Assembly (NCBI GenBank): GCA_965261085.1
Contig: OZ253442.1
Span: 1,184,001 to 1,248,000 of the forward strand
Direction of reading: 5' to 3'
Origin: a bacterium
Lineage (GTDB): Bacteria > UBA8248
Length of the DNA: 64,000 nucleotides
The position numbers and the translations under genes are program-made. Positions 1 through 64,000 of the stretch are shown here, piece after piece. Positions within the stretch are counted from its first letter, which is position 1. Each line of letters begins with the position of its first letter. Below the pieces are notes generated by a model that had not been told where the DNA came from, made no database searches, and saw only the letters and a program-made list of their open reading frames with translations.

Positions 1-465
1 GTCGCGCGCCTCCGCGGCTTCCGCCATCCGGGCGATGAAGCGCAAAAGCTCCGCCTGTTCCGCAGAAGGTTCTCCCTCAAGTCCGGCCGCCTCGAGCACG
101 ACCGCCTCGACCCGCCCGCAGAGCCGTCTCATGCGGTCCGTCGGCCGCAGCGAGGAGGCGGCGTCGGCTCCCAGCCACGCGACGCTCGCTTGAGAGAGCA
201 GCGCGTAGAGCGCCGCCTCCCGGACGCGCCTGCTCCCGGGTCCGCCCAGGTCCTCTATCGCCTCGCTCATCGTCACCGCGTGGGCCGCCAGGGAATGGAA
301 GCGCTTGAGTCGCCCGCCCCTTCGGCAGGTGTTGGCCAGCACGTGGGCCAGGGCCTCGAAGTCGACCGCTTCGGCCGTCAGCGATTCGGGGTCCCCCGGC
401 CAATCGAGGGGTCGATCCTCCGTCCCGCCCGCTGCGTGTGCGGATATCCTTCTTTTCGCGTTCAT
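1..465 (-). CDS. HD-domain (YfdR/5'-nucleotidase-like) protein with degenerate HD motif; runs off window edge
   Basis: ATG at 465 with GAAAGGAG RBS; frame open to position 1: ...VDFEALAHVLANTCRRGGRLKRFHSLAAHAV...AALYALLSQASVAWLGA, resembling the DIAHALS..CRF.GH...YSVAQH...ALLHDA.EAY.GD pattern. Confidence 0.6.
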   Translation of the reverse strand, partial: MNAKRRISAHAAGGTEDRPLDWPGDPESLTAEAVDFEALAHVLANTCRRGGRLKRFHSLAAHAVTMSEAIEDLGGPGSRRVREAALYALLSQASVAWLGADAASSLRPTDRMRRLCGRVEAVVLEAAGLEGEPSAEQAELLRFIARMAEAAEARD

Positions 466-535
466 GCGGTTTCTCCTTTCCCGTTGGTGGTTTCCTGTTC
501 CTGGTTCGTATTCGGGTATCAGGGGATGAAGGGGC

Positions 536-3037
536 TCACGGCCCGCCGTCCTCCGCGATGCGCGCGACCGCCTCCTCGGTGCTGAGGCCCTCTTCCTTCA
601 ATTTTTCGATGGCGGCGAAGGCGGGCCCGCGCGATGAATAGAGCGCGGACGATGCGCGGTCGAGCACCAGCCGCGCCACGCGCCACCCGTCCGGACCGTG
701 CAGCACCAACTCGGCGTGGCGCCCGTCCACGGTGGCGAGGCTCTTGAGCGCCCGCTCCATGCCGGGGTCGCAGTGGATGCGCTTTTCCTGTTTGAGGAGT
801 TCGACGGACTCGTCCTTCTGGGCCAGGAAGATCGTCCAGTCGGCGTTGTCCCAGGCCGCCCGCGCCGCGGGGTTGGCGTAATAGTCGTTCACGCTCTGGG
901 TGCCGGTGACGAGTGCGCCCCTATACTTGCGCGCCCGCCGCGCCGCGCCCTCCAGGAACGCGCGGCTGTCCTCGCCCGAGAGCAGGTCCCATGCCTCATC
1001 GATAACGATCGCCTTGGGCCGCGTCCTCGGGCCGTGGTACATGCGTTGGGTGGCGAGAAAGACCACGAGCATGAGCACCACGCCCTGCAGGTCGCCCCGG
1101 CCCTTTAGTTCCGCGAGTTCGAACACGGTGAGCGCGGCGTCCAGAGCGGGGGTCTCGCCCCCCTCGAATAGCCGTCCAAGCGCGCCGCCCGGGCGCCAGG
1201 GGCCGAGAGCGAGCGCCATGTCGGACGCCCGCCTGTCGCCCGCAGCCTCGAGTCCCCGCTGCACGGCGCCCAGATCCGCGTCGTTTCCGGACTCCTCCCA
1301 GGCGCGCGCGATGGCCTCATCGATCAGCGCCGCCTCGATGTCGTCGATCCGGCCGCGCCTCCTGCACATGCGCCCGACCACGGCGGCCAGCATGGCGAAG
1401 CATTCCTCCCGGTAGTCGCCGTCGCGCGCCGCGGTCTCCGCATCGATCATGGCGAAGGGGTTCAACCGCGCGGGGTCCTTGCCGAAGGCGATGAAGGCGC
1501 CGCCCAGGGCTTCCGCCGTGTGCTGGAACGAACGCCCATCATCAATGACCACGGCTTCCCCGCCCGCGCCCGCGATGCCGGCGACGAGCTCCTGCATGAG
1601 AACCGACTTGCCCGAGCCCGATTTTCCCGTCACGGCTACGTTGTAGTTCCCCGCCTCGTTGGCGAAGGGGGACCAGCAGGCGGGCTGGCCCCGCCTCCCC
1701 ACCAGCAACAATGCGGGCGGCGCGTCGGGCGTCGTACGCTGGCCGCGCCACTCGCCGTGCACGGGGGCGAGGTTCACGGCGGATGAGGTGAGCAGGGTCT
1801 TCATCCGGCCCATCCGGGCGAGGTCGGCGTCGAGTCCGCCTGCCGGGACCATGGGCAGGCAGGAGAGCCAACCCGGCAGGTGGGCGTAGCGCTCCGCCCC
1901 CAAGCGCCAGCCCTGGCCGTGGTAGATGGCGCGCACCGCCTGTTCGGCCTCGTCGATTCCGTCGAGCGGCGCGTAGACACAGATGGTGTAACTCGCCCGG
2001 ACCAGGCGCTCGCCTTCCTTGAGCCGTTCGGTCACGAAGCGCCAGTCCCGGGCCTTCTCCGGGAGGCCGGGCAGGTAGCGCGCGATGCCCGTGCCCGCCT
2101 GTTGCGTCGCCCGGGCGGATTTGAGAAATGCGCGCTCACCGTCGGCCGCCTCGCCCATCATCACGGTGAGCGCGGTCAGTACCGGGGCGCCCGGCTGCAG
2201 AAAGTCGCGATGGAAATCGCCGATCAGCGCGTTGCCGCGCCAGCCGGGCCAGACCTCAGGATATGCGCGTGCGGAGAGTACGCGCACCGCCACGTCCGTC
2301 CCCGCGGGATGGTGGAAGACCAGCCCCGCCGGCGCCACGCTCATCGCACGGCCGGGCGCCGCGCACTGCAGGTGAATCGGGTCGCGCGGCGACCAGCGCC
2401 TCTCGGGACGATTAAGCCCGCCGTCGTGTTCTCCCTCCGGGTCGGGCGCCGTGAGTTCCGCCGCGAGTGATAACAACCCGTCCGGCTCGAGCCTTCGCGC
2501 CCAGGTCCCGATCGAGGCGAGAGCGCCCTCGAGCGCACGGCGGAAGCCGCCGAGCGCGGTCTCTGACGCCGGTCCCGGCCGGCCCGGCAGGCAGGCCGTC
2601 AGGAACACCCGGCAGTCGTTCAGCGTGAACGGCGGCCCGCCCGCATGAAGCGGGCGCCAGCCGGCGCCCGAGAAGAGGGCCTCGCGGCGCGCCGCCATCA
2701 CGGCTTGCAGGCCGCCCGCTCCCTCCCTAGGTTGCGCCCAGTCCCTGATCGCCGCCCCGTAGCGCGGGCTCGTCCAGTGGATGACCTGCACCACCGAGCG
2801 CTCGGGCGCCGAGTCGGCCAGGGTCCCGGCCAGCGCGTCCAGCGTCCCCTCGTCGATTCCCGCGAAGGGCGGGAGTTCCAGAACGAAGCCGCAACTCGCG
2901 GCGTTGACGTAGAACTCGCCCGCCTCGTCCCAGGCCCGCCAGGGCAGCAAGTCGACGAGCGGCGCCGGCATGGCCGGGAGCGTCCAGGGCTGGAGCGCGT
3001 CAGGTCCTTTGAGCAAATCCTTCAAACGTTCGATCAC
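536..3037 (-). CDS. traC: F-type T4SS ATPase TraC (VirB4 family)
   Basis: Walker A TGKSGSGKS, NYNVAV, IDDGRSF, Walker B IVIDEAW, RRARKYRG; GTG start overlaps traV stop (GTGA). Confidence 0.93.
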   Translation of the reverse strand: MIERLKDLLKGPDALQPWTLPAMPAPLVDLLPWRAWDEAGEFYVNAASCGFVLELPPFAGIDEGTLDALAGTLADSAPERSVVQVIHWTSPRYGAAIRDWAQPREGAGGLQAVMAARREALFSGAGWRPLHAGGPPFTLNDCRVFLTACLPGRPGPASETALGGFRRALEGALASIGTWARRLEPDGLLSLAAELTAPDPEGEHDGGLNRPERRWSPRDPIHLQCAAPGRAMSVAPAGLVFHHPAGTDVAVRVLSARAYPEVWPGWRGNALIGDFHRDFLQPGAPVLTALTVMMGEAADGERAFLKSARATQQAGTGIARYLPGLPEKARDWRFVTERLKEGERLVRASYTICVYAPLDGIDEAEQAVRAIYHGQGWRLGAERYAHLPGWLSCLPMVPAGGLDADLARMGRMKTLLTSSAVNLAPVHGEWRGQRTTPDAPPALLLVGRRGQPACWSPFANEAGNYNVAVTGKSGSGKSVLMQELVAGIAGAGGEAVVIDDGRSFQHTAEALGGAFIAFGKDPARLNPFAMIDAETAARDGDYREECFAMLAAVVGRMCRRRGRIDDIEAALIDEAIARAWEESGNDADLGAVQRGLEAAGDRRASDMALALGPWRPGGALGRLFEGGETPALDAALTVFELAELKGRGDLQGVVLMLVVFLATQRMYHGPRTRPKAIVIDEAWDLLSGEDSRAFLEGAARRARKYRGALVTGTQSVNDYYANPAARAAWDNADWTIFLAQKDESVELLKQEKRIHCDPGMERALKSLATVDGRHAELVLHGPDGWRVARLVLDRASSALYSSRGPAFAAIEKLKEEGLSTEEAVARIAEDGGP

Positions 3038-3534
3038 GGTAGCCTCCAACTCGCGGGCTCGACCACGACCCGCACCCAGCCCCCTTCGCGGTAGACGCCT
3101 TCCGCGTCCACGAAGGGCGCGATCCATATCCGCGCGATCCTCTCCTTCGTGCGGAAGTTTTCATCGGCCGGAGCGGGGGTGTCTTGCACCGGTGGCAGGG
3201 ATAATGGTTCGGCGGTAGCCGCGCCTTCGTCGTGTTCCTCGTCGGGACTGAAGAGTTCGGCGAACCAGGCGAGGAAGCCGCCCAGGGTTTCGGACACGGG
3301 AGTTTCCACGCGGCGAAGCGGGACCGGGAAGGCAGTCTTTCGTGCTTCTTCCTGCGCCGAGACCGCAGGGTCCGCCTCGGATACGCTCGCACACGCCACG
3401 CCCTGCGCCAGGGGGCATTGCCAGGCCTCGCCCACGTGGCTACCCCCCGCGCAGCCGGCGAGGAGCGCCGCTCCCAGGAGCATCGTGATCGGCCGCCAGG
3501 GTTTTCCGGTTCGTTGATGGATCGTAGTACTCAT
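3034..3534 (-). CDS. traV: Conjugal transfer lipoprotein TraV
   Basis: Lipobox LLAGC, Cys pair WQCPLAQGVAC, RT.ERIARIWIAPFVD.EG motif, position between traB and traC. Confidence 0.88.
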   Translation of the reverse strand: MSTTIHQRTGKPWRPITMLLGAALLAGCAGGSHVGEAWQCPLAQGVACASVSEADPAVSAQEEARKTAFPVPLRRVETPVSETLGGFLAWFAELFSPDEEHDEGAATAEPLSLPPVQDTPAPADENFRTKERIARIWIAPFVDAEGVYREGGWVRVVVEPASWRLP

Positions 3535-4784
3535 CCGTTTCTCCTCTGCTTGTCGCCTGTTTTTTTCTTCTTCTCCTCACGCCCGTCGATCCGGGCGCCC
3601 TCGATGAACACGACCGTCACCCGCGTACCCGTCTGCAACTGGATTACGGGCTGGTACTGCTCGGCCCGGCGGATCAGGTAATCGGCGACCCTGCGCCCGG
3701 CCGATGCAGCGCCGGCGCCCAGACCCGCGCGGCCCAGATCGCGGAGGCCCGCCGCGTTCGCGGCGCCCTCCGTCCCGGTCGGGGTTTGAAGCAGGTTGGC
3801 CGCGGTCTCCCCCGCGCCGGATACCAGACCCGCCAAGAAGGCCTTTTCCACCAGCGCGCCCTCGCGGCTCACCACCGGACCCCGCACGCCGGCCTTCCCG
3901 CCGCCCGCGACGAAACCCGTGACTTTCGTCTCAATCACGGTCTCGGGATCCGGCCCGGCGCAGGTCATGGTCTGCAGCCGCACGTAGATTTTTTCCGAAG
4001 AAAGGTCCCCGTAGGTGGCGCCCGTCAGCGTGCAGCCCGCAACGTCGGTTTCGAGCGCTTCTCCGTCCGAAGCCGCGCTCTTCGCCTTGCCCGTCAGTCG
4101 CAGCAATACCGGCCGCGGGTCGCCTTGGGAGGAGACGCCCACCGAGGCGTCCACACCGGCCAGCACCACCGCCTCCGCGTAGGCGCCCGCGGGCAGCCAG
4201 GAGGAAAGCGGACGGGGTCCCGTGTCAGGGGTGTTTTTACCTGCCGGTCCCGCACCGGTCTCGAACTCCCGGATCATCGGTGTGATGGGTGCGCCAAGGT
4301 CGCCCGGCGCAGCGGAGGCCCTCCCGCCGGAAGCGGGGCGGCCTCCCTTCGAACCCGGAGCAGTCCGTTTAGCCGGAACCGGCGCGGCCGGGCGGGTTTC
4401 GAGCCTCTTGCGCATCTCCTCGATCATCGCCGCCTGCCGGTCGATCACCATCCGGCCGTCCTCGGCGCCCCGCGCGAGGCTCTCGCGGAGCTTGGCGTTC
4501 TCCCCCTCGAAGCGCCGGCTCTTGGTTTCCATCTCCCGGAGCCGCGTTTCCAACTGGCCTATCCGCGCCTCGGAGCGCCGCACCCAGACCGCCTCCGCCG
4601 ATCTGGAGCCGGCCAGTTCCGCCCTGATCCCGCCCCGTGGCGGCGGCGCCTCGCCGCCGCCCGCCGAGAACCAGACCGCGAACGCGATCAATAACGCCGC
4701 GGCGATACCCGAGAACAGCAGCAGCTGTCGCCCGCGGACCCGTCTGCTCTCCGGGTCCATCGGGGTTTTATCCTGTCCACTCAT
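3531..4784 (-). CDS. traB: F-type pilus assembly protein TraB (VirB10-like)
   Basis: N-terminal TM, coiled coil, LPAGAYAEAVVLAGVDA, GDLSSEKIYVR, GVRGPVVSREG, RAEQYQPVI. Confidence 0.9.
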   Translation of the reverse strand: MSGQDKTPMDPESRRVRGRQLLLFSGIAAALLIAFAVWFSAGGGEAPPPRGGIRAELAGSRSAEAVWVRRSEARIGQLETRLREMETKSRRFEGENAKLRESLARGAEDGRMVIDRQAAMIEEMRKRLETRPAAPVPAKRTAPGSKGGRPASGGRASAAPGDLGAPITPMIREFETGAGPAGKNTPDTGPRPLSSWLPAGAYAEAVVLAGVDASVGVSSQGDPRPVLLRLTGKAKSAASDGEALETDVAGCTLTGATYGDLSSEKIYVRLQTMTCAGPDPETVIETKVTGFVAGGGKAGVRGPVVSREGALVEKAFLAGLVSGAGETAANLLQTPTGTEGAANAAGLRDLGRAGLGAGAASAGRRVADYLIRRAEQYQPVIQLQTGTRVTVVFIEGARIDGREEKKKKTGDKQRRNG

Positions 4785-5530
4785 CGCGCCGACCCCATCC
4801 GGGAGGCTTCGCGCACCGCCACGGCGAGCCGTCCGCCCGAGGGGCCGCTCGCAGGCTCCGCCAGCCAGAGCGCGGCGACGCCCGGCGCGAGACTTTGCAT
4901 GAGTGTTTCGAAGTCGTCCCCCAGACTTAAGTCCGCCTCGAACACGCGCGCGATAAAGCGCGGCCCGCGCCAGACCTCGATAAGCGTGAGGCCCTCCGTC
5001 TCGGGCGTTCCCGCCCGCCTCTCGATCACGTAGCCCGGAGGAATCTCGCGCCGCGCCACCGCGCGCACGAGCGCCACCAGCGCGCCCACGCGACGGTCGC
5101 CCGGTCTCGGAATAGCCGGTTCTTGCGCCGCGGCCGCGTTCCGGATCAGTATCTGCGCGGAACCCTGCTCGGTCGCCCGGAGCGTCAGTAGGTAGGTGAA
5201 GCCTTTCACCGTCCCGATGAACAGCGTCACGGGCTTGCGGGCGAGGTTCTCGTGGTCCAAAGGCCGCAGGTAGATGTCCCCGCGCGACTTGTCGTGCTCC
5301 ACCGCGAAACCATCCGGTCCTCGGATCACGCGCGCGACCCGATCGTCCGCCAGCGCGATACGGCTCACCGCCCGGTCCGATATCACGGCTTCCAGTTCCG
5401 CGTGGTCGGCGGCTTCGAGTATCTGCATCGCAGACGCCGGAGCCGCCGACCAGAGGAAGATCGCCGCCAGGAGGAGCGCCGCGACCGGCGGGGCAGCCAG
5501 GTTTTTGGGGGTATTCCTCGTTCGCGTCAT
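4781..5530 (-). CDS. traK: F-type secretin-like TraK
   Basis: Signal peptide, SRIALADDRV, GDIYLRP, TLFIGT..GFTY; ATG overlaps traE stop. Confidence 0.85.
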   Translation of the reverse strand: MTRTRNTPKNLAAPPVAALLLAAIFLWSAAPASAMQILEAADHAELEAVISDRAVSRIALADDRVARVIRGPDGFAVEHDKSRGDIYLRPLDHENLARKPVTLFIGTVKGFTYLLTLRATEQGSAQILIRNAAAAQEPAIPRPGDRRVGALVALVRAVARREIPPGYVIERRAGTPETEGLTLIEVWRGPRFIARVFEADLSLGDDFETLMQSLAPGVAALWLAEPASGPSGGRLAVAVREASRMGSAR

Positions 5531-6084
5531 TTTTTCTCCTCCAGTTCTTCGAAACGAAGCAGCCCGATCCGGCCCGCGTCCACGCGGAAGGACAGCCGGT
5601 AGCGTTTCCTCGCGCGAGATACCGGCTCGCGCCCCACCCAGGTCGCGAGTTCCCCGCTCACCACGACGGTGAGCGTTCCGGTGTCCGCCTCGATACGACC
5701 GGGATAGAAGGCCGTCGAGAGGTCGCGGCGCGCCATGCGACCGGCTTCGGCCGCGACCCAGGCCCCGATCGCGCCGCGGGCGGAGGCGTGGGCGAGCCGC
5801 GCCGCCGCCTCGCGGGCGTGTTCCGCGTTCTCGGGAGTCAGCGTCAGCAGCGTCACGGCGACGGTCCGCCCCATGTCTTCCAAGTACCTGCTCCCGGCCC
5901 GCCCGCCGCCGACCTCCCACGCCGGTCCCGTGACCGCCGGGACCAGCACCGTCATGCGCTCCACCGAGGCGAGAGCGATGCTCAGTCCCAGGTTGGCCAG
6001 GAGCGAGAGGGCGAGCAGCACGGCCAGCGCCGCGCGCCCGTCCCTCACCTGCCGCCTCTGCGCTTCCATCATGTCGCGTCTCAT
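5527..6084 (-). CDS. traE: Conjugal transfer protein TraE
   Basis: N-terminal TM then TVLVP, YLEDM...LLTLTPEN; synteny. Confidence 0.85.
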   Translation of the reverse strand: MRRDMMEAQRRQVRDGRAALAVLLALSLLANLGLSIALASVERMTVLVPAVTGPAWEVGGGRAGSRYLEDMGRTVAVTLLTLTPENAEHAREAAARLAHASARGAIGAWVAAEAGRMARRDLSTAFYPGRIEADTGTLTVVVSGELATWVGREPVSRARKRYRLSFRVDAGRIGLLRFEELEEKK

Positions 6085-6094
6085 TAAATCCTCC

Positions 6095-6388
6095 TCATCC
6101 GGTGAAGCGGCGCAGGTGGCTCGGCGGTGCGCCCCTGAGTCCCAGCACGAAGCCCGGCAGGAACCAGTAGAGCGCGCAGATCGCGACATCCGCCCCGCCT
6201 CCCCGCTTGGCCCGGCGCAGCAGGGCCCAGCCCGCAAGACCGCTCAGGAGACCGGTCACGAAGGCGTTGGCCGCCAGCCCCAGGAGAGCCGGCCCCAGAA
6301 GGGCCGCCGCCTCGTCCAGTGTCCAGAACAGCCAGCGTTCGGGGTCGTCCAGGCGCGAGGGGATCGCGTGCTTCGCCTGATCGCTCAT
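6095..6388 (-). CDS. traL: Conjugal transfer protein TraL
   Basis: IPSRLDDP.R.LFWTLDE and LYWFLP motifs, 97 aa. Confidence 0.9.
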   Translation of the reverse strand: MSDQAKHAIPSRLDDPERWLFWTLDEAAALLGPALLGLAANAFVTGLLSGLAGWALLRRAKRGGGADVAICALYWFLPGFVLGLRGAPPSHLRRFTG

Positions 6389-6400
6389 TCACGGCCCCCC

Positions 6401-6697
6401 TCATATGATCGCCGTGCCGACCAGCCCGGTGACGACGCCCGTCCCGGCGCCTGCCGCGATGCCCACCCCGACCGCGCCCGCCAACTGCGCGGCGTTGAAG
6501 CGCATGACCGAACCCACCAGGGCGGCGCCCACCGCGAGCGCGGCCGCGAGCTGTCCGCCCGTGCCCGAGACGATCCCGGTCACCGTGCCGAGCGGACCCG
6601 CGAACGTCGTGTCCGTCGTGGCCCAGGCAGCATCCAGACGCCAGAGCGCCCAAATGAGCGCCGTTAGAACGTGTTTTCCAAAGAAGAAGTTTTTCAT
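6401..6697 (-). CDS. traA: Conjugative pilin (TraA-like)
   Basis: 98 aa, leader peptide plus two Gly/Ala-rich hydrophobic helices, first structural gene before traL; GGAGG RBS. Confidence 0.75.
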   Translation of the reverse strand: MKNFFFGKHVLTALIWALWRLDAAWATTDTTFAGPLGTVTGIVSGTGGQLAAALAVGAALVGSVMRFNAAQLAGAVGVGIAAGAGTGVVTGLVGTAII

Positions 6698-7449
6698 CGC
6701 GTATTCCTCCCCAGGGCCAGGGCCCCTCCGTCGTCGGACGTGGACACCCGCCGCCGCGCCGAGGCCCACGCCTCGATGTCGGCGAGCAGGTAGCGAACCC
6801 GGGAGCCGAAGCGGTGGAATACCGGTCCCTCGCCGCTCACACGGTAGCGGTCCAGCGTCCTCGGCGAGAGGCCCAGCCATTCCGCCGCCTCCCGTGTGCT
6901 TAGGTAGTTCCTGCCGTTCTCGTTCATGCGCATTTCTCCTTTCCGTTCGAAATCGGCCCCGGTGGTCGGGGCCTTTGCTGTGAATGCGCCGGGTGTCCTC
7001 CCGGCGAAAGGGTCCGTTATGTCCGTCAGCCTGTCCCGGATGGCCCGGAGCTCATCTTCCCTCGCGTGCGCAGCCATCCAGGCGCGCATCCGGTCGACCG
7101 TCCTGAGCAGTGGCGGGTACCCCCTGCGCAGCCTTCCCACGAAGGAGGGATTACAGACGGCTTCTTCGCCCAGCACCGAGGGCTTGGTCCCGGACACGGC
7201 CAGGAACGCCTCGACCTCGCGCCGGAAGACCGGACCCAGCGGCGGATACCCCATGAAGGCCAGCACCCGGTCCGCCGTCACCAGGCGCACCGAACGCCCC
7301 CGTAACTGCGAGGCCACGAAATCCGGATCGCCCAGCGCGTCTATCCCGAAGCGACTCACGCACACCCCGTGGCGCGCGCGCCAGGCCGCAACGATCCGCC
7401 TCAAACGATCGTCCGAAGTCATGTCGGTATGGGTATCGAACGTCTTCAT
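6694..7449 (-). CDS. Regulator: two tandem Cro-like repeats fused to an excisionase/AlpA-like HTH
   Basis: Repeated motif FG.DALGDPDFV..LRGRS.RL.TADRV.AFM / LGEEAV.NPSFV.RLRRG..P.LRTVDRMRAWM; C-terminal YLSTREAAEWLGLSPRTLDRYRVSGEGP. Confidence 0.75.
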   Translation of the reverse strand: MKTFDTHTDMTSDDRLRRIVAAWRARHGVCVSRFGIDALGDPDFVASQLRGRSVRLVTADRVLAFMGYPPLGPVFRREVEAFLAVSGTKPSVLGEEAVCNPSFVGRLRRGYPPLLRTVDRMRAWMAAHAREDELRAIRDRLTDITDPFAGRTPGAFTAKAPTTGADFERKGEMRMNENGRNYLSTREAAEWLGLSPRTLDRYRVSGEGPVFHRFGSRVRYLLADIEAWASARRRVSTSDDGGALALGRNTR

Positions 7450-7478
7450 GCAGGCGAACATAAGGGAATCATTTTTGT

Positions 7479-7506
7479 TTGACAATAGTTTTACGTAGTG
7501 TATAAC
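7479..7506 (+). promoter_or_regulatory. Putative sigma70 promoter of the repressor gene
   Basis: TTGACA-N16-TATAAC in the AT-rich divergent spacer. Confidence 0.55.
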
Positions 7507-7555
7507 CTTAGTTTACATTAAGTTTGCGCCCACATTTGCGCCCGGCTGCGCAGGG

Positions 7556-8359
7556 ATGCGGCAAAAAAAACGGGGATTTTCCCGCGACGGTGGAATGAAA
7601 GGGGGCAGAATGAACGAGTACGGAAAAAAGGACGAGAGGGAGGCGCTCCGGCGCGACCCGGTCCGTCTCAGGCTGAAGGAACTCCTGCGGAGCAACGACC
7701 TCACCCTCTCCGCGGTATCGCTGGCCATCGGCCGCAACCAGACCTATCTGCAGCAGTACGTTGACCGCGGCGTGCCCGTGGTGCTCGGATACCGCGATAG
7801 CGAAACCCTGGCCGAACTCCTCGGATGCGACCCTGAGGAACTCCGCCACGAGACCGTGCCGAAACGAAAACCCATGACGCGCAAGCGGCCCGGGCCGCTG
7901 CCCGGGCTTCCCGGCGCGCCGGTGGTGGCCGTCCCGGAGATCACGTCGGAGGCCGCCGTCGCCGAGGCGCTCACCGGCGAGCGCGCCCCGGAACTCGAGC
8001 GCTGGGGCTGGCCGTTGAACATCATCCGCTACGAGTCGGGCGCCGCGCTCGGGAACCTGCGCATCATCAGGGTGCGGGGCAACTCGATGGAGCCCGAGAT
8101 GCGCGAGGGTGACCGCATCCTGGTCGACGCCTCGAACAAGCTGCCGGTCACGGGCGAGAAGTACTTGCTCTGGGACGGCAACGGGCTGGTCGTCAAGCGG
8201 GTCGAGGTGGTCCACCGTGATGCGGCGGACGGGGACGAACCGCCCCGGCTCAGGCTGATCTCCGCCAACCCCGACTACGCCCCCTATTCATGCCTCGCCC
8301 GGGACGTCCACGTCTTCGGCAAGGTGTGGTGGGTGGTGGGGCGGGTGGCGCATGGATGA
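7556..8359 (+). CDS. CI/LexA-like repressor with S24 peptidase domain
   Basis: N-terminal HTH (LSAVSLAIGRNQTYLQQY), catalytic Ser in VRGNSMEP and Lys in VVKR, ISANPDY; true start may be 7610. Confidence 0.88.
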   Translation: MRQKKRGFSRDGGMKGGRMNEYGKKDEREALRRDPVRLRLKELLRSNDLTLSAVSLAIGRNQTYLQQYVDRGVPVVLGYRDSETLAELLGCDPEELRHETVPKRKPMTRKRPGPLPGLPGAPVVAVPEITSEAAVAEALTGERAPELERWGWPLNIIRYESGAALGNLRIIRVRGNSMEPEMREGDRILVDASNKLPVTGEKYLLWDGNGLVVKRVEVVHRDAADGDEPPRLRLISANPDYAPYSCLARDVHVFGKVWWVVGRVAHG

Positions 8360-8738
8360 CGCAGGGAATGTCGGCAGGTCGGAGGACGGGTAAGGGAAAA
8401 CGGTCAATGAGACGGGATTGGGAAAACCAGTGACGATGCAAGGGCTTCGAGCCCGCCAAAGCGATTCGGACCCGATCCGCGCATCTCCATACGGGCCCGC
8501 GGCAAGAGTGAAGCGCCAAAATCGAGAGGTCTGACATAAGACTGCGCCTGACCGCGTACCGAACCGTTCGAACAACATGCTTGCGTTCAAGGGGTCGTCC
8601 ACATACATTCAGTCGTCGGGTGAGATCGTCGCCGGCGCCAGAGGCAGTTGTTGGTATTGCGCGGCGTAGTCGGTTTGGACCCATGCTTTCCTGACCCCCA
8701 TCACCCCACGGTTGAATGGTTCGACGACAGGTACCCGC

Positions 8739-8899
8739 CGGGATGCGCAGAAGTTTTAATGAACCCGCTTTCGTTTTGATTACGAATTGCAGAAGGCAGA
8801 TTCTGAACAAGTTCGGAAAATTTATATATCCAAAATAATTTCAATAAGATATAGGGGTTTCATAGCCGATCAAAACCTCTTGATTTCTCTAAGGCGAGC
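8739..8899 (+). repeat. Direct repeat copy 1 (161 bp, AT-rich)
   Basis: Ungapped match to 29402-29562, about 11 mismatches by manual comparison. Confidence 0.95.
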
Positions 8900-8913
8900 C
8901 AATGGCGCGAAAC

Positions 8914-8942
8914 TTGAGAACGGGCGGCGGTTGCCGTATAAT
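8914..8942 (+). promoter_or_regulatory. Putative sigma70 promoter of the ABC/CMD/DsbA operon
   Basis: TTGAGA-N17-TATAAT. Confidence 0.6.
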
Positions 8943-9054
8943 TTCAGAGTATATGGGAAATTTCGGTTGAAGGGACTTCGGATGCTCAGGGATGGGGGAG
9001 GCCAAAAAGTGGCCTCGCACTTCGGTGTTGTTCCACTTTGTGGAGGAAAATAAA

Positions 9055-10083
9055 ATGAAGAATTGGGCGATCAGGTACCTTGGCATCGTGATTTGTACGG
9101 CAGCGATAGGAACAGCTCCTGCTATTGGTTCGGAGTATCCTCCCGAACTCGTTTCCGCCGCGAAGAAGGAAGGCAAGCTCGTTATCTACTGCTCTCACCG
9201 GCGCAAGATCATGATCCCGGCGAGCAAGGAGTTTGAAAGATTGTTCGGCATCAAGGTGGATCACACGCGGAAGTCGAGCAAGGGTGTCATCCGGATAGTC
9301 GAAGCCGAGCGCATGGCGGGACGGCAAAGGGTCGATATCATTTGCATCGGCGACAGGACGGCGCTGATCCGGTGGGGGAAAGAGAAGGAAGTGATCCCTT
9401 ATCAACCGAAAAACAAAAGCATGATGGACCCCATCTTGCGACCGAGGGAAAACTTCATCAACGACAAGTATGTTCTTAATATGGCCATCACCTACAACAC
9501 CAAGAAGGTGGCCAAGTCGGAAGTGCCGAAAACTTGGAAAGACCTTTTGGACCCCAAATGGAAGGACCGGATCGTCATGGCAGCTCCTTCAACGGGATCG
9601 GGGCTCGCCACTTTCGGCGTCTTATTAAAGAAATACGGTTGGAATTACTACAAAAAACTCGCGAGGAACCGTCCTCTGATCGTTATGCAGAGTAAGGCCG
9701 GCGAGGTTACGATCATTCGGGGAGAGCGGGATATCGGACCTGGCGTCGTCAGCGTAGCGAATAAGCTCAGGAGGAAGGGGGAACCCATCGGGATAGCATT
9801 AATGGAAGATGTCACGCCGATGTTTCTTGGCGGCTCCGTAATCTGGAAACACGGCGGCCACCCCAACGCGGCAAAGCTGTGGATGGAATTCGAGCTCAGC
9901 AAATTCTATCAGAATCTCATAGTCCAACAAAGTTATTTTGGGGTTCGCAAAGATATGCCATTGCCCAAAGGGGCGCCGTCCCTCAGCGGGTTGAATCGGG
10001 AAACGCCGGATTATAAATGGCTGCTGGCAAACAAGACGAAACTGCTGAAAAAGTTTGATAAAATCATGGGGAAACACAAATGA
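9055..10083 (+). CDS. ABC transporter substrate-binding protein (Fe3+/thiamine/AfuA-like family)
   Basis: Signal peptide, AAKKEGKLVIY, YNTKKV, PKTWKDLLDPKWK, HPNAAKLW. Confidence 0.88.
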   Translation: MKNWAIRYLGIVICTAAIGTAPAIGSEYPPELVSAAKKEGKLVIYCSHRRKIMIPASKEFERLFGIKVDHTRKSSKGVIRIVEAERMAGRQRVDIICIGDRTALIRWGKEKEVIPYQPKNKSMMDPILRPRENFINDKYVLNMAITYNTKKVAKSEVPKTWKDLLDPKWKDRIVMAAPSTGSGLATFGVLLKKYGWNYYKKLARNRPLIVMQSKAGEVTIIRGERDIGPGVVSVANKLRRKGEPIGIALMEDVTPMFLGGSVIWKHGGHPNAAKLWMEFELSKFYQNLIVQQSYFGVRKDMPLPKGAPSLSGLNRETPDYKWLLANKTKLLKKFDKIMGKHK

Positions 10084-10142
10084 GTAAAATGAATAACAGT
10101 AGATCCATCTGATATGTCGAACCACTTTGAGGAGGGTTTCAA

Positions 10143-11435
10143 TTGACGCATGAAACTCGCGAGCAGAGGATCCGCCGTATCAAGGAGAAGTTAAGCCGGG
10201 ACCGCGGCCGGCCCAACGATGGCGTTCTCTTCGGGGTGGAGGTGGACCCCGATTATTTCGAGGCGTTCTCCCAGGTGGGCTGGGGCTTCTTCAATCGGGA
10301 TAAGCCCCGCCATGTGCCCGAAAAGATGCGGGCGATTCTCGCCGCGATCGTCACATGCTCGGTCCTCTGGAAGAAGGATCCAACGGAACCTGGCGCTACA
10401 CTCCACTGCGAGAGGGCGCTGGAGCATGGCGCCACCATGGAGGAGATTTTGGAGGCGTTCGAGGTTGCCGGCTTCGCGGGGGGACACCCGCTTCTCCTGA
10501 TGGGCCTGAGAGTTCTCAAGGAAATCGCCGGCAAAAAGGGCGGACTGAAAGAGCCCGGGAACGGGTTAGAGAGTCCGCGCGCTGGAGCCTCCTCGGAGAC
10601 TCGCGAGGAAAGGGTCCGCCGCATTACCGAGAAGATGGATCGGGACCGGGGCTATACCGACGAGGCCCTAGGCTTTGGCGCCCGACTGGACCCGGATTAC
10701 TTCGAACCGTACTCCGAGATAGGCTGGGGCTTCTTCAATCCGGATAGACCTCGCCACCTGCCCCAGAAGAATCGGGAAATCATCGCCGCCGTCGTCGTGG
10801 CTCTCAGGGGGAGCGAGGAGGACGCCTACCACCACTGCAAAAGGGCGCTCCAGCATGGCTCCACCATGGAGGAAGTCCTGGAGGCGTTCGAGGTGAGTGG
10901 CCTCCCCGGGGGAACTCCGCACCTACTGAGGGGCCTGAGGATCCTCAAACGGATTGCCGACGAAGGGGGAGGACTGAAAGATCCAATTGGTGGGCCTGGG
11001 GGCCCTCGCGGAAAAAGAATCCGCCGTATCACCGAGAAGATGAGCCGGGACCAAGGCCGGATCGACGAGGCCCTAGGCTTTGGCGCCCGACTGGACCCGG
11101 ATTACTTCGAACCGTACTCCGAGATAGGCTGGGGCTTCTTCAATCCGGACAAGCCCGGCCGCTTCTTGCCCCACAAGACGCGCGAAACAATTGCCGCGGC
11201 CCTGATGGCCTTCAGGACGGACGAGGAGGGCGTCGCCATCCACTGCAAGAGGGCGCTGGAGTACGGCGCCACCATCGAAGAAATGATAGAGGTGTTCGAA
11301 GTGTGTCTCGTCCCCGCGGGAGCCGGGGCCCAATTATTTGGGCTGAGGGCCCTTAAGCGCATCGTTGAGAGGGCGGGTGCGTCATGTGATGGAGGTTCTT
11401 GGATGAGTGAGCTGAAAGAGGAGGTTCTTGAATGA
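10143..11435 (+). CDS. Triple carboxymuconolactone-decarboxylase (CMD/AhpD-like) domain protein
   Basis: Three repeats of LDPDYFE.YS.IGWGFFN...RE.IAAA....HC.RAL..G.T.EE.LEAFEV. Confidence 0.8.
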   Translation: MTHETREQRIRRIKEKLSRDRGRPNDGVLFGVEVDPDYFEAFSQVGWGFFNRDKPRHVPEKMRAILAAIVTCSVLWKKDPTEPGATLHCERALEHGATMEEILEAFEVAGFAGGHPLLLMGLRVLKEIAGKKGGLKEPGNGLESPRAGASSETREERVRRITEKMDRDRGYTDEALGFGARLDPDYFEPYSEIGWGFFNPDRPRHLPQKNREIIAAVVVALRGSEEDAYHHCKRALQHGSTMEEVLEAFEVSGLPGGTPHLLRGLRILKRIADEGGGLKDPIGGPGGPRGKRIRRITEKMSRDQGRIDEALGFGARLDPDYFEPYSEIGWGFFNPDKPGRFLPHKTRETIAAALMAFRTDEEGVAIHCKRALEYGATIEEMIEVFEVCLVPAGAGAQLFGLRALKRIVERAGASCDGGSWMSELKEEVLE

Positions 11436-12082
11436 GCGAGCTGAAAGAGCCCATCGTGGTGGTGAAGTATTCCGATTTCACCTGACCCTACTGCTATGTG
11501 GCCACCGTCGGTGGAATCCCGATTCTGGAGCAGGATCCGGACGTGGAGGTCGAGTGGGTGAGCTGGGAGGGAAGGCCGCCCGGCGCCCCGTTCAAGTCCT
11601 TCACGCCGGAGGAGCGGCAGGAAGTCTACCAGAAGGTGCACAAGCCCCTAGCGGACAAGTACGGAGTGGATATCATCGTCGTCTCAAAGAACAGCTACCG
11701 CACCACGAACGCCCACATGACCTCCTTCTACGCCCGGGACATGGGCAAGTTCGTGGGGTTCCGGGACCGGGTGTACCAGGCCCTCTGGGTGGACAACCTC
11801 GACCTGGAGAGCCCCGACGTGCTCGCCCGGCTCGGGGAGGATGTGGGCCTCGACGGGGATGAGATCCGGAAGGTGATCGAGGAGAAGCGCTACTTCGGCG
11901 CGCTCCAGAGCCAGCGCGCCCAGGGAAAGAGTCTCGGGATCTTCGGCATCCCCTGCTTCGTGGTGGAGGGCAAGATCTTCTGGGGAAAAGACGTGATCGA
12001 CGATCTAAAAGAGGAGGTCGCGCGGCTGAAAAAAGAGAAGCTCGCCGAGCAGGTAAAAGAGGAATGGGGCTGTCCTAGCTAA
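11432..12082 (+). CDS. DsbA/FrnE-like thioredoxin-fold selenoprotein (UxxC)
   Basis: ATG 11432 overlaps upstream stop; MSELKEPIVVVKYSDFT-UGA(11483)-PYCYV continues in frame; GIFGIPCF cis-Pro loop; hairpin CCACC-GTC-GGTGG 11502-11514. Confidence 0.85.
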
Positions 12083-12786
12083 GCGGCTTGTTTAGTCTAG
12101 GATGGCGTGATGTACGAGAGGAAAAGCCGGCTCAGTGATTGGAAGCGCGGTCGTCTGATTGAGCACTTCGTTGCCGGTACGACGGCTCGGGCGGCAGCCG
12201 AACTGGTTGGCGTCCACCGGAACACGGCGGTCTCATTTTATACTCGGCTTCGCAAGGTGATTGCCGAGGCAATGGAGAAGGCCTCGCCTTTTGCCGGAGA
12301 GATCGAGGTTGATGAGAGTTATTTTGGCGGCCGCCGCAAAGGCAAGCGGGGTCGAGGCGCTGGCGGAAAAGTCCCGGTTTTCGGGCTTTTGAAGCGAGGT
12401 GGGAAAGTCTACACGGCGATGATCCCCAATGCCCGGACTGCCACGTTGATGCCGATTATGGAGCGTATGATCCGGCCTGACAGCATCGTCTATACGGACG
12501 GTTTTTCGAGCTATGATGCCCTGGACGTTTCGGACTTCCACCATGTTCGGATCAATCACTCGGAGCGGTTCGTCGATGAGCGGAGCCATATCAACGGGAC
12601 CGAGAACTTCTGGAACCAGGCGAAGCGGCATTTACGGCGCTTCAATGGCGTCCCGAAACAGAGCTTTCACCTGTTCCTGAAGGAGTGCGAATGGCGGTTC
12701 AACGGAGGTGATCACCGAGAACTGCTTAACCAATTGAAGACATGGATCATTTTGAGACAGAAACGTACTTAGCTAGGACAGCCCCA
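12065..12786 (+). mobile_element. IS1595-family (IS1016-like) insertion sequence, 722 bp
   Basis: Perfect 19-bp TIR TGGGGCTGTCCTAGCTAAG / CTTAGCTAGGACAGCCCCA; flanking AGAGGAA target duplication. Confidence 0.93.
12107..12772 (+). CDS. IS1016-like DDE transposase
   Basis: EIEVDESYF, VYTDGFSSY, HINGTENFWNQAKR, LKECEWRFN. Confidence 0.93.
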   Translation: MMYERKSRLSDWKRGRLIEHFVAGTTARAAAELVGVHRNTAVSFYTRLRKVIAEAMEKASPFAGEIEVDESYFGGRRKGKRGRGAGGKVPVFGLLKRGGKVYTAMIPNARTATLMPIMERMIRPDSIVYTDGFSSYDALDVSDFHHVRINHSERFVDERSHINGTENFWNQAKRHLRRFNGVPKQSFHLFLKECEWRFNGGDHRELLNQLKTWIILRQKRT

Positions 12787-12875
12787 AGAGGAAAGCTAAG
12801 CGCAACTTCGTGCTTAAATGGACAGAGAGATCTATTCGTTAAAGCCGCGTCAGAGCAGACACAATGAGGGGAGAA

Positions 12876-13154
12876 ATGAGCTAGTACAAAAGCGAAATTC
12901 GAGGCGGCATGCGCATCGACTGGGACGTTCCGCTCGAAATTGACGATGACGTAGTTCTGCGTGCCGACGTCTTTCGGCCCGTCGAGGAGAGGAATATTCA
13001 CAAAGACAGAGGCTTCGTCTACGATGTTTTGGGTTTCGGCGCCCAGCTCGACTCCGACTCTTTCGAAGTCTACTCCCAGATGCACTACGGCTTTTTCAAA
13101 GAAGAACCTCGCAACCTCGATCCCAAGACCCGCGAGCTGATCGAGAATCAATAG
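12876..13154 (+). pseudogene. Chimeric remnant: CocE/NonD hydrolase N-terminus fused to a CMD-repeat fragment
   Basis: MS*YKSEIRGGMRIDWDVPLEIDDDVVLRADVFRP (premature TAG), then KDRGFVYDVLGFGAQLDSDSFEVYSQMHYGFF...LDPKTRELI homologous to the 10143-11435 repeats. Confidence 0.7.
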
Positions 13155-13171
13155 AAATTTAAGGAAATGGT

Positions 13172-14908
13172 ATGGCGGTAGCAACGTCAAGTCGCGGTTC
13201 TCTCTGGTTGGGCCTCGTGGGGGCAGTGCGCGGCTGGCGCCATGAAGCCCTTCGCTCGCTTATTTTTCTCGCCACCGCCATTATCCTCGGATTTTTTGTC
13301 CTCTACCCTCTTGGAATTTTGTTCAAGCGAAGCCTGTACGACTACGACGTACAAGTGTGGACCCTGAACAACTACAGGACCTTTTTCTCTGATCCGGAAC
13401 TTCTCGATGCTTTCTGGACCACGATCAAGCTTGCAATCGGGACATCCATATTTTCCCTCGTTGTAGCGCTTCCGATGGCGTGGGGAGTTTCCCGGACGGA
13501 CATGCCTTTCCGGGGATTCATCCGCTCCATGGTGGTGCTCACCTTCGCCACCCCGAGCTTCCTGGGGGCGATTGGATGGATTGTCCTGCTCGGTCCCCGG
13601 GCGGGCATATTGAACAAGGCATTCATGTGGATTTTCTCGACCGACACACCGCTGTTCAACATCTTCAGTTTCGCCGGGATGACCTTCGTAATGGGGTTGT
13701 TCGTCTATCCTTTCCTTTTCTTCTCGGTCGTCTCGGCGCTCGACAACATGGACCCGAGCTACGAGCAGGCCGCCCGGATCCTGGGTTCCAACAACTTCCG
13801 GGTGATGCGGACCGTGACCCTTCCCATTGTCACCCCGGCTATCCTGTCAGGGCTCATACTCGTAATTTTGGAGAGTTTTGTCGTTTTCGGAGCGCCGGCC
13901 ATTGTGGGAAACCCTGTCCATATCCAGACCCTATCGACCCAGGTCTATACCCTGTTTTCGAACGATCCGCCCCAATTCCACATGGCCGCGACGGCAGCGA
14001 CGCCGATTGTCATCGTGACCGCAATCTTGCTGGTCCTCCAGCGCTTTTATCTGGGGCGGAAGCAATACGTCACCATCACCGGCAAATCTCCTCAGCCCCA
14101 ATTGGTGGATATCGGCCGGTGGAAATATGCTCTCGGGGCATATTCGTACGGCATCGTCTTCGTGAGCATCATTCTCCCGATGCTGGCGCTTTTCGAGTCC
14201 TCCATCCTGCGCATCTGGGGCGCTCCGCTTTCATTTTCCAATCTCACTTTCGAGAACTACATCAACCTGTTCACCACCTCGGACGTCGTGGTGCGCGCGT
14301 TCACGAACAGTTTCAAGCTCGCTGTCGGCGCCGCCTTTGTCTGTATCGGGTTTACCTTTGTCATGGCGTGGATCGTCGAACGAACGAATGTGCCCGGAAA
14401 GGAGGGCCTCGCGCTGCTTTCGATGATCGGAATGGCGTTTCCCGGGGTCGCCCTCGGGGTGGCGCTCGTGCTCGCGTTCGCGGGCGGCCCGCTCCCGCTC
14501 TACGGCACCCTTTGGCTGTTCCTCATCGGCTACTTCGTCAAGGGAACGCCCATCGCCTTCATGTTCGCCCGGGCCTCCCTGAAGCAGATTCACGAGGAGC
14601 TTGAGCAGAGCTCGCGCATCCTCGGGGCGCACTGGGCCAAGACGATGAAGGACATCACCCTTCCTCTCATGAAGAAGGCGTTGCTCTCCGTCGGAACGAT
14701 CATTTTCTGCCTGAAATTCCGCGAAATGGCGACTTCCATCATGCTCTACACGGGCGGGCTCGAGGTGATCTCGATCCTCATCTTCGAATACATCGAAGAG
14801 GCGGAGATGGGAACCCTGGGCGCCCTGACGTTCCTCGTATTTTGCGTTAATCTGACTCTTATCGGGCTTTCCCGCAGAATCGTGGGAAAGGGCGCGTTCG
14901 AGATGTGA
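13172..14908 (+). CDS. ABC transporter permease (FbpB-type, two domains)
   Basis: Multiple TMs, two EAA loops (YEQAARILGS, LEQSSRILGA). Confidence 0.92.
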   Translation: MAVATSSRGSLWLGLVGAVRGWRHEALRSLIFLATAIILGFFVLYPLGILFKRSLYDYDVQVWTLNNYRTFFSDPELLDAFWTTIKLAIGTSIFSLVVALPMAWGVSRTDMPFRGFIRSMVVLTFATPSFLGAIGWIVLLGPRAGILNKAFMWIFSTDTPLFNIFSFAGMTFVMGLFVYPFLFFSVVSALDNMDPSYEQAARILGSNNFRVMRTVTLPIVTPAILSGLILVILESFVVFGAPAIVGNPVHIQTLSTQVYTLFSNDPPQFHMAATAATPIVIVTAILLVLQRFYLGRKQYVTITGKSPQPQLVDIGRWKYALGAYSYGIVFVSIILPMLALFESSILRIWGAPLSFSNLTFENYINLFTTSDVVVRAFTNSFKLAVGAAFVCIGFTFVMAWIVERTNVPGKEGLALLSMIGMAFPGVALGVALVLAFAGGPLPLYGTLWLFLIGYFVKGTPIAFMFARASLKQIHEELEQSSRILGAHWAKTMKDITLPLMKKALLSVGTIIFCLKFREMATSIMLYTGGLEVISILIFEYIEEAEMGTLGALTFLVFCVNLTLIGLSRRIVGKGAFEM

Positions 14909-14920
14909 GGCGGGAAACCG

Positions 14921-16006
14921 ATGCCGGATCTATCCATTAACGGCCTGACGAAGGCCTTCGGCGAGACCATCGCCGTCAATGACCTTTCGCTCGAATTCAA
15001 AGAGGGCGAATCGGTGGTGCTGCTCGGCCCGAGTGGGTGCGGAAAGACCACGCTCCTCAAGCTGATCGCGGGTTTCCTCCAGCCAGGCGCGGGCGAGATC
15101 GCCATTGGCGGCCGGGTCATCTCGACCCGCCACGAGATGCTTCCCCCGGACCACAGGAAAATGTCGATGGTGTTCCAGTCCTACGCCATCTGGCCGCACA
15201 AGTCGGTGTTCCAGAACGTGGCCTACGGGCTCGAAGTGCGGAAGATCAAAAAGGCCGAGATCGAAAGGAAAGTGATGAACGCCCTTTCCCTCGTCCAACT
15301 CGACGGCCTCGAGGGCCGCTACTCCACCGAGCTCTCGGGCGGACAGCAGCAGCGCGTGGCCCTGGCGCGAGCGATCGTGGTCGAACCCTCCCTTCTTCTG
15401 CTGGACGAGCCTCTCTCGAACCTCGACGCCAACCTCAGGGTTGAGATGCGCGGGGAGCTGGCCGACCTCCACGACCGGCTGGGCATCACGTTCATCTACG
15501 TCACCCACGATCAGGCCGAGGCGATGGTCCTGGGGGATCGGGTCGTTTTGATGAATCAGGGAGTCATGGTCCAGCAGGGCCCGCCCGAGGAGATCTACGA
15601 GACCCCAAAGACCCGTTTCGCGGCGAATTTCATGGGGACCTCGAACATTTTCACCGGGTCGGTGGCCAGCGGGGCCGGTGCCAACGGCGCGATCCGGGTG
15701 GACACGAAGTTCGGGCCGGTCGCCGTGGCGCTGGGCGCCAGGCAGGCCCCCCCCACGGGGGAGGAGGTGCACTTCTGCATCCGGTCCGAACTCGTTCAGA
15801 TTCATCCGGGCGCGCCTTCTCCCGAGTCCAACCGGTATACGGCACGGATCCTCAAGCGGCAGTACTACGGCAAGCACGTTCAGTACGTCATGGATCTCGC
15901 GGGCGAGGAGCTTCAGGTGGAGTCTTTATCGGACATGAACGTCTCGGCGGGATCGGAAGTGACTATCGAATTACCTCCGGAGCATTGTGTGTTCCTGGAG
16001 GAGTAA
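14921..16006 (+). CDS. ABC transporter ATP-binding protein (FbpC/PotA-type)
   Basis: [26 protein letters not shown]-like tail. Confidence 0.95.
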
Positions 16007-16458
16007 CCGGAAACCACTCGGTGCATCGGCACACATCACACAGGGGAGAACATCATGGGTAGAAAGCTGTTTGTCATCGTGGCGGCCGCGGCTTTTGCGG
16101 CGGCGGGGTTGCCGTGACTTGCCCTCAAGATACATGAGGCCAGAAAACCCACCAGCGTGATTGTGGCGGCTGTCTGCAATCGGTGGATAAGGTGACTCTA
16201 TCATCAGATGCAGCGGCAGGCCGCATGAGTGAGAGGGAGACACGGTCGCCTTCCCGCGCTTGCGACGGCGAAATCGAGCCCCCTTGGGCTTCAAAGCTCG
16301 GTCTAAGATAGGTCAGCCGTCGCCCTCTCAAAGCACCCAGATGGGCAAGACTCACAAGCCAACGCTCGGATAGAAGAATAGGACTCGCGGCTGCCTGGTT
16401 GAGAAAATACCTTAACGCGCAACGGGCTTTCATAGAAGGGGGGAACGTCAGGAAGAAT

Positions 16459-16575
16459 TCAGCGATACACTGCAATATGATAGGCAGCTATCAATATCGC
16501 CAGAAAGAGAACCGCAAACGGCAATAAGGGAAGGAGAAGAGTTCTCATTTTTCGGAAGAACGGCGGTGTTTTCAT
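16459..16575 (-). CDS. Small membrane protein (38 aa) coupled to the TauE gene
   Basis: ATGA overlap with TauE stop; MKTPPFFRKMRTLLLPLLPFAVLFLAILIAAYHIAVYR has a single TM. Confidence 0.5.
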   Translation of the reverse strand: MKTPPFFRKMRTLLLPLLPFAVLFLAILIAAYHIAVYR

Positions 16576-17729
16576 ATCTTGAAGGGAAGTCCAATCAAGT
16601 AGTTCAATAGATACACCAAGCCACCCAGGCCGCTCAGGATCCCCAGCATCAGCTTGAGGTAGTGTTCGGGCACGAATTTCTGCGTTTTGGATGCGCACCA
16701 TGCCCCCATTACAGCGGAGGAAGCGACCAGGAAGCCCCATCCCCACTCCGAATTTACATAACCGCCAGTGAGCAGGGGGAGAGTGACGTTGTAGGCGAAG
16801 AACCCGACGAGCGACTGCACCACGACGAACGGGATGGAGGCGGCCACGACCACAAACATCGGGAGCCGGTAAATCTTCACCAAGAGCGGGGTCATTAAGA
16901 ACCCTCCGCCCACGCCTATCGTAGAGGATACTAGGCCGACCCCTGTCCCCAGAAGCAGCAGCAGGGGCGGACACAAAGTATAGCTCTCATCCCAAAAGGA
17001 AATGGTGATTCTCCGCCACGAACGCTCCAGCGTATGAATCATCGCCTTCTCCGGGATGCCAGAGGGATTCTTACCTTCTCGGAGCATTTTCTTCACATGG
17101 GCGTCGAACTTCGCCTTGAATGTTGTGAGGTCGCGCCTCCGGGCCAGATACCGCGGCGTGACCTCGTACATCAGATGACCCCCCAAATAGAAAAGCCCTG
17201 CGCCGATCAATGCCTTGATGGGAGCCGGCTGAGACAGGAAGTACACCCGAATGAAGGGGCCAGCCTGCGACCCCACCAGCGTGCCGAGGCAAAGCCACAG
17301 AGCAATGTCCAGGTTCCAGCGCCTCTCTCGCCAGAAGCCCATGAGCGCGCCATAGGGATTGAGGAATGTAATGAGAAGGTGGGTGGGGGTTACGGCGAGC
17401 GTCTGAAAATTCAGCACAGACATCGAGTAAGGGAGCGCGAGAAGACCGCTGGCCTCACCCACCAGCGCCATGATGTAGCCGGTCCAGAAGCCCAGCCAGA
17501 GAAGATGCCACAATGGGACCGCCACTTCGGCGAGGGGATACGGTCGATCTCCTCCCGGCATGAAACCATGCTGCAAGTAGTTAGCGGCAATCCCGAGGAC
17601 AAACAGAGAAATCACGAAGGGAGCCTGATCCAGCAGAAACTCCCGCAGGATGGGATGTCGAGAAAGTAATTTCTTTGGAAGCATCTCGCCCTCTTCAATG
17701 GAAACAGATGTCTTTTCGGAGTCAACCAT
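16572..17729 (-). CDS. TauE/SafE family sulfite exporter-like permease
   Basis: Two repeats with GEASGLLALP / GVGGGFLMTP motifs, many TMs. Confidence 0.82.
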   Translation of the reverse strand: MVDSEKTSVSIEEGEMLPKKLLSRHPILREFLLDQAPFVISLFVLGIAANYLQHGFMPGGDRPYPLAEVAVPLWHLLWLGFWTGYIMALVGEASGLLALPYSMSVLNFQTLAVTPTHLLITFLNPYGALMGFWRERRWNLDIALWLCLGTLVGSQAGPFIRVYFLSQPAPIKALIGAGLFYLGGHLMYEVTPRYLARRRDLTTFKAKFDAHVKKMLREGKNPSGIPEKAMIHTLERSWRRITISFWDESYTLCPPLLLLLGTGVGLVSSTIGVGGGFLMTPLLVKIYRLPMFVVVAASIPFVVVQSLVGFFAYNVTLPLLTGGYVNSEWGWGFLVASSAVMGAWCASKTQKFVPEHYLKLMLGILSGLGGLVYLLNYLIGLPFKI

Positions 17730-18050
17730 ATGGCGTGCCCAATAAATCCCAGTCGGCGAAACCCCTATCGTCATGCCACAACATTTGAAGCAAGGGAGCA
17801 AGAACAATGGCATGGAGGAATTCTGGGACTGCAGACGCTCATGGTTCCGCCTCACTGCAAGACAAGGTCAGATTCGACGACTGAGCCATAATCAAATTCT
17901 TGTTCGTTTTTCATCTAGCGATGTCAAGTTCAACTGCCTAGGTTCGCCGTCCGCATCCCATTTCCCGAGCTTCAAACGGGGAAAATGCCCTCTTGACACC
18001 TGTCCGAGTTAATGAGAAAGTTCCGTAAATTAGCATAAGAGGTCCGGAAA

Positions 18051-18836
18051 ATGAAACTACTCGAAAAGTTGTTGTCCATCTTGGACCTTTTTACCTCCCA
18101 GCGGCCGGTCCTGACATTCCCGGAAGTGGTCAAGCTTTCGGGATTCCCCAAGAGCACCGCACTCCGACTTACGCGAACCTTGGAGGAGTCGGGTCTCATT
18201 CAGCGAACGAGCACCGGACGGGGTTGGGTCTTGGGCCTAAGGCTCATCGGAATGCTGAGAAGCCTGGTCCATCAGGACGTGGTGGCCAGCAGCTCCTATC
18301 ATATGCGCCATCTCCGTGATCGAACGCAAGAAACGGTGTGCCTATGGAGAAAGATGGGCAATGCGCGTGCGTGTGTCATGCAGTTCGAAAGCTCACACGA
18401 ATTGCGGATGGCCGCCGAGCTCGGCAAACTTGTTCCCCTCTATTGCGGAGGGGCGGGGAAAATTCTGCTGGCGCACTTGAGCCAGGAGGAGACCGACCAA
18501 TATTTCCGACAGGTCCTGCTCAAGCCCGTCGGCCCTTCGACAGTCGTGCGCGAAGAAGAACTGCGGCGCGAGCTTCCGCGCATCAAGGCCAAGGGGGTAT
18601 CCATTGGGGTTCAAGAGCGGACCGTGGGCGGCGTGGGCATCGCGGCGCCAATCTATACGGCGAACGGCTGTGTGGACTATTGCATCAGCCTCTACGTGCC
18701 TGATTTGAGATTTTCCCGTAAAGCGAAATCGAATCTCACACGGGAACTCCGAATAGCGGTATCTGATATCAGTAAGGATTTGGGATTTCGAATAGATTTG
18801 CTTTCGTCAAATCTGTCTTATGGGAGATTGGCATGA
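18051..18836 (+). CDS. IclR family transcriptional regulator
   Basis: HTH PKSTALRLTRTLEESG, PLYCGGAGKILLA, GIAAPI. Confidence 0.93.
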   Translation: MKLLEKLLSILDLFTSQRPVLTFPEVVKLSGFPKSTALRLTRTLEESGLIQRTSTGRGWVLGLRLIGMLRSLVHQDVVASSSYHMRHLRDRTQETVCLWRKMGNARACVMQFESSHELRMAAELGKLVPLYCGGAGKILLAHLSQEETDQYFRQVLLKPVGPSTVVREEELRRELPRIKAKGVSIGVQERTVGGVGIAAPIYTANGCVDYCISLYVPDLRFSRKAKSNLTRELRIAVSDISKDLGFRIDLLSSNLSYGRLA

Positions 18837-19300
18837 GAGAATTTGAAGGGAGAAAATTCATCGCTTTCGGCGAGCGAGACGGCGTCCAGGGGCGCCTGAT
18901 CGGCGAATGCCTGCGCGGCGGGGGACTAGAAGTGGTCCTCGAACTGACCCAGTGCTTCGTCTGAACCGCGGCGGGAGGCATGGACTTTGAAAACCAAGCC
19001 TCCATCAAGCGCCTCGTCGAGGCGCACGGCAAAGAGAACCTAATCGCAGTCCTGGGTGCCAAGGATCCGAGCACCATCGAAACAATGGGGGTTACCCTCA
19101 CCAAGGGTGACCCCAGCTACGCGGGACCGCTGGGAGGGGTGGAGCTCGATCTCCCCTTCTACCACATATTCGAGCCCGCCTTCGAAGCGATCATCCCGGA
19201 AGCGCTTTACCAGGAGAAATTGGAGTTCCCCAAGCTGTCGACTGACTTGGACTCTCTGTTCGGAGCCATCGAGAAGGTGCGCAGCTTGAGCGCCGGCTAG
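18833..19300 (+). CDS. grdA: Glycine/sarcosine/betaine reductase selenoprotein A
   Basis: ATG 18833 overlaps IclR stop; GERDGV...TQCFV-UGA(18962)-TAAGGMDFENQ...TLTKGDPSYAGPLGGV; hairpin GGAGGC...GCCTCC 18974-19003. Confidence 0.93.
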
Positions 19301-19341
19301 CGGGGCACATCGGCTCGGCAAAATATAATGGGAGGTTCCCG

Positions 19342-20760
19342 ATGGAATTGATGGCGGCAGGATATCATCTCTTCCACGTTTCCGACCTCGTGCGGTACGG
19401 CGCCAAGCCTCTGTGGGAACTGTCAGTCCGACCTGCCCTTCGCTCCGAATTCGCCAATCGCCTGCGGACGTTCCAATCGGTGGTCGATTACCTCCCTCAT
19501 CAGGTGTTCATCGGAAACCAGGGGCCGGAAGATCTGAATCGGGAGCCGAGGCCTTGGTTTTGCCGCACAAATGGGTCCGCGCCGGTAATCGGGAAGTTCG
19601 GGGAGATCCTTACCCAGCCGGATTTCTTTCTCCTCATGAAGGAAGCGGACCAGTTTGACTTGGTCTGGCTTGAATACGAGTGGCTATCCGGTCAGGAAGA
19701 CCCCTGGAGGTGCCGAGGGTGGAGTCAGGAGGGCCTCGGACCCCTGGAGGGGAAACTCTTGGGGGACATCAATGACGAGATAGACCGAGAAGGCGCTTTG
19801 CCGCTCTTCCACGAGGGGAAGACGGTGGGATGCGTGCGCCAAGCCCACGAGCAAGATCCAAATCTCGAACCGACGGTGCTTCTGGAGAATTTTGCCGCGA
19901 AGGCCACCGGTGCTTTCGCGCTGCGTCACCTGCTGACTCAACAACGGATGGATCCCGAAACGGTCGATGTGGTCCTCTCATGCTCTGAGGATGCGGTGGG
20001 CGATCGGTACAACAGGGGAGGGGGGAATCTGGCCAAGGCGATCGCGGAGATGGCGGGCTGCTCCAATGCGAGCGGGGTAGACATCAAATCCTTCTGTGCC
20101 TCGCCGGGTTACGCCATCGTCCACGGTGCGGCCCTCATCTCGGCCGGAATTGCACGCCAGGTGGCGGTGGTGGGCGGCGGCTCCCTCCCCAAGCTCGGGA
20201 TGAAGTTTCTGGGACATCTCAAGAACGACATGCCCATCCTGGAGGATGTCCTCGCCAGCATGGCCTTCCTGATGACCGGACGTACGGGGGAAGCTCCCTT
20301 CATCCGCATGGAGGCGATTGGGCAGCATCGGGTCAAGGCGGGGATCTCCGAGCAGGCGCTGCTCGAGACGCTGGTGGGCGAGCCGCTCCGGGCTCTTGGG
20401 ATGAAAATGCTGGACATCTCCCGTTTCGCCGTGGAGCTCCACAATCCGGAAATCACCGAGCCAGCGGGTAGCGGAGATGTCCCGCGCAACAACTACCGCT
20501 CGTTGGGGGCGTTCGCCGTTCTGCGGAAAGAAATACTCGCCACCGAGATCCCGGAGTTCGTGACTTCCCGGGGGATGGTGGGATTTTCCCCGACGCAGGG
20601 CCACATACCGGCCGCCGTCCCCTATGTCGGCCACGCTCTGTCCCGACTTCGGCAGGGAAGCTTGGACCACGTGATGTTCGTCGCCAAGGGAAGCCTCTTC
20701 CTCGGGCGGATGACCCAGCTGATGGACGGGATCTCGTTCGTCTTGTCACGGCCGGAATGA
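19342..20760 (+). CDS. grdC: Glycine reductase complex component C beta subunit-like
   Basis: YLPHQVFIGN, CSEDAVGDRYNRGGGNLAKAIAE, FCASP, KLGM, ELHNPEIT.PAG.GDVP..NY, PTQGHIP, KGSLFLGRMT. Confidence 0.9.
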   Translation: MELMAAGYHLFHVSDLVRYGAKPLWELSVRPALRSEFANRLRTFQSVVDYLPHQVFIGNQGPEDLNREPRPWFCRTNGSAPVIGKFGEILTQPDFFLLMKEADQFDLVWLEYEWLSGQEDPWRCRGWSQEGLGPLEGKLLGDINDEIDREGALPLFHEGKTVGCVRQAHEQDPNLEPTVLLENFAAKATGAFALRHLLTQQRMDPETVDVVLSCSEDAVGDRYNRGGGNLAKAIAEMAGCSNASGVDIKSFCASPGYAIVHGAALISAGIARQVAVVGGGSLPKLGMKFLGHLKNDMPILEDVLASMAFLMTGRTGEAPFIRMEAIGQHRVKAGISEQALLETLVGEPLRALGMKMLDISRFAVELHNPEITEPAGSGDVPRNNYRSLGAFAVLRKEILATEIPEFVTSRGMVGFSPTQGHIPAAVPYVGHALSRLRQGSLDHVMFVAKGSLFLGRMTQLMDGISFVLSRPE

Positions 20761-20786
20761 GGTCTACGCTTTGACTGGGAGATGCC

Positions 20787-22070
20787 ATGCGCCTGGAAGT
20801 TCATAATCATACCGTCCGCGAAATAGAGTTCGGATCGAAAAATCAGATGAAAGATGGCAACTTATGCATCGATCCCTCGTACTTGGAAAAGCTCGCACGT
20901 CCGCATCCGGCCATCCAGCGGGTGGCCGTTGAGATTGCGCGGCCGAACGAATCCGTGCGCATCGTCAATCCGCTCGACGCCGTCGAGCCCATCGCCAAGG
21001 CGGGGCCCGCGCCCCTGGACGCCTTCCCCGGTTTCATCGGCCCATCCCAAACGGTCGGCAGCGGCGTCACACACCGGTTAAGCAATCTGCGCGTGGTGCA
21101 GTGCGGAATCTTCCCCAAAAAGTCCACCGGCGTCCTGACCGTCCGCCCGGCAGTGATCGACATGGCTGGCCCGGCCGCCCCCCTCTGCGCCTGCTCGGAC
21201 AGCTTCAACCTCGTGCTCACGTTTTGGCCTTGTCCGGACGCGACGAACCACGAGTTTGATGTGGCCATTCGAACAGTGACTCTGCAGTTCGCCCATCATC
21301 TCGGGAGCCTCGGCTTCGAGCAGGAGCTGGACGACGTGGAAGTGTTCGACATAGCAGCGTCATCGGACGGCCAGAAGCCACGCGTCGTCTATATCGGCCA
21401 AGTCCAGGACCAAGGGGAACTCGTCCAAACCTTCCTTTACGGGCAGAGCACGCGAATCCATACCCCTACCGCTCTATACCCGACGGAAATGCTGGATGGC
21501 GCGGTGGTGAGCGGCAATTACAAGAGTGCGATGAAAATTCCCACGTTCATGCATTGCCGCAACCCGGCAATCATGGAATTGCTAGACCGGCACGACAGAG
21601 ATCTGCTGTTCGCGGGGGTGATTCTGACGCGGGGTCACAACGACAACCACTTGCTGAAGGAGCGGAGCGCCTATTTTGCGGCGAACCTGGCGCGGCTGCT
21701 TCAAGCCGATGGCGCGATCATCAGTATCGAGGGGACCGGCAACACCATCATCGATGCAATGCTGACGGTGCGGGCCTGCGAGTCGGCAGGCATCAAGACG
21801 GTGCTGAAAATCCATGAGCACGCAGGGCAAGACGGGCGCGACTTTCCGGTCGCGGATTTCGTCCCGGAAGCGGATGTCATCGTGAGCACGGGGAATCTGG
21901 ACGAGCCGTTGGTCCTGCCGCCAGTGGAAAAGGTCCTCGGGCCCCAACCGCTCGAATTCTACGAGCGCCCACCCATCGATCCATTGGCGGGCGGGGAAGT
22001 GACGGGACACGAGCTTTACGCAAGCCAGTGGCAGATGGGGATATCGGGGATTTCCTGCGTCTCCTTCTAG
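20787..22070 (+). CDS. grdE: Glycine reductase component B alpha/beta proprotein-like (GrdE/GrdI family)
   Basis: IARPNESVRI...DAVEP, FPGF..GSG.TH.L, IDMAGP, PT.LYPTE.LDGAVVSGN, KERSA, DGAIIS.EG.GN, VSTGN. Confidence 0.85.
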   Translation: MRLEVHNHTVREIEFGSKNQMKDGNLCIDPSYLEKLARPHPAIQRVAVEIARPNESVRIVNPLDAVEPIAKAGPAPLDAFPGFIGPSQTVGSGVTHRLSNLRVVQCGIFPKKSTGVLTVRPAVIDMAGPAAPLCACSDSFNLVLTFWPCPDATNHEFDVAIRTVTLQFAHHLGSLGFEQELDDVEVFDIAASSDGQKPRVVYIGQVQDQGELVQTFLYGQSTRIHTPTALYPTEMLDGAVVSGNYKSAMKIPTFMHCRNPAIMELLDRHDRDLLFAGVILTRGHNDNHLLKERSAYFAANLARLLQADGAIISIEGTGNTIIDAMLTVRACESAGIKTVLKIHEHAGQDGRDFPVADFVPEADVIVSTGNLDEPLVLPPVEKVLGPQPLEFYERPPIDPLAGGEVTGHELYASQWQMGISGISCVSF

Positions 22071-22080
22071 GAGAGAATTC

Positions 22081-23415
22081 ATGTCCATTCGAGTGGTCCA
22101 TTATCTCAATCAATATTTTGGCGGCAAGGGGGGTGAAGAAAAGGCGGATTGCCCATTGGAGATCATAGAAGGCCCCGTAGGGCCCGGGAAGCTACTCCAG
22201 CGGGAGTTGGGCGACGACGCTTTTGTGACGACCATTATTTGCGGCGACGGTACCTTCGAGAAGGCCGAAGGCCAGACCCTCGAAGAAATTCGGCGGGCCA
22301 TCCGGGGGGCATCGCCCCATGTGCTCATCGCGGGGCCAGCGTTCGCGTCCGGAAGATACGGACTGGCCTGCGGTGCGGTGGCGGCCTGTGCCATGAGCGA
22401 CTGCGGAGTCCCGGCGGTCGTCGGAATGTCGGAGGAGAATCCCGCCCTGGAGTTATATCGCGCGCATGCTTATGTGGTCCCCTCAGGGGATTCCGTCGTG
22501 GAAATGCCGGCCTCTCTGCAGCGGATGGCCCACCTCGCAGTGCGCTTGGGGAGGAGGGAATCCGTCGGAAGCCCGGAGGAGGAAGGCTACTTCCCTCGCG
22601 GCATCCGAAGGAACGCCCGCCATCGCCGCTCGGCGGAAGGGAGGGCGCTAGATCTTCTCCTCGAGAAAATCCGGATGGAGAGCCCGCGGACCGAACTTCG
22701 CCTCAGCGCGGCCGAGGTCGTTCCGCCTCCCTCACCCCTGGCCAACCTGACCGAATCCACCATCGCCGTGGTGACCGAGTGTGGGGTCGTCCCCAAGGGA
22801 AATCCCGGTCGAGTCGAAGGTGTCCGAACGCAGAAATGGGAAAAGTACAGCCTCGATGGTCTTAAGGCGCTTTCCGCCGAGACCCACGAATCCATTCATG
22901 GAGGATACGACAACACGCGGATCAACGAGGACCCCAACAGAGGCGTGCCGCTGGATGCGCTTCGGTCGTTGGAAAGGGAGGGGTTCTTCGGAAGGCTTCA
23001 CGATACCTACTACGTGACCTGCGGGAACTGGGGCAATGTCGGCGTGATGAGCCAGATCGGTAAGGTCATCGCCGCTGAACTGAAAGAGGCTGGGATTCAC
23101 GGGGTCTTGGTGCCGGCTACGTGAGGGTCGGGGACGCGTAGCGGAGCTACGCTGGCGAAACAACTCGAGGCGGCGGGGATTCCCACCGTCTTGGTAACCT
23201 GCTTCTTCACCGTTGCCTTATCTATGGGCTGCAACCGCATTGTGCGGGGCGTCCGATTCCATCACCCGTTCGGGGATCCGGAACTGACCGAGGAGAGAGA
23301 GCGCACCCTTCGGAAGGATCTGGTGCGCGCGGCTCTTCAGACGCTCACCATTTCGATAGACAAGCAAACGGTCTTCGACACGGGCGCGCTGCTAGATGCG
23401 AGCAGCGTGAATTGA
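22081..23415 (+). CDS. grdB: Glycine reductase selenoprotein B-like
   Basis: VVHYLNQYFGGKGGEEKAD, AGPAFASGRYG, VPKGNP, HGGYD, DPNRGVPLD; VPAT-UGA(23122)-GSGTRSGATLAKQLEAAGIP continues in frame to 23415; 7-bp hairpin GCGTAGC-GGA-GCTACGC 23136-23152. Confidence 0.9.
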
Positions 23416-23622
23416 AATGTCCGGGTGAATTCTTGAGGAGAAACGACGATGAAAAAAAAGGATTTCTGATGAATCGCCGGGGATTTCTCCAAAAGCTCAT
23501 CGCGCTCGGCGTCCGGGAGGGGGGAGCACACTACGTCCGGAGTTCCGCGGAGAACATCTCATGCACGCTACACACAACGCCTCAATGAGTTATAAAGCGA
23601 GGCTCTTAACTGAGGAGGGAGA

Positions 23623-24675
23623 GTGATGCCACGTAACAAAAAGATGGTGACACGGAGAAGTTTTCTGAAGAAATCTGCCTTTACTCTGGGAGCATTAACT
23701 GCAGCACCTGGCGTCCTTGCCAAGCCTAGGAAGGGGTACGCTGCTAGCTTCCCAAGCAAGCCAATACACGTGACAGTGCCCTGGAGACCGGGTGGCGGGA
23801 CGGATATTTTTACACGGGGCATTACGCCTGCCTGGGAGAAAGTTCTAGGAGTTCCGATTGTCGTCATTAACAAGCCTGGGGGCAACAACCAGGTCGGCTA
23901 CGAATATGTCTACGGTAAGGAACCTGATGGCTATAACATGGTCTTCGGCCAGCTGCCGAATTTGAATATCACATATCTCTTCCAGAAACCCCCCTACAAG
24001 GCGGAGAGCTGGTCATGGCTGGCGCTGGTTCACGATGACCAGCAGATTTTCTACTGCGCCAAGCAAGCGCCGTGGAAAGACCTGGGAGACCTGGTTGGAG
24101 ATATGAAGCGCCGCCCGGGAGAGATTAGTGTCGGAACCACCTCAAGAGGCTGGCATTACTACTTTCCCCGCCTTCTCGAAAAGAAGACGGGCCTTAAGTT
24201 CGGCAAGATACTCCCGTTCGAAAGCGGAAAGGGAGCCAGTTTGACTCGTGAAATCCGAGGCGGCCATCAGCTGCTCGCGACTCATGGTAGTTGGGTCTCC
24301 TGGGCTCGCAGAGTTCCAACATTTGCACGCGGCTTGGGGACGTGTGCCTTGAAGAGAAGTCCCTTGTGGCCAAATGTTCCTACGTGGAACGAGGTCCTGC
24401 CTCCAGAGCAGCATGTCACAGAGGATGAAATCTACCCGACTGTTTACAAGGGTTTCGTGTTTCCGAGTGCAGTCAAAGAGCAGTATCCAGACCGTTGGAA
24501 AGTGCTAGATGAAACATGGCGACAAACGATGACCACGAAGGCATTTAAGGATGCCGTTGCTAAACTTAGGGCGACAACAGTTATTCGATATAAGGGACTC
24601 GATGAGGCTGACAGAGAGATGAAGAAGTTCGACAAGATTTTGACGGAGCACAAAGACATTTTCGCGCGAAGGTAG
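23623..24675 (+). CDS. tctC: Tripartite tricarboxylate transporter binding protein (TctC/Bug), Tat signal
   Basis: TRRSFLK Tat motif, FPSKPI.VTVPWRPGGGTD, NKPGG, PDGY. Confidence 0.9.
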   Translation: MMPRNKKMVTRRSFLKKSAFTLGALTAAPGVLAKPRKGYAASFPSKPIHVTVPWRPGGGTDIFTRGITPAWEKVLGVPIVVINKPGGNNQVGYEYVYGKEPDGYNMVFGQLPNLNITYLFQKPPYKAESWSWLALVHDDQQIFYCAKQAPWKDLGDLVGDMKRRPGEISVGTTSRGWHYYFPRLLEKKTGLKFGKILPFESGKGASLTREIRGGHQLLATHGSWVSWARRVPTFARGLGTCALKRSPLWPNVPTWNEVLPPEQHVTEDEIYPTVYKGFVFPSAVKEQYPDRWKVLDETWRQTMTTKAFKDAVAKLRATTVIRYKGLDEADREMKKFDKILTEHKDIFARR

Positions 24676-24761
24676 AACAAATTTGTAGGGTGAAGCTGGA
24701 TCAAAGACAGGGATGAGGGGGAAACGTTCAATCCTGAGCACCCTCAGGAAGTAGGGCACTT

Positions 24762-25178
24762 ATGCGCTTACATCGCTTATTCTTGCCAACTTTTGCGGTT
24801 GTATTCTCAATCGGTTATTTCTTTGACACCTACTCTCTTCCATTTTCCTCGACTTTGTATCCGCGAATCCTCATAGTTCTTCTTCTTGGCTTGTCCGTCT
24901 ATGAGCTTTGGAAAGAACTCCACGATGCCAGCCCCGAAACAGAAGAAGAGAAAATGCCAAATCGCCAAATCTTGTCAAAGATTGGTGCTGTGATCATTCT
25001 TTCTGTTGCCTATGCCCTCACGGTCGAGCGCATGGGCTTCCTACTGGCGACTCCCGTATTAGTATTTTTTATGCTTCTCGTGTGCCGTGTGACGGCCTGG
25101 AAATCGATACTCATGGCAATTTGTACGACAGCGGCATTTTATACTGTATTCGTAAAGTTTCTTCTTCTTCCGCTTTAA
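24762..25178 (+). CDS. tctB: TTT small permease TctB
   Basis: 4 TMs, YPR, GFLLAT, C-terminal F...L.LP. Confidence 0.8.
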   Translation: MRLHRLFLPTFAVVFSIGYFFDTYSLPFSSTLYPRILIVLLLGLSVYELWKELHDASPETEEEKMPNRQILSKIGAVIILSVAYALTVERMGFLLATPVLVFFMLLVCRVTAWKSILMAICTTAAFYTVFVKFLLLPL

Positions 25179-25190
25179 GGGAGCGTCACC

Positions 25191-26690
25191 ATGTATGACG
25201 CGATGTGGCCCGGGCTTCATTTGCTTTTTAAATTCGAAAATTTGATTTTTCTGTTTATCGGTGTACCAATAGGAATTATTTTTGGCGCTTTACCAGGAAT
25301 AAACTCGACCACTGCCATGGTATTAATGCTTCCCTTCACTTTCTGGATGAAGCCAGAACAGGCCGTCATATTTTTGATGGCTATTGCTGGTGCCTCAATT
25401 TACGGTGGCGCAATTCCAGCGATTCTTTTTGGAATGCCTGGAACACCAGGATCTAGCGTAACCGCCATTGAGGGCTATGCAATGACCCGCAATGGCGAAG
25501 GGATTAGAGCTCTTTCCATATCAGCTCTCGCCTCTTCCATAGGAGCTTTCCTGAGCGGCATTTCCTTAATGGTACTTGCTCCCCTCCTCGCTGTTTTCGC
25601 TCTCACATTCAGCTTTCCGGAGTTGGTGCTTATTGCTTGCTTTGCCCTTATCTTCCTCGCAGCCTTCAAAAAGTCGATGACTAAAGGACTCCTGGCCGCT
25701 CTTTTAGGACTTTTATTGGCAACTATCGGGACAGACCCTTTCTTTGGATACCCCAGGATGATTCTGGGCGTAGTCGCGTTATATGAGGGCCCATCGATTA
25801 TTGTAGCCCTTATTGGCTTCCTCTGCTTTTCTGAGGTTCTGATCCTTTGTGAGAGGCAGAGCGTAGTTAGGAGGGATGTGGAAACCCGAAGGGGAATAAG
25901 AGAAGTATATTTAGGTATATCCGATGTTTTACACAAACCAATCCATGTGCTTGCCGGCACTATCGCGGGTATCATAGTTGGCGCAATTCCTGGAGCTGGC
26001 ACTGGCATAGCCAACTTTCTGGGATACGTCGCGGGGAATGCCTTATCCAAGAACCCCGATCAATTTGGCAGAGGGACAGTCGATGGCGTTATCGGACCAG
26101 AGGCCGCAAACAGCGCAGTGGAAGGCAGCTCGTTGATTCTCGCGCTTACAGTTGGTATCCCCGGTAGCGGGATGGCTGCTGTAGTTCTTGCAGCGCTTAT
26201 GATTCACGGCATTGTACCGGGGCCTGATGTTTTCATACTTAAAGGCGAGCTCGTGTGGGCTGTGATGTGGTCAATTCTTTTGGGCGCTGTCGTAGTTTGC
26301 ATTGTGGGCTTGACATTGTGCAATTATTTCGGCCGCTTGGTGAGCCTTCCCATATCATATCTAGTCCCATTTCTAGTCCTGTTCATGATCATCGGGAGTT
26401 ATGCTGCGCGCAATTCAGCAGTCGACATTGTGACGATGATAGTCCTTGGGGTGCTTGGCTATTTCATGGCAAAATCTGGGTATGAGCGGCTGGCCATCGT
26501 ATTTCCGTTTATTCTTGGTGGGATGATTGAGCAAGGAATTGTATTATCGTTGCAACGCTCAGACGGGAACCCCCTCATATTCTTCCAAAGGCCTCTCGAT
26601 TTAGTGCTTTGGGCTTTTCTTGTCCTAGGGCTTCTCTCAATTAGGTGGCTGAAACGGCGAGTAGAGCGCACAGCTGAGCCATTCGTTTAG
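25191..26690 (+). CDS. tctA: TTT large permease TctA
   Basis: GALPG, YGGAIPAIL..PGTP, PEAANSA, GIPG, G..PGP. Confidence 0.92.
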   Translation: MYDAMWPGLHLLFKFENLIFLFIGVPIGIIFGALPGINSTTAMVLMLPFTFWMKPEQAVIFLMAIAGASIYGGAIPAILFGMPGTPGSSVTAIEGYAMTRNGEGIRALSISALASSIGAFLSGISLMVLAPLLAVFALTFSFPELVLIACFALIFLAAFKKSMTKGLLAALLGLLLATIGTDPFFGYPRMILGVVALYEGPSIIVALIGFLCFSEVLILCERQSVVRRDVETRRGIREVYLGISDVLHKPIHVLAGTIAGIIVGAIPGAGTGIANFLGYVAGNALSKNPDQFGRGTVDGVIGPEAANSAVEGSSLILALTVGIPGSGMAAVVLAALMIHGIVPGPDVFILKGELVWAVMWSILLGAVVVCIVGLTLCNYFGRLVSLPISYLVPFLVLFMIIGSYAARNSAVDIVTMIVLGVLGYFMAKSGYERLAIVFPFILGGMIEQGIVLSLQRSDGNPLIFFQRPLDLVLWAFLVLGLLSIRWLKRRVERTAEPFV

Positions 26691-27768
26691 TCCCACGTGG
26701 GGTCAATCCCGCCCGGGGAGCCTGAATACGAGACTACGGATTGATAGATAACCTAAGCTTAAAGCTCAATTCTAATCTTTTCATGTGAGGATTGCACGCA
26801 GCTTTTGAACAGAAGTATGGGCAGTTGACCTGCCCTCAGTTGTTGTACCACTCCTGTGCTCCGCAAAAATTGGATCCTCCATAAAAAGAATACTTTGCCG
26901 AGGTCGCCAGATCAGGTTTAGGCGTGCCATGATCCATCTTATGGTCAAAGCCAAAGCCATTTTTCATGTTCTGATTGCCCCGTGCATGGCAAATTAGTAA
27001 ATCGCCATGCACAGGATTCATGGAGTAGGAAAAAACGACTAAAGCCCGATCCACTTCCGGGAGGGCATTTGCACAGGCCTGAGGAACCCACCGGAACCAT
27101 CTGGGTGGTGTCCTTATAGGTAACTACAACCGGTGCGTATCAGTACCAACCGGAGTCACTCAGGTTCACTTCGGGAATTGCTCAACTCCTTGAAACGTAT
27201 CGCTCCAGGTCACTACAAGCTCAATCAGGCTCATACCCCTTGCATTGCCCTTACAAGGCAACGTTTCTCGGCATCTGAATTATTCTCCCCAATATTTTTC
27301 TCGGGCCATGTCACATAATCCGTATACTGGCCCCCATGGGCACAGGGGCAGGGGGCGCGACACTCGTTTTCTGATACCGGTGCTAGCGCTCCCCCCTGCG
27401 CGCCCTCTCTCCCCGAGTGCCTTCCCCTGGATTTGAAGGCGGACAATTCACGGACAGAGCAGAGAATTAGGTTGGAAATAAAGAGATTCAAGGGGGCCGT
27501 TGGGTTCATAACCCAACGCGCGCGGAAAAAGTGGCTCGCGAGGCATTGATGCGATTCGCCGAAGAATCTTTTTATACTCAAAACCCACCACCATATAAAT
27601 TGACAGATAAAACCATTATCCTGCATCCGCTTGGGCGCGATTTTTTTAAGCGTAATATGAAAATCGTCTGGTGTTGGGCTTTATGCACAGGACGAACTAT
27701 CGACAAGCACGGAACCCAAACATTCCTGCGGTCGCCAACAAGATCGGTTTTCCAGAATCTCGCGGACA

Positions 27769-29020
27769 ATGGAAAGGAGAGCGGGAGACTTCCTGCGCGG
27801 GGGCGCGGACCCCCGGGAGGGGGAGCACCTCTTCGAGCGCAAGGCGGCGGACGCTCTCTCCCCGCGCGCTCACTCGATGAGCGAACTGCTTCTCGCGAGT
27901 TCGTTTCACATCGCCTCGGGGGAGGGCGAGGGCAAGGGTGAGTCCGGACGCTGGTCGCTGTGGGGCCCGGGGGGCGCGCTCGAGCTTCAGCGGCAGGGAC
28001 GGCGACCTCGCGCTGGACGGCGACGTCACGACGGGTCTCGTGGGCGCGGACTACGAATCGGGCAAGGCGCTCCTGGGCGTGGCGCTCGCCTGGAGCGCGG
28101 GGGATGGTTCCTACAAGGGCGCAGGCGCTGCGGGCGAGCTCGAATCCACGCTTGCGAGCGTATACCCCTACCTGCGCTACAGGATGAGCGAGCGCCTCTC
28201 GGTCTGGGGCGTCGTGGGAATGGGCGAGGGCGACCTGACGCTTAAGACGCCCACGGGCGAGACGATGGAGACCGGCCTCTCGCTGGCGATGGCGGCGCTG
28301 GGGGTGCGCGGGGCGCTTCTCTCGAGGGCGGGCTACGAGTTGGCGGTGAAGTCCGACTTCACCTTCGTGCAGAGCGAATCGGAGAAGACGACGGGCCTGG
28401 CCTCCGCGGAGGCGCAGACGAGGCGCCTGCGCCTCGTGTTCGAGGGTTCGCGCGAGATGGACTTGGGCGCCGGTTCGCTGACGCCCTCGGTGGAGGTGGG
28501 CCTGCGCTACGACGGTGGCGACGCGGAGACGGGCGCCGGCGTGGAGTTGGGCGGCGGGGTGCGCTACGCGGCTTCGGGGCTCACGATGGAGGTCCGCGTA
28601 CGGGGCCTCCTCGCGCACGAGGAGAGCGACTATGAGGAATGGGGCGTGAGCGCCTCGGTGGTCTTCTCTCCCGGTTCGGAGGGGCGCGGGCTCTCGATGC
28701 GCGTGGGTTCGGCCTGGGGCGCCGCCTCGGGCGGGGCGGGCCGCATCTGGACGGGCGGGGCGGCGGGTCTCGCGGGGAGTGCGGATCAGCCCGGCGCGAG
28801 CCTGGACGCGGAGGTGGCCTACGGGCTGGACGCCTTGCGCGGCCTGCTGACGCCGTATGCGGGCGTGGCGCTCTCGGAGAACGGCGAGACCTGGCGCGCG
28901 GGCGCGCGCTGGAAACTCGGTCCCGCCTTCGACTTGGAGCTGGAGGCGAGCCTGAAGGAACCCGTAGGGGATGAGGAGCCCGAAGGCGGACTCCTCCTGC
29001 GCGGCTCGAGAAGGTGGTAG
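27769..29020 (+). pseudogene. Truncated, frameshifted autotransporter-like beta-barrel remnant
   Basis: LLLASSFHIASG...GRWSLWG shifts frame near 27965 into LDGDVTTGLVGADY...LTPSVEVGLRYDGGDAETGAGVELGGG...LRGSRRW; no passenger or signal peptide. Confidence 0.7.
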
Positions 29021-29401
29021 GCGGACCGCTTCCCGCTTGAAGCGGACGCCGCCGCCGGAGGAATCCGGCGGCGCTACGGGGCGCGGGCGGTGGTTCCCGA
29101 ACCGACGTTTCGGGCTGGACTTTGGAGGAGCGCCGCACGATTCACCGACACGTGTAAAAGTTCAGTCGTGGGGTGATAGAGTGGACCACAGCATCGACTG
29201 GGTCGATCTTGACGGCGGGTTCACGGACATGATGACCAGATTGAGAATGCTAGCCGTATACCGCAACCGCTTGATTCTTCTGCCGCCTTCGAATTAAGAA
29301 AGCACCGGGTCAAGCCAACTATGATCGGGAAGAACACAGAAACGTCGCTGGCCCCGACGACGCCATCACCCCACGACTGAACCATTACGACGTGGACGCG
29401 A

Positions 29402-29562
29402 CGGGATGCGCAGAAGTTTCAATGAATCCGCTTTCGTTTTGATTACTAATTGTAGAAGGCAGATTCTGAATAAATTCAGAAAACTTATATATCCAAAATA
29501 ATTTCAATAAGATATAGGGGTTTCATAGCCGATCAAAACCTCTTAATGTCTCTAAGACGAGC
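29402..29562 (+). repeat. Direct repeat copy 2 (161 bp, AT-rich)
   Basis: Matches 8739-8899; weaker similarity extends about 40 bp upstream (CCATCACCCCACG). Confidence 0.95.
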
Positions 29563-29593
29563 GAAGGCAAAAACAGAATGAGGATTGAACCCT

Positions 29594-29875
29594 CTACCGA
29601 ACCGCCTGGACTTCGAGCCGAAGCCCCTCGCGCTCCTGGAGACAAGCGATGACCTCGAACAAATTGCGGGCTTGGGGTCAGCCCCGACCGAAGAGGGAGT
29701 CGAGCTTCCCCGAGGAGGGGAAGGTCGTGCCGGCCCGAACATGCGCATCAAGCTCTTGGGCGATTTTCCGGTGAGGTCAATCGCGACTGATGAAGGAGCG
29801 ATTGCTACGATTGATGAAAGCCGATGGTCGCGTTGATGAAATCGCGCAGCACCGCCTTGCCGACTTCCATCCGAT
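29594..29875 (-). pseudogene. Disrupted addiction-module antitoxin/HTH regulator
   Basis: Fragments EVGKAVLRDFINATIGF, DLTGKSPKSLMRMFGP and QARNLFEVIACLQEREGLRLEVQAVR* separated by inserted sequence; second fragment IGKAVLRDIINATIGFE at ~30378-30430. Confidence 0.65.
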
Positions 29876-29890
29876 GTGTGTCTCAGAATT

Positions 29891-30039
29891 ACTCCCCCCT
29901 TGAGGGGGAGTCAGTGAGGTAAGGGCGTTAGCCCGCTAGTGAACTGGTGGGGGGAGCTTTTACTTTAGAATCATCCCCCCACCGCATCAGCCTTCGCACA
30001 AAACACTCGGCTTCTGCGACTCCCCCTCAAGGGGGGAGT
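29891..30039. repeat. REP/BIME-like element (paired ACTCCCCCCTTGAGGGGGAGT palindromes)
   Basis: Two inverted palindromes with internal hairpins; inverted homolog at 30451-30642. Confidence 0.8.
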
Positions 30040-30232
30040 GAATTTGAAGACTCTCAATGCGGAGTGAGAAAATCCTACCCATCCAAGCCGCATCTCTGAG
30101 ATTAGAAATCTTGCCTGCTTAAGGGGTTGCGTGATAGGAAGGTGTGGAGAAGATGACTTGTAAACCGACGGCGGTGGATGCGGACAATGCGTCCCGCTTC
30201 TTTTAGGAACAATGAAACCAGAGGAGCAACCC

Positions 30233-30364
30233 ATGGCGAAAGAACAGAACCCGCCCCCGAGCAGAGCCGGACAGCCTTCGGGAATCAATAAAGGGGTATC
30301 CCGTAAGCCCCCGGTCGCCGGCAAACCTCCTCCTCCCCCCGCTCCACCTCCCAAGAAGAGGTAA
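30233..30364 (+). CDS. 43-aa proline-rich micropeptide ending PPPPPAPPPKKR
   Basis: GAGGAG RBS + ATG; paralogous fragment at 32880-32951 differs mostly at synonymous sites. Confidence 0.7.
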   Translation: MAKEQNPPPSRAGQPSGINKGVSRKPPVAGKPPPPPAPPPKKR

Positions 30365-30450
30365 GGGAGCCCAGGGTTTCGAAGCCGATGGTCGCGTTGA
30401 TGATATCGCGTAAGACGGCCTTGCCGATTATCCAATCTGAACTGCGGATT

Positions 30451-30642
30451 CACTCCCCCCTTGAGGGTCATTTCCGACCGAGAAGGGAGGGAATGTCGCA
30501 GAAGACGAGCCTTTGGCGAAGTCTGATGCGGTGGGGGACGATTCAAATAAAAAAGCTCCCCCCACCGGTTCGCTTTCGGGCTTGCGCCCTTACCTCACCG
30601 TCGGGCTTTCCCCTCGGGAAGCCCGACCTCAAGGGGGGAGTG
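30451..30642. repeat. REP/BIME-like element, inverted copy with inserted hairpins
   Basis: Reverse complement aligns with 29891-30039; single palindrome also at 31482-31502. Confidence 0.8.
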
Positions 30643-30683
30643 AAGAGAGCTTGCGCCACCCGATGCCACAGCTTCGTACTACC

Positions 30684-31289
30684 CTACTTGAACCGCGCCT
30701 CGTTAAGCCGCCTGTAGACCTCCGTCCCTCTGAGCACGGGGTTCTCTTCCGCATAATCCCCTGGCGTTTTACCCGATCTGTCTCTTGCCGACGGATTTGC
30801 TCCTGCATCCAGCAGGGCCTCCACGACCGCCGGAGTCTTGCCCTCCAGCGCCGCCGTGTGCAGGGGCGTTTGTTTGTATTTATCCCGCGCGTTCGGATTG
30901 GCTCCGGCTTTCACCAGCGCCTTCACTATCGCCGGCGATTTGCCGAGCGCTGCGGCAGTGTGCAGGGGAGTCGTTCTTTTATACAAGTTCCGCGCGTTCG
31001 GGTCGGCTCCCGCTTTCACCAACGCCTCCACGACCATCGGATTTTTGCTGTAAGCCGCCGCTGTGTGCAGGGGAGCGTCTCCGTTGAATATGCTCCGCGA
31101 GATCGGGTCGGCTCCCGCCTTCAGGCAACGGGAGACATCCGATTCATCGGCGCGCTCGAAGAACTTCTGCGTGTTCCAGTCGTCACACGAAACTTCCGCC
31201 GCCGCGTCGGACGCCGCGCCCATCGCCACCGCGAGCCACAGGCAGAATCCCGTAAGGAACACTTTGAAAAGTCGGGTAAGTAGAGGCAT
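30684..31289 (-). CDS. Secreted ankyrin-repeat protein
   Basis: Signal peptide, EVSCDDWNT.KFF cap, three PLHTAA...V.ALV.AGA.PNAR repeats. Confidence 0.93.
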   Translation of the reverse strand: MPLLTRLFKVFLTGFCLWLAVAMGAASDAAAEVSCDDWNTQKFFERADESDVSRCLKAGADPISRSIFNGDAPLHTAAAYSKNPMVVEALVKAGADPNARNLYKRTTPLHTAAALGKSPAIVKALVKAGANPNARDKYKQTPLHTAALEGKTPAVVEALLDAGANPSARDRSGKTPGDYAEENPVLRGTEVYRRLNEARFK

Positions 31290-31312
31290 CTCAATTTCTT
31301 CCTTTTCCCCCA

Positions 31313-31374
31313 CCTCTTCCACTTCACGAAATCCAGCCACCACGTCTATCTTACCGCGTTTTTGAGATTAGGCC
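31313..31374 (-). repeat. Duplicate of the 3' end of CDS 34646-35353 (copy C)
   Basis: CTTCCACTTCACGAAATCCAGCCACCACGTCT...GAGATTAGGCC. Confidence 0.85.
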
Positions 31375-31714
31375 TTGTTCGTCATTCCTGAGTATGCCGG
31401 AATCCAGGCGGATGAGGAACGGGCTGTCGATCCCGACAATAGAGGGTAAAACGCGATAGAAGTGGTAGATGCTCCGTAATAACTCCCCCTCATGGGGGGA
31501 GTGAAGAAACCTACCCATCCAAGCCGCAGTTTCGTAGTACCCTCCTTGAACCGTGCGTCATTCAACCGTCGAGGTTTCACTAAGTATCCCCGGTGTGTGC
31601 GAGGTGTTAATCTTATAGTGTGCATTGCTGGGTTGATCCCAGTCTCATCAGAGTATTGCCGAACTGTCTTGAAAACACTCATCCAAAGTGATGAACATCT
31701 AGTAGAGGAGTGAG

Positions 31715-32641
31715 ATGTCTGAATCTGAAACGAGAACTAACGGAGGCGACGAGAGGCTTGAACTAGACGCGCTAAAGGCCAGCATCCTATCGAACGAAAT
31801 TTCAATCTTCGATCTGTTACGTTCTGTGCCAAGTGGTGATTTTTGGGCGTTTGTTCAGTGGAAGCGCTTATTCTACGTCTTGTTGGAAGAACCAAACTTT
31901 CGGCAGCAGTTTGTAGCAGAGTCGCGCTCAATGATGGTTAAGGCAGGTTTCAACCCTGATGATGACGTGATAGGTAAGAACCTTACGAAAAAGGATGCCT
32001 ACCGTCGGTTCTCAAAGCTCGCAAACAAGCGATCCCAAGCGTTCGATACTCAGCCTTCACTTCTAAACGGCGACACTTTTGAAACATGCCTCGCCCAGTA
32101 CAAAACTCTTATCGGATATGTCGAAAAGCTGTGGGCTGAAGCGTGTCAACTTTATAAGCATGGAAATTTTCCACTTGCGACTTTCCTTTCCATACTTGTC
32201 ATTGAGGAGATTGGTAAACTAACGAATCTCGCTCAAGATCTTATTTTGTATGATGTGCCGCGTCCCGCTAAGCAAGTTCATACGGTCGAACGAGATCACC
32301 GAACGAAGCATTTCATAGGCGTTGTATCGGGGGCGCTGATCAACGCCCGACTAGATCGCGTGTTGGGCAAGGATGTTATCCGCAAAATCCTACACTGGGC
32401 CGAAAGCGACGAACTTGAAAAGATCAGGCAAAGCTGCCTCTACATCGATGTGCAAGATGGCCGTGCAGTGATACCACACGAAAGCATCGATGCAGAACGT
32501 GCTCGGGTGTTCACGGTGCTTGCGGGGGAGTTGATAGCGGAAGTTCTAGGCCATTTCCCGTGGGAATTTGAACGCATGCGTGAAAACGCGATCGCTTTCG
32601 AGAGCGCGATAGGTATGCCTGAGAAAAAAATCGCTCCGTAG
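31715..32641 (+). CDS. AbiV-family (HEPN) abortive infection protein
   Basis: FLSILVIEEIGK, DHRTKH, RQSCLYID motifs; lower GC than flanks. Confidence 0.78.
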   Translation: MSESETRTNGGDERLELDALKASILSNEISIFDLLRSVPSGDFWAFVQWKRLFYVLLEEPNFRQQFVAESRSMMVKAGFNPDDDVIGKNLTKKDAYRRFSKLANKRSQAFDTQPSLLNGDTFETCLAQYKTLIGYVEKLWAEACQLYKHGNFPLATFLSILVIEEIGKLTNLAQDLILYDVPRPAKQVHTVERDHRTKHFIGVVSGALINARLDRVLGKDVIRKILHWAESDELEKIRQSCLYIDVQDGRAVIPHESIDAERARVFTVLAGELIAEVLGHFPWEFERMRENAIAFESAIGMPEKKIAP

Positions 32642-32751
32642 TACCAAAAAACCTAGCTGGAGTCTTCTTTGAGGGTTAGCTAGTCAGAGTCGGTTGTGAT
32701 TCTCGTGAGCGACTGATTCGTATAGAAAGAACGACATAAGCTCCCCCTCCC

Positions 32752-32877
32752 CCCCTCTTCCACTTCACAAAATCCAGCCACCACGTCTCTCTTACGGCGT
32801 TCCCCAGATTAGGCCGCATGGCCGCGCTTCGGGGGGTGCCGTAGGCGGCTTCCTCCCAGGCGTCCGTGGTGGGAATG
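32752..32877 (-). repeat. Duplicate of the 3' end of CDS 34646-35353 (copy B)
   Basis: About 126 bp near-identical to 34650-34775. Confidence 0.9.
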
Positions 32878-32879
32878 AC

Positions 32880-32951
32880 GGAGTGTCTTCCAAGCCACCA
32901 GTGGCCAGCAAGCCCCCGCCTCCCCCGCCTCCCCCGCCGAAGAAGAGGTGA
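32880..32951 (+). pseudogene. 5'-truncated paralog of the proline-rich micropeptide
   Basis: GVSSKPPVASKPPPPPPPPPKKR*. Confidence 0.65.
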
Positions 32952-33181
32952 GGCGCTGATTCATGGGTTGGGCGGCTGATACTCAGGGAAGCAGTGCAAG
33001 TGGTGTCGTCGAATGTTTTGCTCAGAACCACGAGGTGGATTTGCTTCAAAAGCGTGTCGAGAATATAAAACATCTATGGCCTTCTGAAAAAGACAACTGC
33101 CACCTTCGTCAAAACATGCAAGGAGGTCAATGAATAGTAAAATGCCGCCGGAAAGTTAGTATTTGACGGGAGCACGCAGGG

Positions 33182-34537
33182 ATGGAAAATCTTCAGGAAC
33201 GCGCAGAACGTTTGGCTGAACAATTTACTGAAAAGGCGCGTAAACCGTTAGTCATCGAGTTTGCAGGAGTTCCCAAAGCGGGTAAGACGACCACGCTGTC
33301 ACATGTGCAGACGTTTCTCAAGCGTTGTGGCTTTCATACTGATGTCGTAGTCGAACGTGCTTCAGTTTGTCCGATTCGCGATAAAAAGCACGCGAATTTC
33401 AACATCTGGACCGCATGTACTACACTCGCTCAGATTTTGGAAAAAACACAAAATCCGCCACGGCCTGGCGACCCGCAGATTCTTTTTCTTGATAGAGGGC
33501 TTTTCGACTCTATCTGTTGGTTGACCATGATGGAACGGCTCTCTCGCTTGCGCTCGGATGAAAAAGCTTGCGTCCAGCAATTCCTCACCATTGATGATTG
33601 GAGGAAGCGTATCTCGGCTGTTTTTGTGATGCTTGTTTCTCCGAAGGACGCGATGAAACGCGAGCAAGGAATAAGGCCTGTGAATGCGAAAGAGGGCTCC
33701 ATAATGAATCTTGAGATCCTTGGGAAGATTAGGGAAGTGAACGAACAATGCGCCAAGCAACTTGAGAGGGATTTTCGGATTTATCGAATCAATACGTCTA
33801 GTGGTGCTGCCGGCCGAGATCAAGAATCTACGGCGGAGACGGTCACCGATGTCATTCTCGGTCTGATAGAAGAACAGCTCGCGGAAAATATACTTTCATG
33901 CTCCAAGGAAACCGTAAAAGAATTCTTTGGGGACAAGAGTTTTGTTGATGCTTCCAAAGCGAATGAACTGGCGCGGTATTACGAAGAATCTGACGATAGC
34001 AATTTCAAGACCAGAGAAGAGGTGGAAAACGATGCTTCTCGCGTCCAGGCGCTTCCCGTGGTGGTTGTTCGGAATGCGGACGGGGATGTACTTCGTCTTC
34101 GCCGACGTGAAAATAGGGGCGATAAGCCCCTTCATGATAAGATCGTGATCTGGGCCGGTGGACATGTTCGATGTGAGGATGCCGTCAACGGCGCTCCACT
34201 TATAAATTGCGCCATACGGGAACTCGGAGAGGAGTTGCGACTCCAACTCGAATCCTCATCGATGAAACTGATTGGTGCCTTGTACTTCGACAATGGTGGA
34301 AGTACTTCGAAGCATGTTGCAATCGTTTATGAATGGCGCGCACTCAAAAACGACGTTTCGGTGGTGCTGAGTAGAACCGAATTCTTTGAGAGGCGCGGAA
34401 CGTCTCTTAGCGGGAGTTTCGCGTCTGTCGATAAACTCGTTGAAGATGTTAAAAACAAAAAACTTATAGAACCTTGGTCTATTGAGTTGGTACGAGAATA
34501 TTTAGCGAAAGATAAATTTGAGCCACGTCTGTTTTGA
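33182..34537 (+). CDS. P-loop nucleotide kinase (dTMP kinase-like)-Nudix hydrolase fusion
   Basis: IEFAGVPKAGKTT, LFLDRGLFDS; C-terminal WAGGHV...CAIRELGEEL, KHVAIVY, EPWS. Confidence 0.8.
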   Translation: MENLQERAERLAEQFTEKARKPLVIEFAGVPKAGKTTTLSHVQTFLKRCGFHTDVVVERASVCPIRDKKHANFNIWTACTTLAQILEKTQNPPRPGDPQILFLDRGLFDSICWLTMMERLSRLRSDEKACVQQFLTIDDWRKRISAVFVMLVSPKDAMKREQGIRPVNAKEGSIMNLEILGKIREVNEQCAKQLERDFRIYRINTSSGAAGRDQESTAETVTDVILGLIEEQLAENILSCSKETVKEFFGDKSFVDASKANELARYYEESDDSNFKTREEVENDASRVQALPVVVVRNADGDVLRLRRRENRGDKPLHDKIVIWAGGHVRCEDAVNGAPLINCAIRELGEELRLQLESSSMKLIGALYFDNGGSTSKHVAIVYEWRALKNDVSVVLSRTEFFERRGTSLSGSFASVDKLVEDVKNKKLIEPWSIELVREYLAKDKFEPRLF

Positions 34538-34645
34538 ACGGTTAATCTCTGTTGTGAGCAGTCGAAGTTGAGTAGACTAAATTGCAATAGTTTCCTGCGC
34601 GCACAATTTGGCGGTTATCGGCAGATTCTTTTTCTCTACCCCCCC

Positions 34646-35353
34646 TCACCCTCGCTTCCACTTCACGAAATCCAGCCACCACGTCTCTCTTACTGCGTTC
34701 TTGAGATTGGGCCGCATGGCGGCGCTTCGGGGGGTGCCGTAGGCGGCTTCCTCCCAGGCGTCCGTGGTGGGGATGGTGGGGTCTTCCATGTCGTAGAGCG
34801 CGATGATGCGGCGCGCGCTCCTCTTCGTCTCCTGTATTTCCGCCTCCGCCGTCGCGCCTCCGGTGGCGGCGGTCTCTAACTGATACACGCGGCCCCGCGT
34901 CATGCCTTGGACCTCATAGAGGCGGTCCAGGTGTTCTTCGCGGTACCAGGCGAGCATCTCCTCTTTTAGCTCCTCGCCCTCGGGGTTGGGGCACACCATG
35001 TAGAGATAGGGCGAGTCGTAGCGGTGCGGCTCGCCGATGGAGACTTCCAGGCTGTACACGGCGCGCTCGGCGTTTTTGATGAAGGCCATGCACTCTTGCG
35101 TCCAGGGGGAGGGGTTGTCCCTCGATTCGCGGTAGTAATCGCTCTCAAACGCCGCGAGGCTGTCCCCCTCGAAGGTGCAGAGAATGTTGTGGTGCGCGCT
35201 GGCGTCCACCGCGTTGTAGCGATAACCCACGCGAAAGCCGGGGCCGTCCATCCTGTCCGTCGAGTGCTCGCAGTTGTGCCACTTTCTGAATTCCTCGTGG
35301 TTCTCGGGGTCGACGTTCAGCCAGATGGCGACGAGCGCCTGGGTCGGGTTCAT
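34646..35353 (-). CDS. Two-domain EthD/DUF4286-like dimeric alpha-beta barrel protein
   Basis: Repeated EF.KWH..EH / ..AWYREEHL motifs. Confidence 0.65.
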   Translation of the reverse strand: MNPTQALVAIWLNVDPENHEEFRKWHNCEHSTDRMDGPGFRVGYRYNAVDASAHHNILCTFEGDSLAAFESDYYRESRDNPSPWTQECMAFIKNAERAVYSLEVSIGEPHRYDSPYLYMVCPNPEGEELKEEMLAWYREEHLDRLYEVQGMTRGRVYQLETAATGGATAEAEIQETKRSARRIIALYDMEDPTIPTTDAWEEAAYGTPRSAAMRPNLKNAVRETWWLDFVKWKRG

Positions 35354-35366
35354 CCCAAAAATCTCC

Positions 35367-36794
35367 TTATTCGATGCCTGCGAGGCGTTTCGCGTAATCG
35401 ATGGCGGGGCCGATATTATGCTCGCGCCAGATGGTCATCTTCTCGGCCTCGATGCTGCCTTCCGCGTGAATCGCCAGCACGGCCTGATAGCCCGCGAAGT
35501 CGGACGCCGTAATCTCCGCAATAAGGTTCATGAGCCTGAGCCGCTCTTCCGTCGAGGCGGAGGGGGCGGCGCCCAGGTATTTGTCGATGAGTTCGGCGAG
35601 TTTTGGGTCGTCCAGGTCCTCCGCACTCGGGCCTGTGACGAGCAGTCCGCCCGCGATGTCCTGCACCCATGCGAGGGCCTGGTGGTAGCCCGTGGCGAAG
35701 TGGAGCTTCGCGATGTTGATAATCTCCGCATTCGGCACGGCGACGCCGTCCGTGACCTTGCATTCCCTGGCGGCCTCGCGCGTCATGCCCCGGCAAATCT
35801 GCGCGTAGGAGATGAGCTTGGCGAGCTTATCCCGCACGTGGCCCGCGCGGAGGATGCCGTTGTACTCCGCCATCAGGTGTGACGCGCCCACGAACAGGTC
35901 CACCAGCGGCAGCTTGTAGCTCACGGCGGTGAAGCGGTGGAACTCAACGAAAGTCTTGGCCAGTGGCCCGGCCATGTCCCCTTCTCCGTTTAGGAACACG
36001 CGCTCCCAGGGGACTTTTACGTTATCGAAAATGGTGAGCGTCTCCATCATCTTGTGTTTGCTTGAAATCGGGTTTTCAAACTCCGTTCCTTTTCTGCCGC
36101 CATACCCGCTGGCCAGCATGGTGAGGCCTGCCGCATTGGCCGGCACGGCGCAGGCCACGGCATACGCCTCATCGCCTTCTCGCATGTTTCTCGTCGGCAG
36201 CACGATTATTTCGTGCGCATTCGTGGAAACGGAGGTGTGCGCCTTGGCCCCGCGCAGGGTGACGCCTTCGTCATCCTGGGCGACGACGCGGACGTAATAA
36301 TCGGGATGCGCCTGATCGCCGGGGCCTTTGCCCCTGTCTCCTTTCACGTCGGTCTGGGCGACGGCGACGGCCAGGTCGTTGTCCCGGCAGTGATCGTGGA
36401 ATTTCTGGACGCGGGGGAGGTAGTCCGTGCCTAAATTCTTATCCATGTAGGAGGCCAGCAGACGTAAGGCGAAGAGCGCGTCGGTTCCGATTTCCTTGAT
36501 GAGTACGACGAGCGTTCCCCCTAAGGCCGTGGCGCGCTCGATGAGGGCGCTGCGCTTTAAGAGATCGTCCGCGCATTCGGGGATGTGGTAGTAGCGCGAG
36601 TAGGGGCCGTTCGGACCTTCGACCAGGGCGAGTTCGGGCTCGTCTTCGGCCATCTCGTAGTCGATGGCGGCGTGATCGACCGCCACGCCGATGACGGGGT
36701 GTGCGGTTACGTCCTCCACCCGCTCGCCCCGGTAATAGACCACGCGGCCATCGCGCAGGCTTTGTTTGTATTCACTCGGACTCATGAGCGGCAT
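35367..36794 (-). CDS. HpaB/AbfD (4-hydroxyphenylacetate 3-hydroxylase) family flavoprotein
   Basis: Y..SLRDGR.VYYRGERV.DV..HP, AQTDVKGDR, LRGAKAHTS, IFDNV.VPWERVF. Confidence 0.85.
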   Translation of the reverse strand: MPLMSPSEYKQSLRDGRVVYYRGERVEDVTAHPVIGVAVDHAAIDYEMAEDEPELALVEGPNGPYSRYYHIPECADDLLKRSALIERATALGGTLVVLIKEIGTDALFALRLLASYMDKNLGTDYLPRVQKFHDHCRDNDLAVAVAQTDVKGDRGKGPGDQAHPDYYVRVVAQDDEGVTLRGAKAHTSVSTNAHEIIVLPTRNMREGDEAYAVACAVPANAAGLTMLASGYGGRKGTEFENPISSKHKMMETLTIFDNVKVPWERVFLNGEGDMAGPLAKTFVEFHRFTAVSYKLPLVDLFVGASHLMAEYNGILRAGHVRDKLAKLISYAQICRGMTREAARECKVTDGVAVPNAEIINIAKLHFATGYHQALAWVQDIAGGLLVTGPSAEDLDDPKLAELIDKYLGAAPSASTEERLRLMNLIAEITASDFAGYQAVLAIHAEGSIEAEKMTIWREHNIGPAIDYAKRLAGIE

Positions 36795-36958
36795 GGCGCT
36801 TTCCTCCCGGTCGTGGCCACACCCTGCGGGCGGGCGTTTTTCATGTTAGAGAGTGGACAGGGTATCTTCTTTCGCGCTTCGGTGAAACGCCGCCCACGGG
36901 GCGTGAGCAAAAAATGAGGGCCGCCCACGCTTTTTTCACGCGGACGGCCCGGCAAACT

Positions 36959-37216
36959 CTACGCTTCGGCGAGTTCGCTCAATTTGCCTTCCTTGTCGTA
37001 GGCCTGGAGCTGGGGAAAGCCGCCGATGACCTCGTCGTCGATGACGATCTGGGGCACCGACTTGCCGCCCGTGCGCGCGAGCATGGCGTCCCATTCGGGC
37101 GTGCCGCCGAACACCAGGTGCTCGGTCCATTCGAGACCGCGCTTTTTCAAGAGATTCTTCGCGGCCAGACAGAAGGTGCAGGGCTGGGTGGTGTAGACCT
37201 CGATTTGTGCTGCCAT
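36959..37216 (-). CDS. grxC: Glutaredoxin (GrxC-like)
   Basis: YTTQPCTFC, SVPQI, IGGF. Confidence 0.85.
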   Translation of the reverse strand: MAAQIEVYTTQPCTFCLAAKNLLKKRGLEWTEHLVFGGTPEWDAMLARTGGKSVPQIVIDDEVIGGFPQLQAYDKEGKLSELAEA

Positions 37217-37429
37217 TTTTCTCTCCATGAAGACGGCATTGATGGGTGAACGGGTTTGCGCCTCTCATGAGACGCCCACTCGTCCATAAAATAACAAAAC
37301 TCCGGGCAATCGTCATCTAAAAGAGAGGTTTTCCTCTCAGGGACCCGGACTCGTTTTCCCCCTTCAAAAATAGGGCGTTCATGAATTTTTGCGAAACGGA
37401 AAACCGGCGTTTTTCGCCGAAGGAAATCG

Positions 37430-37513
37430 TTGACATGTAAGTGAAAAGAATATATATATTTTCTCCTTGTTGTTTAGGAAACATATTTTTGCAATCATCT
37501 TTTGCTAAACAAC
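37430..37513 (+). promoter_or_regulatory. Polyamine operon promoter with candidate operator
   Basis: TTGACA-N17-TATATA; 9-bp inverted repeat GTTGTTTAG (37469) / CTAAACAAC (37505). Confidence 0.5.
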
Positions 37514-37632
37514 CGATTCGACCGCCCGGCTCCCCCTATAAAATACGGAATCGTGCGGCCGAATCCCACGGACGCAAGCAAGCGTCGGTTCGTCCCGGCC
37601 TTTATGAGGCCGGACGCTGGACGGGCGGTGAT

Positions 37633-38232
37633 ATGGCGCAGGATTTGAAAGAGAAATCGAACAGGACCGGCATGAGCCGCTCCGTCGAGAGCCTGTTGCG
37701 CGTGGGCGCGCGCATCCGGGGTCTGCGCCGCTCCCATGGCTTGACGCAGGAAGAACTGGCCCATCGCTCGAACTTGACCAAGGGGTTCATCTCTCAGCTC
37801 GAGCGCGACCTGACCTCACCCTCGCTCGAGAGCTTGCTGGAAATCCTCGAAGCCCTCGACACCGACATCGTCCGCTTCTTTCAGGGCCACCAGGAAGGAC
37901 GCATCGTGTTCGGGGAGGGGGATTCGCGCAACGCGGCGACCTATCCCGAAGTGCGGGCCTTTGAGCTCATGGTGCCCGGGGCGGCGAACCGCAATATGGA
38001 GTCCGCCCTCGTGACGATGGAACCGGGAGAGTCGGTCGAAGAGGAAGCGCACGCGGGCGAGGAGTTCGGGTACGTCTTGAAGGGCAAGGTGCAGGTCGCA
38101 TACGGGGAGAAGCGCGCTACGGCGAAAAGTGGCGAGTGGTTTTATTTCGCCTCCGATAGAAACCACCGGGTGGCGAACCCCTACAAGAAACGGGCGAAGC
38201 TCCTGTGGGTGTCCACGCCGCCTAGTTTTTAA
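37633..38232 (+). CDS. XRE-cupin regulator (PuuR-like)
   Basis: LTQEELA....TKGFISQLERDLTSPS; cupin H.GEEFGYVLKG; STPPSF. Confidence 0.88.
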   Translation: MAQDLKEKSNRTGMSRSVESLLRVGARIRGLRRSHGLTQEELAHRSNLTKGFISQLERDLTSPSLESLLEILEALDTDIVRFFQGHQEGRIVFGEGDSRNAATYPEVRAFELMVPGAANRNMESALVTMEPGESVEEEAHAGEEFGYVLKGKVQVAYGEKRATAKSGEWFYFASDRNHRVANPYKKRAKLLWVSTPPSF

Positions 38233-38266
38233 TCTCGGGAGTTGACGGAATGATTCATCGATTCGT

Positions 38267-38716
38267 GTGGGGAGGAAGCGAAAATTGATTTCTCTGGGCC
38301 GCCACCTGCTGGCGGAATTTTATAATTGTGAATCCGGTGTACTGAACGATCCGGAGCACATCGAGCGGCTGATGAACGAGGCCGCGCGCCTGAGCGGGGC
38401 CACCGTCGTGCAGAGCGTGTTCCACGTCTTCAGCCCCCACGGGGTGAGCGGGGTGGTCGTGGTGGAAGAAAGCCACCTGGCGGTTCATACCTGGCCCGAA
38501 TACGGCTACGCCGCGGTGGATTATTTCTCCTGCGGCGATGTCGACTGCGAAGCGGCGGTGCGCTATCTATCGAGACATCTCGCAGCCTCCCGCGTGGAGA
38601 CGAAAGAGGTGCCGCGCGGCGTCATCGAGGGGCGTATGGCGTCATTGAGTGCGCCGTTCGCCTCGAACGGGGAAGCATCCGTCGCCCTTCGCTCCGGGGA
38701 GGGGGGAGAGCGATGA
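38267..38716 (+). CDS. speD: S-adenosylmethionine decarboxylase proenzyme
   Basis: [35 protein letters not shown]. Confidence 0.93.
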
Positions 38717-39180
38717 TAATCCCCACGCCGAGCAGGTATTTCATGGCCCATGGGTGCGCCGAGGGTATGAGTGAGCTAAACGCCTTCGACGCAGCCCTCA
38801 TGAACGCAGGCGTCGGCAACACGAATCTCGTGCGCATGAGCAGCATCCTCCCGCCCCGCTGTGAGGAGGTGGCCTCAATCGAGCTGCCGCCGGGCGCGCT
38901 GGTGCCCACGGCCTACGCGTCCGTGACTTCCGCTGCGCCGGGCGAGGTGATCACCGCTGCGGTGGCGATCGCCATCCCCGAGGATGAGGACCACCCCGGC
39001 CTCATCATGGAACATCACGCGCACGCCCCCCGCGCGGTGGCCGAGGAGCAGGTGCGGCGCATGGCGGAGGCGGGCATGGCGTTTCGCGGAAAGAAAATCC
39101 GGGAGATCAAGAGCGTCGCCGCCGAGCACGTCGTGCGCGAGACGGGCGCCGCTTTCGCGGGGGTCATCCTGTGGAACTGA
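38713..39180 (+). CDS. pdaD: Pyruvoyl-dependent arginine decarboxylase
   Basis: [24 protein letters not shown]. Confidence 0.92.
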
Positions 39181-40052
39181 CGAAAGCCCCCTTCATGCCC
39201 GAACGTCCCCCCGGGAAGCCGGCGACCTGGTTCACCGAGTACCACGGTCCGGGAACGGGCATCACGATGAAGGTGTTGCGCACCCTGTATTCGGCGAAAA
39301 GCGCGTTTCAGGAAATCACCCTGGTGGAAACCGAGGATTTCGGGCGCGTCCTCCTGCTCGACGGCGTCATCCAGACCACCGAGCGCGATGAGTTCATCTA
39401 TCACGAGATGCTCACACACGTGCCCATGTGCTCGCACCCTGCGCCCAGGAACGTGCTCATCATCGGCGGCGGGGACGGCGGCTGCGTGCGCGAGGCGCTC
39501 CGGCACGAGACGGTCGCGCGCGTCACGCTCGTTGAGATCGACGGGATGGTGGTGGATTGCTGCCGCGAGTTTTTGCCGTCCATCGCCGGAAAGTTGGGCG
39601 ACCCCCGGGTGGAGATAAGAATCGAGGACGGGGTGAAATTCATCGAGGGCCATGAGAAGGCGTTCGACGTCATCCTGGTCGATTCCACCGACCCGGTCGC
39701 CATGGCGAGTCCGCTGACTAAAACCTCCTTTTTCCGGGCGGCTAAGCGCGCCCTCGCGCCGGGCGGCCTGTACGCCGCGCAGACGCAAGGGCCCGTGTTC
39801 GAGGGCCACATGATGGGGAGGATCACGAGGCGCATCAGGAGGGTGTTTCCGGGCGCATCGACTTATCTGGCGAACGTGCCGACGTACCCTGGAGGGATAT
39901 GGTCGTTCGCCCTCGCGCCGAAATCAGGGAAAGCGGACGCCCGCGCCAAGCCAAGGGAGCTGCCCGCAGGCGAGAATACCCACTATTACTCCCCCGAGGT
40001 CCATGCGGCCGCATTCACGCACCCTCCCTACGTGGCGGAGATTTTGAAGTAA
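39171..40052 (+). CDS. speE: Spermidine synthase
   Basis: [44 protein letters not shown]. Confidence 0.95.
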
Positions 40053-40909
40053 TGGCCCGCATGGCCCACCCCCGTTTTCTTTGCGCTGAGAGCGCCTTTG
40101 AACCAGCGCGCACCGTTCTCCTGGGATGCCCTTTCGATGAGACGGCGAGCTTCAGGCGGGGCGCGCGTCTCGGCCCCGGTGCGATACGCGAAGCGTCCGA
40201 TTGTCTCGAAACATACAGCCCGCATCTCGATAAGGATCTGGAAGACGCCGCCCTGTGCGACTTGGGCGACGTTGATTTCGCCTCCGATGATACCCAAGCC
40301 GTTCTCGATTCCATCCAGGCCGAGGCGAGGGAGATATTCCGCGCAGGCAAGCGTCCCGTATTCCTGGGCGGTGAGCACCTGGTGAGCCTGCCCCTTGTGG
40401 AGGCGGCGCTTGAAGTATTCCCGGGTCTGGCCGTTTTCCAGTGGGATGCGCACGCGGATTTGCGCGATGACTATCTGGGCGAAAAACTCTCGCATGCCTG
40501 CGTCATGCGGCGCATCCTGGATCTGGAGGGCGTCGGCCCGCTCCATCAGTTCGGCGTCCGCTCCGGCACGCGCGATGAGTTCGAATGGATGAGGGCGAAC
40601 GAGACGCTGCGCCCCCTCACGCCCGAAGGGGTCGAATCGGCCCTGGAAGAAGCGGGCGACCGCGCCATATATCTCACCCTCGACGTGGACGTCATAAACC
40701 CCGGCGAGATGCCCGGAACCGGCACTCCCGAACCCGGCGGTCCCGGCTTCGATGCGATTATGGATTGCATCTCGGTTCTCGACGCCTCGGGCGCGCGCAT
40801 CATCGGCGCCGACGTGGTGGAACTCGCCCCTGAATTGGACCCCTCCGGCGCAAGCGCCGTCGCCGCCGCGAAGCTGGTGCGTGAACTCGCGCTGGTAATG
40901 GGGGCGTGA
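40052..40909 (+). CDS. speB: Agmatinase
   Basis: GGEHLVS, DAHADLR, SHA, DVDV..P..MPGTGTPEPGG. Confidence 0.93.
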   Translation: MARMAHPRFLCAESAFEPARTVLLGCPFDETASFRRGARLGPGAIREASDCLETYSPHLDKDLEDAALCDLGDVDFASDDTQAVLDSIQAEAREIFRAGKRPVFLGGEHLVSLPLVEAALEVFPGLAVFQWDAHADLRDDYLGEKLSHACVMRRILDLEGVGPLHQFGVRSGTRDEFEWMRANETLRPLTPEGVESALEEAGDRAIYLTLDVDVINPGEMPGTGTPEPGGPGFDAIMDCISVLDASGARIIGADVVELAPELDPSGASAVAAAKLVRELALVMGA

Positions 40910-41009
40910 AGCGGGCGGCGTCATTCACTCGGCTGCACCACGTTTCCGAGAGGCGCGCGCAGCACTGTCATCGCTTGCAGCGCGTAGCGCTATACATTAC
41001 GATAACGCT

Positions 41010-41282
41010 ATGAAGATCAGGCGCAAGGGTTTGCGGTCGCTCCACGAACGGGACGACCCGGCGCGGTTGCCTGCCAATCTGGCGCCGCGGCTCCGGCGCA
41101 TCCTGTTTCGGCTGCAGGAGGCGACGCGCCCGGGTGATGCGGATGCGCCGGGCTTCCGGCTGCATCCACTGAAGGGCGACCGGGCGGGCGATTGGAGCGT
41201 GCGCGTTTCCGGCAACTGGCGCGTGGTGTTCCGCTTCGAGGACGGCGAAGTCGTGGACGTGGACCTGATCGACTACCACTGA
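41010..41282 (+). CDS. higB: HigB-like toxin (RelE/ParE superfamily)
   Basis: PGFRLHPLKGDRAG.WSVRVSGNWRVVFRF...DYH. Confidence 0.92.
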   Translation: MKIRRKGLRSLHERDDPARLPANLAPRLRRILFRLQEATRPGDADAPGFRLHPLKGDRAGDWSVRVSGNWRVVFRFEDGEVVDVDLIDYH

Positions 41283-41300
41283 CGGGAAGGAGGATGAGCG

Positions 41301-41615
41301 ATGAACGAGAGCGGAGGCGAACGTGTAGGACCGATGCTGAACCCGCCGCATCTGGGCGAACTGATCCGAGAGAGTATGGAAGAGGTCGGCTGGAGCGTCA
41401 CCGAGACCTCGGCTCGCCTGGGCTGCGAGCGCGGGACGCTTTCGCGCCTGCTGAACGGAAAGGCGGGCGTGTCCGCCAACATGGCGATCGCGCTGGAGGG
41501 CATCGGTTGGGGAACCGCCGACCACTGGATGCGCATGCAGGCGAGCTACGAGCTGGCGCAGGTTCGCAAGGAGCGGTCCAAGGGGACACGGTTGGCTGAT
41601 GTGAGGTCAGCGTGA
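41301..41615 (+). CDS. higA: HigA antitoxin
   Basis: NPPHLGELIRE, HTH, SRLLNGKAGVS..MA, WMRMQASY. Confidence 0.92.
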   Translation: MNESGGERVGPMLNPPHLGELIRESMEEVGWSVTETSARLGCERGTLSRLLNGKAGVSANMAIALEGIGWGTADHWMRMQASYELAQVRKERSKGTRLADVRSA

Positions 41616-41652
41616 GCCGGCGTTGCAAAGGCGATGTGGAACGGGAGGCAGC

Positions 41653-41838
41653 CCCGAACCCGGTGGCCCGGGCTTCGATGCGATTATGGATTGCATCGGT
41701 ATTCTGTGGACTGCAGGTGTTCGCATCGTCGGCGCCGACGTGGTGGAACTCGCTCCCGAATTGGACCCCTCCGGCGCAAGCGCCGTCGCCGCCGCGAAGC
41801 TGGTGCGTGAACTCGCGCTGGTAATGGGGGCGGAGTAG
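41653..41838 (+). repeat. Diverged duplicate of the speB 3' end
   Basis: Aligns with 40727-40909 (PEPGGPGFDAIMDCI...ADVVELAPELDPSGASAVAAAKLVRELALVMGA). Confidence 0.93.
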
Positions 41839-41878
41839 AGCGCGGGTCCGGCGTCTATTTTTTTGGGGGATCATAGAA

Positions 41879-42415
41879 ATGTCCAGGCAATACGACCATG
41901 TTTGTAGTGCCAACCATGGTCGACGAGCAAAAGACCCTAGTTCAAGGAGACGAATAACATTGGAAAAAATTGACAAACTTACGCAGTTGCTCAATAACAA
42001 TGAGCCACTCAGCACTGAATGGCGAAGGGAGCTTTATAGTGCGTTCAGTCGGCGAGTCGTAGGAAAGATGCTTGACGACGGGGTTAGCTATGGCAAAGCA
42101 TCAGACGCACCTGAGTTCTATAATCAAGATTACCAAGCCTTTCGTGGCCACCTCAGGAAAACGGACCAGGACCTTGGTTGGCAATGTGATAGTGTCAGAG
42201 ACGCCTTCTCTGGGTACCTGAAAACAGGAGAAATACCAGCCCCCTATTTCCCAATGCGTATCGCTATCCTGCTAAGGAAGGCCAAAGAGACTGAACGCGA
42301 AAAGATGTTCCTGACTGCTTGGTGTCGTCATTTCGGAACAGGCAACCCGTCTTCCGGTAAGTATTACAAACTCTCGGAACGCCTGCAGAAGCTAAATTCT
42401 AAGACCTCAAACTAA
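41879..42415 (+). CDS. Hypothetical protein (low GC)
   Basis: 178-aa ORF, start uncertain; no recognised motif. Confidence 0.55.
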   Translation: MSRQYDHVCSANHGRRAKDPSSRRRITLEKIDKLTQLLNNNEPLSTEWRRELYSAFSRRVVGKMLDDGVSYGKASDAPEFYNQDYQAFRGHLRKTDQDLGWQCDSVRDAFSGYLKTGEIPAPYFPMRIAILLRKAKETEREKMFLTAWCRHFGTGNPSSGKYYKLSERLQKLNSKTSN

Positions 42416-42477
42416 AAAATTCCGTAAATATAAAATTTTAGTTGCACCCAAGATACTCACCATGAGAGCGAATTTGC

Positions 42478-43488
42478 TTATGAGCGCAATTTCTTCCTGA
42501 ACGCGTTTGTGTCGAAGTCGAACCAAGGCGGTCGTTGAATTTTGAACCGCGCCTCGCGCACGTTGTATACAGTGTCGGGTTTGGCTTCGAAGAGAACCTG
42601 CCTGATGATCGACAGCGCAGCGCCGTACGCGTCAGCGGCGTTGGATAGCGTTATGTCACCGCCATACCGGATGTCAGTCGCGTCGTCTCCGGACAGGATT
42701 AGGGCCAGCTTTACGCGATCAATGGCTTCAGCGCCCAGACTCTCTGCCCGATCTGCCAGTGCTGAAAGATCGTGGGTATAAGGCGGCGTCTGTCCTTTTC
42801 GCCGAATTAGGAGCTTCAGCGCTTTCTCCGTGGCCTGCGACGCATCCCACGCGGCCGAGCGCAAGCAGGCGTCGTTCCGTTCACAAAGATTCCTAGCGCT
42901 GCTTTGAATATCTGTGCGAACCGACCCAGCTAATTCCGCGATGCTTAAATTCTCATTATGCACCAGTGCCCGGACGTCGAAGCCTATGCTCCGAACCAAT
43001 TTTGCGGTCTCTAAAGCCTCTTTTCGGACAACGTCCAGTCCTATGCCTGATAACCCATCGACCACGCCTCTGCTCTGAATCCAGCTAAGTGGGTCTTCTT
43101 CTGCTTGGACCGATGCAGGCCATCCAATCCAGACCATATTCGGCTCATCTGCGGATATCTTGAAACGCTTGGGTACCTGCATGGCGAAAGGTGTTCCATG
43201 AATAAGTAACATCGACACAAAGACCCCGGTTTCGTCGTTATCGACAAAGTCGCCGTAGCGGTCGCGATACCAGTCCTCTATGATGAACAGAAATGCTCCG
43301 TGCGCCACGCTGCGGTAAAATGTTTCGAAATCGGAAAATTCCATCGCCGTATCGCACAGAACTTCGAAAGCCTTCAATTTGCGGGCTGAAATCGGTATGT
43401 TCGCCTGACTAAGTGCCCCGTCGATTTTCGGGAGTTCTTCGTTCAGAAATGCAGCGATCTCCTTCCAGTTACTTATGTCGTCGGACAC
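42478..43488 (-). CDS. HEPN-domain protein
   Basis: C-terminal WDASQATEKALK....PPYTHDL..L...RY. Confidence 0.75.
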   Translation of the reverse strand: MSDDISNWKEIAAFLNEELPKIDGALSQANIPISARKLKAFEVLCDTAMEFSDFETFYRSVAHGAFLFIIEDWYRDRYGDFVDNDETGVFVSMLLIHGTPFAMQVPKRFKISADEPNMVWIGWPASVQAEEDPLSWIQSRGVVDGLSGIGLDVVRKEALETAKLVRSIGFDVRALVHNENLSIAELAGSVRTDIQSSARNLCERNDACLRSAAWDASQATEKALKLLIRRKGQTPPYTHDLSALADRAESLGAEAIDRVKLALILSGDDATDIRYGGDITLSNAADAYGAALSIIRQVLFEAKPDTVYNVREARFKIQRPPWFDFDTNAFRKKLRS

Positions 43489-43710
43489 GGATTTGACCTC
43501 CTCTCAATTGCCAGACTCATTCAAGGCATCTCCTGTGCTTCCAGAATAACAGGAATTACGGCGTGATGAAGGTCGTGAGCTCATGCCCACCCCGCAGTTC
43601 ACGAACGTGTGTTTGACCCCGCCGAGCACGGGATAGTACGCTTGGTTGCTGCGTCCTGCTCCCGGGCGGGGCCGGTTCCCACCACGCCGCCAAAGCGCAA
43701 GGAGGTCCTC

Positions 43711-44571
43711 ATGAAACCAGCCGTATCGCGGGTTATCGCCGCCGTGTTCCTCGCCGCCGCCCTGCTGGCGCCCGGCGCGCTTCACGCACAGGCCAAACGC
43801 GTCATCACCCGCATCGCGGGCGATCTATACCGCTTCCAGAACAATTTTCACTATTCCGTCTTCCTGGTGACGCCGGATGGCGTGATCGTCACCGATCCCA
43901 TCAACAAAGAGGCGGCCACCTGGCTCAAAGCCGAGATCGCCAAGCGATTCAACCGGCCGGTCAAGTACCTGATCCTCAGCCACGATCACCGCGACCACAG
44001 CTCCGGCGGCGAGGTCTTCACCGACACCGCGACGGTGATCGCCCACGAGAGGGCCAAGGCCGCGATCATCGGCGAAGGCCGCCCGACCGCCGCGCCCGAC
44101 ATCACGTTCACCGACCGCATGACAGTGGCGCTGGGGGGCAAGCGGGTCGAGCTCATCTACACGGGCCGCAACCACTCGGACAACTCGATCGTCATGCTGT
44201 TCCCCGAGGAGCGGACCCTGTTCGCCGTCGACTTCGTGTCGGTCAAGCGCCTGCCCTTCCGCAACCTCTCCGATTCTTACTACCCCGACTGGATAGATTC
44301 GTTGCGGCGTGTCGAGCGGCTGGACTTCGACATCCTGGCGCCCGGTCACGGGGCCATGGGCGCCAAGAAGGACGTCGCCGATCATCGCCGCTACCACGAG
44401 GACCTGTACAACGCCGTCGTCGCCGCTGCGCGCGCGGGGCGGAGCCTGGAGGAGATGAAGGCGTCTATCACCCTCGACAAGTACAAGGGTTGGGGTTCCT
44501 ACGCCGCTTGGCGCGAGCTCAACATCGAGGGGGTATACTCCCGCGTCGTGCTCCAGCGACGGGGGAACTGA
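43711..44571 (+). CDS. Secreted MBL-fold metallo-hydrolase
   Basis: Signal peptide, SHDHRDH, NHS, D, PGHG. Confidence 0.9.
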   Translation: MKPAVSRVIAAVFLAAALLAPGALHAQAKRVITRIAGDLYRFQNNFHYSVFLVTPDGVIVTDPINKEAATWLKAEIAKRFNRPVKYLILSHDHRDHSSGGEVFTDTATVIAHERAKAAIIGEGRPTAAPDITFTDRMTVALGGKRVELIYTGRNHSDNSIVMLFPEERTLFAVDFVSVKRLPFRNLSDSYYPDWIDSLRRVERLDFDILAPGHGAMGAKKDVADHRRYHEDLYNAVVAAARAGRSLEEMKASITLDKYKGWGSYAAWRELNIEGVYSRVVLQRRGN

Positions 44572-44791
44572 ACGAACGTCTGGCGCATCTCCCGGCAGGC
44601 GCTCCAGGCCTTCTCGTGAAACGTGCTGACGTGCCGCACTTCCCGATAATCCCCGGCGGATGCGGGTGGAGTCGCTATATTTTCTATTGACGGATGCTTC
44701 GGATAGCGGCATCCTTATGCTCACTCCCCCAGTGGCTTCGACCGCTGGGTGCGGGGCCTCTCACGAGGCCCCTGCTTTTTTAAGGTAAGAC

Positions 44792-44872
44792 ATGCGAACT
44801 TATATTTACGTCGATAGGTTCAACCTCTACTACTGCTCGCGGAAGCGCTCGTTCCCGGCGCGCATCGCCTAA
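44792..44872 (+). pseudogene. N-terminal stub of a NYN-domain gene
   Basis: MRTYIYVDRFNLYY resembles the MR..VYVDGFNLYY start of NYN/PIN-like RNases; truncated by the convergent HAD gene. Confidence 0.55.
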
Positions 44873-45603
44873 CCCACCTCCGCCTCGACCGCTTCGGCCA
44901 TCTCGCCCATCGAGAAGAATATGAAATCGGTCGTTGGGGTCGCCTCGACCTTCTCCGTCGCCCCCCAGCTTCCCCCCTCGGAGAGCCTCTGCCGGTCGAT
45001 CCAGGCGTTGGCGAGGCCGAAACGATTCGCCGGCGCATGGTCGTGCCGCAGGCTCTGCGCGGTGTGCAGGACGTCTGAGCAGTCGAGATCGAAGTCAGAT
45101 TTCAGGTGCGAGAGGAGATACTCGAAGTTGGCGTCGGCGGGCTTGTAGGAGCCGACCTCCTCGGCGGTGTAGACGGCATCGAACGCGACGCCCAGCTTGC
45201 GGTTCGAGGCGGCGAAGCCCTCGCGGTGTACGTTCGAGAGGATGACGAGCTTATAATGCCGCTTGAGGATGCGCAGCGCGTCCGCGGTATCAGAGAACGC
45301 CGGCCACAGCGGCACAGATGCGCCGAACGCCTCATCGAGCGCGTCGCTCGTCTCGAGATCGAAGCTCTCCGCCATGCTCCGGTGGACCCTGGCGAGGAGA
45401 TCGGGATAGCGAAGCTCAGGCGAGGCGTGCTCGTGGTGGGCTTCCCACTTCGCAAAAGCGAGGAGCGCGGCCTCGCGCGTCACCGCCGTGTCGCCGCCCC
45501 CCATGATCAGCGGCTGCAGCGCATCCCAGATTCCAGCCTCCCAATCGATGAGGGTGCCGTAGCAGTCGAACGTCAATACTTTGTAATCGGTCAGTCGAGC
45601 CAT
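44869..45603 (-). CDS. Haloacid dehalogenase type II-like HAD hydrolase
   Basis: FDCYGTLIDWE, LSN, YKP, HTAQSL.HDH.PA. Confidence 0.9.
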   Translation of the reverse strand: MARLTDYKVLTFDCYGTLIDWEAGIWDALQPLIMGGGDTAVTREAALLAFAKWEAHHEHASPELRYPDLLARVHRSMAESFDLETSDALDEAFGASVPLWPAFSDTADALRILKRHYKLVILSNVHREGFAASNRKLGVAFDAVYTAEEVGSYKPADANFEYLLSHLKSDFDLDCSDVLHTAQSLRHDHAPANRFGLANAWIDRQRLSEGGSWGATEKVEATPTTDFIFFSMGEMAEAVEAEVG

Positions 45604-45908
45604 GGTTTGTGCTTCCTGTGCGGGGGGATTGGGTGTCCTCTTGTCGGCCAAGCCTGAGTCTATTCGAGAAAGTTTCTACGGTCGCGCGCTGGGGGGTGTC
45701 AAGAGCCGTCCCGGCAAGACTAATTCAAAAACCCCGATTGCATGGCGGGGCGGAATGTTTGTATAGTAGACTTACTTTTGTAACTCATTAAATTGTATAC
45801 AGTATACTTTATTGATGGCGGTTTCGCGCGCGAGAGTCCGAATGGCGAAACCCGCCGATAATCAAAGTATTCTTAGAGCCAATTCATCACTTGCGTTTGG
45901 AGACGCCC

Positions 45909-47078
45909 ATGGCTGAAGAAAAACCCCGCCAATTCGTTGGAAGTGTGGAATTCAAGAAAGGTCTCGAGGGGGCCATCACGAACGAGAGCGCCATCAGCTA
46001 CGTCGATGGGGCGAACGGAAAGCTCATCTATCGCGGATACAGCATCGACGATCTCTGCGCCGGAGGCGGGGGATACGAGGAAACGGCCTATCTGCTGCTC
46101 AACGGGAAGCTGCCCACGCGGAGCGAACTCGACATCTTCAACGCGGATCTGGCGCTGCGCCGCACTATCCCCCAGGAAGTGAAAGACCTGATCGTGCAGA
46201 TCGCCTCCAAATGCCACCCCATGAGCACGCTGCGCACCGCCGTCTCCATGCTCGGCTGCCTGAACCCGAAGGAATTCGAGGTGACGGTGGAGAACGATTA
46301 CGATATCGCACTTACGCTGACGGCGCAGTTCCCGACCCTCGTGGCGGCCATCCAGCGGGCGAGAAGGGGCGAGTTCCTCCTGGAGCCCAACCCCTCGAAG
46401 GGCCTCTCCGAAGATTTTCTGCGCATGATGACGGGCGAGACGCCCGACCCGCGCACGGTGGAAGTGATGGACATAGCGCTCATCATCCACGCCGAGCACG
46501 GCATGAACGCCTCCACTTTCTCCTCGATGGTGACGAACAGCTCCTTGACTGATTTCTACAGCTCCATCGTCGCAGGGATAGGCTCGCTCAAGGGGCCTCT
46601 CCACGGCGGGGCGAACGAGGCCACGCTGCGCACGTTCCAGGAGATAGGCGACCCCGCCACGACCGAAGATTGGTTCGCGGCGGCGAAAGAAAAGAAGGTG
46701 AAGGTGATGGGCTTCGGCCACCGCGTATACAAGGCCTACGACCCGAGGGCGCGGCTGTTCGACCCCATCGCCAAGGAATTCTCAGAGCGCGCCGGAACGG
46801 CCCATCTCTACGAGATAGCGAAAAAGCTCGAAGCCCTCGTGGTGGCGGACCTGGGCGGCAAGGGCATCTTCCCCAACGTCGATTTCTTCTCGGGCGTCAT
46901 CTATGACGCGATGGGCATCGACACGGATATGTTCACGCCCATCTTCGCCGTGCCGCGCATCGCCGGATGGTCGGCGCGCATTCTCGAATATCTGCCCGAG
47001 AACCGGCTCTTCAGGCCCCGCGCGGTCTACATCGGCGATCTGGAGTCGCAATACGCGCCGATTGGGGAGCGCGGGTAG
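45909..47078 (+). CDS. gltA: Citrate synthase (or 2-methylcitrate synthase)
   Basis: KGLEG, HAEHGMNAST, GPLHGGA, MGFGHRVYK.YDPR, PNVDF. Confidence 0.9.
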   Translation: MAEEKPRQFVGSVEFKKGLEGAITNESAISYVDGANGKLIYRGYSIDDLCAGGGGYEETAYLLLNGKLPTRSELDIFNADLALRRTIPQEVKDLIVQIASKCHPMSTLRTAVSMLGCLNPKEFEVTVENDYDIALTLTAQFPTLVAAIQRARRGEFLLEPNPSKGLSEDFLRMMTGETPDPRTVEVMDIALIIHAEHGMNASTFSSMVTNSSLTDFYSSIVAGIGSLKGPLHGGANEATLRTFQEIGDPATTEDWFAAAKEKKVKVMGFGHRVYKAYDPRARLFDPIAKEFSERAGTAHLYEIAKKLEALVVADLGGKGIFPNVDFFSGVIYDAMGIDTDMFTPIFAVPRIAGWSARILEYLPENRLFRPRAVYIGDLESQYAPIGERG

Positions 47079-47096
47079 ATAAAAGAAGCGGACCGA

Positions 47097-47128
47097 AAAG
47101 CGGCTCTCGAGCGGGAGCCGCTTTTTTT
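47097..47128 (+). terminator. Rho-independent (possibly bidirectional) terminator
   Basis: AAAAGCGGCTC...GAGCCGCTTTTTTT. Confidence 0.8.
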
Positions 47129-47199
47129 CGCCTGGCTTTCATGATCCCGGGTTTCCCGCCGGGCTTGTTGGGGCAATCTTAAATAGAGGAGGTTTACCG

Positions 47200-47622
47200 G
47201 TGGCGTTCGAAGATGGCTTCGTGATCGAAACGACGAGGCGGACGGATATTCTGGACATCACGCCGCAGGTGGAGCGCGCCGTTTCGAAAAGCGGGATATC
47301 AAGCGGAATCGTCCTGGTGTTCACGCCCGGCTCGACGGCGGGTTTGACGACGATAGAGTATGAACCGGGCGCAATTTCGGATCTGAAAGACGCGATTGCG
47401 CGAATCGCGCCCGAGGGGATGGCCTATGCGCACGATGCGCGCTGGGGGGACGGGAACGGTTTCTCCCACGTCCGCGCCGCCCTGCTGGGGCCGAGCCTCT
47501 CTTTGCCGCTCAGAGAGGGCGCGCTCGTTACCGGAACCTGGCAGCAGATAGTCCTGGTCGATTTCGACAACCGCCCGAGGAGCAGGCGGGTGGAAATCCA
47601 GATTATCGGGGATGCGTCCTAG
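47200..47622 (+). CDS. yjbQ: YjbQ/UPF0047 protein
   Basis: DIT..V, GSTAG.TTIEYE, GNG.SH, GTWQ. Confidence 0.9.
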   Translation: MAFEDGFVIETTRRTDILDITPQVERAVSKSGISSGIVLVFTPGSTAGLTTIEYEPGAISDLKDAIARIAPEGMAYAHDARWGDGNGFSHVRAALLGPSLSLPLREGALVTGTWQQIVLVDFDNRPRSRRVEIQIIGDAS

Positions 47623-47624
47623 TC

Positions 47625-47780
47625 AATCCGCGCCGGACGCGCAACCGAGGGCGTGTCGACCGGAAATAAAGATACCCGGACTCTTGGAGCGAAGTATTAA
47701 TAAATCCGCGCCGGACGCGCACCCGTTGGCGTGTCGACCGGAAATCGAGATACCCGGAGTCTCGCAGCGAAGTATGAAAG
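47625..47780. repeat. Imperfect 78-bp tandem duplication
   Basis: AATCCGCGCCGGACGCGCA...GGCGTGTCGACCGGAAAT...GATACCCGGA...AGCGAAGTAT at 47625 and 47703. Confidence 0.85.
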
Positions 47781-47781
47781 A

Positions 47782-48201
47782 TCAGTCGTCGCCTTCGGCG
47801 AATTCCTCAAAGGTGTAGAACAGGCCGTCGAGCACGCGCGCGGCTTGCTCGTCGAGGCCCGGCTTCTCGAGGGGCAGGTCGATGGCGTAGCGGAACACGC
47901 CGTCGTGGTAGTGCTCCACCTTGTGTTCTTCCTCTTCTCCCGCTTCTTCCATGCCGTCGTACACGAAATCGTCAATCGGGTCCTTGCTGTCCAGAATAGC
48001 GAGTTCGATGTCCTCGTTCATGTAGCGGTCGGCGGTGACGAAGCTGATGCGGAGTTTGCCGTCGTCCTCGTTTTTCGCGATCTCGAACCAGCAGACGTCG
48101 TTCAGCACCAGCCGGATGGAGCGGCCCGAAGGGTCGGGTTCGGGCGTGAAGCGATCGTCGGTGGCGTAGCGTTTGATCATGCCTGTAATGATGTCGGCCA
48201 A
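47782..48201 (-). CDS. Acidic hypothetical protein
   Basis: GGAGG RBS + TTG; native codon usage; no recognised motif. Confidence 0.65.
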   Translation of the reverse strand: MADIITGMIKRYATDDRFTPEPDPSGRSIRLVLNDVCWFEIAKNEDDGKLRISFVTADRYMNEDIELAILDSKDPIDDFVYDGMEEAGEEEEHKVEHYHDGVFRYAIDLPLEKPGLDEQAARVLDGLFYTFEEFAEGDD

Positions 48202-48431
48202 AACAGGAGCCTCCCTGCGCGTGGGTGTTTTAAGAGTGGGAGAAACTGCTCTTCCCTTGTTTGGCGGGCAATATAGCTTGGAGTTTTCGTTTCGCCAAGC
48301 GGCGCCGGGCATCGGGAATGGCGTTCGCTTGCGGTGGGTGAACCTGAGCGGCGCGTAAGAAAAACAGGGGATGAGCGGCTTGGATTTTCCGTGCCGCCGC
48401 CCATCCCCCTGAGTGAGGCCTTGGGCCTTCT

Positions 48432-49412
48432 CTATTTCTTCATCGTCATGGCCTTGATGAGTTTCGTGTAGCCGTCGTAGTTCGGCTTTCTGACCTTCTC
48501 ATAGTCCGCGCCGTTCACGAAAACCACGTTTTCGCCGATGCTGCGCATGAAGCGCTTGAAGGATTTGTTCTTCGTGAGCTTCTCAAAAGCGTCACGGAGC
48601 GTCTTCAGCCTGTCGGCGGGCGTCTTGGCAGGCGCCATGAAGATGCGGTCCATCGTGAAGCCCACGCCCATGTAGCCGAGTTCATCCGTGGTGGGGACTT
48701 CCTTGAAGTCATTGTCCTTCGAGAGGCGCGCATTGCCTGTGAGTGCGAGCACGGTGACCTTTCCGGCCTTCTTATGGGGGCGAAGCTGGGTCGGGAAGGC
48801 GATGCCCACGTCGTCCTGTCCGGCGAGGACGGCGCGCAGAGCGGGGCCGCCGCCCTTATGCGGGATGAAGTTCACCTTGATGCCCGCCGCGCGCACGAAC
48901 TGCATGGCCGGCACGTGGCCCGCCCCCCAGACGCCGCTGTGGCCCCAGTTGACCTTGCCGGGGTTTTTCTTCGCGTAGGCGACGAATTCCTTCATGTTCT
49001 TCCACGGCCTGTTCGACAGGGAGAAGAACACCGGCTGCCCGTGGTTGATCTTGGCGACGGTCTTGAAATCGCGCAGCGTGTTGAAGGGCACCTTGCGCGT
49101 TTGCGGCACGAGCTGATCGAAGCCATTGTGGCTGAAGAGCAGGGTGTATCCGTCCGCCTTGGCCTTGGCCACGAAGCCGGTGCCCTTCATGCCCGCGCCG
49201 CCGGGCACGAGCTTCACCACCATGGGCTGGCCGAGAATGTCGGCGATGATGCTGGTGATGCCGCGCGCGTGGAGGTCGTGGCTGCCGCCCGCGCCCACGG
49301 GCAGAACGAGCGTGATGGGACGATCGGGATAGGCCGCCGTGCTCGCGGAGGGCAGCCCCAGCCCGACGAGCAGAACCAGCGCGGCCAGGACGGCGAAGAA
49401 GCGTTTTTTCAT
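48432..49412 (-). CDS. tctC: TTT substrate-binding protein TctC
   Basis: YPDRPITLVLP.GAGGS.D, PGGAG, ADGYTL, PHKGGG. Confidence 0.92.
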   Translation of the reverse strand: MKKRFFAVLAALVLLVGLGLPSASTAAYPDRPITLVLPVGAGGSHDLHARGITSIIADILGQPMVVKLVPGGAGMKGTGFVAKAKADGYTLLFSHNGFDQLVPQTRKVPFNTLRDFKTVAKINHGQPVFFSLSNRPWKNMKEFVAYAKKNPGKVNWGHSGVWGAGHVPAMQFVRAAGIKVNFIPHKGGGPALRAVLAGQDDVGIAFPTQLRPHKKAGKVTVLALTGNARLSKDNDFKEVPTTDELGYMGVGFTMDRIFMAPAKTPADRLKTLRDAFEKLTKNKSFKRFMRSIGENVVFVNGADYEKVRKPNYDGYTKLIKAMTMKK

Positions 49413-49438
49413 GATGTTCTCCTTTGATGAATATGCCC

Positions 49439-50944
49439 TCATGAAGCGGCGGGCCCCCTGGCGCGCCGCCACATCGGGCGAAGAATGAGATAGCCGACCC
49501 AAGTCAGCGCCGCCACCAGGAAGATGGAGGCGATTGGTCTTTGTACGAACAGGTACGAAAACGGAGAGCCCTTCGCATACAGCATCGACTGGCTCAAACG
49601 GTACTCTATCGGTTCGGCCAGCACAAAGGCGATGATGAGGGGCGCCAGGTCGAATTTGAATTTTCTTAGAATATAGGCGCACACGCCGATGATGACCATC
49701 AGTATCACGTCCGTGTTCGACCCCGTGGAGAGCGTGCCCACGAAGGCGAGCGCCACGATGAGGGGGATGAGATACGCCTTTTTGAGTTGAATGGCGCGGG
49801 CGAAGGGCTTGAGCAGAACGTAGCCCAGAAAGAAGAACAGCACGTTCGCCAGCACCATGGTGAGGATAAGGGCGTACATGAGCGCGCCTTGTTCCTGAAA
49901 TATCTGGGGTCCCGGCCGCATGCCGTGCGCCACGAACGCGCCCAGCAGAATGGCGGTGACGTTGTCTCCCGGAATGCCCAGCGTCAGCAGGGGAACCAGC
50001 GTGGGGCCGTTCACGGCGTTGTTCGCGGCCTCGGGCGCCGCTATGCCGTCGAGTTCGCCCTTGCCGAAGGTCTCGGGATGCTTGGACGCGCGCTTCGCCG
50101 CGCTGTAGCCGATGAAGGCGGCCACCACCTGTCCCACGCCCGGCACCATGCCGATGCCCGTCCCGATGGCGGTGGAGCGCAAGATGGAGCGAATCGACGC
50201 CTTGAACTCATGCCAGCGCAGGCGCTCGCCCGCCTTGGCGAGGTCCACGTGTTCGCTGATGAAGCGCACGGTGCGCGATTCGACCGCCTCGAGCACTTCG
50301 GGCATCGCGAATATGCCTATGGCCAAAGGGATGAGGGGGATGCCCGCGCTCAGGGCTTCCAGGTCGAACGTCATGCGGGTGGCCCCGGTGGTGGCGTCGG
50401 TGCCGATGAAGCCCAGCCCCATGCCGATGCAGGCGGCGATGGCTCCCTTTAAGCCTGACTCGCTCGATACGCTGGCGATGAGCACCAGCGAGAAGATGAT
50501 GACGGCGAACACCTCCGGCGGGCCGATCAAGAGCGTGACGATGGCGATGGGGCCGATGAGCGCCAGGGTGAAGATGTCGGACAGCGTGTCTCCGATGGTG
50601 GAGGAGAACAGCGCCATCTCGAGCGCCTTCCGCCCCTGGCCCTTGCGCGTGAGCGCGGGGCCGTCGAAAGTCGTGGCGATGGATGCGCCCGTTCCCGGAA
50701 TGCCGACCAGAATCGCCGGAATGCTGCCCCCGTAAATCCCGCCCTTGTAGATGCCGATCAGAAAAGGAATGCCGAGCATGGGTTCGAGCTTGAAGGAGAT
50801 GGGCAGAAGGACCGACATGGCCAGTATGGTGGTGAGGCCCGGCATCGCGCCCACGAACATGCCGACGGTGAGCCCTGCGCTGATGTAGAGATAGGTGTCT
50901 ACGCGCAGCAGGAGGGCGAAGGCCTGAAAAAAGGAATCGAGCAA
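49439..50944 (-). CDS. tctA: TTT permease TctA
   Basis: GAMPG, YGGSIPAIL..PGT, APEAANNA, LGIPG. Confidence 0.93.
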   Translation of the reverse strand: MLDSFFQAFALLLRVDTYLYISAGLTVGMFVGAMPGLTTILAMSVLLPISFKLEPMLGIPFLIGIYKGGIYGGSIPAILVGIPGTGASIATTFDGPALTRKGQGRKALEMALFSSTIGDTLSDIFTLALIGPIAIVTLLIGPPEVFAVIIFSLVLIASVSSESGLKGAIAACIGMGLGFIGTDATTGATRMTFDLEALSAGIPLIPLAIGIFAMPEVLEAVESRTVRFISEHVDLAKAGERLRWHEFKASIRSILRSTAIGTGIGMVPGVGQVVAAFIGYSAAKRASKHPETFGKGELDGIAAPEAANNAVNGPTLVPLLTLGIPGDNVTAILLGAFVAHGMRPGPQIFQEQGALMYALILTMVLANVLFFFLGYVLLKPFARAIQLKKAYLIPLIVALAFVGTLSTGSNTDVILMVIIGVCAYILRKFKFDLAPLIIAFVLAEPIEYRLSQSMLYAKGSPFSYLFVQRPIASIFLVAALTWVGYLILRPMWRRARGPAAS

Positions 50945-50956
50945 ACCTTGGGCTCC

Positions 50957-51535
50957 CTATTTCCCGAGAAAGACAGAGGATAAGAACTTCATGATGGCGT
51001 CCTCGACGACGGCGATGGCTTCGAAATCGCTCCTCGGCAGCGAGATGAGCAGCAACCTCTCGAAGACGAAGCGCACGACGATGGGCATTAGCACGGCCAC
51101 GGGCGCGATGACCCATATCTGCCGGATGCCCAGATAAAAGATGATCGCCGCCGCCATCAAAAGCGTCGAGAGGCCGTAGCCCAGGATAGCCACGAATATG
51201 GAATACGCGGCGATGATGACTATCATCTTCGCGCCTCGGAGTATCCGCGTCGTCTCGGCTGAATCTGTGGCGTAGCGGATGTAGCGCCCCTTTCGCCAGG
51301 CGTCCAGCAGGTAGAGCAGGCACAGGACGGCGAGCACGGCGAAGGCGAGCCTCGGGAAGAAGACGGGTGATAAGGTCAGGAAATCCTGCGCGGAGGTAAT
51401 GCCGCCAGACGCGATGAGGTAGGGCATGAAGACGGAAAGCCCCGCCGAGGCGAGCGCCATCGCGGCCGCCAGATAGATTTCCAGGCGCAATATCATGGGA
51501 CTCGGCGCGTTCGTCGATTCTTCGTCCGAAGACAT
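50957..51535 (-). CDS. tctB: TTT small permease TctB
   Basis: TMs, P.FFPR, F..LL.I.LP. Confidence 0.8.
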   Translation of the reverse strand: MSSDEESTNAPSPMILRLEIYLAAAMALASAGLSVFMPYLIASGGITSAQDFLTLSPVFFPRLAFAVLAVLCLLYLLDAWRKGRYIRYATDSAETTRILRGAKMIVIIAAYSIFVAILGYGLSTLLMAAAIIFYLGIRQIWVIAPVAVLMPIVVRFVFERLLLISLPRSDFEAIAVVEDAIMKFLSSVFLGK

Positions 51536-51722
51536 GGTGCATCCTGTCGCAAGGGGTCTTTTTCTCTCGCCGACCCGGAAGCGTTCCCCATCACTCGATG
51601 AAGTGGTTTTGTGCTACGGGTTTGCGTATTATTCACCAATCGCTTGGCAGTAGCAAACTTTCATTCCATCCGTTCGGATGAGCGGCGCGCGCGCGGCGCG
51701 CGGATTCGAGGAGATCATTTCC

Positions 51723-52106
51723 GTGAAAATCATCAATTCCATGAGTGTGGACAAGGACAACGCCTATGAGCCTCCCTATTCCATCATGTGGGGGGTGAAC
51801 GACGAGACGACAGGCACGAAGGTCATGACCATGCAGCGCACCATCATCCCCCCCGGCGGTAAGAACAAGATGCACACCCATGCGTGCGACGCGGTGTTTT
51901 ACGTGAACAAGGGGCCGATTTACGTCTATTGCGGGGATCCCCAAAATCCCGAGAAAACCCTGGTCGAGGCGGGGCATTTCTGCTACGCGCCCGCCGGCGA
52001 GCCGCACGGACAGGAGAACCCCAGTTCGACCGAGCCCGCCGAACTCATCGCCACCTACGGGAATTGCTCCCACCACGACAAGGCGGGCACGACCTTCGTG
52101 CAGTAG
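51723..52106 (+). CDS. Cupin domain protein
   Basis: PPGG....HTH..D..FYV.KG, P.GEPH...N. Confidence 0.85.
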   Translation: MKIINSMSVDKDNAYEPPYSIMWGVNDETTGTKVMTMQRTIIPPGGKNKMHTHACDAVFYVNKGPIYVYCGDPQNPEKTLVEAGHFCYAPAGEPHGQENPSSTEPAELIATYGNCSHHDKAGTTFVQ

Positions 52107-52138
52107 CGTCTCACCAACCTTATAAATGGAGTTATGCG

Positions 52139-52879
52139 ATGGACCGAGGAATCTGGGCGTCCTGGTACGATCTGCCCGAAGATAAAAGAGAAGACTACTG
52201 TGCGTGGCTGCACGGGCGTCACCTGCCGGCCATGCTGCGGCGGGCGGGCTTTCTGTGGGCGGCGCATTACGAGGTCGCAGGCGGCGGAGCGCAGATGGAG
52301 CAGGTGAAGAACACCGCGCTCACCTATGCGGCTCCCGGTGAGCTTCCCGGCGGCACGCAGTACGTGCTCCTGTTCGGGGCGGTCTTTCCGCATGTGTTTT
52401 TCGACCCCACGCTCGCTGACATCGAAAAAGAATACGACGATGAGACGCGCGCCATGCTGGGCCTTCGCACCGGGCTTCGCGCGTGCATATTCAGTGAGGA
52501 GGCGCGCGTAGACGGCCCCGCCGTCGCCGCGAGGGGGCCGGGCATCACGCCGGGACCCACGATTCAGATGGGGCAGTTTCTCTCCCAAGACGCCGAGGCG
52601 GAGCACGACCTGGGCGCATGGTACGCGCAGTACCGCCTGAAATTCATGGAGCAGATGCCCGGCTGCATCGGCGCGCGGAAGCTGCTCTCGGCCGCCGGCT
52701 GGGCCAAGCATTCGATTTTTTACGAATTCATCTCGCCCGAAGCGAGGGAGGAGGGGTTCCAGAAGCACGAGAGCCTCTCGCTGGATGAGAGCGGCTGGTC
52801 GGGCCGGGTGGTGAGAACGCTCATACACGCGCCCGGCAGCCCGAGCGTGGGCCGCCGCCTGTGGCCCCCGGTGCTTTAA
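52139..52879 (+). CDS. EthD/DUF4286-like two-domain protein
   Basis: Y.AWLHG.HLP.M...GF..A.HY and AWYAQYRL....PG...ARK; resembles 34646-35353. Confidence 0.6.
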   Translation: MDRGIWASWYDLPEDKREDYCAWLHGRHLPAMLRRAGFLWAAHYEVAGGGAQMEQVKNTALTYAAPGELPGGTQYVLLFGAVFPHVFFDPTLADIEKEYDDETRAMLGLRTGLRACIFSEEARVDGPAVAARGPGITPGPTIQMGQFLSQDAEAEHDLGAWYAQYRLKFMEQMPGCIGARKLLSAAGWAKHSIFYEFISPEAREEGFQKHESLSLDESGWSGRVVRTLIHAPGSPSVGRRLWPPVL

Positions 52880-52912
52880 AGTCGGACAACCGAAAGGGGA
52901 GAGGAAATTCAA

Positions 52913-53599
52913 ATGGCGCAACTACCGATTCTGAGCGATGAGGAGGCAGGCCCCGAAGCGACCGTGGTGTTCGACGCGAGCCGCAAGATGTTCGGCCGCG
53001 TGGCGAACGCCATCCGCGTGAGTTCGGCCAGCCCGAGGATGCTTCAGCCGCTTTTCGGCTTTCTGCTCTCGCTGTGCAGGGCCGAGATCACCGACGTGCT
53101 CGACGCGAAGACCAAGGCGCTGCTGATCTTGAAGACCTCGATGGAAAACGGGTGTAAGTACTGAACGGCGCACAACGTCACGTTCGGTCGAGCGTGCGGG
53201 CTGTCGGATGAGCAGATTGACGCGGTGAAGGACGATGCCTATCAGGAATCGGATTTGTTCACCGACGCCGAGAAGGCGGCGGTCGCCTGGGCGTATCACC
53301 TCACGAAATACACCTTCGCCCAGAACCCGGAAGCCCTTGCGAACATGAAGAAACACTACGATCACGCCCAGCTCGTCGAGGCGACCTTGGTTTCTGGTTA
53401 TTTCAACATGTGGAACCGCTTCACGGACGCGCTCGAGACCGACCTGGAAGGCTCGGACCAGATGACCCTGTTCACGAAATCCGCCGTGCTCGAGAAAAAA
53501 GATTTCGCGGAATTCATGAACGAGTGCTGGTGGGCGAAAGAGGGCGCATCCGAAGAAGATAAAGAAGCGCTCCCGGCTTCCGCCGAATCGGGGAGCTGA
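52913..53599 (+). CDS. AhpD/CMD-family selenoprotein (CxxU)
   Basis: ...KTSMENGCKY-UGA(53162)-TAHN...GLSDEQI...FT.AEKAA...FNMWNRF in one frame; hairpin CACGTTC-GGTC-GAGCGTG 53179-53196. Confidence 0.88.
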
Positions 53600-53638
53600 T
53601 TTTTTTCGGGTTTACGGGAAGACGGAACCGCTCTGCGA

Positions 53639-54364
53639 TCAGACGCCCAGGAAGCGGGACTTGATTTCCTCGTTCGCGGCGAGTTCCTCCGGTGTGGAGG
53701 AGTGAACCACGAGGCCCCGGTTCAGCACGTGCACGTAATCGCACGAGGCGAGCGCGAACTTCATGTTCTGCTCGACGAGCAGGATAGCCAGTTTGCTTTC
53801 CTTGAGTTTGGAGAGCGTCTCCCCCATCGCGCGAACCAGCAGGGGCGCGAGTCCTTCGGTGGGTTCATCCAGAAGAAGCATCTTCGGGTTCGTCATCAGC
53901 GAGCGAGCGAAGGCCAGCATTTGCTGCTCCCCGCCGCTCAACTGGTTGCCCATGTTGCGCAGGCGTTCCTTGAGGCGCGGGAAGAGGTCCAGCACCCGAT
54001 CCAGGTCCCAGGGTTCTTCGCCGCCGTCGGCGGCGCCTTGTTTTTCTCCGAGCAGGAGATTCTCCATCACGGTGAGGGAGCGGAATATCCGCCGTCCCTG
54101 CGGGACGAGGGCCACGCCGAGATTCACGATCTCGTGCGGTTGTAAGCCCGTGATGTCGGCGCCATCGAAGGTGACTTTCCCCGTGCGCGGCTTCGTGAAC
54201 CCGATGATGGAGCGGATGAGCGTGGTCTTGCCCATGCCGTTGCGGCCGAGCACTGCCATGACCTGTCCCTCGGCTATTTCGAGGGAAAGTCCCTGCAAGA
54301 CGTAGCTGTCCCCGTAATAGGTATGAATCTCATCTACTTTCAGCATCGGGCCGTTATCAGTCAT
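53639..54364 (-). CDS. livF: Branched-chain amino acid ABC ATPase
   Basis: GRNGMGKTT, LSGGEQQML, LLVEQN. Confidence 0.92.
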   Translation of the reverse strand: MTDNGPMLKVDEIHTYYGDSYVLQGLSLEIAEGQVMAVLGRNGMGKTTLIRSIIGFTKPRTGKVTFDGADITGLQPHEIVNLGVALVPQGRRIFRSLTVMENLLLGEKQGAADGGEEPWDLDRVLDLFPRLKERLRNMGNQLSGGEQQMLAFARSLMTNPKMLLLDEPTEGLAPLLVRAMGETLSKLKESKLAILLVEQNMKFALASCDYVHVLNRGLVVHSSTPEELAANEEIKSRFLGV

Positions 54365-55139
54365 ATCCCAGATATATCTCCTGAACGGTCTGGTTCGCGC
54401 GGACTTCCTCTTTCGGGCCGTCGGCGATGACTTCCCCTTCGTGCATCACCATGAGCTTGTCCACGAGTTCGAAGGCGACGTCCATGTCGTGTTCGATGAT
54501 GAGCATCGTCATGTCCGAATCGAGATCCTTGAGGAGGGAAACCACGTCGGCGGATTCGGCGGGCGAGAGCCCGGCCGTAGGTTCATCGAGAAGCAGCAGC
54601 TTCGGGTTTTCGACCAGAGCGAGGGCAATCTCGATTTGCCTCTGGTAGCCGTGCGAGAGGTTTTTCACGAGAAGGTTCTGCATGTCCCACAGATTCAGTT
54701 TCCCCATCATCTCCTCGGCCTTGCTGTAAATATGCCGTTGGGTCTTGATGGTGCGGAATATCGAGAACTTAGACCTCTCCAGGGCCTGCGCCGCCAGCAG
54801 GACGTTGTCCAGTACGGACAAATCGGGGAACAGGTTGGTGATCTGGAAGGTCCTGGCCATGCCGAGATGGGCCCGCCGGTGGGTCGGCAGCCGCGTGATG
54901 TCCTCTCCGTAGAGGTGCACCCTTCCGTGCGTCGGGTCGAGTTCGCCTGCGATCATGTTGAAAAACGTCGTCTTACCCGCTCCGTTCGGACCGATGATGC
55001 CCCGGCGTTCGCCGTTTTCCACCACGAGGTCGACGTTACTGACCGCGACGAGGCCGCCGAAGTGCTTGGCGAGTCCCTCTACCTTCAGACACGCGGCGGA
55101 CCCGTTCGAATCCTGATGGGCTTCCTGCTCCAAGACCAA
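54357..55139 (-). CDS. livG: Branched-chain amino acid ABC ATPase
   Basis: GPNGAGKTT, RTFQ, DEPTAG, EHDM, YLG. Confidence 0.92.
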   Translation of the reverse strand: MVLEQEAHQDSNGSAACLKVEGLAKHFGGLVAVSNVDLVVENGERRGIIGPNGAGKTTFFNMIAGELDPTHGRVHLYGEDITRLPTHRRAHLGMARTFQITNLFPDLSVLDNVLLAAQALERSKFSIFRTIKTQRHIYSKAEEMMGKLNLWDMQNLLVKNLSHGYQRQIEIALALVENPKLLLLDEPTAGLSPAESADVVSLLKDLDSDMTMLIIEHDMDVAFELVDKLMVMHEGEVIADGPKEEVRANQTVQEIYLGYD

Positions 55140-55255
55140 CCTCCTTAGCGTCGTTCAGCTTGCCTCGGTGGGGCTGAGGGGACCACCGCGCGCGGGTTGC
55201 GGGAAAAATTCCCCTCCGCGCGCGATGGCCCTGTATCAGATACTTTAACCGGCCC

Positions 55256-56512
55256 CTATTTCGCGCAATTCTTGCACGGGGGATAATCCCTGCTGTAGGG
55301 CGGATTCTTCATGAACTCATCCGGCTTGTACGTCCAGAATTGGCTCACGTTCGGGATGACCGCCAAAACCTTGTTTCTTTTCTTGCCGGTTTCATCCTTC
55401 GTGACCATGCGGACGTAGACGTTCATCTTGAACGTCCCGTGGCCGTCGGACGCCCTCGGTCCCGCCGGCATGCCGGAGGCAACCTTCAGGTTCTTGAGCG
55501 CGGCGAAGAATTTGTCCTTGTCCTCCACGTTGCCGTTTACGACCTCGATCGCCTTGTAGATGAGCCGCAATCCGCCGTAATACCCCTCGGCGTAGTAGCC
55601 GGGGTCTTTCTTGGCGTGCTTCCTGAACGCCTTGACGAAATCCTGGTTGACCTTGGTCTGGATGTCGGCGCTGTAGATCAGGGCCGAAATCCAGCCGAGC
55701 ACTTCATCCCCCTGTGCGTCGATGACGAATTCGTCCGTGTTCGTTCCGTTGCCCAGAATCACGTACTTGTTCGCCAGGCCCGCTTCTTTGAGCTGTTTCG
55801 GAAGCCGCAGACCCTGCGCCGCCGCCAGGGTGAGGAACAGGGCGTCGGCGTCTTTTCTGAGCTTGCCGATGTAGGGTCCGTAATCCACCGTATTGATGGG
55901 CATATACATCTTCTGGATCACCTTGCCGCCCATGTCTTCGAACACCTGCTGGAAGCCGCCCGTCGACTCGTAGCCGAAAGCGTAGTCGGGGCCGATGGTG
56001 ATCACTTTCTTGATGTTTGGCATCGCCGTCCGCACCCAGTGGGCGAATGCGTGCATAGGCTGGCTGCAGGAGAAATACGTGATCGCGTATTTCTTGCGCT
56101 TGCGCTTGGAAATGTCGTCGGGACACGACCAGATGAGAATCGGGGTCTTGTACCTGTCGGCCAGCGGCGCAATCGCGTAGCCGGTCGAGCCGAAAAGACC
56201 GCCCATTGCGATATGGACCTTGTTTCGCGTGAGAAGCTTCCGCACCCGGGTCACGGCCAGGGCCACCTTGCTCTCGTTGTCCTCCACGAAGAATTTCACA
56301 TCGCGGCCGGCGACCTTGTCCCCGAACTTCTCACGAAACACCTTGAGGGCGTTCATCTGGTCGGAGCCGTGCTTGGCGAGAACCCCCTTCTTGGAGGTGA
56401 GCAAGCCGATTTTAATGGGCCCCTTCGCCGCAAGGGCGGGTCCTGCGCCGATGAGCGCGGCGAGCGCAAAAACGAGGGGAACGACGAGAAAAACGGAGAG
56501 TTTTCGAATCAT
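55256..56512 (-). CDS. LivK-type ABC substrate-binding protein
   Basis: Signal peptide, PIKIG, DYAFG, D...Y; context. Confidence 0.88.
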   Translation of the reverse strand: MIRKLSVFLVVPLVFALAALIGAGPALAAKGPIKIGLLTSKKGVLAKHGSDQMNALKVFREKFGDKVAGRDVKFFVEDNESKVALAVTRVRKLLTRNKVHIAMGGLFGSTGYAIAPLADRYKTPILIWSCPDDISKRKRKKYAITYFSCSQPMHAFAHWVRTAMPNIKKVITIGPDYAFGYESTGGFQQVFEDMGGKVIQKMYMPINTVDYGPYIGKLRKDADALFLTLAAAQGLRLPKQLKEAGLANKYVILGNGTNTDEFVIDAQGDEVLGWISALIYSADIQTKVNQDFVKAFRKHAKKDPGYYAEGYYGGLRLIYKAIEVVNGNVEDKDKFFAALKNLKVASGMPAGPRASDGHGTFKMNVYVRMVTKDETGKKRNKVLAVIPNVSQFWTYKPDEFMKNPPYSRDYPPCKNCAK

Positions 56513-56558
56513 GGGAATTCCTCCTTTTATAGACGATGACGACTCTGAAGTGAGCCGG

Positions 56559-57512
56559 TCATTCGTTGTCCGCTTCGTGAACCTTCATTCTCAGTTTCTT
56601 GATGAAGCCCATGATGCCTTTGGGCGCGAAAAGAACCACCACGATGTAGATGCAGCCCACGACGGTCAGCGAGCGTTCGGTAAACGTATTCACGGAATTG
56701 TCGAGAAGGACGAATATGGTCGAACCCAGGAGGGGGCCGGCCAGTGTTCCCGGTCCTCCCAGCGAGACCATCAGCAGGGCGTTGAAGGAGGTCACCAGTT
56801 CGACGTCGGTCGGAGCGACGTAGCTGTTGTAGTAGACCCAGAGAAAACCGGCGAGACCGCTGAATATCCCTGAGATCATGTAGATGATGAACTTGTGGAG
56901 CCACACGTTGTAGCCCAGGGCCCGCATCCGCGATTCACTCTCGCGGATCCCCACCATCGTCTTGCCGAAACACGAGTGAACGAGAACGGAGAAGAACAAG
57001 AAGACGCCCGCCGCCACAAAGAGGGTGAAATAGTAGTAGGTGACCGTACCTTCCATGAATAATGGGCGTTCGATGCCCGCGATGCCGTTTTCGCCGCCGG
57101 TCATCGAATCCCAGCGGTAGGCGAGCCCCCAGACGATCATGGCCAGGGCGAACGTGATCATGAGGAAATACACGTCCGAGGCCCTCAGCGCGACGAGTGC
57201 GCAGATGGCCGTTACCACCGCCGCGGCGATGAGCGCGACGACGAACGCTTCGCCGAACGATGCGCCGTAGGTCGCCGACATGATGGCCGTGGCATAGGCG
57301 CCCGTGCCGAAATAGGCCGCATGGCCCAGAGAGGCCATGCCCGTGTAGCCGAGCATCAAGTCGAGGCTTAAGGCGAGAATTCCCCAGATCAGGCACTGGT
57401 TCAGGACGAGCACGCTGAATTCATCCACGAACAGCGGCAATATGGCCGCCAAAGCCAGAACGGAGGCAATCGCGATCATTCTTACCCGGCTGGTCAGAAG
57501 TTCGCCTATCAC
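56559..57512 (-). CDS. livM: LivM-type permease
   Basis: GYTG..SLGHAAYFG.GAY, TGGENG, IRESE.R. Confidence 0.9.
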   Translation of the reverse strand: MIGELLTSRVRMIAIASVLALAAILPLFVDEFSVLVLNQCLIWGILALSLDLMLGYTGMASLGHAAYFGTGAYATAIMSATYGASFGEAFVVALIAAAVVTAICALVALRASDVYFLMITFALAMIVWGLAYRWDSMTGGENGIAGIERPLFMEGTVTYYYFTLFVAAGVFLFFSVLVHSCFGKTMVGIRESESRMRALGYNVWLHKFIIYMISGIFSGLAGFLWVYYNSYVAPTDVELVTSFNALLMVSLGGPGTLAGPLLGSTIFVLLDNSVNTFTERSLTVVGCIYIVVVLFAPKGIMGFIKKLRMKVHEADNE

Positions 57513-58366
57513 ATCACTCTCCCGAACAGCCCGGAGGGGCGAAGCGCCAGGATGACCGCCATCGGCAGGAACAGGGTGAAATAGGCGAATTCGGGAAAGA
57601 AGGTTTTGCCCAAATTGTCGATGATGCCCACGAGCAGGCTGGCGACGACGGCGCCTTTGAGGCTGCCCATCCCGCCCACGATAATGGCCACGAAGGCGAA
57701 GGGGAGTATCTCGAAATCAAGCCCCGCCTGGATGCCGAGCCACGGAGCCGCCAGAACGCCGCTCATGCCGGCCAGGAACGAGCCGAGTCCGAAGACGAGG
57801 CTGAACACGACGGGCACGTTCACCCCCATGCCTCCGGCCATCTCCACGTCGTCGACGGCGGCTCTCACCGAGGAGCCGATTTTGGTCCTGCTCTCGAAGA
57901 ACCACAGCGCTGACGCCGTCATGGCGGCGAATAGGATGAGGAACAACCTGTACATCGGAAAGGAGAATCCCCCGATCCGTCCCGTGCTGGCCAAAAACTT
58001 CGGCGCATCCATGCTGACCGGGTCGGGCCCCCAGATGACGAGAATAGCGTCCTGAAGAACGAGAACGAAGCCCATGGTGATGAGCACCTGGCCCAGGTCG
58101 TTTCCCTGAAGGCGGCGCAAAAAGATGCGCTCGATCACGACGCCCATGATGGCGATAGCGATTCCGCCGATCAGGATCGCGAGGAAAAAACTCCCTGTCG
58201 TCTTGAGGGTCGTGAGTCCGACGTATGCGCCCACGAGGAAATAGGTTCCGTGCGTGACGTTGATGACCTTCATGACGCCGAATATCAGGGATAAACCCAT
58301 CGCGAGGAGGAAGACGATGGCGCCGTAGGAGACGCCGTTGAATATCTGGGTGAGCCAGAAAATCAT
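57509..58366 (-). CDS. livH: LivH-type permease
   Basis: NG..YG, GLSLIFGVM.VIN.THG, GGMGS..G. Confidence 0.9.
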   Translation of the reverse strand: MIFWLTQIFNGVSYGAIVFLLAMGLSLIFGVMKVINVTHGTYFLVGAYVGLTTLKTTGSFFLAILIGGIAIAIMGVVIERIFLRRLQGNDLGQVLITMGFVLVLQDAILVIWGPDPVSMDAPKFLASTGRIGGFSFPMYRLFLILFAAMTASALWFFESRTKIGSSVRAAVDDVEMAGGMGVNVPVVFSLVFGLGSFLAGMSGVLAAPWLGIQAGLDFEILPFAFVAIIVGGMGSLKGAVVASLLVGIIDNLGKTFFPEFAYFTLFLPMAVILALRPSGLFGRVM

Positions 58367-58677
58367 ACGCACGCGCCCTTCGGGTAGGGTTCGGCGCGAA
58401 GAGGGGAAGGCCTGGAGCAGTAACCATACATGCCGCAACACTCCTTCAGGGGAAGGGGGTAGAATGCGACAACACATATTGTTTCTTGTGGTTGCGACTA
58501 TATCATTCGAGGGTGCCAAAGTATACTCTTTCGTACCATTAGGCCGAAAATCAGAAATCATGCACCCGTTCCCGACGCATACGGGATGCGGCCCGGCGGA
58601 TGAAGACGGTTTGTCCGTGAGGGTTTTTCGCATCCCGGGATTCAGAAGAGGGAGCGCGTTCCCGGGGAGGGCGTACC

Positions 58678-60105
58678 ATGAGCGGAGAAGATATTTTCTG
58701 GCTTGGGATTCACGAGCTTTCAGAGCGAATCGGGGAGGGTGAGCTTTCTCCCGTGGACGTGGTCGAGGCGCTTTTAAGGCGCATCGATTCGCTCAACCCC
58801 CGCATCCTGGGCTTTCTGGAAGTGACGGCCGACTCCGCGCTGGCCGAGGCGAAGCGCGCGGAGGAGGAAATCGCCGCCGGGCGCAGGCTGGGGCCGCTGC
58901 ACGGGATTCCCTTTGGCGTCAAGGACATCATCGACACAAGGGGCGTGCGGACGACGCGCGGGTCGAGCTTCTTCCGGGACAGAATACCCGAGGCGGACGC
59001 GGAGTGCGTCGCCCGCCTCAAGCGCGCCGGCGCGATTCTGATGGGGAAATGCCATACCCAGGAGTTCGCCTCCGGGCCGCTGAGCATCAACGCGCACTTC
59101 GGCACCGCGCGCAATCCGTGGGACCTCGAGCGCATGACGGGCGGCTCGAGCACGGGGTCGGGCGCCTCGGTCGCCGCCGGCCTTTGCCCGGCCGCCATCG
59201 GGACGGACACGGGCAGTTCGATCCGCGGGCCTGCGGCGCTGTGCGGGCTCGTGGGGCTGAAGCCCACCCACGGGCGGGTCAGCTTGCGCGGCGTGTGCCC
59301 CAACTGCCTGAGCTACGACCACGTGGGGCCTATTGCCCGCTCCGCGCGCGACGCCGCTCTCTTCTTGCAAGGGATGGCGGGCTACGACCCGGAAGACCCC
59401 TACAGCCGCGATGCGACGCTCCCCGATTTTTCCTCCCTCCTCGATGAGGGCGCGAAGGGTCTGCGGGTGGGCCTTTGCCCCGGTCTTTCGGGCGACTTCG
59501 AGGCGGACGCCGAGGTGATGCGGGCTTTCGAGCGGGCCGTCGGTGTGTTCCGCGAACTGGGTGCGCAGGTAGAGACGCTGCCCTTTAGTGAAGCGGAGCG
59601 TCTCATGCAGGTGAGCCGCATCATCATCCAGTGCGAGTTCGCCGAGTTTCACAGGCCGCTTTATGAGAAGAACCCCGACGGCTACGGCGCCTCTACGCGC
59701 GAGCGGGTGGAGGCGAGTCTTGCGGGGGCCGATCTGGACGAGTACATCCGCGCGCAGCGCGAGCGAGAGGTGCTTCGGCGCGAGGTCTTGGGCCTCTTCG
59801 ATAGGGCGGACGTCATTCTCACACCGTCTCTGCCGTGCATCGCTCCGAGAATCGATGACATCAAGGCCCGGATCAACGGCGAGGAGGTGGATTACTCCCT
59901 GGCCCTCACCATGCCGTTTCTCACCCACCAGAACCTGACGGGATTTCCGGCGGCGGTTGTTCCCTCGGGGTTTTCGGAGGAAGAGGGTATGCCCCTCTCC
60001 TTCCAGGTGATAGGCCGTCCCTGGGAAGAGGCGGAGGTGCTGCGCGCGGTCCACGCCTACGAGACGGCGACCCCGGAATTGCGGAATCGGCGGCCTGCGC
60101 TGTAA
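58678..60105 (+). CDS. Amidase-signature family protein
   Basis: GIPFGVKD, GGSSTGS, GTDTGSSIR.PA. Confidence 0.92.
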   Translation: MSGEDIFWLGIHELSERIGEGELSPVDVVEALLRRIDSLNPRILGFLEVTADSALAEAKRAEEEIAAGRRLGPLHGIPFGVKDIIDTRGVRTTRGSSFFRDRIPEADAECVARLKRAGAILMGKCHTQEFASGPLSINAHFGTARNPWDLERMTGGSSTGSGASVAAGLCPAAIGTDTGSSIRGPAALCGLVGLKPTHGRVSLRGVCPNCLSYDHVGPIARSARDAALFLQGMAGYDPEDPYSRDATLPDFSSLLDEGAKGLRVGLCPGLSGDFEADAEVMRAFERAVGVFRELGAQVETLPFSEAERLMQVSRIIIQCEFAEFHRPLYEKNPDGYGASTRERVEASLAGADLDEYIRAQREREVLRREVLGLFDRADVILTPSLPCIAPRIDDIKARINGEEVDYSLALTMPFLTHQNLTGFPAAVVPSGFSEEEGMPLSFQVIGRPWEEAEVLRAVHAYETATPELRNRRPAL

Positions 60106-60203
60106 GGGTCGGTTGCCTGGTTTTCGTCTTTTCCCGCACCGGGCCGCCCGTATGATTCGCTGATTCAGGCGACCCTACACTGTTGACGCAAAGGGGACGA
60201 TGC

Positions 60204-61202
60204 ATGCGTATGAAAGCAGCCGTTTATCACGGACCGCGGGACATCCGGGTGGAGCAGGTGGAGCGGCCGGTAACCGGTGATGATGAGGTATTGGTGCGGG
60301 TGAGGGCGTGCGGTATTTGCGGCTCTGATCTGCACATGTACCGCCTCGGCATGTTCGAGGTGCTGGGGCGCCCGATTGACGAGGACCGGCGCATTATGGG
60401 TCATGAACTGAGCGGTGAAATTGTCGAGGTGGGGGAGAAGGTCAGCGGCTTTCGGGTCGGGGATCGCATCACCGGGTTAGGGCACGGCGGCTTCGCGGAA
60501 TACGTGGCGGTTCCTGTTACAAAACGCAGCCCGCACATCCTGCCGAAGCCCATCAGCTTCGATGACGGCGCGACGCTTGAACCGCTGGCCACCTCTCTGC
60601 ATGGCGTGTCCCTGGGACGGCCCGTGCCCGGTGAGACGGTGGTTGTACTGGGTGCAGGCATTATCGGCCTCGGCTGTGTCCAGGCCATCCGGGCGACCGT
60701 CGACTGCCGCATCATCGCCGTCGACGTTTCCGAACGCCGCTTGAACATGGCCAAACGTCTCGGCGCTGACGCCATCGTCAACCTGAGCGAAACCGACTCG
60801 GTGGAAGCCGTGATTGAACTCACCGGCGGCGCCAAGCCGGTGGAGCCTTTCGGCGTTCGCGGCGGCAACGCCGATCTGGTGATTGACTGCGCCGGCGCAC
60901 CGTCTTCGCCAAACCAGGGCCTGCTCATGCTGAAGCAGAAATACGGCCGTTTGGTGTTGGTCGCCCTGTTCGAGCGTCCCGTGGATATGGATTTCAACCA
61001 GGTGGTGCGCAAACACGTGGCCATCTATGGGTCCTGGACCTGGACCGGGGACGACTACCGCCGCGCCATCGAGCTTGTCGAAAGCGGCAAGGTCCAGCGC
61101 CGGCCCTTGATTTCCCATGCCCTCGACCTGGATGATGCTCCCGAGGGGTTCGCCATTCAGGACCAGCCCGGCGCCGCCATCAAGGTGGTGCTGAAGCCCT
61201 GA
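60204..61202 (+). CDS. Zn-dependent medium-chain dehydrogenase
   Basis: CGICGSD.H, GHE, GAGIIG; structural Zn loop absent. Confidence 0.9.
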   Translation: MRMKAAVYHGPRDIRVEQVERPVTGDDEVLVRVRACGICGSDLHMYRLGMFEVLGRPIDEDRRIMGHELSGEIVEVGEKVSGFRVGDRITGLGHGGFAEYVAVPVTKRSPHILPKPISFDDGATLEPLATSLHGVSLGRPVPGETVVVLGAGIIGLGCVQAIRATVDCRIIAVDVSERRLNMAKRLGADAIVNLSETDSVEAVIELTGGAKPVEPFGVRGGNADLVIDCAGAPSSPNQGLLMLKQKYGRLVLVALFERPVDMDFNQVVRKHVAIYGSWTWTGDDYRRAIELVESGKVQRRPLISHALDLDDAPEGFAIQDQPGAAIKVVLKP

Positions 61203-61339
61203 AGGTATACGACCGCGCGAAGTCATACGCCTCACGTAGCGTCACAAGGTCCATGATGAGTCGCCACCGAGAATATCGGTGGCTATGAGGACCGCGTCCG
61301 CGGTCATCGTCCCGCGCTCTGAAGATCGTATGCCTGGTT

Positions 61340-61924
61340 TTACTCTTTTCCGGCGCCCATCAGTTCCCCTATCAGCTCCTTGCGCTTCCAGAGCAGCATC
61401 GCGGCTATGACGACGGTGAGGCTTATCAGGGGGATGTCTCCTTTGCCTACGAAGACGGCGACGGCGGGCAGTAACAAAATGGCGATGAGTTCCGCGTGAT
61501 CGCGCCTGCCGGTCAAGGAGGCGACGAGCAGCGCGATGGTCGCGCAGATGGCCAGGGACAAGGGTGATACGCCGAGCAGCGCGCCCGCCGTGCTCGCCGT
61601 TCCGCGTCCGCCGCGAAACCCGTGAAACACCGGCAATATCTCGCCGAGCACCACGGTGACGCAGGCCAGAGCGACGATCCAGGGAGAGTCGCTCATGTAC
61701 CAGGCCAGGCCCAGCGCCAGTTGCGCCTTCAGGAAATCGGCGATGAAGACGAGCGCGCCCACGCGATCCCCCAGCACCATCCAGGCGTTTGCGAAATCGA
61801 GTGCGCCGCTTCCGTACGCGCGCAAATCGATTCCGCGCGCCTTTGCGGCGAACCAGGCGGGGGAGACCGAACCGATGTCGTAGGAGATGCACCCCACGAT
61901 GATGACGGGTACAAGAATTTCCAA
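61340..61924 (-). CDS. PlsY-like membrane protein (divergent)
   Basis: GS..PA, DLR.YGSG, D..K, P.F.GF.GG.G; several catalytic positions altered. Confidence 0.7.
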   Translation of the reverse strand: MEILVPVIIVGCISYDIGSVSPAWFAAKARGIDLRAYGSGALDFANAWMVLGDRVGALVFIADFLKAQLALGLAWYMSDSPWIVALACVTVVLGEILPVFHGFRGGRGTASTAGALLGVSPLSLAICATIALLVASLTGRRDHAELIAILLLPAVAVFVGKGDIPLISLTVVIAAMLLWKRKELIGELMGAGKE

Positions 61925-62065
61925 GAAAACCTCCGGGTGAATAAAAATCCCGGCCCATATTGCAGCATTCTCCCGCGCATGAAAAGCGATGCGCGCGCCG
62001 GTGGGGCGTGATACAAAGGGCGTTCATATTCCACGGTCATCATCAAGAATGGGAGGGAGCAGAGC

Positions 62066-62944
62066 ATGGGCGAGCGGATTGGTTATATCGGTTTGGGCAA
62101 GATGGGGCTGGCCTTGTCGAAGGTTCTGCTGGAAGACGGCCACGAGGTATGCGGCTACGACGTGGACGAGGAGCGCAAGAAGATGCTGGCGGACGCCGGC
62201 GGACGCCCGCTCGACTCAGGCAGAGAGGTGGCCGAGAACGCGGATATCGTCTGCTCGATTCTCTTGAAGCCCGAGCACATCGAGGAGAACGCTTTTGGGG
62301 AAAACGGGGTCGTCTCCGCCAATAAATCCGGGCTGGTCTATATCGAGATGAGCACCATGCCGCCGAGCTGGCAGGCGGATCTCGCGAAAAGGCTCGGTGA
62401 ACACGGGATAGAGATGCTCGATTGTCCCATCTCGGGTTCGCACCCCAATGTGATGGACAGAACCATCACGATGATGGTGGGCGGAAAAAAAGAGGTGTTC
62501 GAGCGCGTCCGGCCCATTTTCGAACCCCTCACGGCCGGCTTCGACTACACGGGCGAAAGCGGCTCGGGCGCCACGATGAAAATCGTGACCAATCTGTACG
62601 TGAACGCATCGGTGGCGCTTCTGGCCGAGGTGATCCTCACCGGCGAGCGGGCCGGACTTTCCCATGAGACGATGATGCGCTGTCTGGGGAAAGGCTCGGT
62701 TCGCGGAGCGATGCTCGAGCAGACGGCTCCGAGGATCTTCGAGAGGGATTTCGCGCCGAGGGGCGCGGTCGAAATTTTCGTGAAGGACATGGGCATGGCG
62801 ATAGACCTGGCGCGGGAAAACGGGGTTGACCTCCAGATCGTCAAGGCGGGCCGTGAGATGTTCCAGCGCGCCCTGGATGCGGGCTGGGGCAAGGACGACG
62901 CCGCCCGCGTCATCGAGGTCTATGAGGGGAAGGATAGGGGCTAG
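62066..62944 (+). CDS. NAD(P)-dependent beta-hydroxyacid dehydrogenase
   Basis: IGYIGLGKMG, MST, DCPISG, MVGG, K..TN, KDM. Confidence 0.92.
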   Translation: MGERIGYIGLGKMGLALSKVLLEDGHEVCGYDVDEERKKMLADAGGRPLDSGREVAENADIVCSILLKPEHIEENAFGENGVVSANKSGLVYIEMSTMPPSWQADLAKRLGEHGIEMLDCPISGSHPNVMDRTITMMVGGKKEVFERVRPIFEPLTAGFDYTGESGSGATMKIVTNLYVNASVALLAEVILTGERAGLSHETMMRCLGKGSVRGAMLEQTAPRIFERDFAPRGAVEIFVKDMGMAIDLARENGVDLQIVKAGREMFQRALDAGWGKDDAARVIEVYEGKDRG

Positions 62945-63011
62945 GTGAATTCCGGCTTCCCGTCCAATCCACGCATGACCGGGGAGATGGCGGCGCGGCT
63001 GGCGGATTCTA

Positions 63012-63812
63012 TTATTTGTTCAGAATCTCGTGCTTGCGGCGCTGGAGGAAGATGCTGCGAATGAGGCTGTAGTAGTCCAGGTTCAGGGGGTCTTTCTTGA
63101 GGAGTTCCAGGGGTTCGATGAGGCGTTCGCGGGCGTCGACGCCTTCTAGGAGTCTTACTCCGAAAAGAAAATCCGCCAGATCGACCCTGTGCCCGAAGAG
63201 GATTTTTTCCTGATCGTCACCGGCGGCGCCCAGGTAATTGAGCGGGTTGATGAAGGCGTCCCCCACTTTGCCCAGGCCGTCTCGAACCGTCGATGGCCCC
63301 AGAATCGGGAGTACGAGGTATACCCCTTCTCCTACGCCCCAAACACCCAGGGTCTGGCCGAAATCCTCATCGTGATGCGGAATTCCTAAACCTGTCGCCA
63401 CGTCGAACAATCCCCCCACTCCCAGGGTGGTGTTGACCAAAAACCGGCTCAGGGTCATCCCGGCGCGCTCTCCCTCCCCCTGGAGGACGTCGTTCGTCAA
63501 CACGAAGGGGGCGTTCAAGTTGCGCATGAAATTGCGGAACGTATCGCGGATGGGTTTTGGGAATATGAACCGGTATATCTTCGCGAGCGGCAGGAAGATG
63601 ACGGTGTCGAGCGCCTCGTTGAAACCGAAGACTGCGCGGTTGAATTCCTCGAACGGGTCGATGGATTCAACCGTTTGTTCTTCTTTGTCGAGATCGTGGT
63701 CCGACGCCCAGGCGACAGAAGCCGGCGCACTCAGGAGCGTGAGGCTCAGGACGAGGACGAGCAACCCACGCAGCCATGAATATCGTTGTCTGGTTCCTCT
63801 TGGGCGAGGCAA
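63012..63812 (-). CDS. mlaA: MlaA/VacJ family protein
   Basis: DPFEEFNR..F.FN, RFLVNTTLG.GGLFDVA, EDFGQTLG.WG, LP.LGPST.RD. Confidence 0.92.
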   Translation of the reverse strand: MPRPRGTRQRYSWLRGLLVLVLSLTLLSAPASVAWASDHDLDKEEQTVESIDPFEEFNRAVFGFNEALDTVIFLPLAKIYRFIFPKPIRDTFRNFMRNLNAPFVLTNDVLQGEGERAGMTLSRFLVNTTLGVGGLFDVATGLGIPHHDEDFGQTLGVWGVGEGVYLVLPILGPSTVRDGLGKVGDAFINPLNYLGAAGDDQEKILFGHRVDLADFLFGVRLLEGVDARERLIEPLELLKKDPLNLDYYSLIRSIFLQRRKHEILNK

Positions 63813-64000
63813 TGGAATTCACTCCGTTTTCGCGTCGTGCAGCAGCCCCGAAACATAGCGTATGCCAGATTTTCGAAGCAACCGCGTGGATGACATCATA
63901 GCTTGACGGCTGGAGGGAGGCCAGAAAATTTTTTCGGCGATTCCGCTCTCTACGCCAGAGAGCCCCCGCAGGAGGAGCCGGCCCCCGCCGTGCAGCCGAA

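What the first reader, a model, noticed from the sequence alone, without database searches (positions are those of the whole stretch)
16459..26690. Non-canonical glycine-reductase-like selenoenzyme operon with rewired active sites, TTT importer and divergent TauE exporter: candidate reductase for a new substrate
Seen: iclR-grdA(Sec)-grdC-grdE-grdB(Sec) followed by tctCBA, with tauE divergent. Known: clostridial GrdB carries U-G-T-C-T-R-C (UxxCxxC), and GrdE carries SGNCVSAC, where a Cys becomes the pyruvoyl group that forms a Schiff base with glycine or sarcosine; betaine reductase does without it. Here GrdB reads U-G-S-G-T-R-S (both Cys lost) and GrdE reads SGNYKSAM (both Cys lost). grdD, trxA and trxB are missing from the cluster. 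Inference: the substrate needs no Schiff-base activation and is probably an X-CH2-COO- with a good leaving group (sulfonium, quaternary amine or sulfonate such as sulfoacetate). It would be imported by the carboxylate-type TTT, with TauE possibly exporting a sulfur leaving group. IclR control and TTT uptake are not the usual Stickland context.
Basis: partly seen in the sequence, partly recalled or inferred. Interest (0 to 1): 0.88.

Follow-up and report, generated by a model that had tools for sequence, protein, structure and literature searches.

The report
Non-canonical glycine-reductase-like selenoenzyme module
An oxygen-respiring, uncultured bacterium carries a mobile nine-gene block for a selenium enzyme related to glycine reductase that lacks the usual catalytic cysteines and the usual ATP-yielding partner, so it probably splits a different, still unknown, acetate derivative.

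Summary
Window 16572-26690 encodes tauE-like (-), iclR, grdA (Sec44), grdC, grdE-like, grdB-like (Sec348) and tctCBA. GrdB reads U-G-S-G-T-R-S and GrdE reads S-G-N-Y-K-S-A-M.

Sec machinery is complete: tRNA-Sec, SelA, SelB, SelD and SECIS-like hairpins. RNA-library contigs from two studies cover grdA to tctC.

In trees, GrdB and GrdE fall outside the glycine/betaine clade and outside the fluoroacetate-reductase (Far) clade. They sit in an uncharacterised environmental superclade (GrdB U-G-x-G-T-R-S with GrdE N-[YFH]-[KR]).

Each single "rewiring" has a published precedent: FarB, FarE and GrdI.

New here:
- GrdD is absent from 51 of 51 genomes of the phylum.
- Acetate kinase and Pta are absent from this genome, which has a haem-copper oxidase.
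- GrdC is the short, GrdD-independent type.

So this is not Stickland-type ATP conservation.

The TTT and TauE linkage is seen only in three near-identical genomes, where the 11.7-kb block sits in two contexts. TctC has no relative above 34% identity. Only IclR linkage recurs in a distant homologue.

The substrate (sulfoacetate, onium or other) remains untested. I rate it a new variant of a known kind, with moderate to high interest.

The parts
16118..27787 (.). 11.7-kb block (tauE to tctA plus about 1.1 kb) that stays together but sits in a different genomic context in a sister species
   Evidence: in G033 window 16118-27787 maps at 99% to one place, while window 8893-16124 maps to another contig. 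G030 is 100% identical over all 20 kb. G014, G026 and G032 lack the block; one 11,679-bp alignment at 99.39%.
16572..17855 (-). TauE/SafE-family membrane protein (likely start Met58 at 17684, 370 aa), divergent from iclR
   Evidence: PF01925 102.7 bits. The database cluster of the same protein is 370 aa. There are more than 100 clusters at 44-66% identity.
18051..18836 (+). IclR-family regulator
   Evidence: PF09339 plus PF01614. Below every NCBIfam equivalog cut-off. A 57%-identical IclR lies directly upstream of a 67%-identical GrdE in metagenome contig L116.
18833..19300 (+). grdA, selenoprotein A (Sec44 at 18962-18964, motif C-F-V-U-T-A-A-G)
   Evidence: NF040748 147.5 bits over cut-off 130. 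Translation.
18974..19003 (+). SECIS-like hairpin 12 nt after the grdA UGA
   Evidence: Fold, z-score -2.11 for the 72-nt stretch.
19342..20760 (+). grdC, short GrdD-independent type (472 aa), thiolase-like Cys252 in F-C-A-S
   Evidence: NF040746 556.7 bits over cut-off 450. C-terminal shortening and class-specific substitutions. Cys positions.
20787..22070 (+). grdE-like protein B subunit without the pyruvoyl-forming Cys (S-G-N-Y-K-S-A-M at residues 242-249, nt 21510-21533)
   Evidence: PF09338 330 bits. GrdG model 241.8 of 780 bits and FarE model 109.8 of 675 bits. Motif alignment. Tree.
22081..23415 (+). grdB-like selenoprotein B (Sec348 at 23122-23124, U-G-S-G-T-R-S, no CxxC)
   Evidence: TIGR01918 409.5 bits. 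Below the cut-offs of GrdB (379.5 of 602.2), GrdF (409 of 800) and GrdH (363.7 of 775). Tree.
23136..23152 (+). SECIS-like hairpin 11 nt after the grdB UGA (7-bp stem, GGA loop)
   Evidence: z-score -2.19. The paralogue has the same hairpin with one pair changed on both sides (U-A to C-G).
23623..24675 (+). tctC, divergent TTT solute-binding protein with a twin-arginine signal (T-R-R-S-F-L-K)
   Evidence: PF03401 43.8 bits. Best solved relative 25hk, E 3e-18. No relative above 34% identity. GC 0.52.
24762..25178 (+). tctB small membrane subunit
   Evidence: PF07331 64.2 bits.
25191..26690 (+). tctA large membrane subunit
   Evidence: PF01970 403 bits. GC 0.49 and GC3 0.49, against GC3 0.72-0.76 for the grd genes.

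Best explanation
This is a horizontally acquired, self-contained module for a new subfamily of the glycine-reductase (GR) enzyme family.

**Shown**
- All four grd genes are intact selenoprotein or partner genes.
- They are decodable in this genome and very likely expressed.

**Inferred mechanism**
1. The TTT system (TctCBA) imports a carboxylate of the form X-CH2-COO-.
2. It binds to the GrdE-like/GrdB-like 'protein B'. With no pyruvoyl carbonyl (Tyr243-Lys244 replace the Asn-Cys cleavage site), X must leave without a Schiff base.
3. Sec348 of GrdB attacks the alpha-carbon and expels X.
4. The carboxymethyl group passes to Sec44 of GrdA.
5. The short GrdC takes it as an acetyl-thioester, probably on Cys252. 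GrdA is left as a Se-S form that thioredoxin reductase and thioredoxin re-reduce.
6. Because the genome has no GrdD, no acetate kinase and no Pta, the acetyl unit is probably released as acetate or acetyl-CoA rather than acetyl phosphate. The system therefore serves carbon or leaving-group acquisition in an aerobe, not Stickland ATP conservation.

The basic residue after the aromatic one, the carboxylate-type importer and the anion-exporter-like TauE suggest weakly that X or the substrate carries a second negative charge. IclR would sense the substrate or a product.
For: - Family membership and Sec readthrough.
- Sec machinery: tRNA-Sec, SelB 384 bits, SelA 579 bits, SelD 336 bits, SECIS-like hairpins with one compensatory pair between paralogues. 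TrxB 362 bits.
- Separate clade in the GrdB tree: the window row with P0002-4 has SH-aLRT 100, inside a 12-row U-G-x-G-T-R-S group (support 93). The canonical clade of 23 rows (support 98) holds GrdB (L023_1, 716 bits over 602) and GrdH (L056_2, 831 bits over 775).
- Separate clade in the GrdE tree: a 17-row clade (support 99) stands apart from GrdE+GrdI (22 rows, 99) and from FarE (8 rows, 98).
- The position of the pyruvoyl Cys is aromatic in all non-pyruvoyl types, and is followed by K or R in most of this superclade.
- GrdD lies next to GrdC in 30 of 33 canonical loci and in 0 of 10 variant loci.
- GrdD is found in 0 of 51 genomes of the phylum, although 37 of 51 have a GrdE-like gene.
- AckA is found in 0 matches here and in 1 of 51 genomes of the phylum. 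Pta gives 0 matches here. COX1 scores 511 bits.
- GrdD-less GrdCs are 444-506 aa against 507-539 aa (one 860-aa outlier excluded), and share substitutions.
- All nine frames are intact in G033, with pN/pS 0.30 from 24 synonymous and 22 non-synonymous differences.
- RNA-library contigs of 4 runs from 2 studies lie on grdA to tctC (X17, X18) or on grdA to grdE (X19, X20), with 0-3 differences each.
Against: - No biochemical datum exists for any member of this superclade.
- The trees are 'quick' searches with SH-aLRT only and a midpoint root.
- No sequence above the sarcosine (GrdF/GrdG) cut-offs was in the trees, so exclusion from that clade rests on HMM scores alone.
- The transporter and TauE linkage comes from three near-identical genomes, so it is one evolutionary event. 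The tct genes have a different base composition, so the junction may be recent and not yet adaptive.
- GrdE shows 7 non-synonymous against 2 synonymous differences between G000 and G033. The numbers are tiny.
- The role of GrdD as the acetyl-phosphate-forming subunit is recalled from the literature, not checked here.
- Contigs from RNA libraries cannot exclude DNA carry-over (warning).
- Three canonical-motif loci (L054, L070, L087) also lack GrdD. GrdD loss is therefore a lineage trait and not tied to the new active site.
Confidence: 0.5

Rival explanations
1. It is a functional equivalent of betaine reductase. The substrate would be a quaternary or tertiary amine or a sulfonium acetate (glycine betaine, dimethylglycine, dimethylsulfonioacetate), bound by the aromatic residue through cation-pi contact.
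For: GrdI-like partners of GrdH also lack the Asn-Cys site and carry Phe at that position. JGI labels many homologues 'betaine reductase'. No carbonyl is needed for an onium leaving group (PMC10838667, passages).
Against: GrdH model 363.7 of 775 bits. GrdH/GrdI-like rows sit inside the canonical clade and keep U-G-T-C-T-R-C, far from the window rows. No BCCT or Opu transporter is present. The importer is a carboxylate-type TTT. A Lys follows the aromatic residue, which is unfavourable beside a cation.
Confidence: 0.15
2. It is still a glycine (or N-substituted glycine) reductase that activates the amine in another way, for example with a carbonyl cofactor made from another residue.
For: The paralogous type is core to the family (30 of 41 genomes), as expected for a common substrate. 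Tyr is kept at the exact Cys position in many variant clades. PMC10838667 speculates on another carbonyl source in GrdB.
Against: No known route makes a carbonyl from Tyr in this fold. The CxxC is lost as well. TIGR01917 scores 379.5 of 602.2 bits. The clade is separate.
Confidence: 0.08
3. It is a reductive dehalogenase for haloacetates, working like fluoroacetate reductase FarEB.
For: FarB and FarE show the same kind of Cys losses: U-G-T-S-S-R-C in 3 loci and U-G-T-S-S-R-G in 1 of 4 loci, and no Cys in FarE.
Against: FarE model 109.8 of 675 bits. The Far clade is separate with support 98. Its local motif is different (W-R-Y-W, with a deletion). No MFS antiporter or radical-SAM gene as described for farACEB (PMC10838667, passages) was seen in the block: all nine genes fall in other families.
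Confidence: 0.07
4. It is a recently imported module that is not (or no longer) functional in this host.
For: It is present in only 3 of 51 genomes. It has mosaic base composition. It lies near a TraC gene, an IS1595 transposase and an AbiV gene. GrdE shows 7 non-synonymous against 2 synonymous changes.
Against: All nine frames and both UGA codons are intact in three genomes. The overall pN/pS is 0.30. SECIS-like hairpins and complete Sec machinery are present. RNA-library contigs lie on the operon.
Confidence: 0.05

Closest known systems
Glycine reductase complex (GrdA, GrdB/GrdE, GrdC/GrdD) of amino-acid-fermenting Bacillota
   Same: GrdA with C-x-x-U, a Sec-containing GrdB, a GrdE partner, a GrdC with the conserved thiolase-like Cys, and dependence on the thioredoxin system (TrxB present).
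   Different: No Asn-Cys pyruvoyl site in GrdE. No CxxC after Sec in GrdB. No GrdD, AckA or Pta anywhere in the genome. No trx genes in the operon. The host is aerobic. An IclR regulator and a TTT importer are present.
Betaine reductase GrdH/GrdI
   Same: The alpha subunit is not a pyruvoyl proprotein and has an aromatic residue at the Cys position. The leaving group needs no Schiff base.
   Different: GrdH keeps U-G-T-C-T-R-C and branches within the canonical clade. The window protein scores 363.7 against a cut-off of 775. The transporter type is different.
Fluoroacetate reductase FarE/FarB of Synergistota (farACEB, PMC10838667)
   Same: A published precedent for a GR protein B with the CxxC changed and both GrdE cysteines lost, acting on X-CH2-COO- with a good leaving group and feeding GrdA.
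   Different: It is a separate clade (support 98). FarE model 109.8 of 675 bits. FarB mostly keeps the second Cys. The far operon has an MFS antiporter and a radical-SAM protein, uses the host's GrdC/GrdD, and the host is anaerobic.
The paralogous operon of the same genome and genus (grdC-grdA-grdE-grdB; GrdB U-G-T-G-T-R-S, GrdE G-A-N-Y-K-T-Q-Q)
   Same: Same superclade, same Cys losses, same lack of GrdD, same four genes.
   Different: Only 41-51% identical to the window proteins. It is vertically inherited (30 of 41 genomes of the family). Gene order differs. It has no conserved transporter, IclR or TauE.

Membership tests
Glycine/sarcosine/betaine/D-proline reductase selenoprotein B superfamily (TIGR01918, PF07355) | Score over the curated cut-off, with an in-frame Sec at the conserved position | tested here: met
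   TIGR01918 409.5 bits against cut-off 65.45. PF07355 382 bits. UGA at codon 348 aligns with the Sec of 83 homologues.
Glycine reductase protein B proper (GrdB/GrdE) | U-x-x-C-x-x-C in GrdB | tested here: not met
   The window reads U-G-S-G-T-R-S. 60 of 83 homologues have U-G-T-C-T-R-C.
Glycine reductase protein B proper (GrdB/GrdE) | Asn-Cys self-cleavage site that yields the pyruvoyl group (S-G-N-C-V-S-A-C) | tested here: not met
   The window reads S-G-N-Y-K-S-A-M. Actual cleavage is not testable here.
Glycine reductase protein B proper (GrdB/GrdE) | TIGR01917 equivalog cut-off | tested here: not met
   379.5 bits against cut-off 602.2.
Betaine reductase GrdH/GrdI | NF040795 cut-off and placement with GrdH in a tree | tested here: not met
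   363.7 bits against cut-off 775. The GrdH rows (L056_2, L023_2) lie inside the canonical clade, away from the window row.
Sarcosine reductase GrdF/GrdG | NF040794 and NF040793 cut-offs | tested here: not met
   409 of 800 bits and 241.8 of 780 bits. No sequence above these cut-offs was available for the trees, so clade placement is untested.
Fluoroacetate reductase FarE/FarB | NF053623 cut-off and placement with FarE | tested here: not met
   109.8 bits against cut-off 675. The FarE loci (882-937 bits) form a separate clade with support 98.
GR protein A (GrdA) | NF040748 cut-off and the C-x-x-U motif | tested here: met
   147.5 bits against cut-off 130. Motif C-F-V-U.
GR protein C (GrdC + GrdD) | GrdC over the NF040746 cut-off | tested here: met
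   556.7 bits against cut-off 450.
GR protein C (GrdC + GrdD) | A GrdD (NF040747) partner | tested here: not met
   The best hit in the genome is 19.4 bits against cut-off 350. tblastn with a 582-bit GrdD gives a best E of 0.63. 0 of 51 genomes of the phylum have it.
Tripartite tricarboxylate transporter (TTT) | Adjacent TctC, TctB and TctA, each over its Pfam cut-off | tested here: met
   43.8, 64.2 and 403.1 bits. The ligand is not testable here.
TauE/SafE anion exporters | PF01925 cut-off | tested here: met
   102.7 bits against cut-off 32.6. Sulfite or sulfoacetate export is not testable with these tools.

The most novel reading that the evidence does not exclude
The module is a selenium-dependent, desulfonating sulfoacetate reductase working in an aerobe. 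TctCBA imports the dianion. Sec348 displaces sulfite from the alpha-carbon. GrdA and a GrdD-independent GrdC deliver the two-carbon unit as acetyl-CoA or acetate rather than acetyl phosphate. The TauE-like protein exports the sulfite. This would be a new route of C-S bond cleavage and a new, non-fermentative use of the glycine-reductase machinery.
Probability: 0.12. Interest if true: 0.85.

Novelty: new variant of a known kind. Interest (0 to 1): 0.62.

Why it matters
Reviews still treat the glycine-reductase family as a UxxC(xxC) selenoenzyme of anaerobes that conserves energy through acetyl phosphate (2026 review PMC13188914, passages read).

This locus and its superclade show a branch that has dropped three things: the carbonyl cofactor site, the CxxC, and the acetyl-phosphate-forming subunit. 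It occurs in oxygen-respiring, uncultured bacteria that lack acetate kinase.

If it is active, the chemistry of Sec-mediated C-X cleavage extends to new substrates and to a new physiological role. It would also explain part of why such aerobes keep the costly Sec machinery.

The compact nine-gene block comes with its own regulator and binding protein. That gives two soluble proteins (TctC and IclR) on which the substrate can be found by simple ligand screening.

Tried and rejected
- **Rfam scan** of window 12000-30000 at E up to 1: no riboswitch or other family, so no ligand clue from RNA.
- **Metagenome scan** with the GrdE-like protein: only one 2.3-kb contig, L116. It gave the IclR link but no transporter information.
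As a substitute I looked for TctC and TauE relatives sharing their contig lengths. None did.
- **Terminal repeats** at the block's ends: none convincing.
- **Hydantoinase and LLM oxidoreductase beside the paralogous grdB** as a substrate clue (hydantoate): dropped. They are present only in G000 and G031 among the 12 kin loci and 5 other loci examined.
- **Neighbours of superclade members L028, L031, L039, L040 and L048**: MmgE/PrpD, SDR, multicopper oxidase, acyl-CoA dehydrogenase, enolase-superfamily, MFS_4, sulfatase, CoA-transferase III. They are not shared, so no common pathway emerges.
- **RNA-library contigs** did not lie on tauE, tctB, tctA or 26.7-28 kb. Contigs cannot show absence, so I draw nothing from it.
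- **Solved structures**: none for the GrdE family by sequence.
- **Structure and complex prediction**: not run, because the outputs (confidence, fold matches) would not name a substrate.
- **Literature searches** that found no description of this clade, of GR linked to TTT, or of a sulfoacetate-GR link. The library holds open-access papers only. Supplements were not opened, and the supplementary figures of PMC10838667 on GrdB alignments may bear on the motif claims.

Full report
**1. What is there**

ORF listing with TGA read as Sec and family scans give nine genes.

- A TauE/SafE-family membrane protein at 16572-17855 on the minus strand. The likely start is Met58 at 17684.
- Then, on the plus strand: iclR (18051-18836), grdA (18833-19300), grdC (19342-20760), a grdE-like gene (20787-22070), a grdB-like gene (22081-23415), and tctC, tctB and tctA (23623-26690).

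GrdA has an in-frame UGA at codon 44 in C-F-V-U-T-A-A-G. GrdB has one at codon 348.

GrdA and GrdC pass their NCBIfam equivalog cut-offs (147.5 over 130, and 556.7 over 450). GrdB passes only the superfamily model, at 409.5 bits, and fails three specific models: GrdB (379.5 of 602.2), GrdF (409 of 800) and GrdH (363.7 of 775). GrdE scores 241.8 of 780 on the GrdG model and 109.8 of 675 on the FarE model.

**2. Are the genes decodable and alive?**

- The single-contig genome (4.27 Mb, 96% complete) has tRNA-Sec (aragorn).
- It has SelB (384 bits), SelA (579 bits), a SelD that is itself interrupted by one TGA (336 bits), and thioredoxin reductase (362 bits).
- Stable hairpins start 11-12 nt after each UGA (z about -2.1 and -2.2). 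The grdB hairpin recurs in the paralogue with one pair changed on both sides.
- All nine frames are intact in a sister species at 99.4% DNA identity. There are 24 synonymous and 22 non-synonymous differences, giving pN/pS 0.30. The counts are small, and GrdE alone shows 2 against 7.
- The 8.8-kb stretch is held nearly whole by 16 runs of at least 8 studies.
- Contigs of four metatranscriptome libraries from two studies lie on 18.7-24.8 kb (grdA to tctC; X17, X18) or on 18.8-21.9 kb (X19, X20), with 0-3 differences. These are contigs, so DNA carry-over cannot be excluded.

The refutation 'no Sec machinery, hence pseudogenes' fails.

**3. How unusual are the active-site changes?**

I fetched the 80 best of 587 relatives found in one genome per species. 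The set is biased towards sequences like the query alignment. From these plus the genome's two copies I read 84 GrdB and 74 GrdE homologues through the UGA.

Among the 83 GrdB homologues with Sec:

| State | Count |
|---|---|
| U-G-T-C-T-R-C (canonical) | 60 |
| Both Cys lost | 11 |
| First Cys only lost | 10 |
| Second Cys only lost | 1 |
| Both Cys kept, other change | 1 |

U-G-S-G-T-R-S itself occurs only in the window.

Of the 74 GrdE homologues, 52 carry N-C-V-S-[AS]-C. 51 of these are paired with the canonical GrdB motif, and the 52nd with a GrdB showing no in-frame U.

Two GrdH sequences (831 and 771 bits on the GrdH model, cut-off 775) keep U-G-T-C-T-R-C. Their partners read S-G-S-F-M-P-C-S-S.

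Four FarE loci from Synergistota genomes (882-937 bits) have FarB with U-G-T-S-S-R-C (3 loci) or U-G-T-S-S-R-G (1 locus), and FarE with W-R-Y-W at the site.

The paper on the far operon (PMC10838667, passages read) already states that FarB lacks the CxxC and that FarE lacks the two cysteines, 'similar to' GrdI. So each change has a precedent.

What is distinctive is the combination in a separate lineage. At the pyruvoyl position, Cys is replaced by Tyr, Phe or His, usually followed by Lys or Arg (N-Y-K, N-F-K, N-Y-R ...). This is seen in the window, its paralogue, Entotheonella (L028) and most of the nearest metagenomic cluster representatives examined.

**4. Phylogeny**

GrdB tree (50 rows, quick search, SH-aLRT):
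- A canonical clade of 23 rows (support 98) holds both the glycine-type and the GrdH rows.
- The window row joins three database proteins of 61-67% identity (support 100).
- It lies with the paralogue clade (6 rows, 100) and an Entotheonella/proteobacterial pair (100) in a 12-row group (support 93). All members of that group whose sequence extends past the Sec read U-G-x-G-T-R-S.

GrdE tree (58 rows), which agrees:
- The window row plus P0121 (72% identity) has support 100, inside a 17-row clade (support 99).
- GrdE+GrdI form a 22-row clade (support 99).
- FarE, with four deltaproteobacterial-type rows, forms an 8-row clade (support 98).

Limits: there are no bootstraps, the root is at the midpoint, several branches are long, and no sequence above the sarcosine cut-offs was included.

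The family holds 926 clusters at 50% identity with E up to 1e-3. The nearest to the window is at 73% identity and the next at 47%.

**5. A paralogue and the host lineage**

The genome has a second operon, grdC-grdA-grdE-grdB, at 2.149-2.155 Mb. It is 41-51% identical to the window proteins, with U-G-T-G-T-R-S and G-A-N-Y-K-T-Q-Q.

The phylum has only 51 species genomes in the collection. A GrdE-like gene is found in 37 of 51. The window type (98-100% identity) is found only in G000, G030 and G033, all of one genus. The paralogue type (40-44% identity to the window protein) is found in 30 of 41 other genomes of the family.

One family member is labelled Nitrospinota by its submitter. L088 is the same place as G046.

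**6. No GrdD, no acetyl-phosphate enzymes, an aerobe**

- The GrdD model finds nothing in the genome; the best hit is 19.4 bits, a PlsX-like stretch.
- tblastn with a verified GrdD (582 bits) gives a best E of 0.63.
- Across the fetched loci, GrdD lies beside GrdC in 30 of 33 canonical loci and in 0 of 10 variant loci.
- GrdD is absent from 51 of 51 genomes of the phylum.
- Acetate kinase is absent here and present in 1 of 51 genomes. Pta is absent here.
- A haem-copper oxidase subunit I is present at 511 bits.
- GrdCs without a GrdD neighbour are 444-506 aa against 507-539 aa, because a C-terminal tail is missing. They share substitutions, also in three canonical-motif loci without GrdD (L054, L070, L087). 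The thiolase-like Cys (Cys252, F-C-A-S) is invariant in both classes.

From recalled literature (Kohlstock et al. 2001; not seen here), GrdD carries the acetyl-thioester and makes acetyl phosphate. I therefore infer that this lineage does not use the system for substrate-level phosphorylation, and that GrdC alone releases acetate or acetyl-CoA. This is inference.

**7. Is the transporter, TauE and IclR linkage meaningful?**

For:
- In G033 the block at window 16118-27787 is kept at 99% identity but lies in another context than its left neighbour in G000. G014, G026 and G032 lack it. So tauE to tctA travels as one unit.
- A 57%-identical IclR sits directly before a 67%-identical GrdE on a metagenome contig. 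IclR genes also precede GrdE in two actinobacterial variant loci.

Against:
- The three genomes are one event.
- TctC has no relative above 34% identity among 5.8 billion proteins, although GrdB and GrdE have 61-73% relatives.
- tctC and tctA have GC 0.52 and 0.49 (GC3 0.58 and 0.49), against GC3 0.72-0.76 for the grd genes and about 0.8 for the surrounding host genes. That points to a recent splice.
- The TauE-like protein belongs to a subfamily with over a hundred clusters at 44-66% identity, none sharing a contig length with the Grd relatives.
- Among the 80 loci, TTT genes lie near Grd only in L053.
- The paralogue's TTT, hydantoinase and LLM neighbours are not conserved in kin.

The block lies in an accessory region with a TraC conjugation ATPase, an IS1595 transposase and an AbiV gene.

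**8. Reading**

GrdA and GrdC are retained. This indicates that the chemistry still passes through a Se-carboxymethyl intermediate, so the substrate is an alpha-substituted acetate.

Loss of the pyruvoyl site says the leaving group needs no imine. The Lys after the aromatic residue, the carboxylate-type binding protein and an anion-exporter-like neighbour hint at a second negative charge.

Sulfoacetate fits all three hints, and TauE's name-giving role. But nothing here tests it, and direct displacement of sulfite is chemically demanding. Betaine-like, glycine-like and haloacetate substrates are less likely, but are not excluded.

**9. Verdict**

The finding is a new variant of a known kind: an uncharacterised, environmentally widespread branch of the glycine-reductase family. 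Here it sits in a mobile, self-contained module, in an aerobe that lacks GrdD, AckA and Pta.

I found no paper describing this branch. A 2026 review (PMC13188914, passages) still lists GrdB as a UxxC protein of anaerobes.

Noticed in passing
G000:C1:2142824-2154629 (locus L006 4824-16629, minus strand): Paralogous operon grdC-grdA(Sec)-grdE-grdB(Sec), followed in this genome by a dihydropyrimidinase/hydantoinase-like gene, an LLM-type oxidoreductase and tctBAC. A second TauE-family gene lies about 3 kb further on. The four grd genes are conserved across the family. The neighbours are not.
   Followed up: partly
window 536-3127 (-): TraC-type conjugative-transfer ATPase (PF11130, 266 bits) in a 70% GC stretch (window 1-8000), against 49-64% GC in the following 25 kb. 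This suggests an integrated conjugative element beside the module.
   Followed up: no
window 12107-12772 (+): IS1595/ISXO2-like transposase (PF12762, 117 bits). G030 holds two further 100%-identical partial copies (607-722 bp) of this stretch on another contig.
   Followed up: no
window 31715-32641 (+) and 30684-31343 (-): An AbiV-type HEPN abortive-infection protein (PF18728, 84 bits) next to an ankyrin-repeat protein. These are accessory or defence genes just downstream of the module.
   Followed up: no
window 8341-8900 and 27875-27981: Short stretches that recur many times (73-82% identity) in the genomes of the same genus. They may be dispersed repeat elements, and one lies just outside the right end of the block.
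   Followed up: no
G000:C1:3459-4421 (-): The selenophosphate synthetase gene selD itself contains one in-frame TGA, so SelD is probably a selenoprotein here.
   Followed up: no
loci L119-L122 (FarE loci of Synergistota genomes): Upstream of farE lies a 242-residue match (31-33% identity) to the C-terminal half of GrdB (residues 181-422). This is a second GrdB/PrdB-like domain protein in the far cluster, where the paper (PMC10838667) describes a radical-SAM gene.
   Followed up: no
loci L054, L070, L087: Three loci with fully canonical GrdB and GrdE motifs (Myxococcota-labelled, Syntrophobacteraceae, Alphaproteobacteria) also lack GrdD beside GrdC, and their GrdC shares the substitutions of the GrdD-less class. 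GrdD-independent glycine reductases may be common outside Bacillota and Synergistota.
   Followed up: partly

Follow-up and report, generated by a model that had tools for sequence, protein, structure and literature searches.

The question raised by this locus is whether an unannotated 43-codon polyproline open reading frame (ORF) is a gene, and what its product could do in the cell. The window, by which we mean the whole 64,000-nucleotide stretch of DNA that was analysed, carries the following features at this point:

30233..30364, plus strand: copy 1, an intact 43-codon gene with product MAKEQNPPPSRAGQPSGINKGVSRKPPVAGKPPPPPAPPPKKR and stop TAA; it belongs, as an orphan, to the polyproline micropeptide family associated with DUF6338
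30221..30226, plus strand: Shine-Dalgarno (SD) sequence GAGGAG, read from the sequence, 6 nt 5' of the copy 1 ATG
30176..30204, plus strand: terminator-like hairpin with a T-run, from a consensus scan, 29 nt 5' of the copy 1 ATG

As an earlier note on this DNA had reported, the plus-strand ORF at 30233-30364 has a ribosome-binding site; its 43-aa translation is identical to that quoted, and GAGGAG stands at the proper spacing. An alternative, longer frame runs from an ATG at 30212, and all relatives start at MAKE. Copy 1 is confirmed as a genuine, unannotated gene and a member of a conserved small-protein family: it combines an N-terminal MAKE[PQ]xPPP and a C-terminal KP(P/K)PPP(A/P)PPPKK with a length in the 31-52 aa range, an ATG and an SD, and the family profile aligns with its whole length (residues 1-43, E 3.0e-15). 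Searches of Pfam, PADLOC and NCBIfam with the peptide returned no family, its ESM Atlas look-alikes gave no lead (top score 0.76), and Rfam matched nothing on 29000-33500.

The full family pattern consists of MAKE[PQ]xPPPS, a central GVSxKP and the C-terminal KP(P/K)PPP(A/P)PPPKK, in basic, proline-rich peptides of 31-52 residues that contain 5-9 consecutive prolines; short forms lack GVSxKP. A search of a 1.84-billion-protein library with a profile that includes copy 1 itself found 38 representative clusters, 32 of them of 38-59 aa and 33 matching from residue 1. This search had been asked for in the earlier note, which allowed for homologs that were tails of longer proteins; such tails did not occur, and the relatives are stand-alone small ORFs. 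Full-length relatives with conserved start, SD and stop are present in 9 of the 22 other genomes of the genus. ATG and SD are kept in the 19 family genes that were collected from DNA, most of them having GGAG or GGAGG 6-9 nt upstream and a few having weaker sites of the AAAGG or AGAGA type, and the stops vary in position, the C terminus ending in R, RANG, QA, SD, RITA or KKK. The family spans at least three lineages (a Nitrospirales genus, a distant genus and a Planctomycetota plasmid) and is found in environmental metagenome contigs, where the only organism labels seen were uncultured Nitrospirales and Paludisphaera. Pattern scanning of metagenomes gave five matching stretches, comprising three true members and two chance matches (L044, L045); at least two loci were confirmed among the genome-contig matches listed, which were mostly generic polyproline, and none of 594 pattern matches in viral contigs was confirmed as a family member. 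With 38 clusters, a conserved start and SD, and constraint at the protein level, the proposal of a real coding family was borne out.

Comparison of sequences from other genomes showed the micropeptide gene to be the second gene of a two-gene module, the first encoding a DUF6338 protein. At all 15 loci where the DUF6338 protein shares 40% identity or more with the reference (5/5 in the genus, 3/3 true metagenome hits, 6/6 in the distant genus and one on the Planctomycetota plasmid), the peptide gene starts between -25 and +30 nt from the DUF6338 stop. A peptide gene is also present at L062, where DUF6338 is merely 25% identical to the reference. Against the Pfam cut-off for DUF6338 (PF19865) of 26.5 bits, the proteins of L016 and L029 scored 44.5 and 41.4 and those of G018, G019 and G021 scored 58-69 bits. 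The 31-aa peptides linked to DUF6338 in G018 and G021 are without the central motif, so GVSxKP is not essential. One DUF6338 protein used as query found 1357 clusters at E <=1e-10, and 24 of 120 among the DUF6338 relatives listed carry a frame-shifted image of ATGGCNAARGA in their C-terminal tail; we infer that this image probably marks an overlapping peptide start, as verified on L048/P0097. The DUF6338 model (AF2, pLDDT 75.7) has three transmembrane helices and an Sm/LSm-like barrel. Both fold searches were topped by Sm/LSm chains (best Z 8.2, rmsd 2.2 Å over 69 residues), with scores in the range that the tool calls possibly a mere common arrangement. Modelling the C-terminal domain of DUF6338 (residues 95-202) in complex with the cognate peptide of 42 aa gave a score of 0.01, on which the tool made no call.

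The Pfam cut-off search found no DUF6338 in the present genome, and no DUF6338 remnant was found within 27000-33200. Copy 1 is therefore an orphan: no co-directional DUF6338 stop lies within about 30 nt of its start, and it belongs to the family by sequence homology. Such orphan peptide genes number 12 (G000, which is this genome, G008, G001, G004-C3, G005, G011, G002, G013, G017, G015b, G004b and L040), as opposed to 0 of 15 DUF6338-subfamily genes without a peptide, both kinds having been searched for in identical genome sets; since several orphans share a common ancestry, the independent events are fewer than 12. The last ~45 nt of the DUF6338 gene are retained upstream of six orphans, DUF6338 deletions repeatedly left the peptide gene and its SD intact, and in G427 the peptide gene is intact and the DUF6338 match is split. 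Target size offers an alternative view of the deletions, the peptide gene (~130 nt) being smaller than the DUF6338 gene (600 nt).

Copy 1 is 88% identical to its G008 ortholog and 74% to its G001 ortholog. It differs from the former at 7 non-synonymous and 10 synonymous sites (pN/pS 0.24, binomial p 0.0035) and gives a pN/pS of 0.36 with the latter (p 0.002). Judged by these ratios, which do not assign the strand, the orphan copies remain constrained. Damaged orphans also occur, through loss of the stop (G005), a frameshift (P0002) or 5' truncation (G007 and copy 2 of this genome).

Copies 1 and 2 are the only copies of the micropeptide in the genome. The surroundings of the second are as follows:

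32874..32951, plus strand: copy 2, a 5'-truncated remnant (last ~20-24 codons and TGA), found as repeat D5, with 74% nucleotide identity to copy 1
32743..32884, no strand given: 142-nt repeat of the DUF4286-like gene's 3' end, from repeats D2 and D3 and alignment, forming the 5' junction of copy 2
34646-35353, minus strand: DUF4286-like gene, source of the 142-nt repeat at the 5' side of copy 2
33182..34537, plus strand: P-loop/NUDIX-like gene, 451 aa, with weak Pfam NUDIX and AAA_28 matches below cut-off, 230 nt 3' of copy 2

Over 23 codons the two copies share 7 identical codons and show 13 synonymous differences and 3 residue changes (R>S, G>S, A>P); the stop codon also differs (TAA in copy 1, TGA in copy 2), and the nucleotide differences are distributed 3/1/14 over the codon positions. 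The counts of synonymous and residue changes and the stop swap had been given in the earlier note for a second copy at 32880-32951 and they stand; the idea of a complete paralog does not, the start being missing and the 5' end truncated. Upstream, the copy 2 frame stays open back to a stop at 32706; its only in-frame starts are GTG 32883 and GTG 32901, neither of which has a spaced SD, so that it is not a complete ORF. A genome-wide blastn search found three copies of the 142-nt repeat, all at this locus. Downstream, the flank of copy 2 is collinear with that of the full-length G008 gene, which lies before the P-loop/NUDIX-like gene. We considered whether copy 2 could be an attachment-site copy carried by a P-loop/NUDIX cassette: the single full-length gene of G008 matches copy 1 on its upstream side and copy 2 on its downstream side, with an 85-nt overlap. 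However, the three 80-nt versions have diverged about equally (59-65 of 80), and duplication with differential decay fits equally well.

We propose, with somewhat better than an even chance of being right on the sequence comparisons, that the micropeptide is a small partner of the DUF6338 membrane protein and may be its antidote, with copy 1 an orphan and copy 2 a remnant. The peptide would act in the cytoplasm as partner of the DUF6338 protein and would neutralise it; the membrane protein could not do without the peptide, whereas orphan peptides could persist alone. It is the distribution asymmetry alone that suggests the antidote idea. Polyproline runs stall ribosomes without EF-P, which this genome encodes; the run of 5-9 prolines would make synthesis of the peptide EF-P-dependent, and the peptide level could follow the translation state. 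Because the proposed partner is missing from this genome, it is possible that the peptide serves no function in it. The earlier suggestion of a small partner of a defence gene was apt as to the kind of function and failed as to the gene, since DUF6338 is unmatched in PADLOC and this genome lacks it.

A more specific version of this proposal is speculative, and we consider it doubtful: DUF6338 would be a membrane-anchored, ring-forming Sm-like effector that is harmful when unopposed, the peptide its antidote, and the pair a translation-gated toxin-antidote or abortive-infection module on small mobile cassettes. As polyproline needs EF-P and unimpeded translation, disturbed translation (phage takeover, stress) would cut the peptide supply and release DUF6338. 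If the toxin-antidote version is true, orphan peptides could be retained as protection from incoming copies of the module.

Could the family be real, and the ORF of this genome nevertheless a functionless, unexpressed relic left after deletion of its DUF6338 partner? The rearranged setting of copy 1 invites the idea:

29594..29870, minus strand: decayed HigA-like antitoxin pseudogene with frameshifts and stops (tblastn pieces, E 1e-13 to 1e-7)
29883..30047, no strand given: dispersed palindromic repeat element left of copy 1 (inverted repeats I1, I2, I6, I7)
30360..30428, minus strand: HigA-like antitoxin fragment of 23 residues (tblastn with the G008 antitoxin, 87% identity, E 2.6e-10), abutting the copy 1 stop
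30449..30644, no strand given: second copy of the dispersed repeat, inverted, right of copy 1 (repeat analysis and blastn)
30684..31292, minus strand: ankyrin-repeat gene (Pfam Ank 7.5e-24) whose product has a hydrophobic, signal-like segment at its N terminus, convergent with copy 1
31715..32641, plus strand: AbiV-type HEPN gene (Pfam HEPN_AbiV 1.7e-23; PADLOC AbiV 2.7e-28)

Pseudogene fragments and repeats thus surround the ORF. Repeat D6 (29818-29863 and 30382-30427) is part of the decayed antitoxin gene, the dispersed repeat has 190 blastn HSPs genome-wide, 38 of them of at least 100 nt, and the junction of peptide gene and antitoxin fragment recurs downstream in G018 and G021. The lack of DUF6338 in the genome also speaks for a relic, as does the terminator-like hairpin upstream (mostly kept in G008, G004 and G005) together with a consensus scan of the plus strand over 29700-30700 that predicted no sigma-70-like promoter; moreover, decay is evident in other orphans, and copy 2 has already lost its 5' part. 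In metatranscriptome run X1 (5% of sampled words), contigs lay on the dispersed repeat at 29769-30041 and on 30638-30860 and left the ORF uncovered; as these data are contigs, they bear on expression of the ORF in neither direction. Against a relic, the ORF, its ATG and its SD are all intact, the orphan orthologs of G008 and G001 differ from copy 1 chiefly at synonymous sites, and DUF6338 deletions repeatedly spared the peptide gene with its SD. We therefore regard a relic as unlikely.

Rather less likely still is that translation of the polyproline run matters and not the peptide, the ORF serving as an EF-P-dependent stalling element that tunes the DUF6338 mRNA or a neighbouring gene. The consecutive prolines, the presence of EF-P and the established stalling in its absence would all suit this, and at many loci the peptide start overlaps the DUF6338 stop or follows it by 4 nt, suggesting translational coupling. 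But the ORF lies downstream of its partner, the next gene is variable or convergent, and conservation at the protein level extends beyond the prolines to MAKEP, S10, GVSxKP and KK. The leader peptide put forward in the earlier note meets the same difficulty, the ORF being the last gene of the module. Ribosome-arrest and leader peptides of the SecM, TnaC and MifM type sit upstream of the regulated gene on the same transcript, and this candidate was rejected for copy 1, whose 3' side consists of the minus-strand antitoxin fragment, the repeat and the convergent ankyrin gene. Finally, the analogous peptides of P. stutzeri accumulate stably (44-114 PSMs; PMC10433244), which speaks against an ORF that matters only through its translation.

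There is little to recommend the view that the peptide is an active proline-rich agent of the antimicrobial type, with DUF6338 as its exporter or immunity protein, and we hold it to be very improbable. The peptide is cationic and proline-rich, its neighbour is a membrane protein, and the authors of PMC10433244 raise an antimicrobial role for proline-rich small proteins. Its 43-aa sequence and the alignment, however, contain neither a signal or leader sequence nor Pro-Arg-Pro repeats, no conserved processing or export genes lie near the peptide loci, and 12 loci hold the peptide without the putative immunity or export gene, the opposite of toxin-immunity pairs.

The coding strand of the micropeptide ORF is, on the nucleotide patterns of the family genes, the plus strand. 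It is scarcely credible that the conserved frame is instead an antisense Gly-rich one, or that the DNA is a non-coding repeat or attachment site in which the plus-strand ORF is incidental. In 16 of 19 codon-aligned genes (9 of 12 in another count) no stop interrupts the wobble-matched antisense frame along the ORF, and in the remaining three the stops stand only opposite the variable C-terminal tail; 3'-terminal fragments lie at two rearrangement junctions (copy 2 of this genome and G007). Synonymous differences, on which the earlier note had relied, do demonstrate constraint and fail to identify the strand: pN/pS is 0.39 in the plus frame and a similar 0.47 in the antisense frame, and dN/dS is uninformative here because the antisense Gly frame has the same wobble positions. 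At K3, E4 and K31 of the codon-aligned genes, all 57 of 57 wobble bases are purines (A or G), at positions where the antisense codons (Ser TCN, Gly GGN) would be four-fold degenerate and accept any base. In addition, homology among unrelated contexts begins at the SD and ATG and finishes at the plus-strand stop; the antisense frame has no conserved start or stop and meets stops opposite the variable plus-strand tails in 6 sequences; the ORF is co-directional with DUF6338 and coupled to it in 15/15 loci; and gene callers independently predicted a 38-59-aa protein in 32 clusters. The lack of an Rfam match argues against a non-coding element. Conservation due to the antisense frame, one of the two outcomes that the earlier note named as refuting it, is excluded by the ATG and SD, the variable stops, the co-direction with DUF6338 and the purine-only wobble.

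An equally faint chance attaches to the eukaryote-mimicking effector of the earlier note (SH3/WW/profilin ligand plus nuclear localisation signal) acting with the ankyrin gene. The PxxP-type tracts, the basic C terminus and an ankyrin gene 320 nt away would suit it. The ankyrin gene is syntenic in G008, G004 and G021, a matter of local synteny in one clade of the genus, and is missing from the other loci, where it is DUF6338 that recurs as neighbour. Family members come from environmental metagenome contigs, with uncultured Nitrospirales and Paludisphaera as the only organism labels seen, and the peptide shows no secretion signal and no hydrophobic or leader segment. The monopartite localisation pattern is K-K/R-x-K/R, and the PKKR read as such a signal ends in KKR-stop, three basic residues with the fourth position missing.

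Returning to the peptide as partner of DUF6338, the practical yield for this genome consists of one gene to add to its annotation, one fragment to mark as a pseudogene, and a map of its rearranged defence/TA hotspot. Annotation routinely misses small proline-rich ORFs. DUF6338 emerges as a widespread membrane protein with an accompanying peptide, whose asymmetric distribution yields the testable hypothesis that DUF6338 is toxic or needs neutralising, and a membrane effector may be tied in this way to translation that depends on EF-P.

Among known systems, type II toxin-antitoxin pairs of the higBA type (toxin gene first) resemble the module in being compact two-gene units of patchy, accessory distribution near TA and defence genes; as with orphan antitoxins, the small second gene outlives the first and not vice versa. 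Unlike a type II antitoxin, the micropeptide lacks a DNA-binding domain or any folded antitoxin domain; a toxic DUF6338 is hypothetical, and PADLOC gave no match for the module. The modelled C-terminal domain of DUF6338 (~110-195) is similar to the Sm-LSm-Hfq fold (Z 8.2 and 8.0, rmsd 2.0-2.2 Å, 67-69 residues), although the predicted barrel has no similarity to it in sequence (9-16% identity) and sits on three transmembrane helices, and rings or RNA binding are hypothetical. Oncocin, apidaecin and Bac7 are secreted by animals, carry Pro-Arg-Pro repeats and bind in the tunnel of the ribosome; the micropeptide shares with them a short, cationic, proline-rich and unstructured character, but its prolines form homoproline runs, it lacks both PRP repeats and a leader, and it is encoded in bacterial cytoplasmic operons.

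The closest description is that of the P. stutzeri proline-rich small proteins SEP1, SEP5 and SEP2, which were detected by MS and whose genes are predicted to share an operon with a DUF6338 gene (Anal Chem 2023, PMC10433244). In the literature searched on proline-rich small proteins and DUF6338, this article was the sole mention of such peptides, and our family itself was undescribed. They too are unannotated, shorter than 50 aa, high in proline and adjacent to a DUF6338 membrane protein. The P. stutzeri locus has three peptides, whereas here there is one, from a conserved family and without DUF6338, and the likeness is by description only. The article portrays the SEP proteins as lacking conservation outside P. 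stutzeri and perhaps de novo in origin; what our comparison shows, contrary to the species-specific view, is a two-gene unit that is conserved and has spread horizontally. For the proposed behaviour, the nearest parallel is Slr0489L/Slr0489S of Synechocystis 6803 (bioRxiv 10.64898/2025.12.20.695498), in which a membrane protein that is toxic by itself slows growth when alone and its small partner co-purifies with it and neutralises it. Slr0489L has a signal peptide and an architecture unlike DUF6338, and Slr0489S is a 112-aa protein encoded out of frame within the larger gene, making this a functional analogy only. In both cases, however, the membrane protein is paired with a small co-encoded protein bearing a proline-rich motif, and neutralisation is what we propose the peptide might do to DUF6338.

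The plus-strand ORF at 30233-30364, a polyproline micropeptide gene of 43 codons (copy 1), translates to MAKEQNPPPSRAGQPSGINKGVSRKPPVAGKPPPPPAPPPKKR and ends at TAA; a Shine-Dalgarno (SD) sequence, GAGGAG (30221-30226), lies 6 nt before its ATG. A direct repeat pairs 30287-30366 with 32874-32953 at 74% nucleotide identity, the second stretch holding copy 2 (32874-32951, plus strand). Over the 23 shared codons and the stop, the copies have 7 identical codons, 3 residue changes, 13 synonymous differences and a TAA/TGA stop swap, and the nucleotide differences at codon positions 1, 2 and 3 number 3, 1 and 14. The earlier note had described both copies exactly, down to the codon, residue and stop counts. 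Scanned in six frames, the complete 4.27-Mb genome yielded no third copy. Copy 2 starts at a 142-nt repeat of the 3' end of a DUF4286-like gene, and within its frame the only possible starts are two GTG codons (32883 and 32901), both lacking an SD at a suitable distance. It is a remnant; the divergence at its third positions reflects coding constraint in the past and not a function today. A comparable 3' fragment, joined to an ankyrin gene through a deletion, is found in another genome (G007).

A single-sequence search returned full-length matches (residues 1-43) in open frames 43-48 codons long; of the 22 other genomes in the genus 9 had such matches, and of 19 genomes from the family's other eight genera none did. 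At the DNA level 13 members were extracted first and 19 overall; all 19 start with ATG, in most of them a GGAG or GGAGG sits 6-9 nt before it, and the residues between PPPKK and the stop differ (R, RANG, QA, SD, RAHD, RITA or RV). In a library of 1.84 billion representative proteins, a profile built from 14 members matched 38 at E <= 1e-3, 5 of them at E <= 1e-10. It had been considered that the homologs might be only the tails of longer known proteins, and this is not what was found: 32 of the 38 stand at 38-59 aa, 33 match from residue 1, the six longer ones resemble fusions made by read-through or frameshift, or proteins extended at the N-terminus, and no known protein with the micropeptide sequence as its tail is among the 38. 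The family consensus, MAKEPxPPPSxR...GVSxKP..AxKPPPPP(A/P)PPPKK, has no model in Pfam, NCBIfam or PADLOC. The relatives, the conserved start and SD and the profile matches bear out the claim of a real coding family. Copy 1 is a genuine gene missing from the annotation, and it belongs to a conserved micropeptide family whose usual partner is a predicted membrane Sm-like protein.

The antisense frame, which reads Gly from CCN, has its third positions in common with the plus frame and is open over the whole ORF in 16 of the 19 genes of the codon alignment; in the remaining 3 an antisense stop occurs only opposite the variable C-terminal tail. Summed pN/pS was 0.39 in the plus frame and 0.47 in the antisense frame. 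Because the wobble positions are shared and the two values are similar, the synonymous differences on which the coding claim had relied do not identify the strand. The strand is told by other observations. Across unrelated contexts, homology runs from the SD and ATG to 2 nt past the plus-strand stop. The wobble base at K3, E4 and K31 is a purine in all 57 cases, with A and G both occurring, where the opposite antisense codons (Ser TCN, Gly GGN) would accept any base, and at A2 and P40 the free plus-strand wobble switches the antisense residue between Leu and Phe. Finally, in many genomes the micropeptide gene is co-directional with its partner gene and lies just past it. We therefore conclude that the plus strand codes; these four observations exclude the antisense Gly frame as the explanation of the conservation, and a non-coding reading as well.

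That partner is DUF6338 (Pfam PF19865), a membrane protein. In two genomes (G015 and G004) the micropeptide gene starts 4 nt past a 202-aa ORF matching Pfam DUF6338 (44.5 and 41.4 bits; cut-off 26.5). DUF6338 was present in 6 of 51 genomes of the phylum searched, five of the six within the genus, and the micropeptide gene follows all five genus genes (G015, G004, G018, G019 and G021), the last three including 31-aa short forms that the peptide searches missed. A pattern scan of metagenomes recovered the same arrangement in contigs L046, L047 and L048; two further stretches (L044, L045) were chance matches, not members. A 401-genome sample yielded 18 DUF6338 loci in 15 genomes, 7 of them with a polyproline ORF at the DUF6338 stop, including one from a distant genus (G180, peptide MAKEPNPPPRVRIEKRGLTNKPTGAVKPPPPPPPPPKKK) and a divergent version in the low-GC genome G047. 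In the phylum of G180 the DUF6338 subfamily was found in 6 of 33 genomes, each time with the micropeptide gene beside it (6/6). On a Paludisphaera borealis plasmid, an unlisted 49-codon ORF ending PTPPPPPPKQS overlaps the 3' end of an annotated DUF6338 gene.

The pairing follows identity to the G015 DUF6338 protein: loci at least 40% identical carry the micropeptide in 15 of 15 cases, versus a polyproline ORF of this type in 1 of 12 loci that are at most 27% identical or lack a tblastn hit, the sole exception being L062 (25%). The C-terminal tails of 24 among the 120 DUF6338 relatives listed contain a frame-shifted image of ATGGCNAARGA, either as ...[HND]G-stop or continuing as ...GQ[GRK]T..., and P0097, a protein of contig L048, confirms that such a tail is an out-of-frame micropeptide start. 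Judged from sequence, the two genes overlap at those 24 loci, whose proteins lie in the range P0050-P0148 of the public collection, and the small one is uncalled. The suggestion of a small partner of a defence gene held as regards a partner, which is the DUF6338 membrane protein and not the neighbour in the window.

Five of 11 DUF6338 loci without the polyproline ORF (L056, L058, L059, L061 and L063, in distant genomes) carry another hydrophilic ORF of 48-55 codons with an SD, whose start falls between -28 and +16 nt relative to the end of the DUF6338 gene; RG[YV]xP-like motifs and P/K-rich ends, e.g. ...TPPPKKP, occur in several. Going by this raw count, small-peptide pairing may be general to DUF6338.

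An AlphaFold2 model of the DUF6338 protein, built on a 49-sequence alignment (mean pLDDT 75.7), has long helices at 3-28, 36-66 and 70-90, two short helices and a six-stranded beta domain at 122-193. The best Foldseek rows were Sm/LSm proteins at E 1.3e-3 to 8e-3, none at or below 1e-3. In an exhaustive structure alignment against 48,161 chains, LSm and Sm chains ranked top (6ppv_A, Z 8.2, rmsd 2.2 A, 69 of 69 residues aligned; 1n9r_A, Z 8.0), and nearly all of the first 30 rows were Sm, LSm or Hfq. The alignment tool warns that a Z near 8 may mean a common arrangement only, and we therefore call the predicted domain Sm-like, not a proven Sm homolog.

No DUF6338 match over the cut-off was found in the genome of the window, nor a remnant of the gene in 27000-33200; of the junction normally seen between DUF6338 and the peptide gene, some 45 nt, SD included, survive at copy 1. 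The surrounding features are as follows.

Features around copy 1 and copy 2
27938-29020, plus strand: ORF with an autotransporter beta-domain match (Pfam 1.9e-10)
29594-29870 and 30360-30428, minus strand: HigA-like antitoxin gene pieces, bracketing copy 1
29883-30047, 30449-30644 (inverted) and 31482-31505: palindromic repeat element of ~165 nt, ends ACTCCCCCCTTGAGGGGGAGT
30176-30204: terminator-like hairpin, upstream of the copy 1 junction
31308-31374, 32743-32884 and 34641-34782: three direct copies of the DUF4286-like gene 3' end
31715-32641, plus strand: AbiV-type HEPN abortive-infection gene (Pfam 1.7e-23, PADLOC 2.7e-28)
33182-34537, plus strand: gene whose 451-aa product has a P-loop near its N-terminus and a NUDIX-like region towards its C-terminus
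34646-35353, minus strand: DUF4286-like gene

Genome G008, syntenic with this region, has a single full-length peptide gene with copy 1-type sequence upstream and copy 2-type sequence downstream, followed, as in the window, by the P-loop/NUDIX-like, DUF4286-like and HpaB-like genes (89% identity over 7.2 kb). In the window about 2.5 kb separate the copies, comprising an antitoxin fragment, the repeat, an ankyrin gene, the AbiV gene (missing from the G008 locus) and the 142-nt DUF4286-like 3'-end copy. The three 3'-end copies, the only ones in the genome, bracket the AbiV and P-loop/NUDIX genes, a layout that would suit serial insertion of cassettes into a single attachment-like site; the DNA between the copies showed no integrase. 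The palindromic repeat, two inverted copies of which bracket copy 1, gave 190 blastn HSPs genome-wide, 38 of them at least 100 nt, and looks like a REP/MITE-like family; summed contig depth at 29868-30084 was 20,000-45,000 in three metagenome runs, with flanks at tens to hundreds. In G008 the P-loop/NUDIX gene comes directly after the micropeptide gene, and here directly after the copy 2 remnant; both Pfam matches of its product are below cut-off and it has no PADLOC match, and we regard it as a candidate accessory or defence gene. The ORF at 27938-29020 matches nothing but the beta domain, its frame containing no passenger domain, and may be a gene cut short where the variable region borders it.

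Copy 1 is an orphan here, possibly retained, possibly decaying. That it is a functionless relic in this genome is quite possible: the partner is absent, the surroundings are decayed and no sigma-70-like promoter was found near it on the plus strand. Orphan peptide genes remain constrained, with 7 non-synonymous and 10 synonymous differences between the window's genome (G000) and G008, where neutrality expects about 13 and 4 (p 0.0035), and p 0.002 for G000 and G001. With the searches for the two genes run on identical genome sets, 12 peptide genes had no DUF6338 (G000, G008, G001, G004-C3, G005, G011, G002, G013, G017, G015b, G004b and L040), 6 of them keeping the last ~45 nt of the DUF6338 gene upstream. 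None of the 15 subfamily DUF6338 genes was without the peptide. In G427 (L073/L074) the DUF6338 match falls into two parts separated by 4 nt, with a TGA inside, and the micropeptide gene downstream is intact. At three loci (L014, L015 and L017, in G011, G002 and G013) the stop codon of the micropeptide gene shares bases with the ATG (ATGGATGA) of another small ORF, which begins MDDSIIAEVRAVRDA... and is conserved in all three despite differing upstream contexts.

We propose that the peptide would be a physical partner of the DUF6338 membrane protein. The 12 orphan peptides against no lone DUF6338 gene among 15, counts that include related genomes and in which the short gene is also the smaller deletion target, suggest that the membrane protein may need the peptide and not vice versa, the relation of a toxin to its antidote. 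Stretches of 5-9 prolines are made efficiently only with EF-P; EF-P is encoded in the genome of the window, and this need could tie peptide supply to the state of translation. A pure stalling or regulatory ORF, which the earlier note had offered as a leader peptide, agrees with the proline run, but the gene stands at the module end and residues outside the run are conserved. The eukaryote-mimicking effector proposed there is not supported: the ankyrin gene is a neighbour through local synteny within a single clade, and DUF6338 is the conserved neighbour elsewhere. The earlier interpretation is partly supported, for the coding family and, in kind, for the small partner, and not for these two readings. 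An exported antimicrobial peptide conflicts with the absence of a leader and with the orphans that lack the putative immunity gene.

A broader literature search on proline-rich small proteins found no description of this micropeptide family, and in the literature searched DUF6338 was mentioned only in a study of P. stutzeri (PMC10433244). Its account reports three proline-rich SEPs next to a DUF6338 gene, made and accumulating by mass spectrometry and deemed not conserved beyond the species; they are comparable to our family in proline content and in the DUF6338 neighbour. To this the window adds one copy that is an orphan, one that is truncated and the asymmetry of a peptide that survives alone. 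In Synechocystis, the membrane protein of the Slr0489L/S pair is reported to be toxic alone and neutralised by a small protein that carries a proline-rich motif and co-purifies with it (bioRxiv 10.64898/2025.12.20.695498), which by analogy would provide a precedent in logic for the proposed dependence of DUF6338 on its peptide.

Follow-up and report, generated by a model that had tools for sequence, protein, structure and literature searches.

Stubs of a core gene's 3′ end in a gain/loss hotspot as probable scars of homology-anchored illegitimate recombination and duplication

The 3′ end of one core gene is found three times, in the same orientation, in the window analysed here (the whole stretch of 64,000 nucleotides), and accessory genes lie between the copies. 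With moderate confidence we read the two extra copies as the scars of homology-anchored illegitimate recombination and of a duplication, two separate events which would have taken place without site-specific machinery at a hotspot of gene gain and loss. The features of the locus are listed below, beginning with the right-hand anchor.

35367..36794, minus strand: HpaB-family gene, conserved upstream neighbour and right-hand anchor (Pfam HpaB_N 6.6e-72, HpaB 4.4e-53)
34646..35353, minus strand: core gene, 235 aa, weakly DUF4286-like, its stop codon followed by a G-run (Pfam DUF4286 E=7.6e-5, under the cut-off)
34641..34782, minus strand: copy A, the live 3′ end of the core gene (repeat search, BLAST)
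33182..34537, plus strand: P-loop NTPase/kinase-like and Nudix-like gene of an uncharacterised family (weak Pfam matches; NUDIX 20.6 bits, cut-off 21.1)
32874..32951, plus strand: smallP, the 3′ fragment of a small Pro-rich ORF, cut off at the copy B join (colinear with the intact ORF of the relative G008)
32872..32895, no strand: illegitimate joint at which core-gene sequence, 142 nt ahead of its stop, meets smallP (alignment)
32743..32884, minus strand: copy B, a dead stub of the last 142 nt of the core gene (stop codon lost; frame broken near the inner end)
31715..32641, plus strand: AbiV-family (HEPN) abortive-infection gene, recent arrival (Pfam, TIGR04498, PADLOC)
31488..31568, minus strand: leftover 3′ end (~45 nt, motif RRLNDARFK) of a lost proximal ankyrin gene, with a following MITE hairpin (similarity to 30627-30710)
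31375..31435, no strand: diverged member of a REP-like hairpin family, abutting copy C (genome-wide similarity search)
31308..31374, minus strand: copy C, a stub of the last 67 nt of the core gene (old stop/G-run/RBS spacer kept before the ankyrin ATG)
30684..31289, minus strand: ankyrin-repeat protein, the distal conserved ankyrin gene and left-hand anchor (Pfam Ank 7.3e-24)
30212..30364, plus strand: intact paralogue of smallP (50 aa), to the left of the ankyrin gene (ORF list, comparison with relatives)
29885..30645, no strand: MITE-like patchwork with GC-rich hairpin ends, many copies across the genome (repeat search, BLAST)

A repeat search of the window aligned copy B (32743-32884) with copy A (34641-34782) over 142 nt at 90% identity, and a 67-nt repeat was common to all three places (31308-31374, 32749-32815 and 34647-34713; 88% identity of each to the reference copy, range 88-93%). 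When positions 29000-34900 were compared by BLAST with the whole genome of 4,267,820 bases, the E-values were 2.4e-49 for A and B, 2.6e-17 for C and A and 3.1e-16 for C and B; the similarity is therefore far above chance, and the same search found no fourth copy of the core-gene 3′ end. Both searches uphold the first-pass annotation, which had reported the threefold 3′ end in one orientation; it placed the copies correctly and drew their limits slightly too narrow. Its order of kinase-Nudix, copy B, AbiV, copy C and ankyrin is also correct, based on the ORFs and on Pfam, PADLOC and NCBIfam. Copies A and B have an identical stretch of 50 nt in common (32822-32871 = 34720-34769), and for this reason the order cannot be phased by short-read contigs.

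Concerning the anchors, the core gene is present in 22/22 other genomes of the genus, a run of G follows its stop codon, and the HpaB gene adjoins it in 14/14 relatives examined. The distal ankyrin gene has an orthologue in 8/14 relatives (69-85% identity); the hydrophobic N-terminal segment of its product, read by eye, looks like a signal peptide. The P-loop/Nudix gene is found in 6 of the 22 other genus genomes (7/23 counting this one) at 78-87% identity, and its divergence among relatives resembles that of the core gene. It has no PADLOC or NCBIfam match, and its Atlas clusters are annotated as 'hypothetical protein', with NUDIX on 44% of the members. In G008 the intact smallP ORF lies upstream of this gene; the fragment seen here shares 74% identity with the intact paralogue (30287-30366). 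The ORF at 31715-32641 exceeds the cut-offs of the AbiV family (PF18728, 84 bits against 27.1; TIGR04498, 89.7 bits against 27; PADLOC AbiV E=2.7e-28), profiles which place it in the AbiV (HEPN) family. Its GC content is 45-51% vs ~62% in core genes, it is found in 0/22 other genus genomes, and its best metagenome relative has 66% identity. The P-loop/Nudix and AbiV genes (plus strand) converge with the core gene; the minus strand carries the ankyrin gene. Elsewhere, the window holds an IS1595-type transposase (12107-12772) and conjugation genes (1-8.4 kb).

The slot behind the core gene was compared across the loci of 14 genus relatives, and gene presence was counted in 22 other genus genomes; the present genome is referred to as G000. 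It belongs to an uncultured and apparently sponge-associated organism; the genus, which is repeat-rich, turns up in runs labelled sponge metagenome. G008 is the closest relative (92.8% over the hpaB/core region) and is colinear with window positions 32874-37000. The P-loop/Nudix gene adjoins the core gene in 3/14 relatives' loci (G008, G011 and G015). G014 contains a split GmrSD, G001 an MTase-HNH fusion, G013 and G002 two small ORFs, and G004, G006, G010, G020 and G021 ankyrin paralogues, while in G009 a cyclase-family gene stands directly behind the core gene. Since different genes follow the core gene across the 14 relatives, the slot is a real gain/loss hotspot. The claim of the first-pass annotation that it takes up varied accessory, defence and host-interaction genes is borne out by these loci, whose content differs between species and is not invariant; recognised defence-type genes lie inside the slot in only 3/15 genomes (AbiV in G000, GmrSD in G014, MTase-HNH in G001). 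Its view that the 3′-end stubs mark successive events has likewise held. Analogous stubs are found in the assemblies of five relatives. Stub lengths in the genus are 67 and 142 nt (G000), ~190-213 nt (G021, G014) and 270 nt (G013), and all break points differ; each stub stands before whatever came after the core gene, namely ankyrin, AbiV or a SIR2-STAND/GmrSD module.

Looking at copy C, it lies upstream of the ankyrin orthologue in 8/14 relatives with a common break point, its end falling at 34709-34713 (core-gene coordinates) wherever it is not eroded further. Its stop codon, G-run, RBS and ATG are spaced as they are where the live core gene precedes an ankyrin gene (G020, G004 and G021). 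In G004, G006 and G021 the genes between copy C and the core gene are ankyrin paralogues, and the 3′ remnant of such a paralogue persists here at 31523-31568; the longer stretch 31488-31568 matches the end of the intact ankyrin gene and its MITE (30627-30710) at 77-80% identity. Copy C thus stands next to paralogues of the gene that it precedes, an arrangement that speaks for duplication. Homology with G008, G004, G006, G014 and G021 passes through the junction of copy C with the REP-like hairpin, to 31435-31446, and by this comparison the junction is ancestral, older than speciation. Copy C is the old junction of core gene and ankyrin gene; most likely it goes back to a tandem duplication of ankyrin genes in the distant past.

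Copy B is peculiar to this genome, where it arrived together with AbiV. At its inner end, GGAAT is common to the core gene and smallP (32872-32876), inside a fuzzy 24-nt zone of imperfect similarity; the evidence for microhomology consists of this one joint of 5 nt. The inner end sits inside the coding sequence of smallP, which it truncates. In the coding part, copies A and B differ at 10/127 sites (7 third, 1 second and 2 first codon positions), and these 10 differences are the basis of the codon-position test; live orthologues have a like pattern, e.g. 8/0/2 in G021, and the bias towards third positions would agree with a live donor allele. Copy B is about equally distant (88-92%) from every core allele examined, and no donor in which the core gene adjoins AbiV was found among the 22 genus genomes or 11 metagenome loci.

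As regards the sequence of events, the donor lineage, the pathway of recombination and the way in which the DNA came in, we infer the following course. The ancient event would have begun from an arrangement of core gene, spacer of 8-17 nt and ankyrin gene; a duplication beginning 67 nt inside the core gene would have placed one or more extra ankyrin genes between the two, and the old junction would have been kept as copy C before the distal ankyrin gene. Later, the proximal ankyrin genes would have been replaced, lineage by lineage, by P-loop/Nudix, GmrSD or small ORFs. The recent event, in this genome only, would have set out from a G008-like order (core gene, P-loop/Nudix, smallP, copy C, ankyrin). 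A segment coming from a related lineage, with AbiV directly behind the core gene, would have recombined homologously at one end, in the flank formed by copy C and ankyrin; its other end would have been joined illegitimately at GGAAT, donor core gene to resident smallP. Such an event would be homology-facilitated illegitimate recombination, and copy B, the donor core-gene end joined to smallP, would therefore be a part of that donor gene carried along as a passenger. The mirror scenario, in which P-loop/Nudix and copy A came in and AbiV and copy B were resident, may apply instead and gives an identical final map. The first-pass annotation had proposed homology-facilitated recombination, and the homology-anchored illegitimate type fits copy B best. 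It had also proposed that single genes were gained one by one outwards; this does not agree with the P-loop/Nudix gene beside the core gene being an old resident and the distal AbiV the newcomer.

A crude genome-wide screen for 3′-end duplicates downstream of intact genes gave 12 repeat pairs with a 3′ stub (11 loci, this one included), and so at least 10 further loci have similar stubs; the same screen gave 7 pairs with a 5′ stub upstream. In 9/12 pairs, and also at this locus, homology stops within 10 nt of the stop codon, which we attribute to tight operon-like spacing; elements with a replacement gene end would fit too. Third positions make up 57% (73/129) when the 12 pairs are pooled, which lies between what we would roughly expect from decay in place and from a pair of live alleles.

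Several other explanations were weighed against recombination plus duplication. A Campbell-type integration seems unlikely to us: a circular unit of 1898 bp (smallP fragment, P-loop/Nudix and the 142-nt gene end) would have entered by a single homologous crossover in the gene's 3′ end, in a chromosome where AbiV followed the core gene, and could loop out again by recombination between A and B. The map is exactly as single-crossover integration predicts, with 142-nt direct repeats (50 nt identical) flanking one unit, and the core/smallP join would be the closure point of the circle. In addition, the contig graph of run X7, which probably comes from the source sample, breaks at the shared stretch, and a circular or tandem form is compatible with this. 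However, P-loop/Nudix with intact smallP is the resident state by the core gene in 3/14 relatives, including the closest one, and AbiV is the unique gene. The X7 depths of the P-loop/Nudix (4.7) and AbiV (6) contigs are as low as those of other exactly matching contigs and give no sign of extra copies. The same run bears on an assembly artefact, in which the cassettes of two strains would have been assembled as a single contig across the gene end common to both, and which we consider very unlikely. In X7 the matching strain (depth ~5-6) is indeed accompanied by a relative of higher abundance (depth 21-24, with 15-43 differences per piece), and the identical 50 nt block short-read phasing. However, one Logan contig of X7 spans 32844-34682 with 0 differences, and the core/smallP and AbiV/stub B joins each lie in X7 contigs with 0 differences and the depth of other exact matches. 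Moreover, strain mixing alone would not join core-gene sequence to a truncated ORF, the genome is a single 4.27-Mb contig, and the stubs in five relatives' assemblies also speak against it.

Concerning recombinases, no integrase or IS was found at the locus, in agreement with the first-pass annotation. The genome has 22 Phage_integrase matches, none of them in the window and the nearest ~66.6 kb before its start; Resolvase has 0 matches in the genome, and so no serine recombinase was detected there. Accretion in tandem by a tyrosine recombinase acting in trans, with small integrase-less elements carrying a replacement gene end into the gene's 3′ end, is in our judgement improbable. Direct 3′-end repeats bounding foreign DNA are its classic signature, the end of homology near the stop codon looks as if only coding sequence needed restoring, and the genome offers both integrase-family matches and, in the window, conjugation genes. 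Against it stand four break points for one target gene, the absence of a common motif at the break points of the 11 loci, and 0 integrase/resolvase matches among 130 ORFs from the slots of the 14 relatives and, in G013 and G021, from the regions around the displaced stubs; the truncation of smallP by the inner end of B and the ankyrin paralogues beside copy C also count against it. We find it similarly doubtful that the stubs are the footprint of a lineage-wide, recombinase-independent stacking of single accessory genes directly behind housekeeping stop codons. The 11 or more loci with stubs and the end of homology close to the stop codon in 9/12 pairs would fit this reading. Behind such stacking might be an activity not yet recognised, or small elements with replacement gene ends, and the stub would be retained for the translation and promoter signals of the displaced downstream gene. 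Capture by REP/RAYT (HUH) elements, in which REP hairpins at the stub ends are cut and joined by a REP-associated transposase, is the least probable of these explanations and is largely refuted. The first-pass annotation had suggested such assistance, with both breaks at a REP-type motif. Both 8-mers are indeed present (GTCATTCC at 31381-31388 and GGAATGAC at 32872-32879), a REP-like hairpin abuts copy C, the 8-mer at the B break is complementary, and the genome is full of hairpin MITEs. However, only GTCATTCC lies in a REP-like element; GGAATGAC is the core-gene/smallP join and is explained by diverged core-gene sequence; live orthologues have GGAATG there. The REP-like stretch 31360-31470 has 17 matches genome-wide, and none of those listed is at the B break; the 8-mer is common (233 observed on both strands vs ~118 expected). 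Y1_Tnp (PF01797), the RAYT domain, has 0 matches in the genome, whereas 6/14 control genomes are positive, and the C/REP junction, as judged from the relatives, predates speciation.

How defence genes are swapped in hotspots which lack mobile-element genes is still debated, and here the joints are preserved. The locus is a readable record of accretion, in which an old gene/gene junction survives as a stub beside a fresh microhomology join that truncates a resident ORF. The presence of such scars at 10 or more further loci suggests that a noticeable part of gene gain in these repeat-rich genomes comes about in this way. In metagenome-assembled genomes, gene-end stubs can also serve to locate recent insertions and to recognise the state before insertion.

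Based on a comparison with known systems, the locus resembles integron arrays in that single-gene units, defence-type genes among them, are stacked in one place. It was initially described as an integron-like array not built by attC/IntI. The second part is supported, as no such machinery was recognised, and the first is not, as there are only two events, unlike in age and kind, and the cassettes are not co-oriented. Unlike integron arrays, the locus has no IntI (no IntI-type recombinase matched beside the array among the window ORFs scanned), attI or recognisable attC, and the repeat is a piece of the neighbouring gene; the only inverted repeats bounding cassettes were MITE/REP hairpins, in a repeat search not specific for attC. 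Integrase-less elements are also known under the concept of the CIME, or cis-mobilisable element. Tandem accretion of islands by site-specific recombination at a gene's 3′ end is described, e.g. for the ssrA islands of Dehalococcoides (PMC3146451 among others). As in ICEs, CIMEs and ssrA islands, direct repeats of the gene's 3′ end lie between stacked foreign segments; their repeats have a single length and core sequence, and at least one unit has an integrase, whereas here break points differ and no recombinase was found. Core defence hotspots in which no mobile element is recognised are known from Pseudomonas aeruginosa and E. coli (see also PMC10250203), and include, in the sections available, some with 'no identifiable modes of mobilization' (PMC10121019). 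They share with our locus, as far as those sections go, a fixed slot between conserved genes with differing defence genes (AbiV, GmrSD and MTase-HNH here); unlike them, the slot also has ankyrin genes and genes of unassigned role, and relative to their description in these sections the stubs add a physical record of the way in which genes were exchanged. Orphan 3′ ends and immunity genes arrayed behind Rhs, CdiA and T6SS effector genes are explained, in the portion of PMC5361080 used here, by a model of 'C-terminal displacement' or 'sequential displacement'. Homology-facilitated illegitimate recombination is proposed there (the references of that paper include Jackson 2009, de Vries & Wackernagel 2002, Prudhomme 2002 and Meier & Wackernagel 2003). 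According to that portion, such arrays have a conserved anchor, DNA from related strains and older genes pushed outward behind anchor 3′ stubs, as is seen or proposed here; their displaced 3′ ends are variable toxin domains with immunity partners, whereas ours is a conserved, housekeeping-like 3′ end. The cassettes here are unrelated genes that may face either way, and the stack comprises just two events. The features which the locus has in common with displacement arrays are a conserved anchor, variable genes behind it, anchor stubs before displaced genes and, at one joint, an illegitimate join at short microhomology.

The core gene (34646-35353, reverse strand; weakly DUF4286-like) has three direct copies of its 3' end in the source genome, a single contig of 4,267,820 bases. 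A repeat search and a whole-genome BLAST with 29000-34900 as query agree on these copies, which share one orientation as the first-pass annotation had described, and the BLAST gave no fourth. The genes it had named between them are upheld by profile matches, and both of the 8-mers it singled out were located where it had placed them. The features are as follows.

Features behind the stop codon of the core gene
34641-34782, reverse strand: copy A, the live end of the core gene
33182-34537: gene of a P-loop protein with a weak Nudix domain (P-loop/Nudix)
32874-32951: 3' part of a small proline-rich ORF (smallP), directly abutting copy B
32743-32884: copy B, 142 nt at 90% identity (E=2.4e-49); with a single gap, the BLAST alignment reaches 32892
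31715-32641: AbiV gene
31488-31568: ankyrin remnant, made up of the last ~45 nt of a gene and the MITE hairpin that follows, with 77-80% identity to the intact ankyrin gene end
31308-31374: copy C, 67 nt; 88% identical by repeat search, 93% over the 59 nt aligned to A by BLAST, E=2.6e-17
30684-31289: ankyrin protein gene
30212-30364: intact smallP, 50 aa

The GC content of the accessory genes is 44-52%, against 61-64% for the core gene and its HpaB-family neighbour. The P-loop/Nudix protein represents an uncharacterised fusion family: it has no match among PADLOC and NCBIfam models, and its nearest Atlas clusters are unnamed, ~460 aa long and mostly from Pseudomonadota. A promoter and terminator scan of 30600-35400 gave a signal no higher than that of shuffled sequence.

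Parts of the stretch are held by 11 public sequencing runs from five studies. In four runs of a single sample 93-96% of the words are present, and this sample may be the source. In the run X7, contigs with no differences cover 31392-32853 (AbiV into copy B) and 32844-34682 (copy B, the join, the P-loop/Nudix gene and into copy A), at depths of 6 and 4.7, similar to other exact-match contigs; a more abundant relative in the same run has a depth of 21-24. Both unusual joins are therefore real in the reads. The assembly artefact that the first-pass annotation had weighed against its own reading is improbable and falls for these joins; the order of the copies is not phased by short words, as 50 nt are identical in A and B. 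X2, labelled as a sponge metagenome, holds pieces with 0-5 differences, and near-identical P-loop/Nudix pieces are found in X1, X11 and X2, from three other studies. These three runs have no cover over AbiV (31761-32513) and no contig joining across, so they are not evidence of its absence. A 409-nt contig of X11 aligns to 32892-33249 except for its first 51 letters, which hint at a different left flank. The joints 29666>30682, 29869>31307 and 31274>31376 were set aside on account of short sides or unknown letters between them, and repeat contact.

The core gene is present in all 22 other genomes of the genus. We took ~20 kb downstream of it from 14 relatives and mapped the window proteins onto these loci. 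In every one of the 14 the HpaB-family gene lies next to the core gene, and the genes behind them are listed below.

Genes behind the core gene in relatives (G numbers are genus genomes)
G008, G011, G015: P-loop/Nudix gene (smallP intact in G008)
G014: split GmrSD restriction gene
G001: DNA methylase-HNH fusion
G013, G002: two small ORFs
G004, G006, G010, G020, G021: one to several ankyrin paralogues
G009: cyclase-family gene directly
G007: ORFs without a Pfam family

Because the content differs among the 14 relatives, the slot is truly variable, as the first-pass annotation had expected; the invariance it had set against this was not seen. In the genome under study a cyclase-family gene is found 1.46 Mb away, at 2679283-2679999 of the contig (G000:C1), with its own 343-nt stub (96.5%). 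It is possibly the orthologue of the gene that relatives carry a few kb beyond the ankyrin gene; if so, an old synteny was broken left of ~29560.

Copy C marks an old junction. The distal ankyrin orthologue is found in eight of the 14 relatives (69-85% protein identity), and the same eight have copy C just upstream of it, with a constant end at 34709-34713 in core-gene coordinates wherever it is not further eroded. Homology with G008, G004, G006, G014 and G021 does not stop at the REP-like element but continues across it as far as 31435-31446; the break of copy C therefore predates the species and is uninformative on any recent mechanism. It also retains the post-stop sequence of the live genes, namely a (pseudo-)stop, a G run, an RBS-like AAGGAAG and the ankyrin ATG ~17 nt on, and in G020, G004 and G021 an ankyrin start lies at a similar distance from the live core gene. 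These matching signals and spacings identify copy C as the original core gene/ankyrin junction. In G004, G006 and G021 the genes between copy C and the live core gene are ankyrin paralogues, and the window keeps the 3' remnant of one proximal paralogue. Most simply, copy C would have arisen by a tandem duplication starting 67 nt inside the core gene, after which the proximal ankyrin copies would have been replaced.

Copy B and AbiV have a different distribution. AbiV is found in none of the 22 other genus genomes, and its best relatives in metagenome contigs (11 loci) are only 66% identical. The P-loop/Nudix gene is found in six of the 22, at 86-87% identity in the near clade and 78-79% in the far clade, in parallel with core-gene divergence. 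Over 32874-37000 the window is colinear with the closest relative in this set, G008, which is 92.8% identical across hpaB and the core gene and has an intact smallP. In the genome under study smallP is cut at GGAAT (32872-32876), with the core gene, 142 nt before its stop, on the left and smallP on the right; a zone of ambiguous similarity at this join reaches ~32895. Of 127 coding sites compared between A and B, 10 differ (seven third, one second and two first codon positions). Since A differs from live orthologues in the same pattern, this third-position bias suggests, on sequence comparison, that copy B diverged inside a working gene in another lineage; its stop and frame have since been lost. 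The parsimonious reading is that copy B is recent and arrived with AbiV. Sliding-window identity of hpaB and the core gene against the 14 relatives has no abrupt change of the kind that recombination within the live gene would leave, and sensitive BLAST gave no relatives for the two spacers, one behind AbiV (32639-32745) and one behind P-loop/Nudix (34535-34648). On this reading, a G008-like chromosome would have received a segment from a relative with AbiV, right behind the core gene, in place of most of the proximal ankyrin gene. The left end of the segment would have recombined in the homologous flank of copy C and the ankyrin gene, and the right end would have been joined illegitimately into smallP with the loss of ~1.2 kb of resident DNA. 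Such an outcome is described for homology-facilitated illegitimate recombination (PMC3240628; PMC5361080).

The first-pass annotation had offered REP/HUH-assisted recombination as another route, taking the breaks of copies B and C at REP-type motifs as its sign. The 60 nt right of copy C do belong to a REP-like hairpin family, and GTCATTCC with its complement has 233 genomic occurrences where base composition predicts ~118. The copy C junction, common to five relatives and older than the species, cannot serve as such a sign, and the 8-mer at copy B is diverged core-gene sequence, because live orthologues read GGAATG there. A search with the REP-like stretch 31360-31470 gave 17 matches, none listed at copy B, and neither a Y1 (RAYT-type) transposase nor a serine recombinase was found in the genome, with positive controls; this route is not upheld. 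A site-specific mechanism is improbable, given the variety of break points within one gene and the content of the relatives' loci. Other stubs of the core gene are 213 nt, inverted and 28 kb from it (G014); ~190 nt, in two frame-shifted pieces and 1.5 Mb away (G021); and 270 nt, before a 437-aa ankyrin gene on another contig (G013). At least four break points are therefore known for one gene, each stub standing before whatever followed the gene at the time. A scan of 130 ORFs from the relatives' loci gave no match to an integrase or resolvase family, and the two transposase-family matches (a Mutator fragment and IS66) are both in G014. The 22 tyrosine-recombinase matches of the genome all lie outside the window. 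The G014 and G021 stubs head the same defence module, made up of a SIR2-STAND NTPase, GmrSD and a methylase-like gene, at different genomic places (5413-10613 of the G014 locus L018; 4875-10060 of the G021 locus L047); in G014 it adjoins the IS66 transposase and a DruA-like gene.

A genome-wide self-BLAST for 3'-end duplicates, as proposed in the first-pass annotation, gave 13,682 non-self matches, and 17.3% of the genome's bases (738,719 of 4,267,820) have at least one other match. Against a crude set of 3,451 long ORFs we retained direct repeats in low copy number that were 45-600 nt long, no less than 80% identical and separated by no more than 30 kb. Of these, 12 pairs at 11 loci, including this one, consist of an intact gene and a 3' stub that follows it; in two pairs the partner lies upstream, and seven pairs show the reverse arrangement, with a 5' stub preceding an intact gene. 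Thus, at no fewer than ten further loci an intact gene is followed after 0.2-2.6 kb by a dead duplicate of its 3' end, and the interval holds one or two accessory genes (for example G000:C1 2676776-2679999, 3135481-3137906, 712785-716391, 884972-888008 and 2804667-2808963). The stubbed genes include the following.

Genes with a 3' stub downstream
cyclase-family gene
cupin gene, with an ankyrin gene between
NFACT-family gene, with an M78-peptidase gene between
nitronate monooxygenase gene
molybdopterin oxidoreductase gene, with an RTX-repeat gene between
agmatinase-like gene in the same window, 39899-40909, stub 41647-41832

In the last case, the stub repeats the final 187 nt of the arginase/agmatinase-family gene at 88.8% identity, 926 nt downstream; a 185-aa ORF without known family lies between, and a HEPN-domain gene (42481-43488) lies just past the stub.

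For nine of the 12 pairs the end of the homology falls no more than 10 nt from the stop codon, and a start codon often follows 6-30 nt after both the live gene and the stub; in the 5' cases the ends are scattered. The break points of the surveyed stubs have no common motif. We read the pinning at the stop as a result of tight, operon-like spacing, because both genes would stay functional only where the insertion duplicated the overlap. The same regularity is the main support for a bolder reading, a lineage-wide, recombinase-independent stacking of single genes behind stop codons, which we consider improbable. Gene and stub differ at 30, 26 and 73 sites in codon positions 1, 2 and 3 across the 12 pairs; the third-position share of 57% fits neither in-place decay nor live donor alleles better.

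The surroundings are rich in repeats and small scars. Multicopy MITE-like units whose hairpin ends are GC-rich make up 29885-30645, and a 205-nt repeat at 8698-8902 recurs at 29363-29565 (88%). SmallP, whose C-terminus is a proline run followed by KKR, is conserved in several species of the genus; its paralogues flank the ankyrin gene on both sides, and it lies upstream of the P-loop/Nudix gene in G008 (15612-15761 of the locus L015) and G011. An autotransporter beta-domain fragment without passenger domain (27938-29020), whose 70-75% GC is far above its surroundings, has TctCBA transporter genes of low GC (23623-26690, GC3 0.47-0.58) on one side and the repeat patchwork on the other. An IS1595-family (ISXO2-like) transposase gene is found at 12107-12772 (E=1e-33). 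Conjugation genes (TraC, TrbI, TraK-like), an HTH_17 excisionase-like gene and an S24 peptidase repressor-like gene occupy 1-8400, which is probably one end of an integrative conjugative element.

The locus is a real, well-preserved case of ordinary recombinational accretion at a hotspot, and the new, integron-like cassette system put forward in the first-pass annotation is not retained. Its value lies in its readable joints, and there is a hint that such scars are common in the lineage. The closest described pattern is that of the Rhs, CdiA and T6SS effector displacement arrays, in which older downstream genes have moved outward behind stubs and for which homology-facilitated illegitimate recombination is proposed as the cause (PMC5361080). 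In function, the locus resembles core defence hotspots without recognisable mobile elements (PMC10121019; PMC10250203); it is unlike integrons and unlike integrase-driven tandem accretion (PMC3146451).
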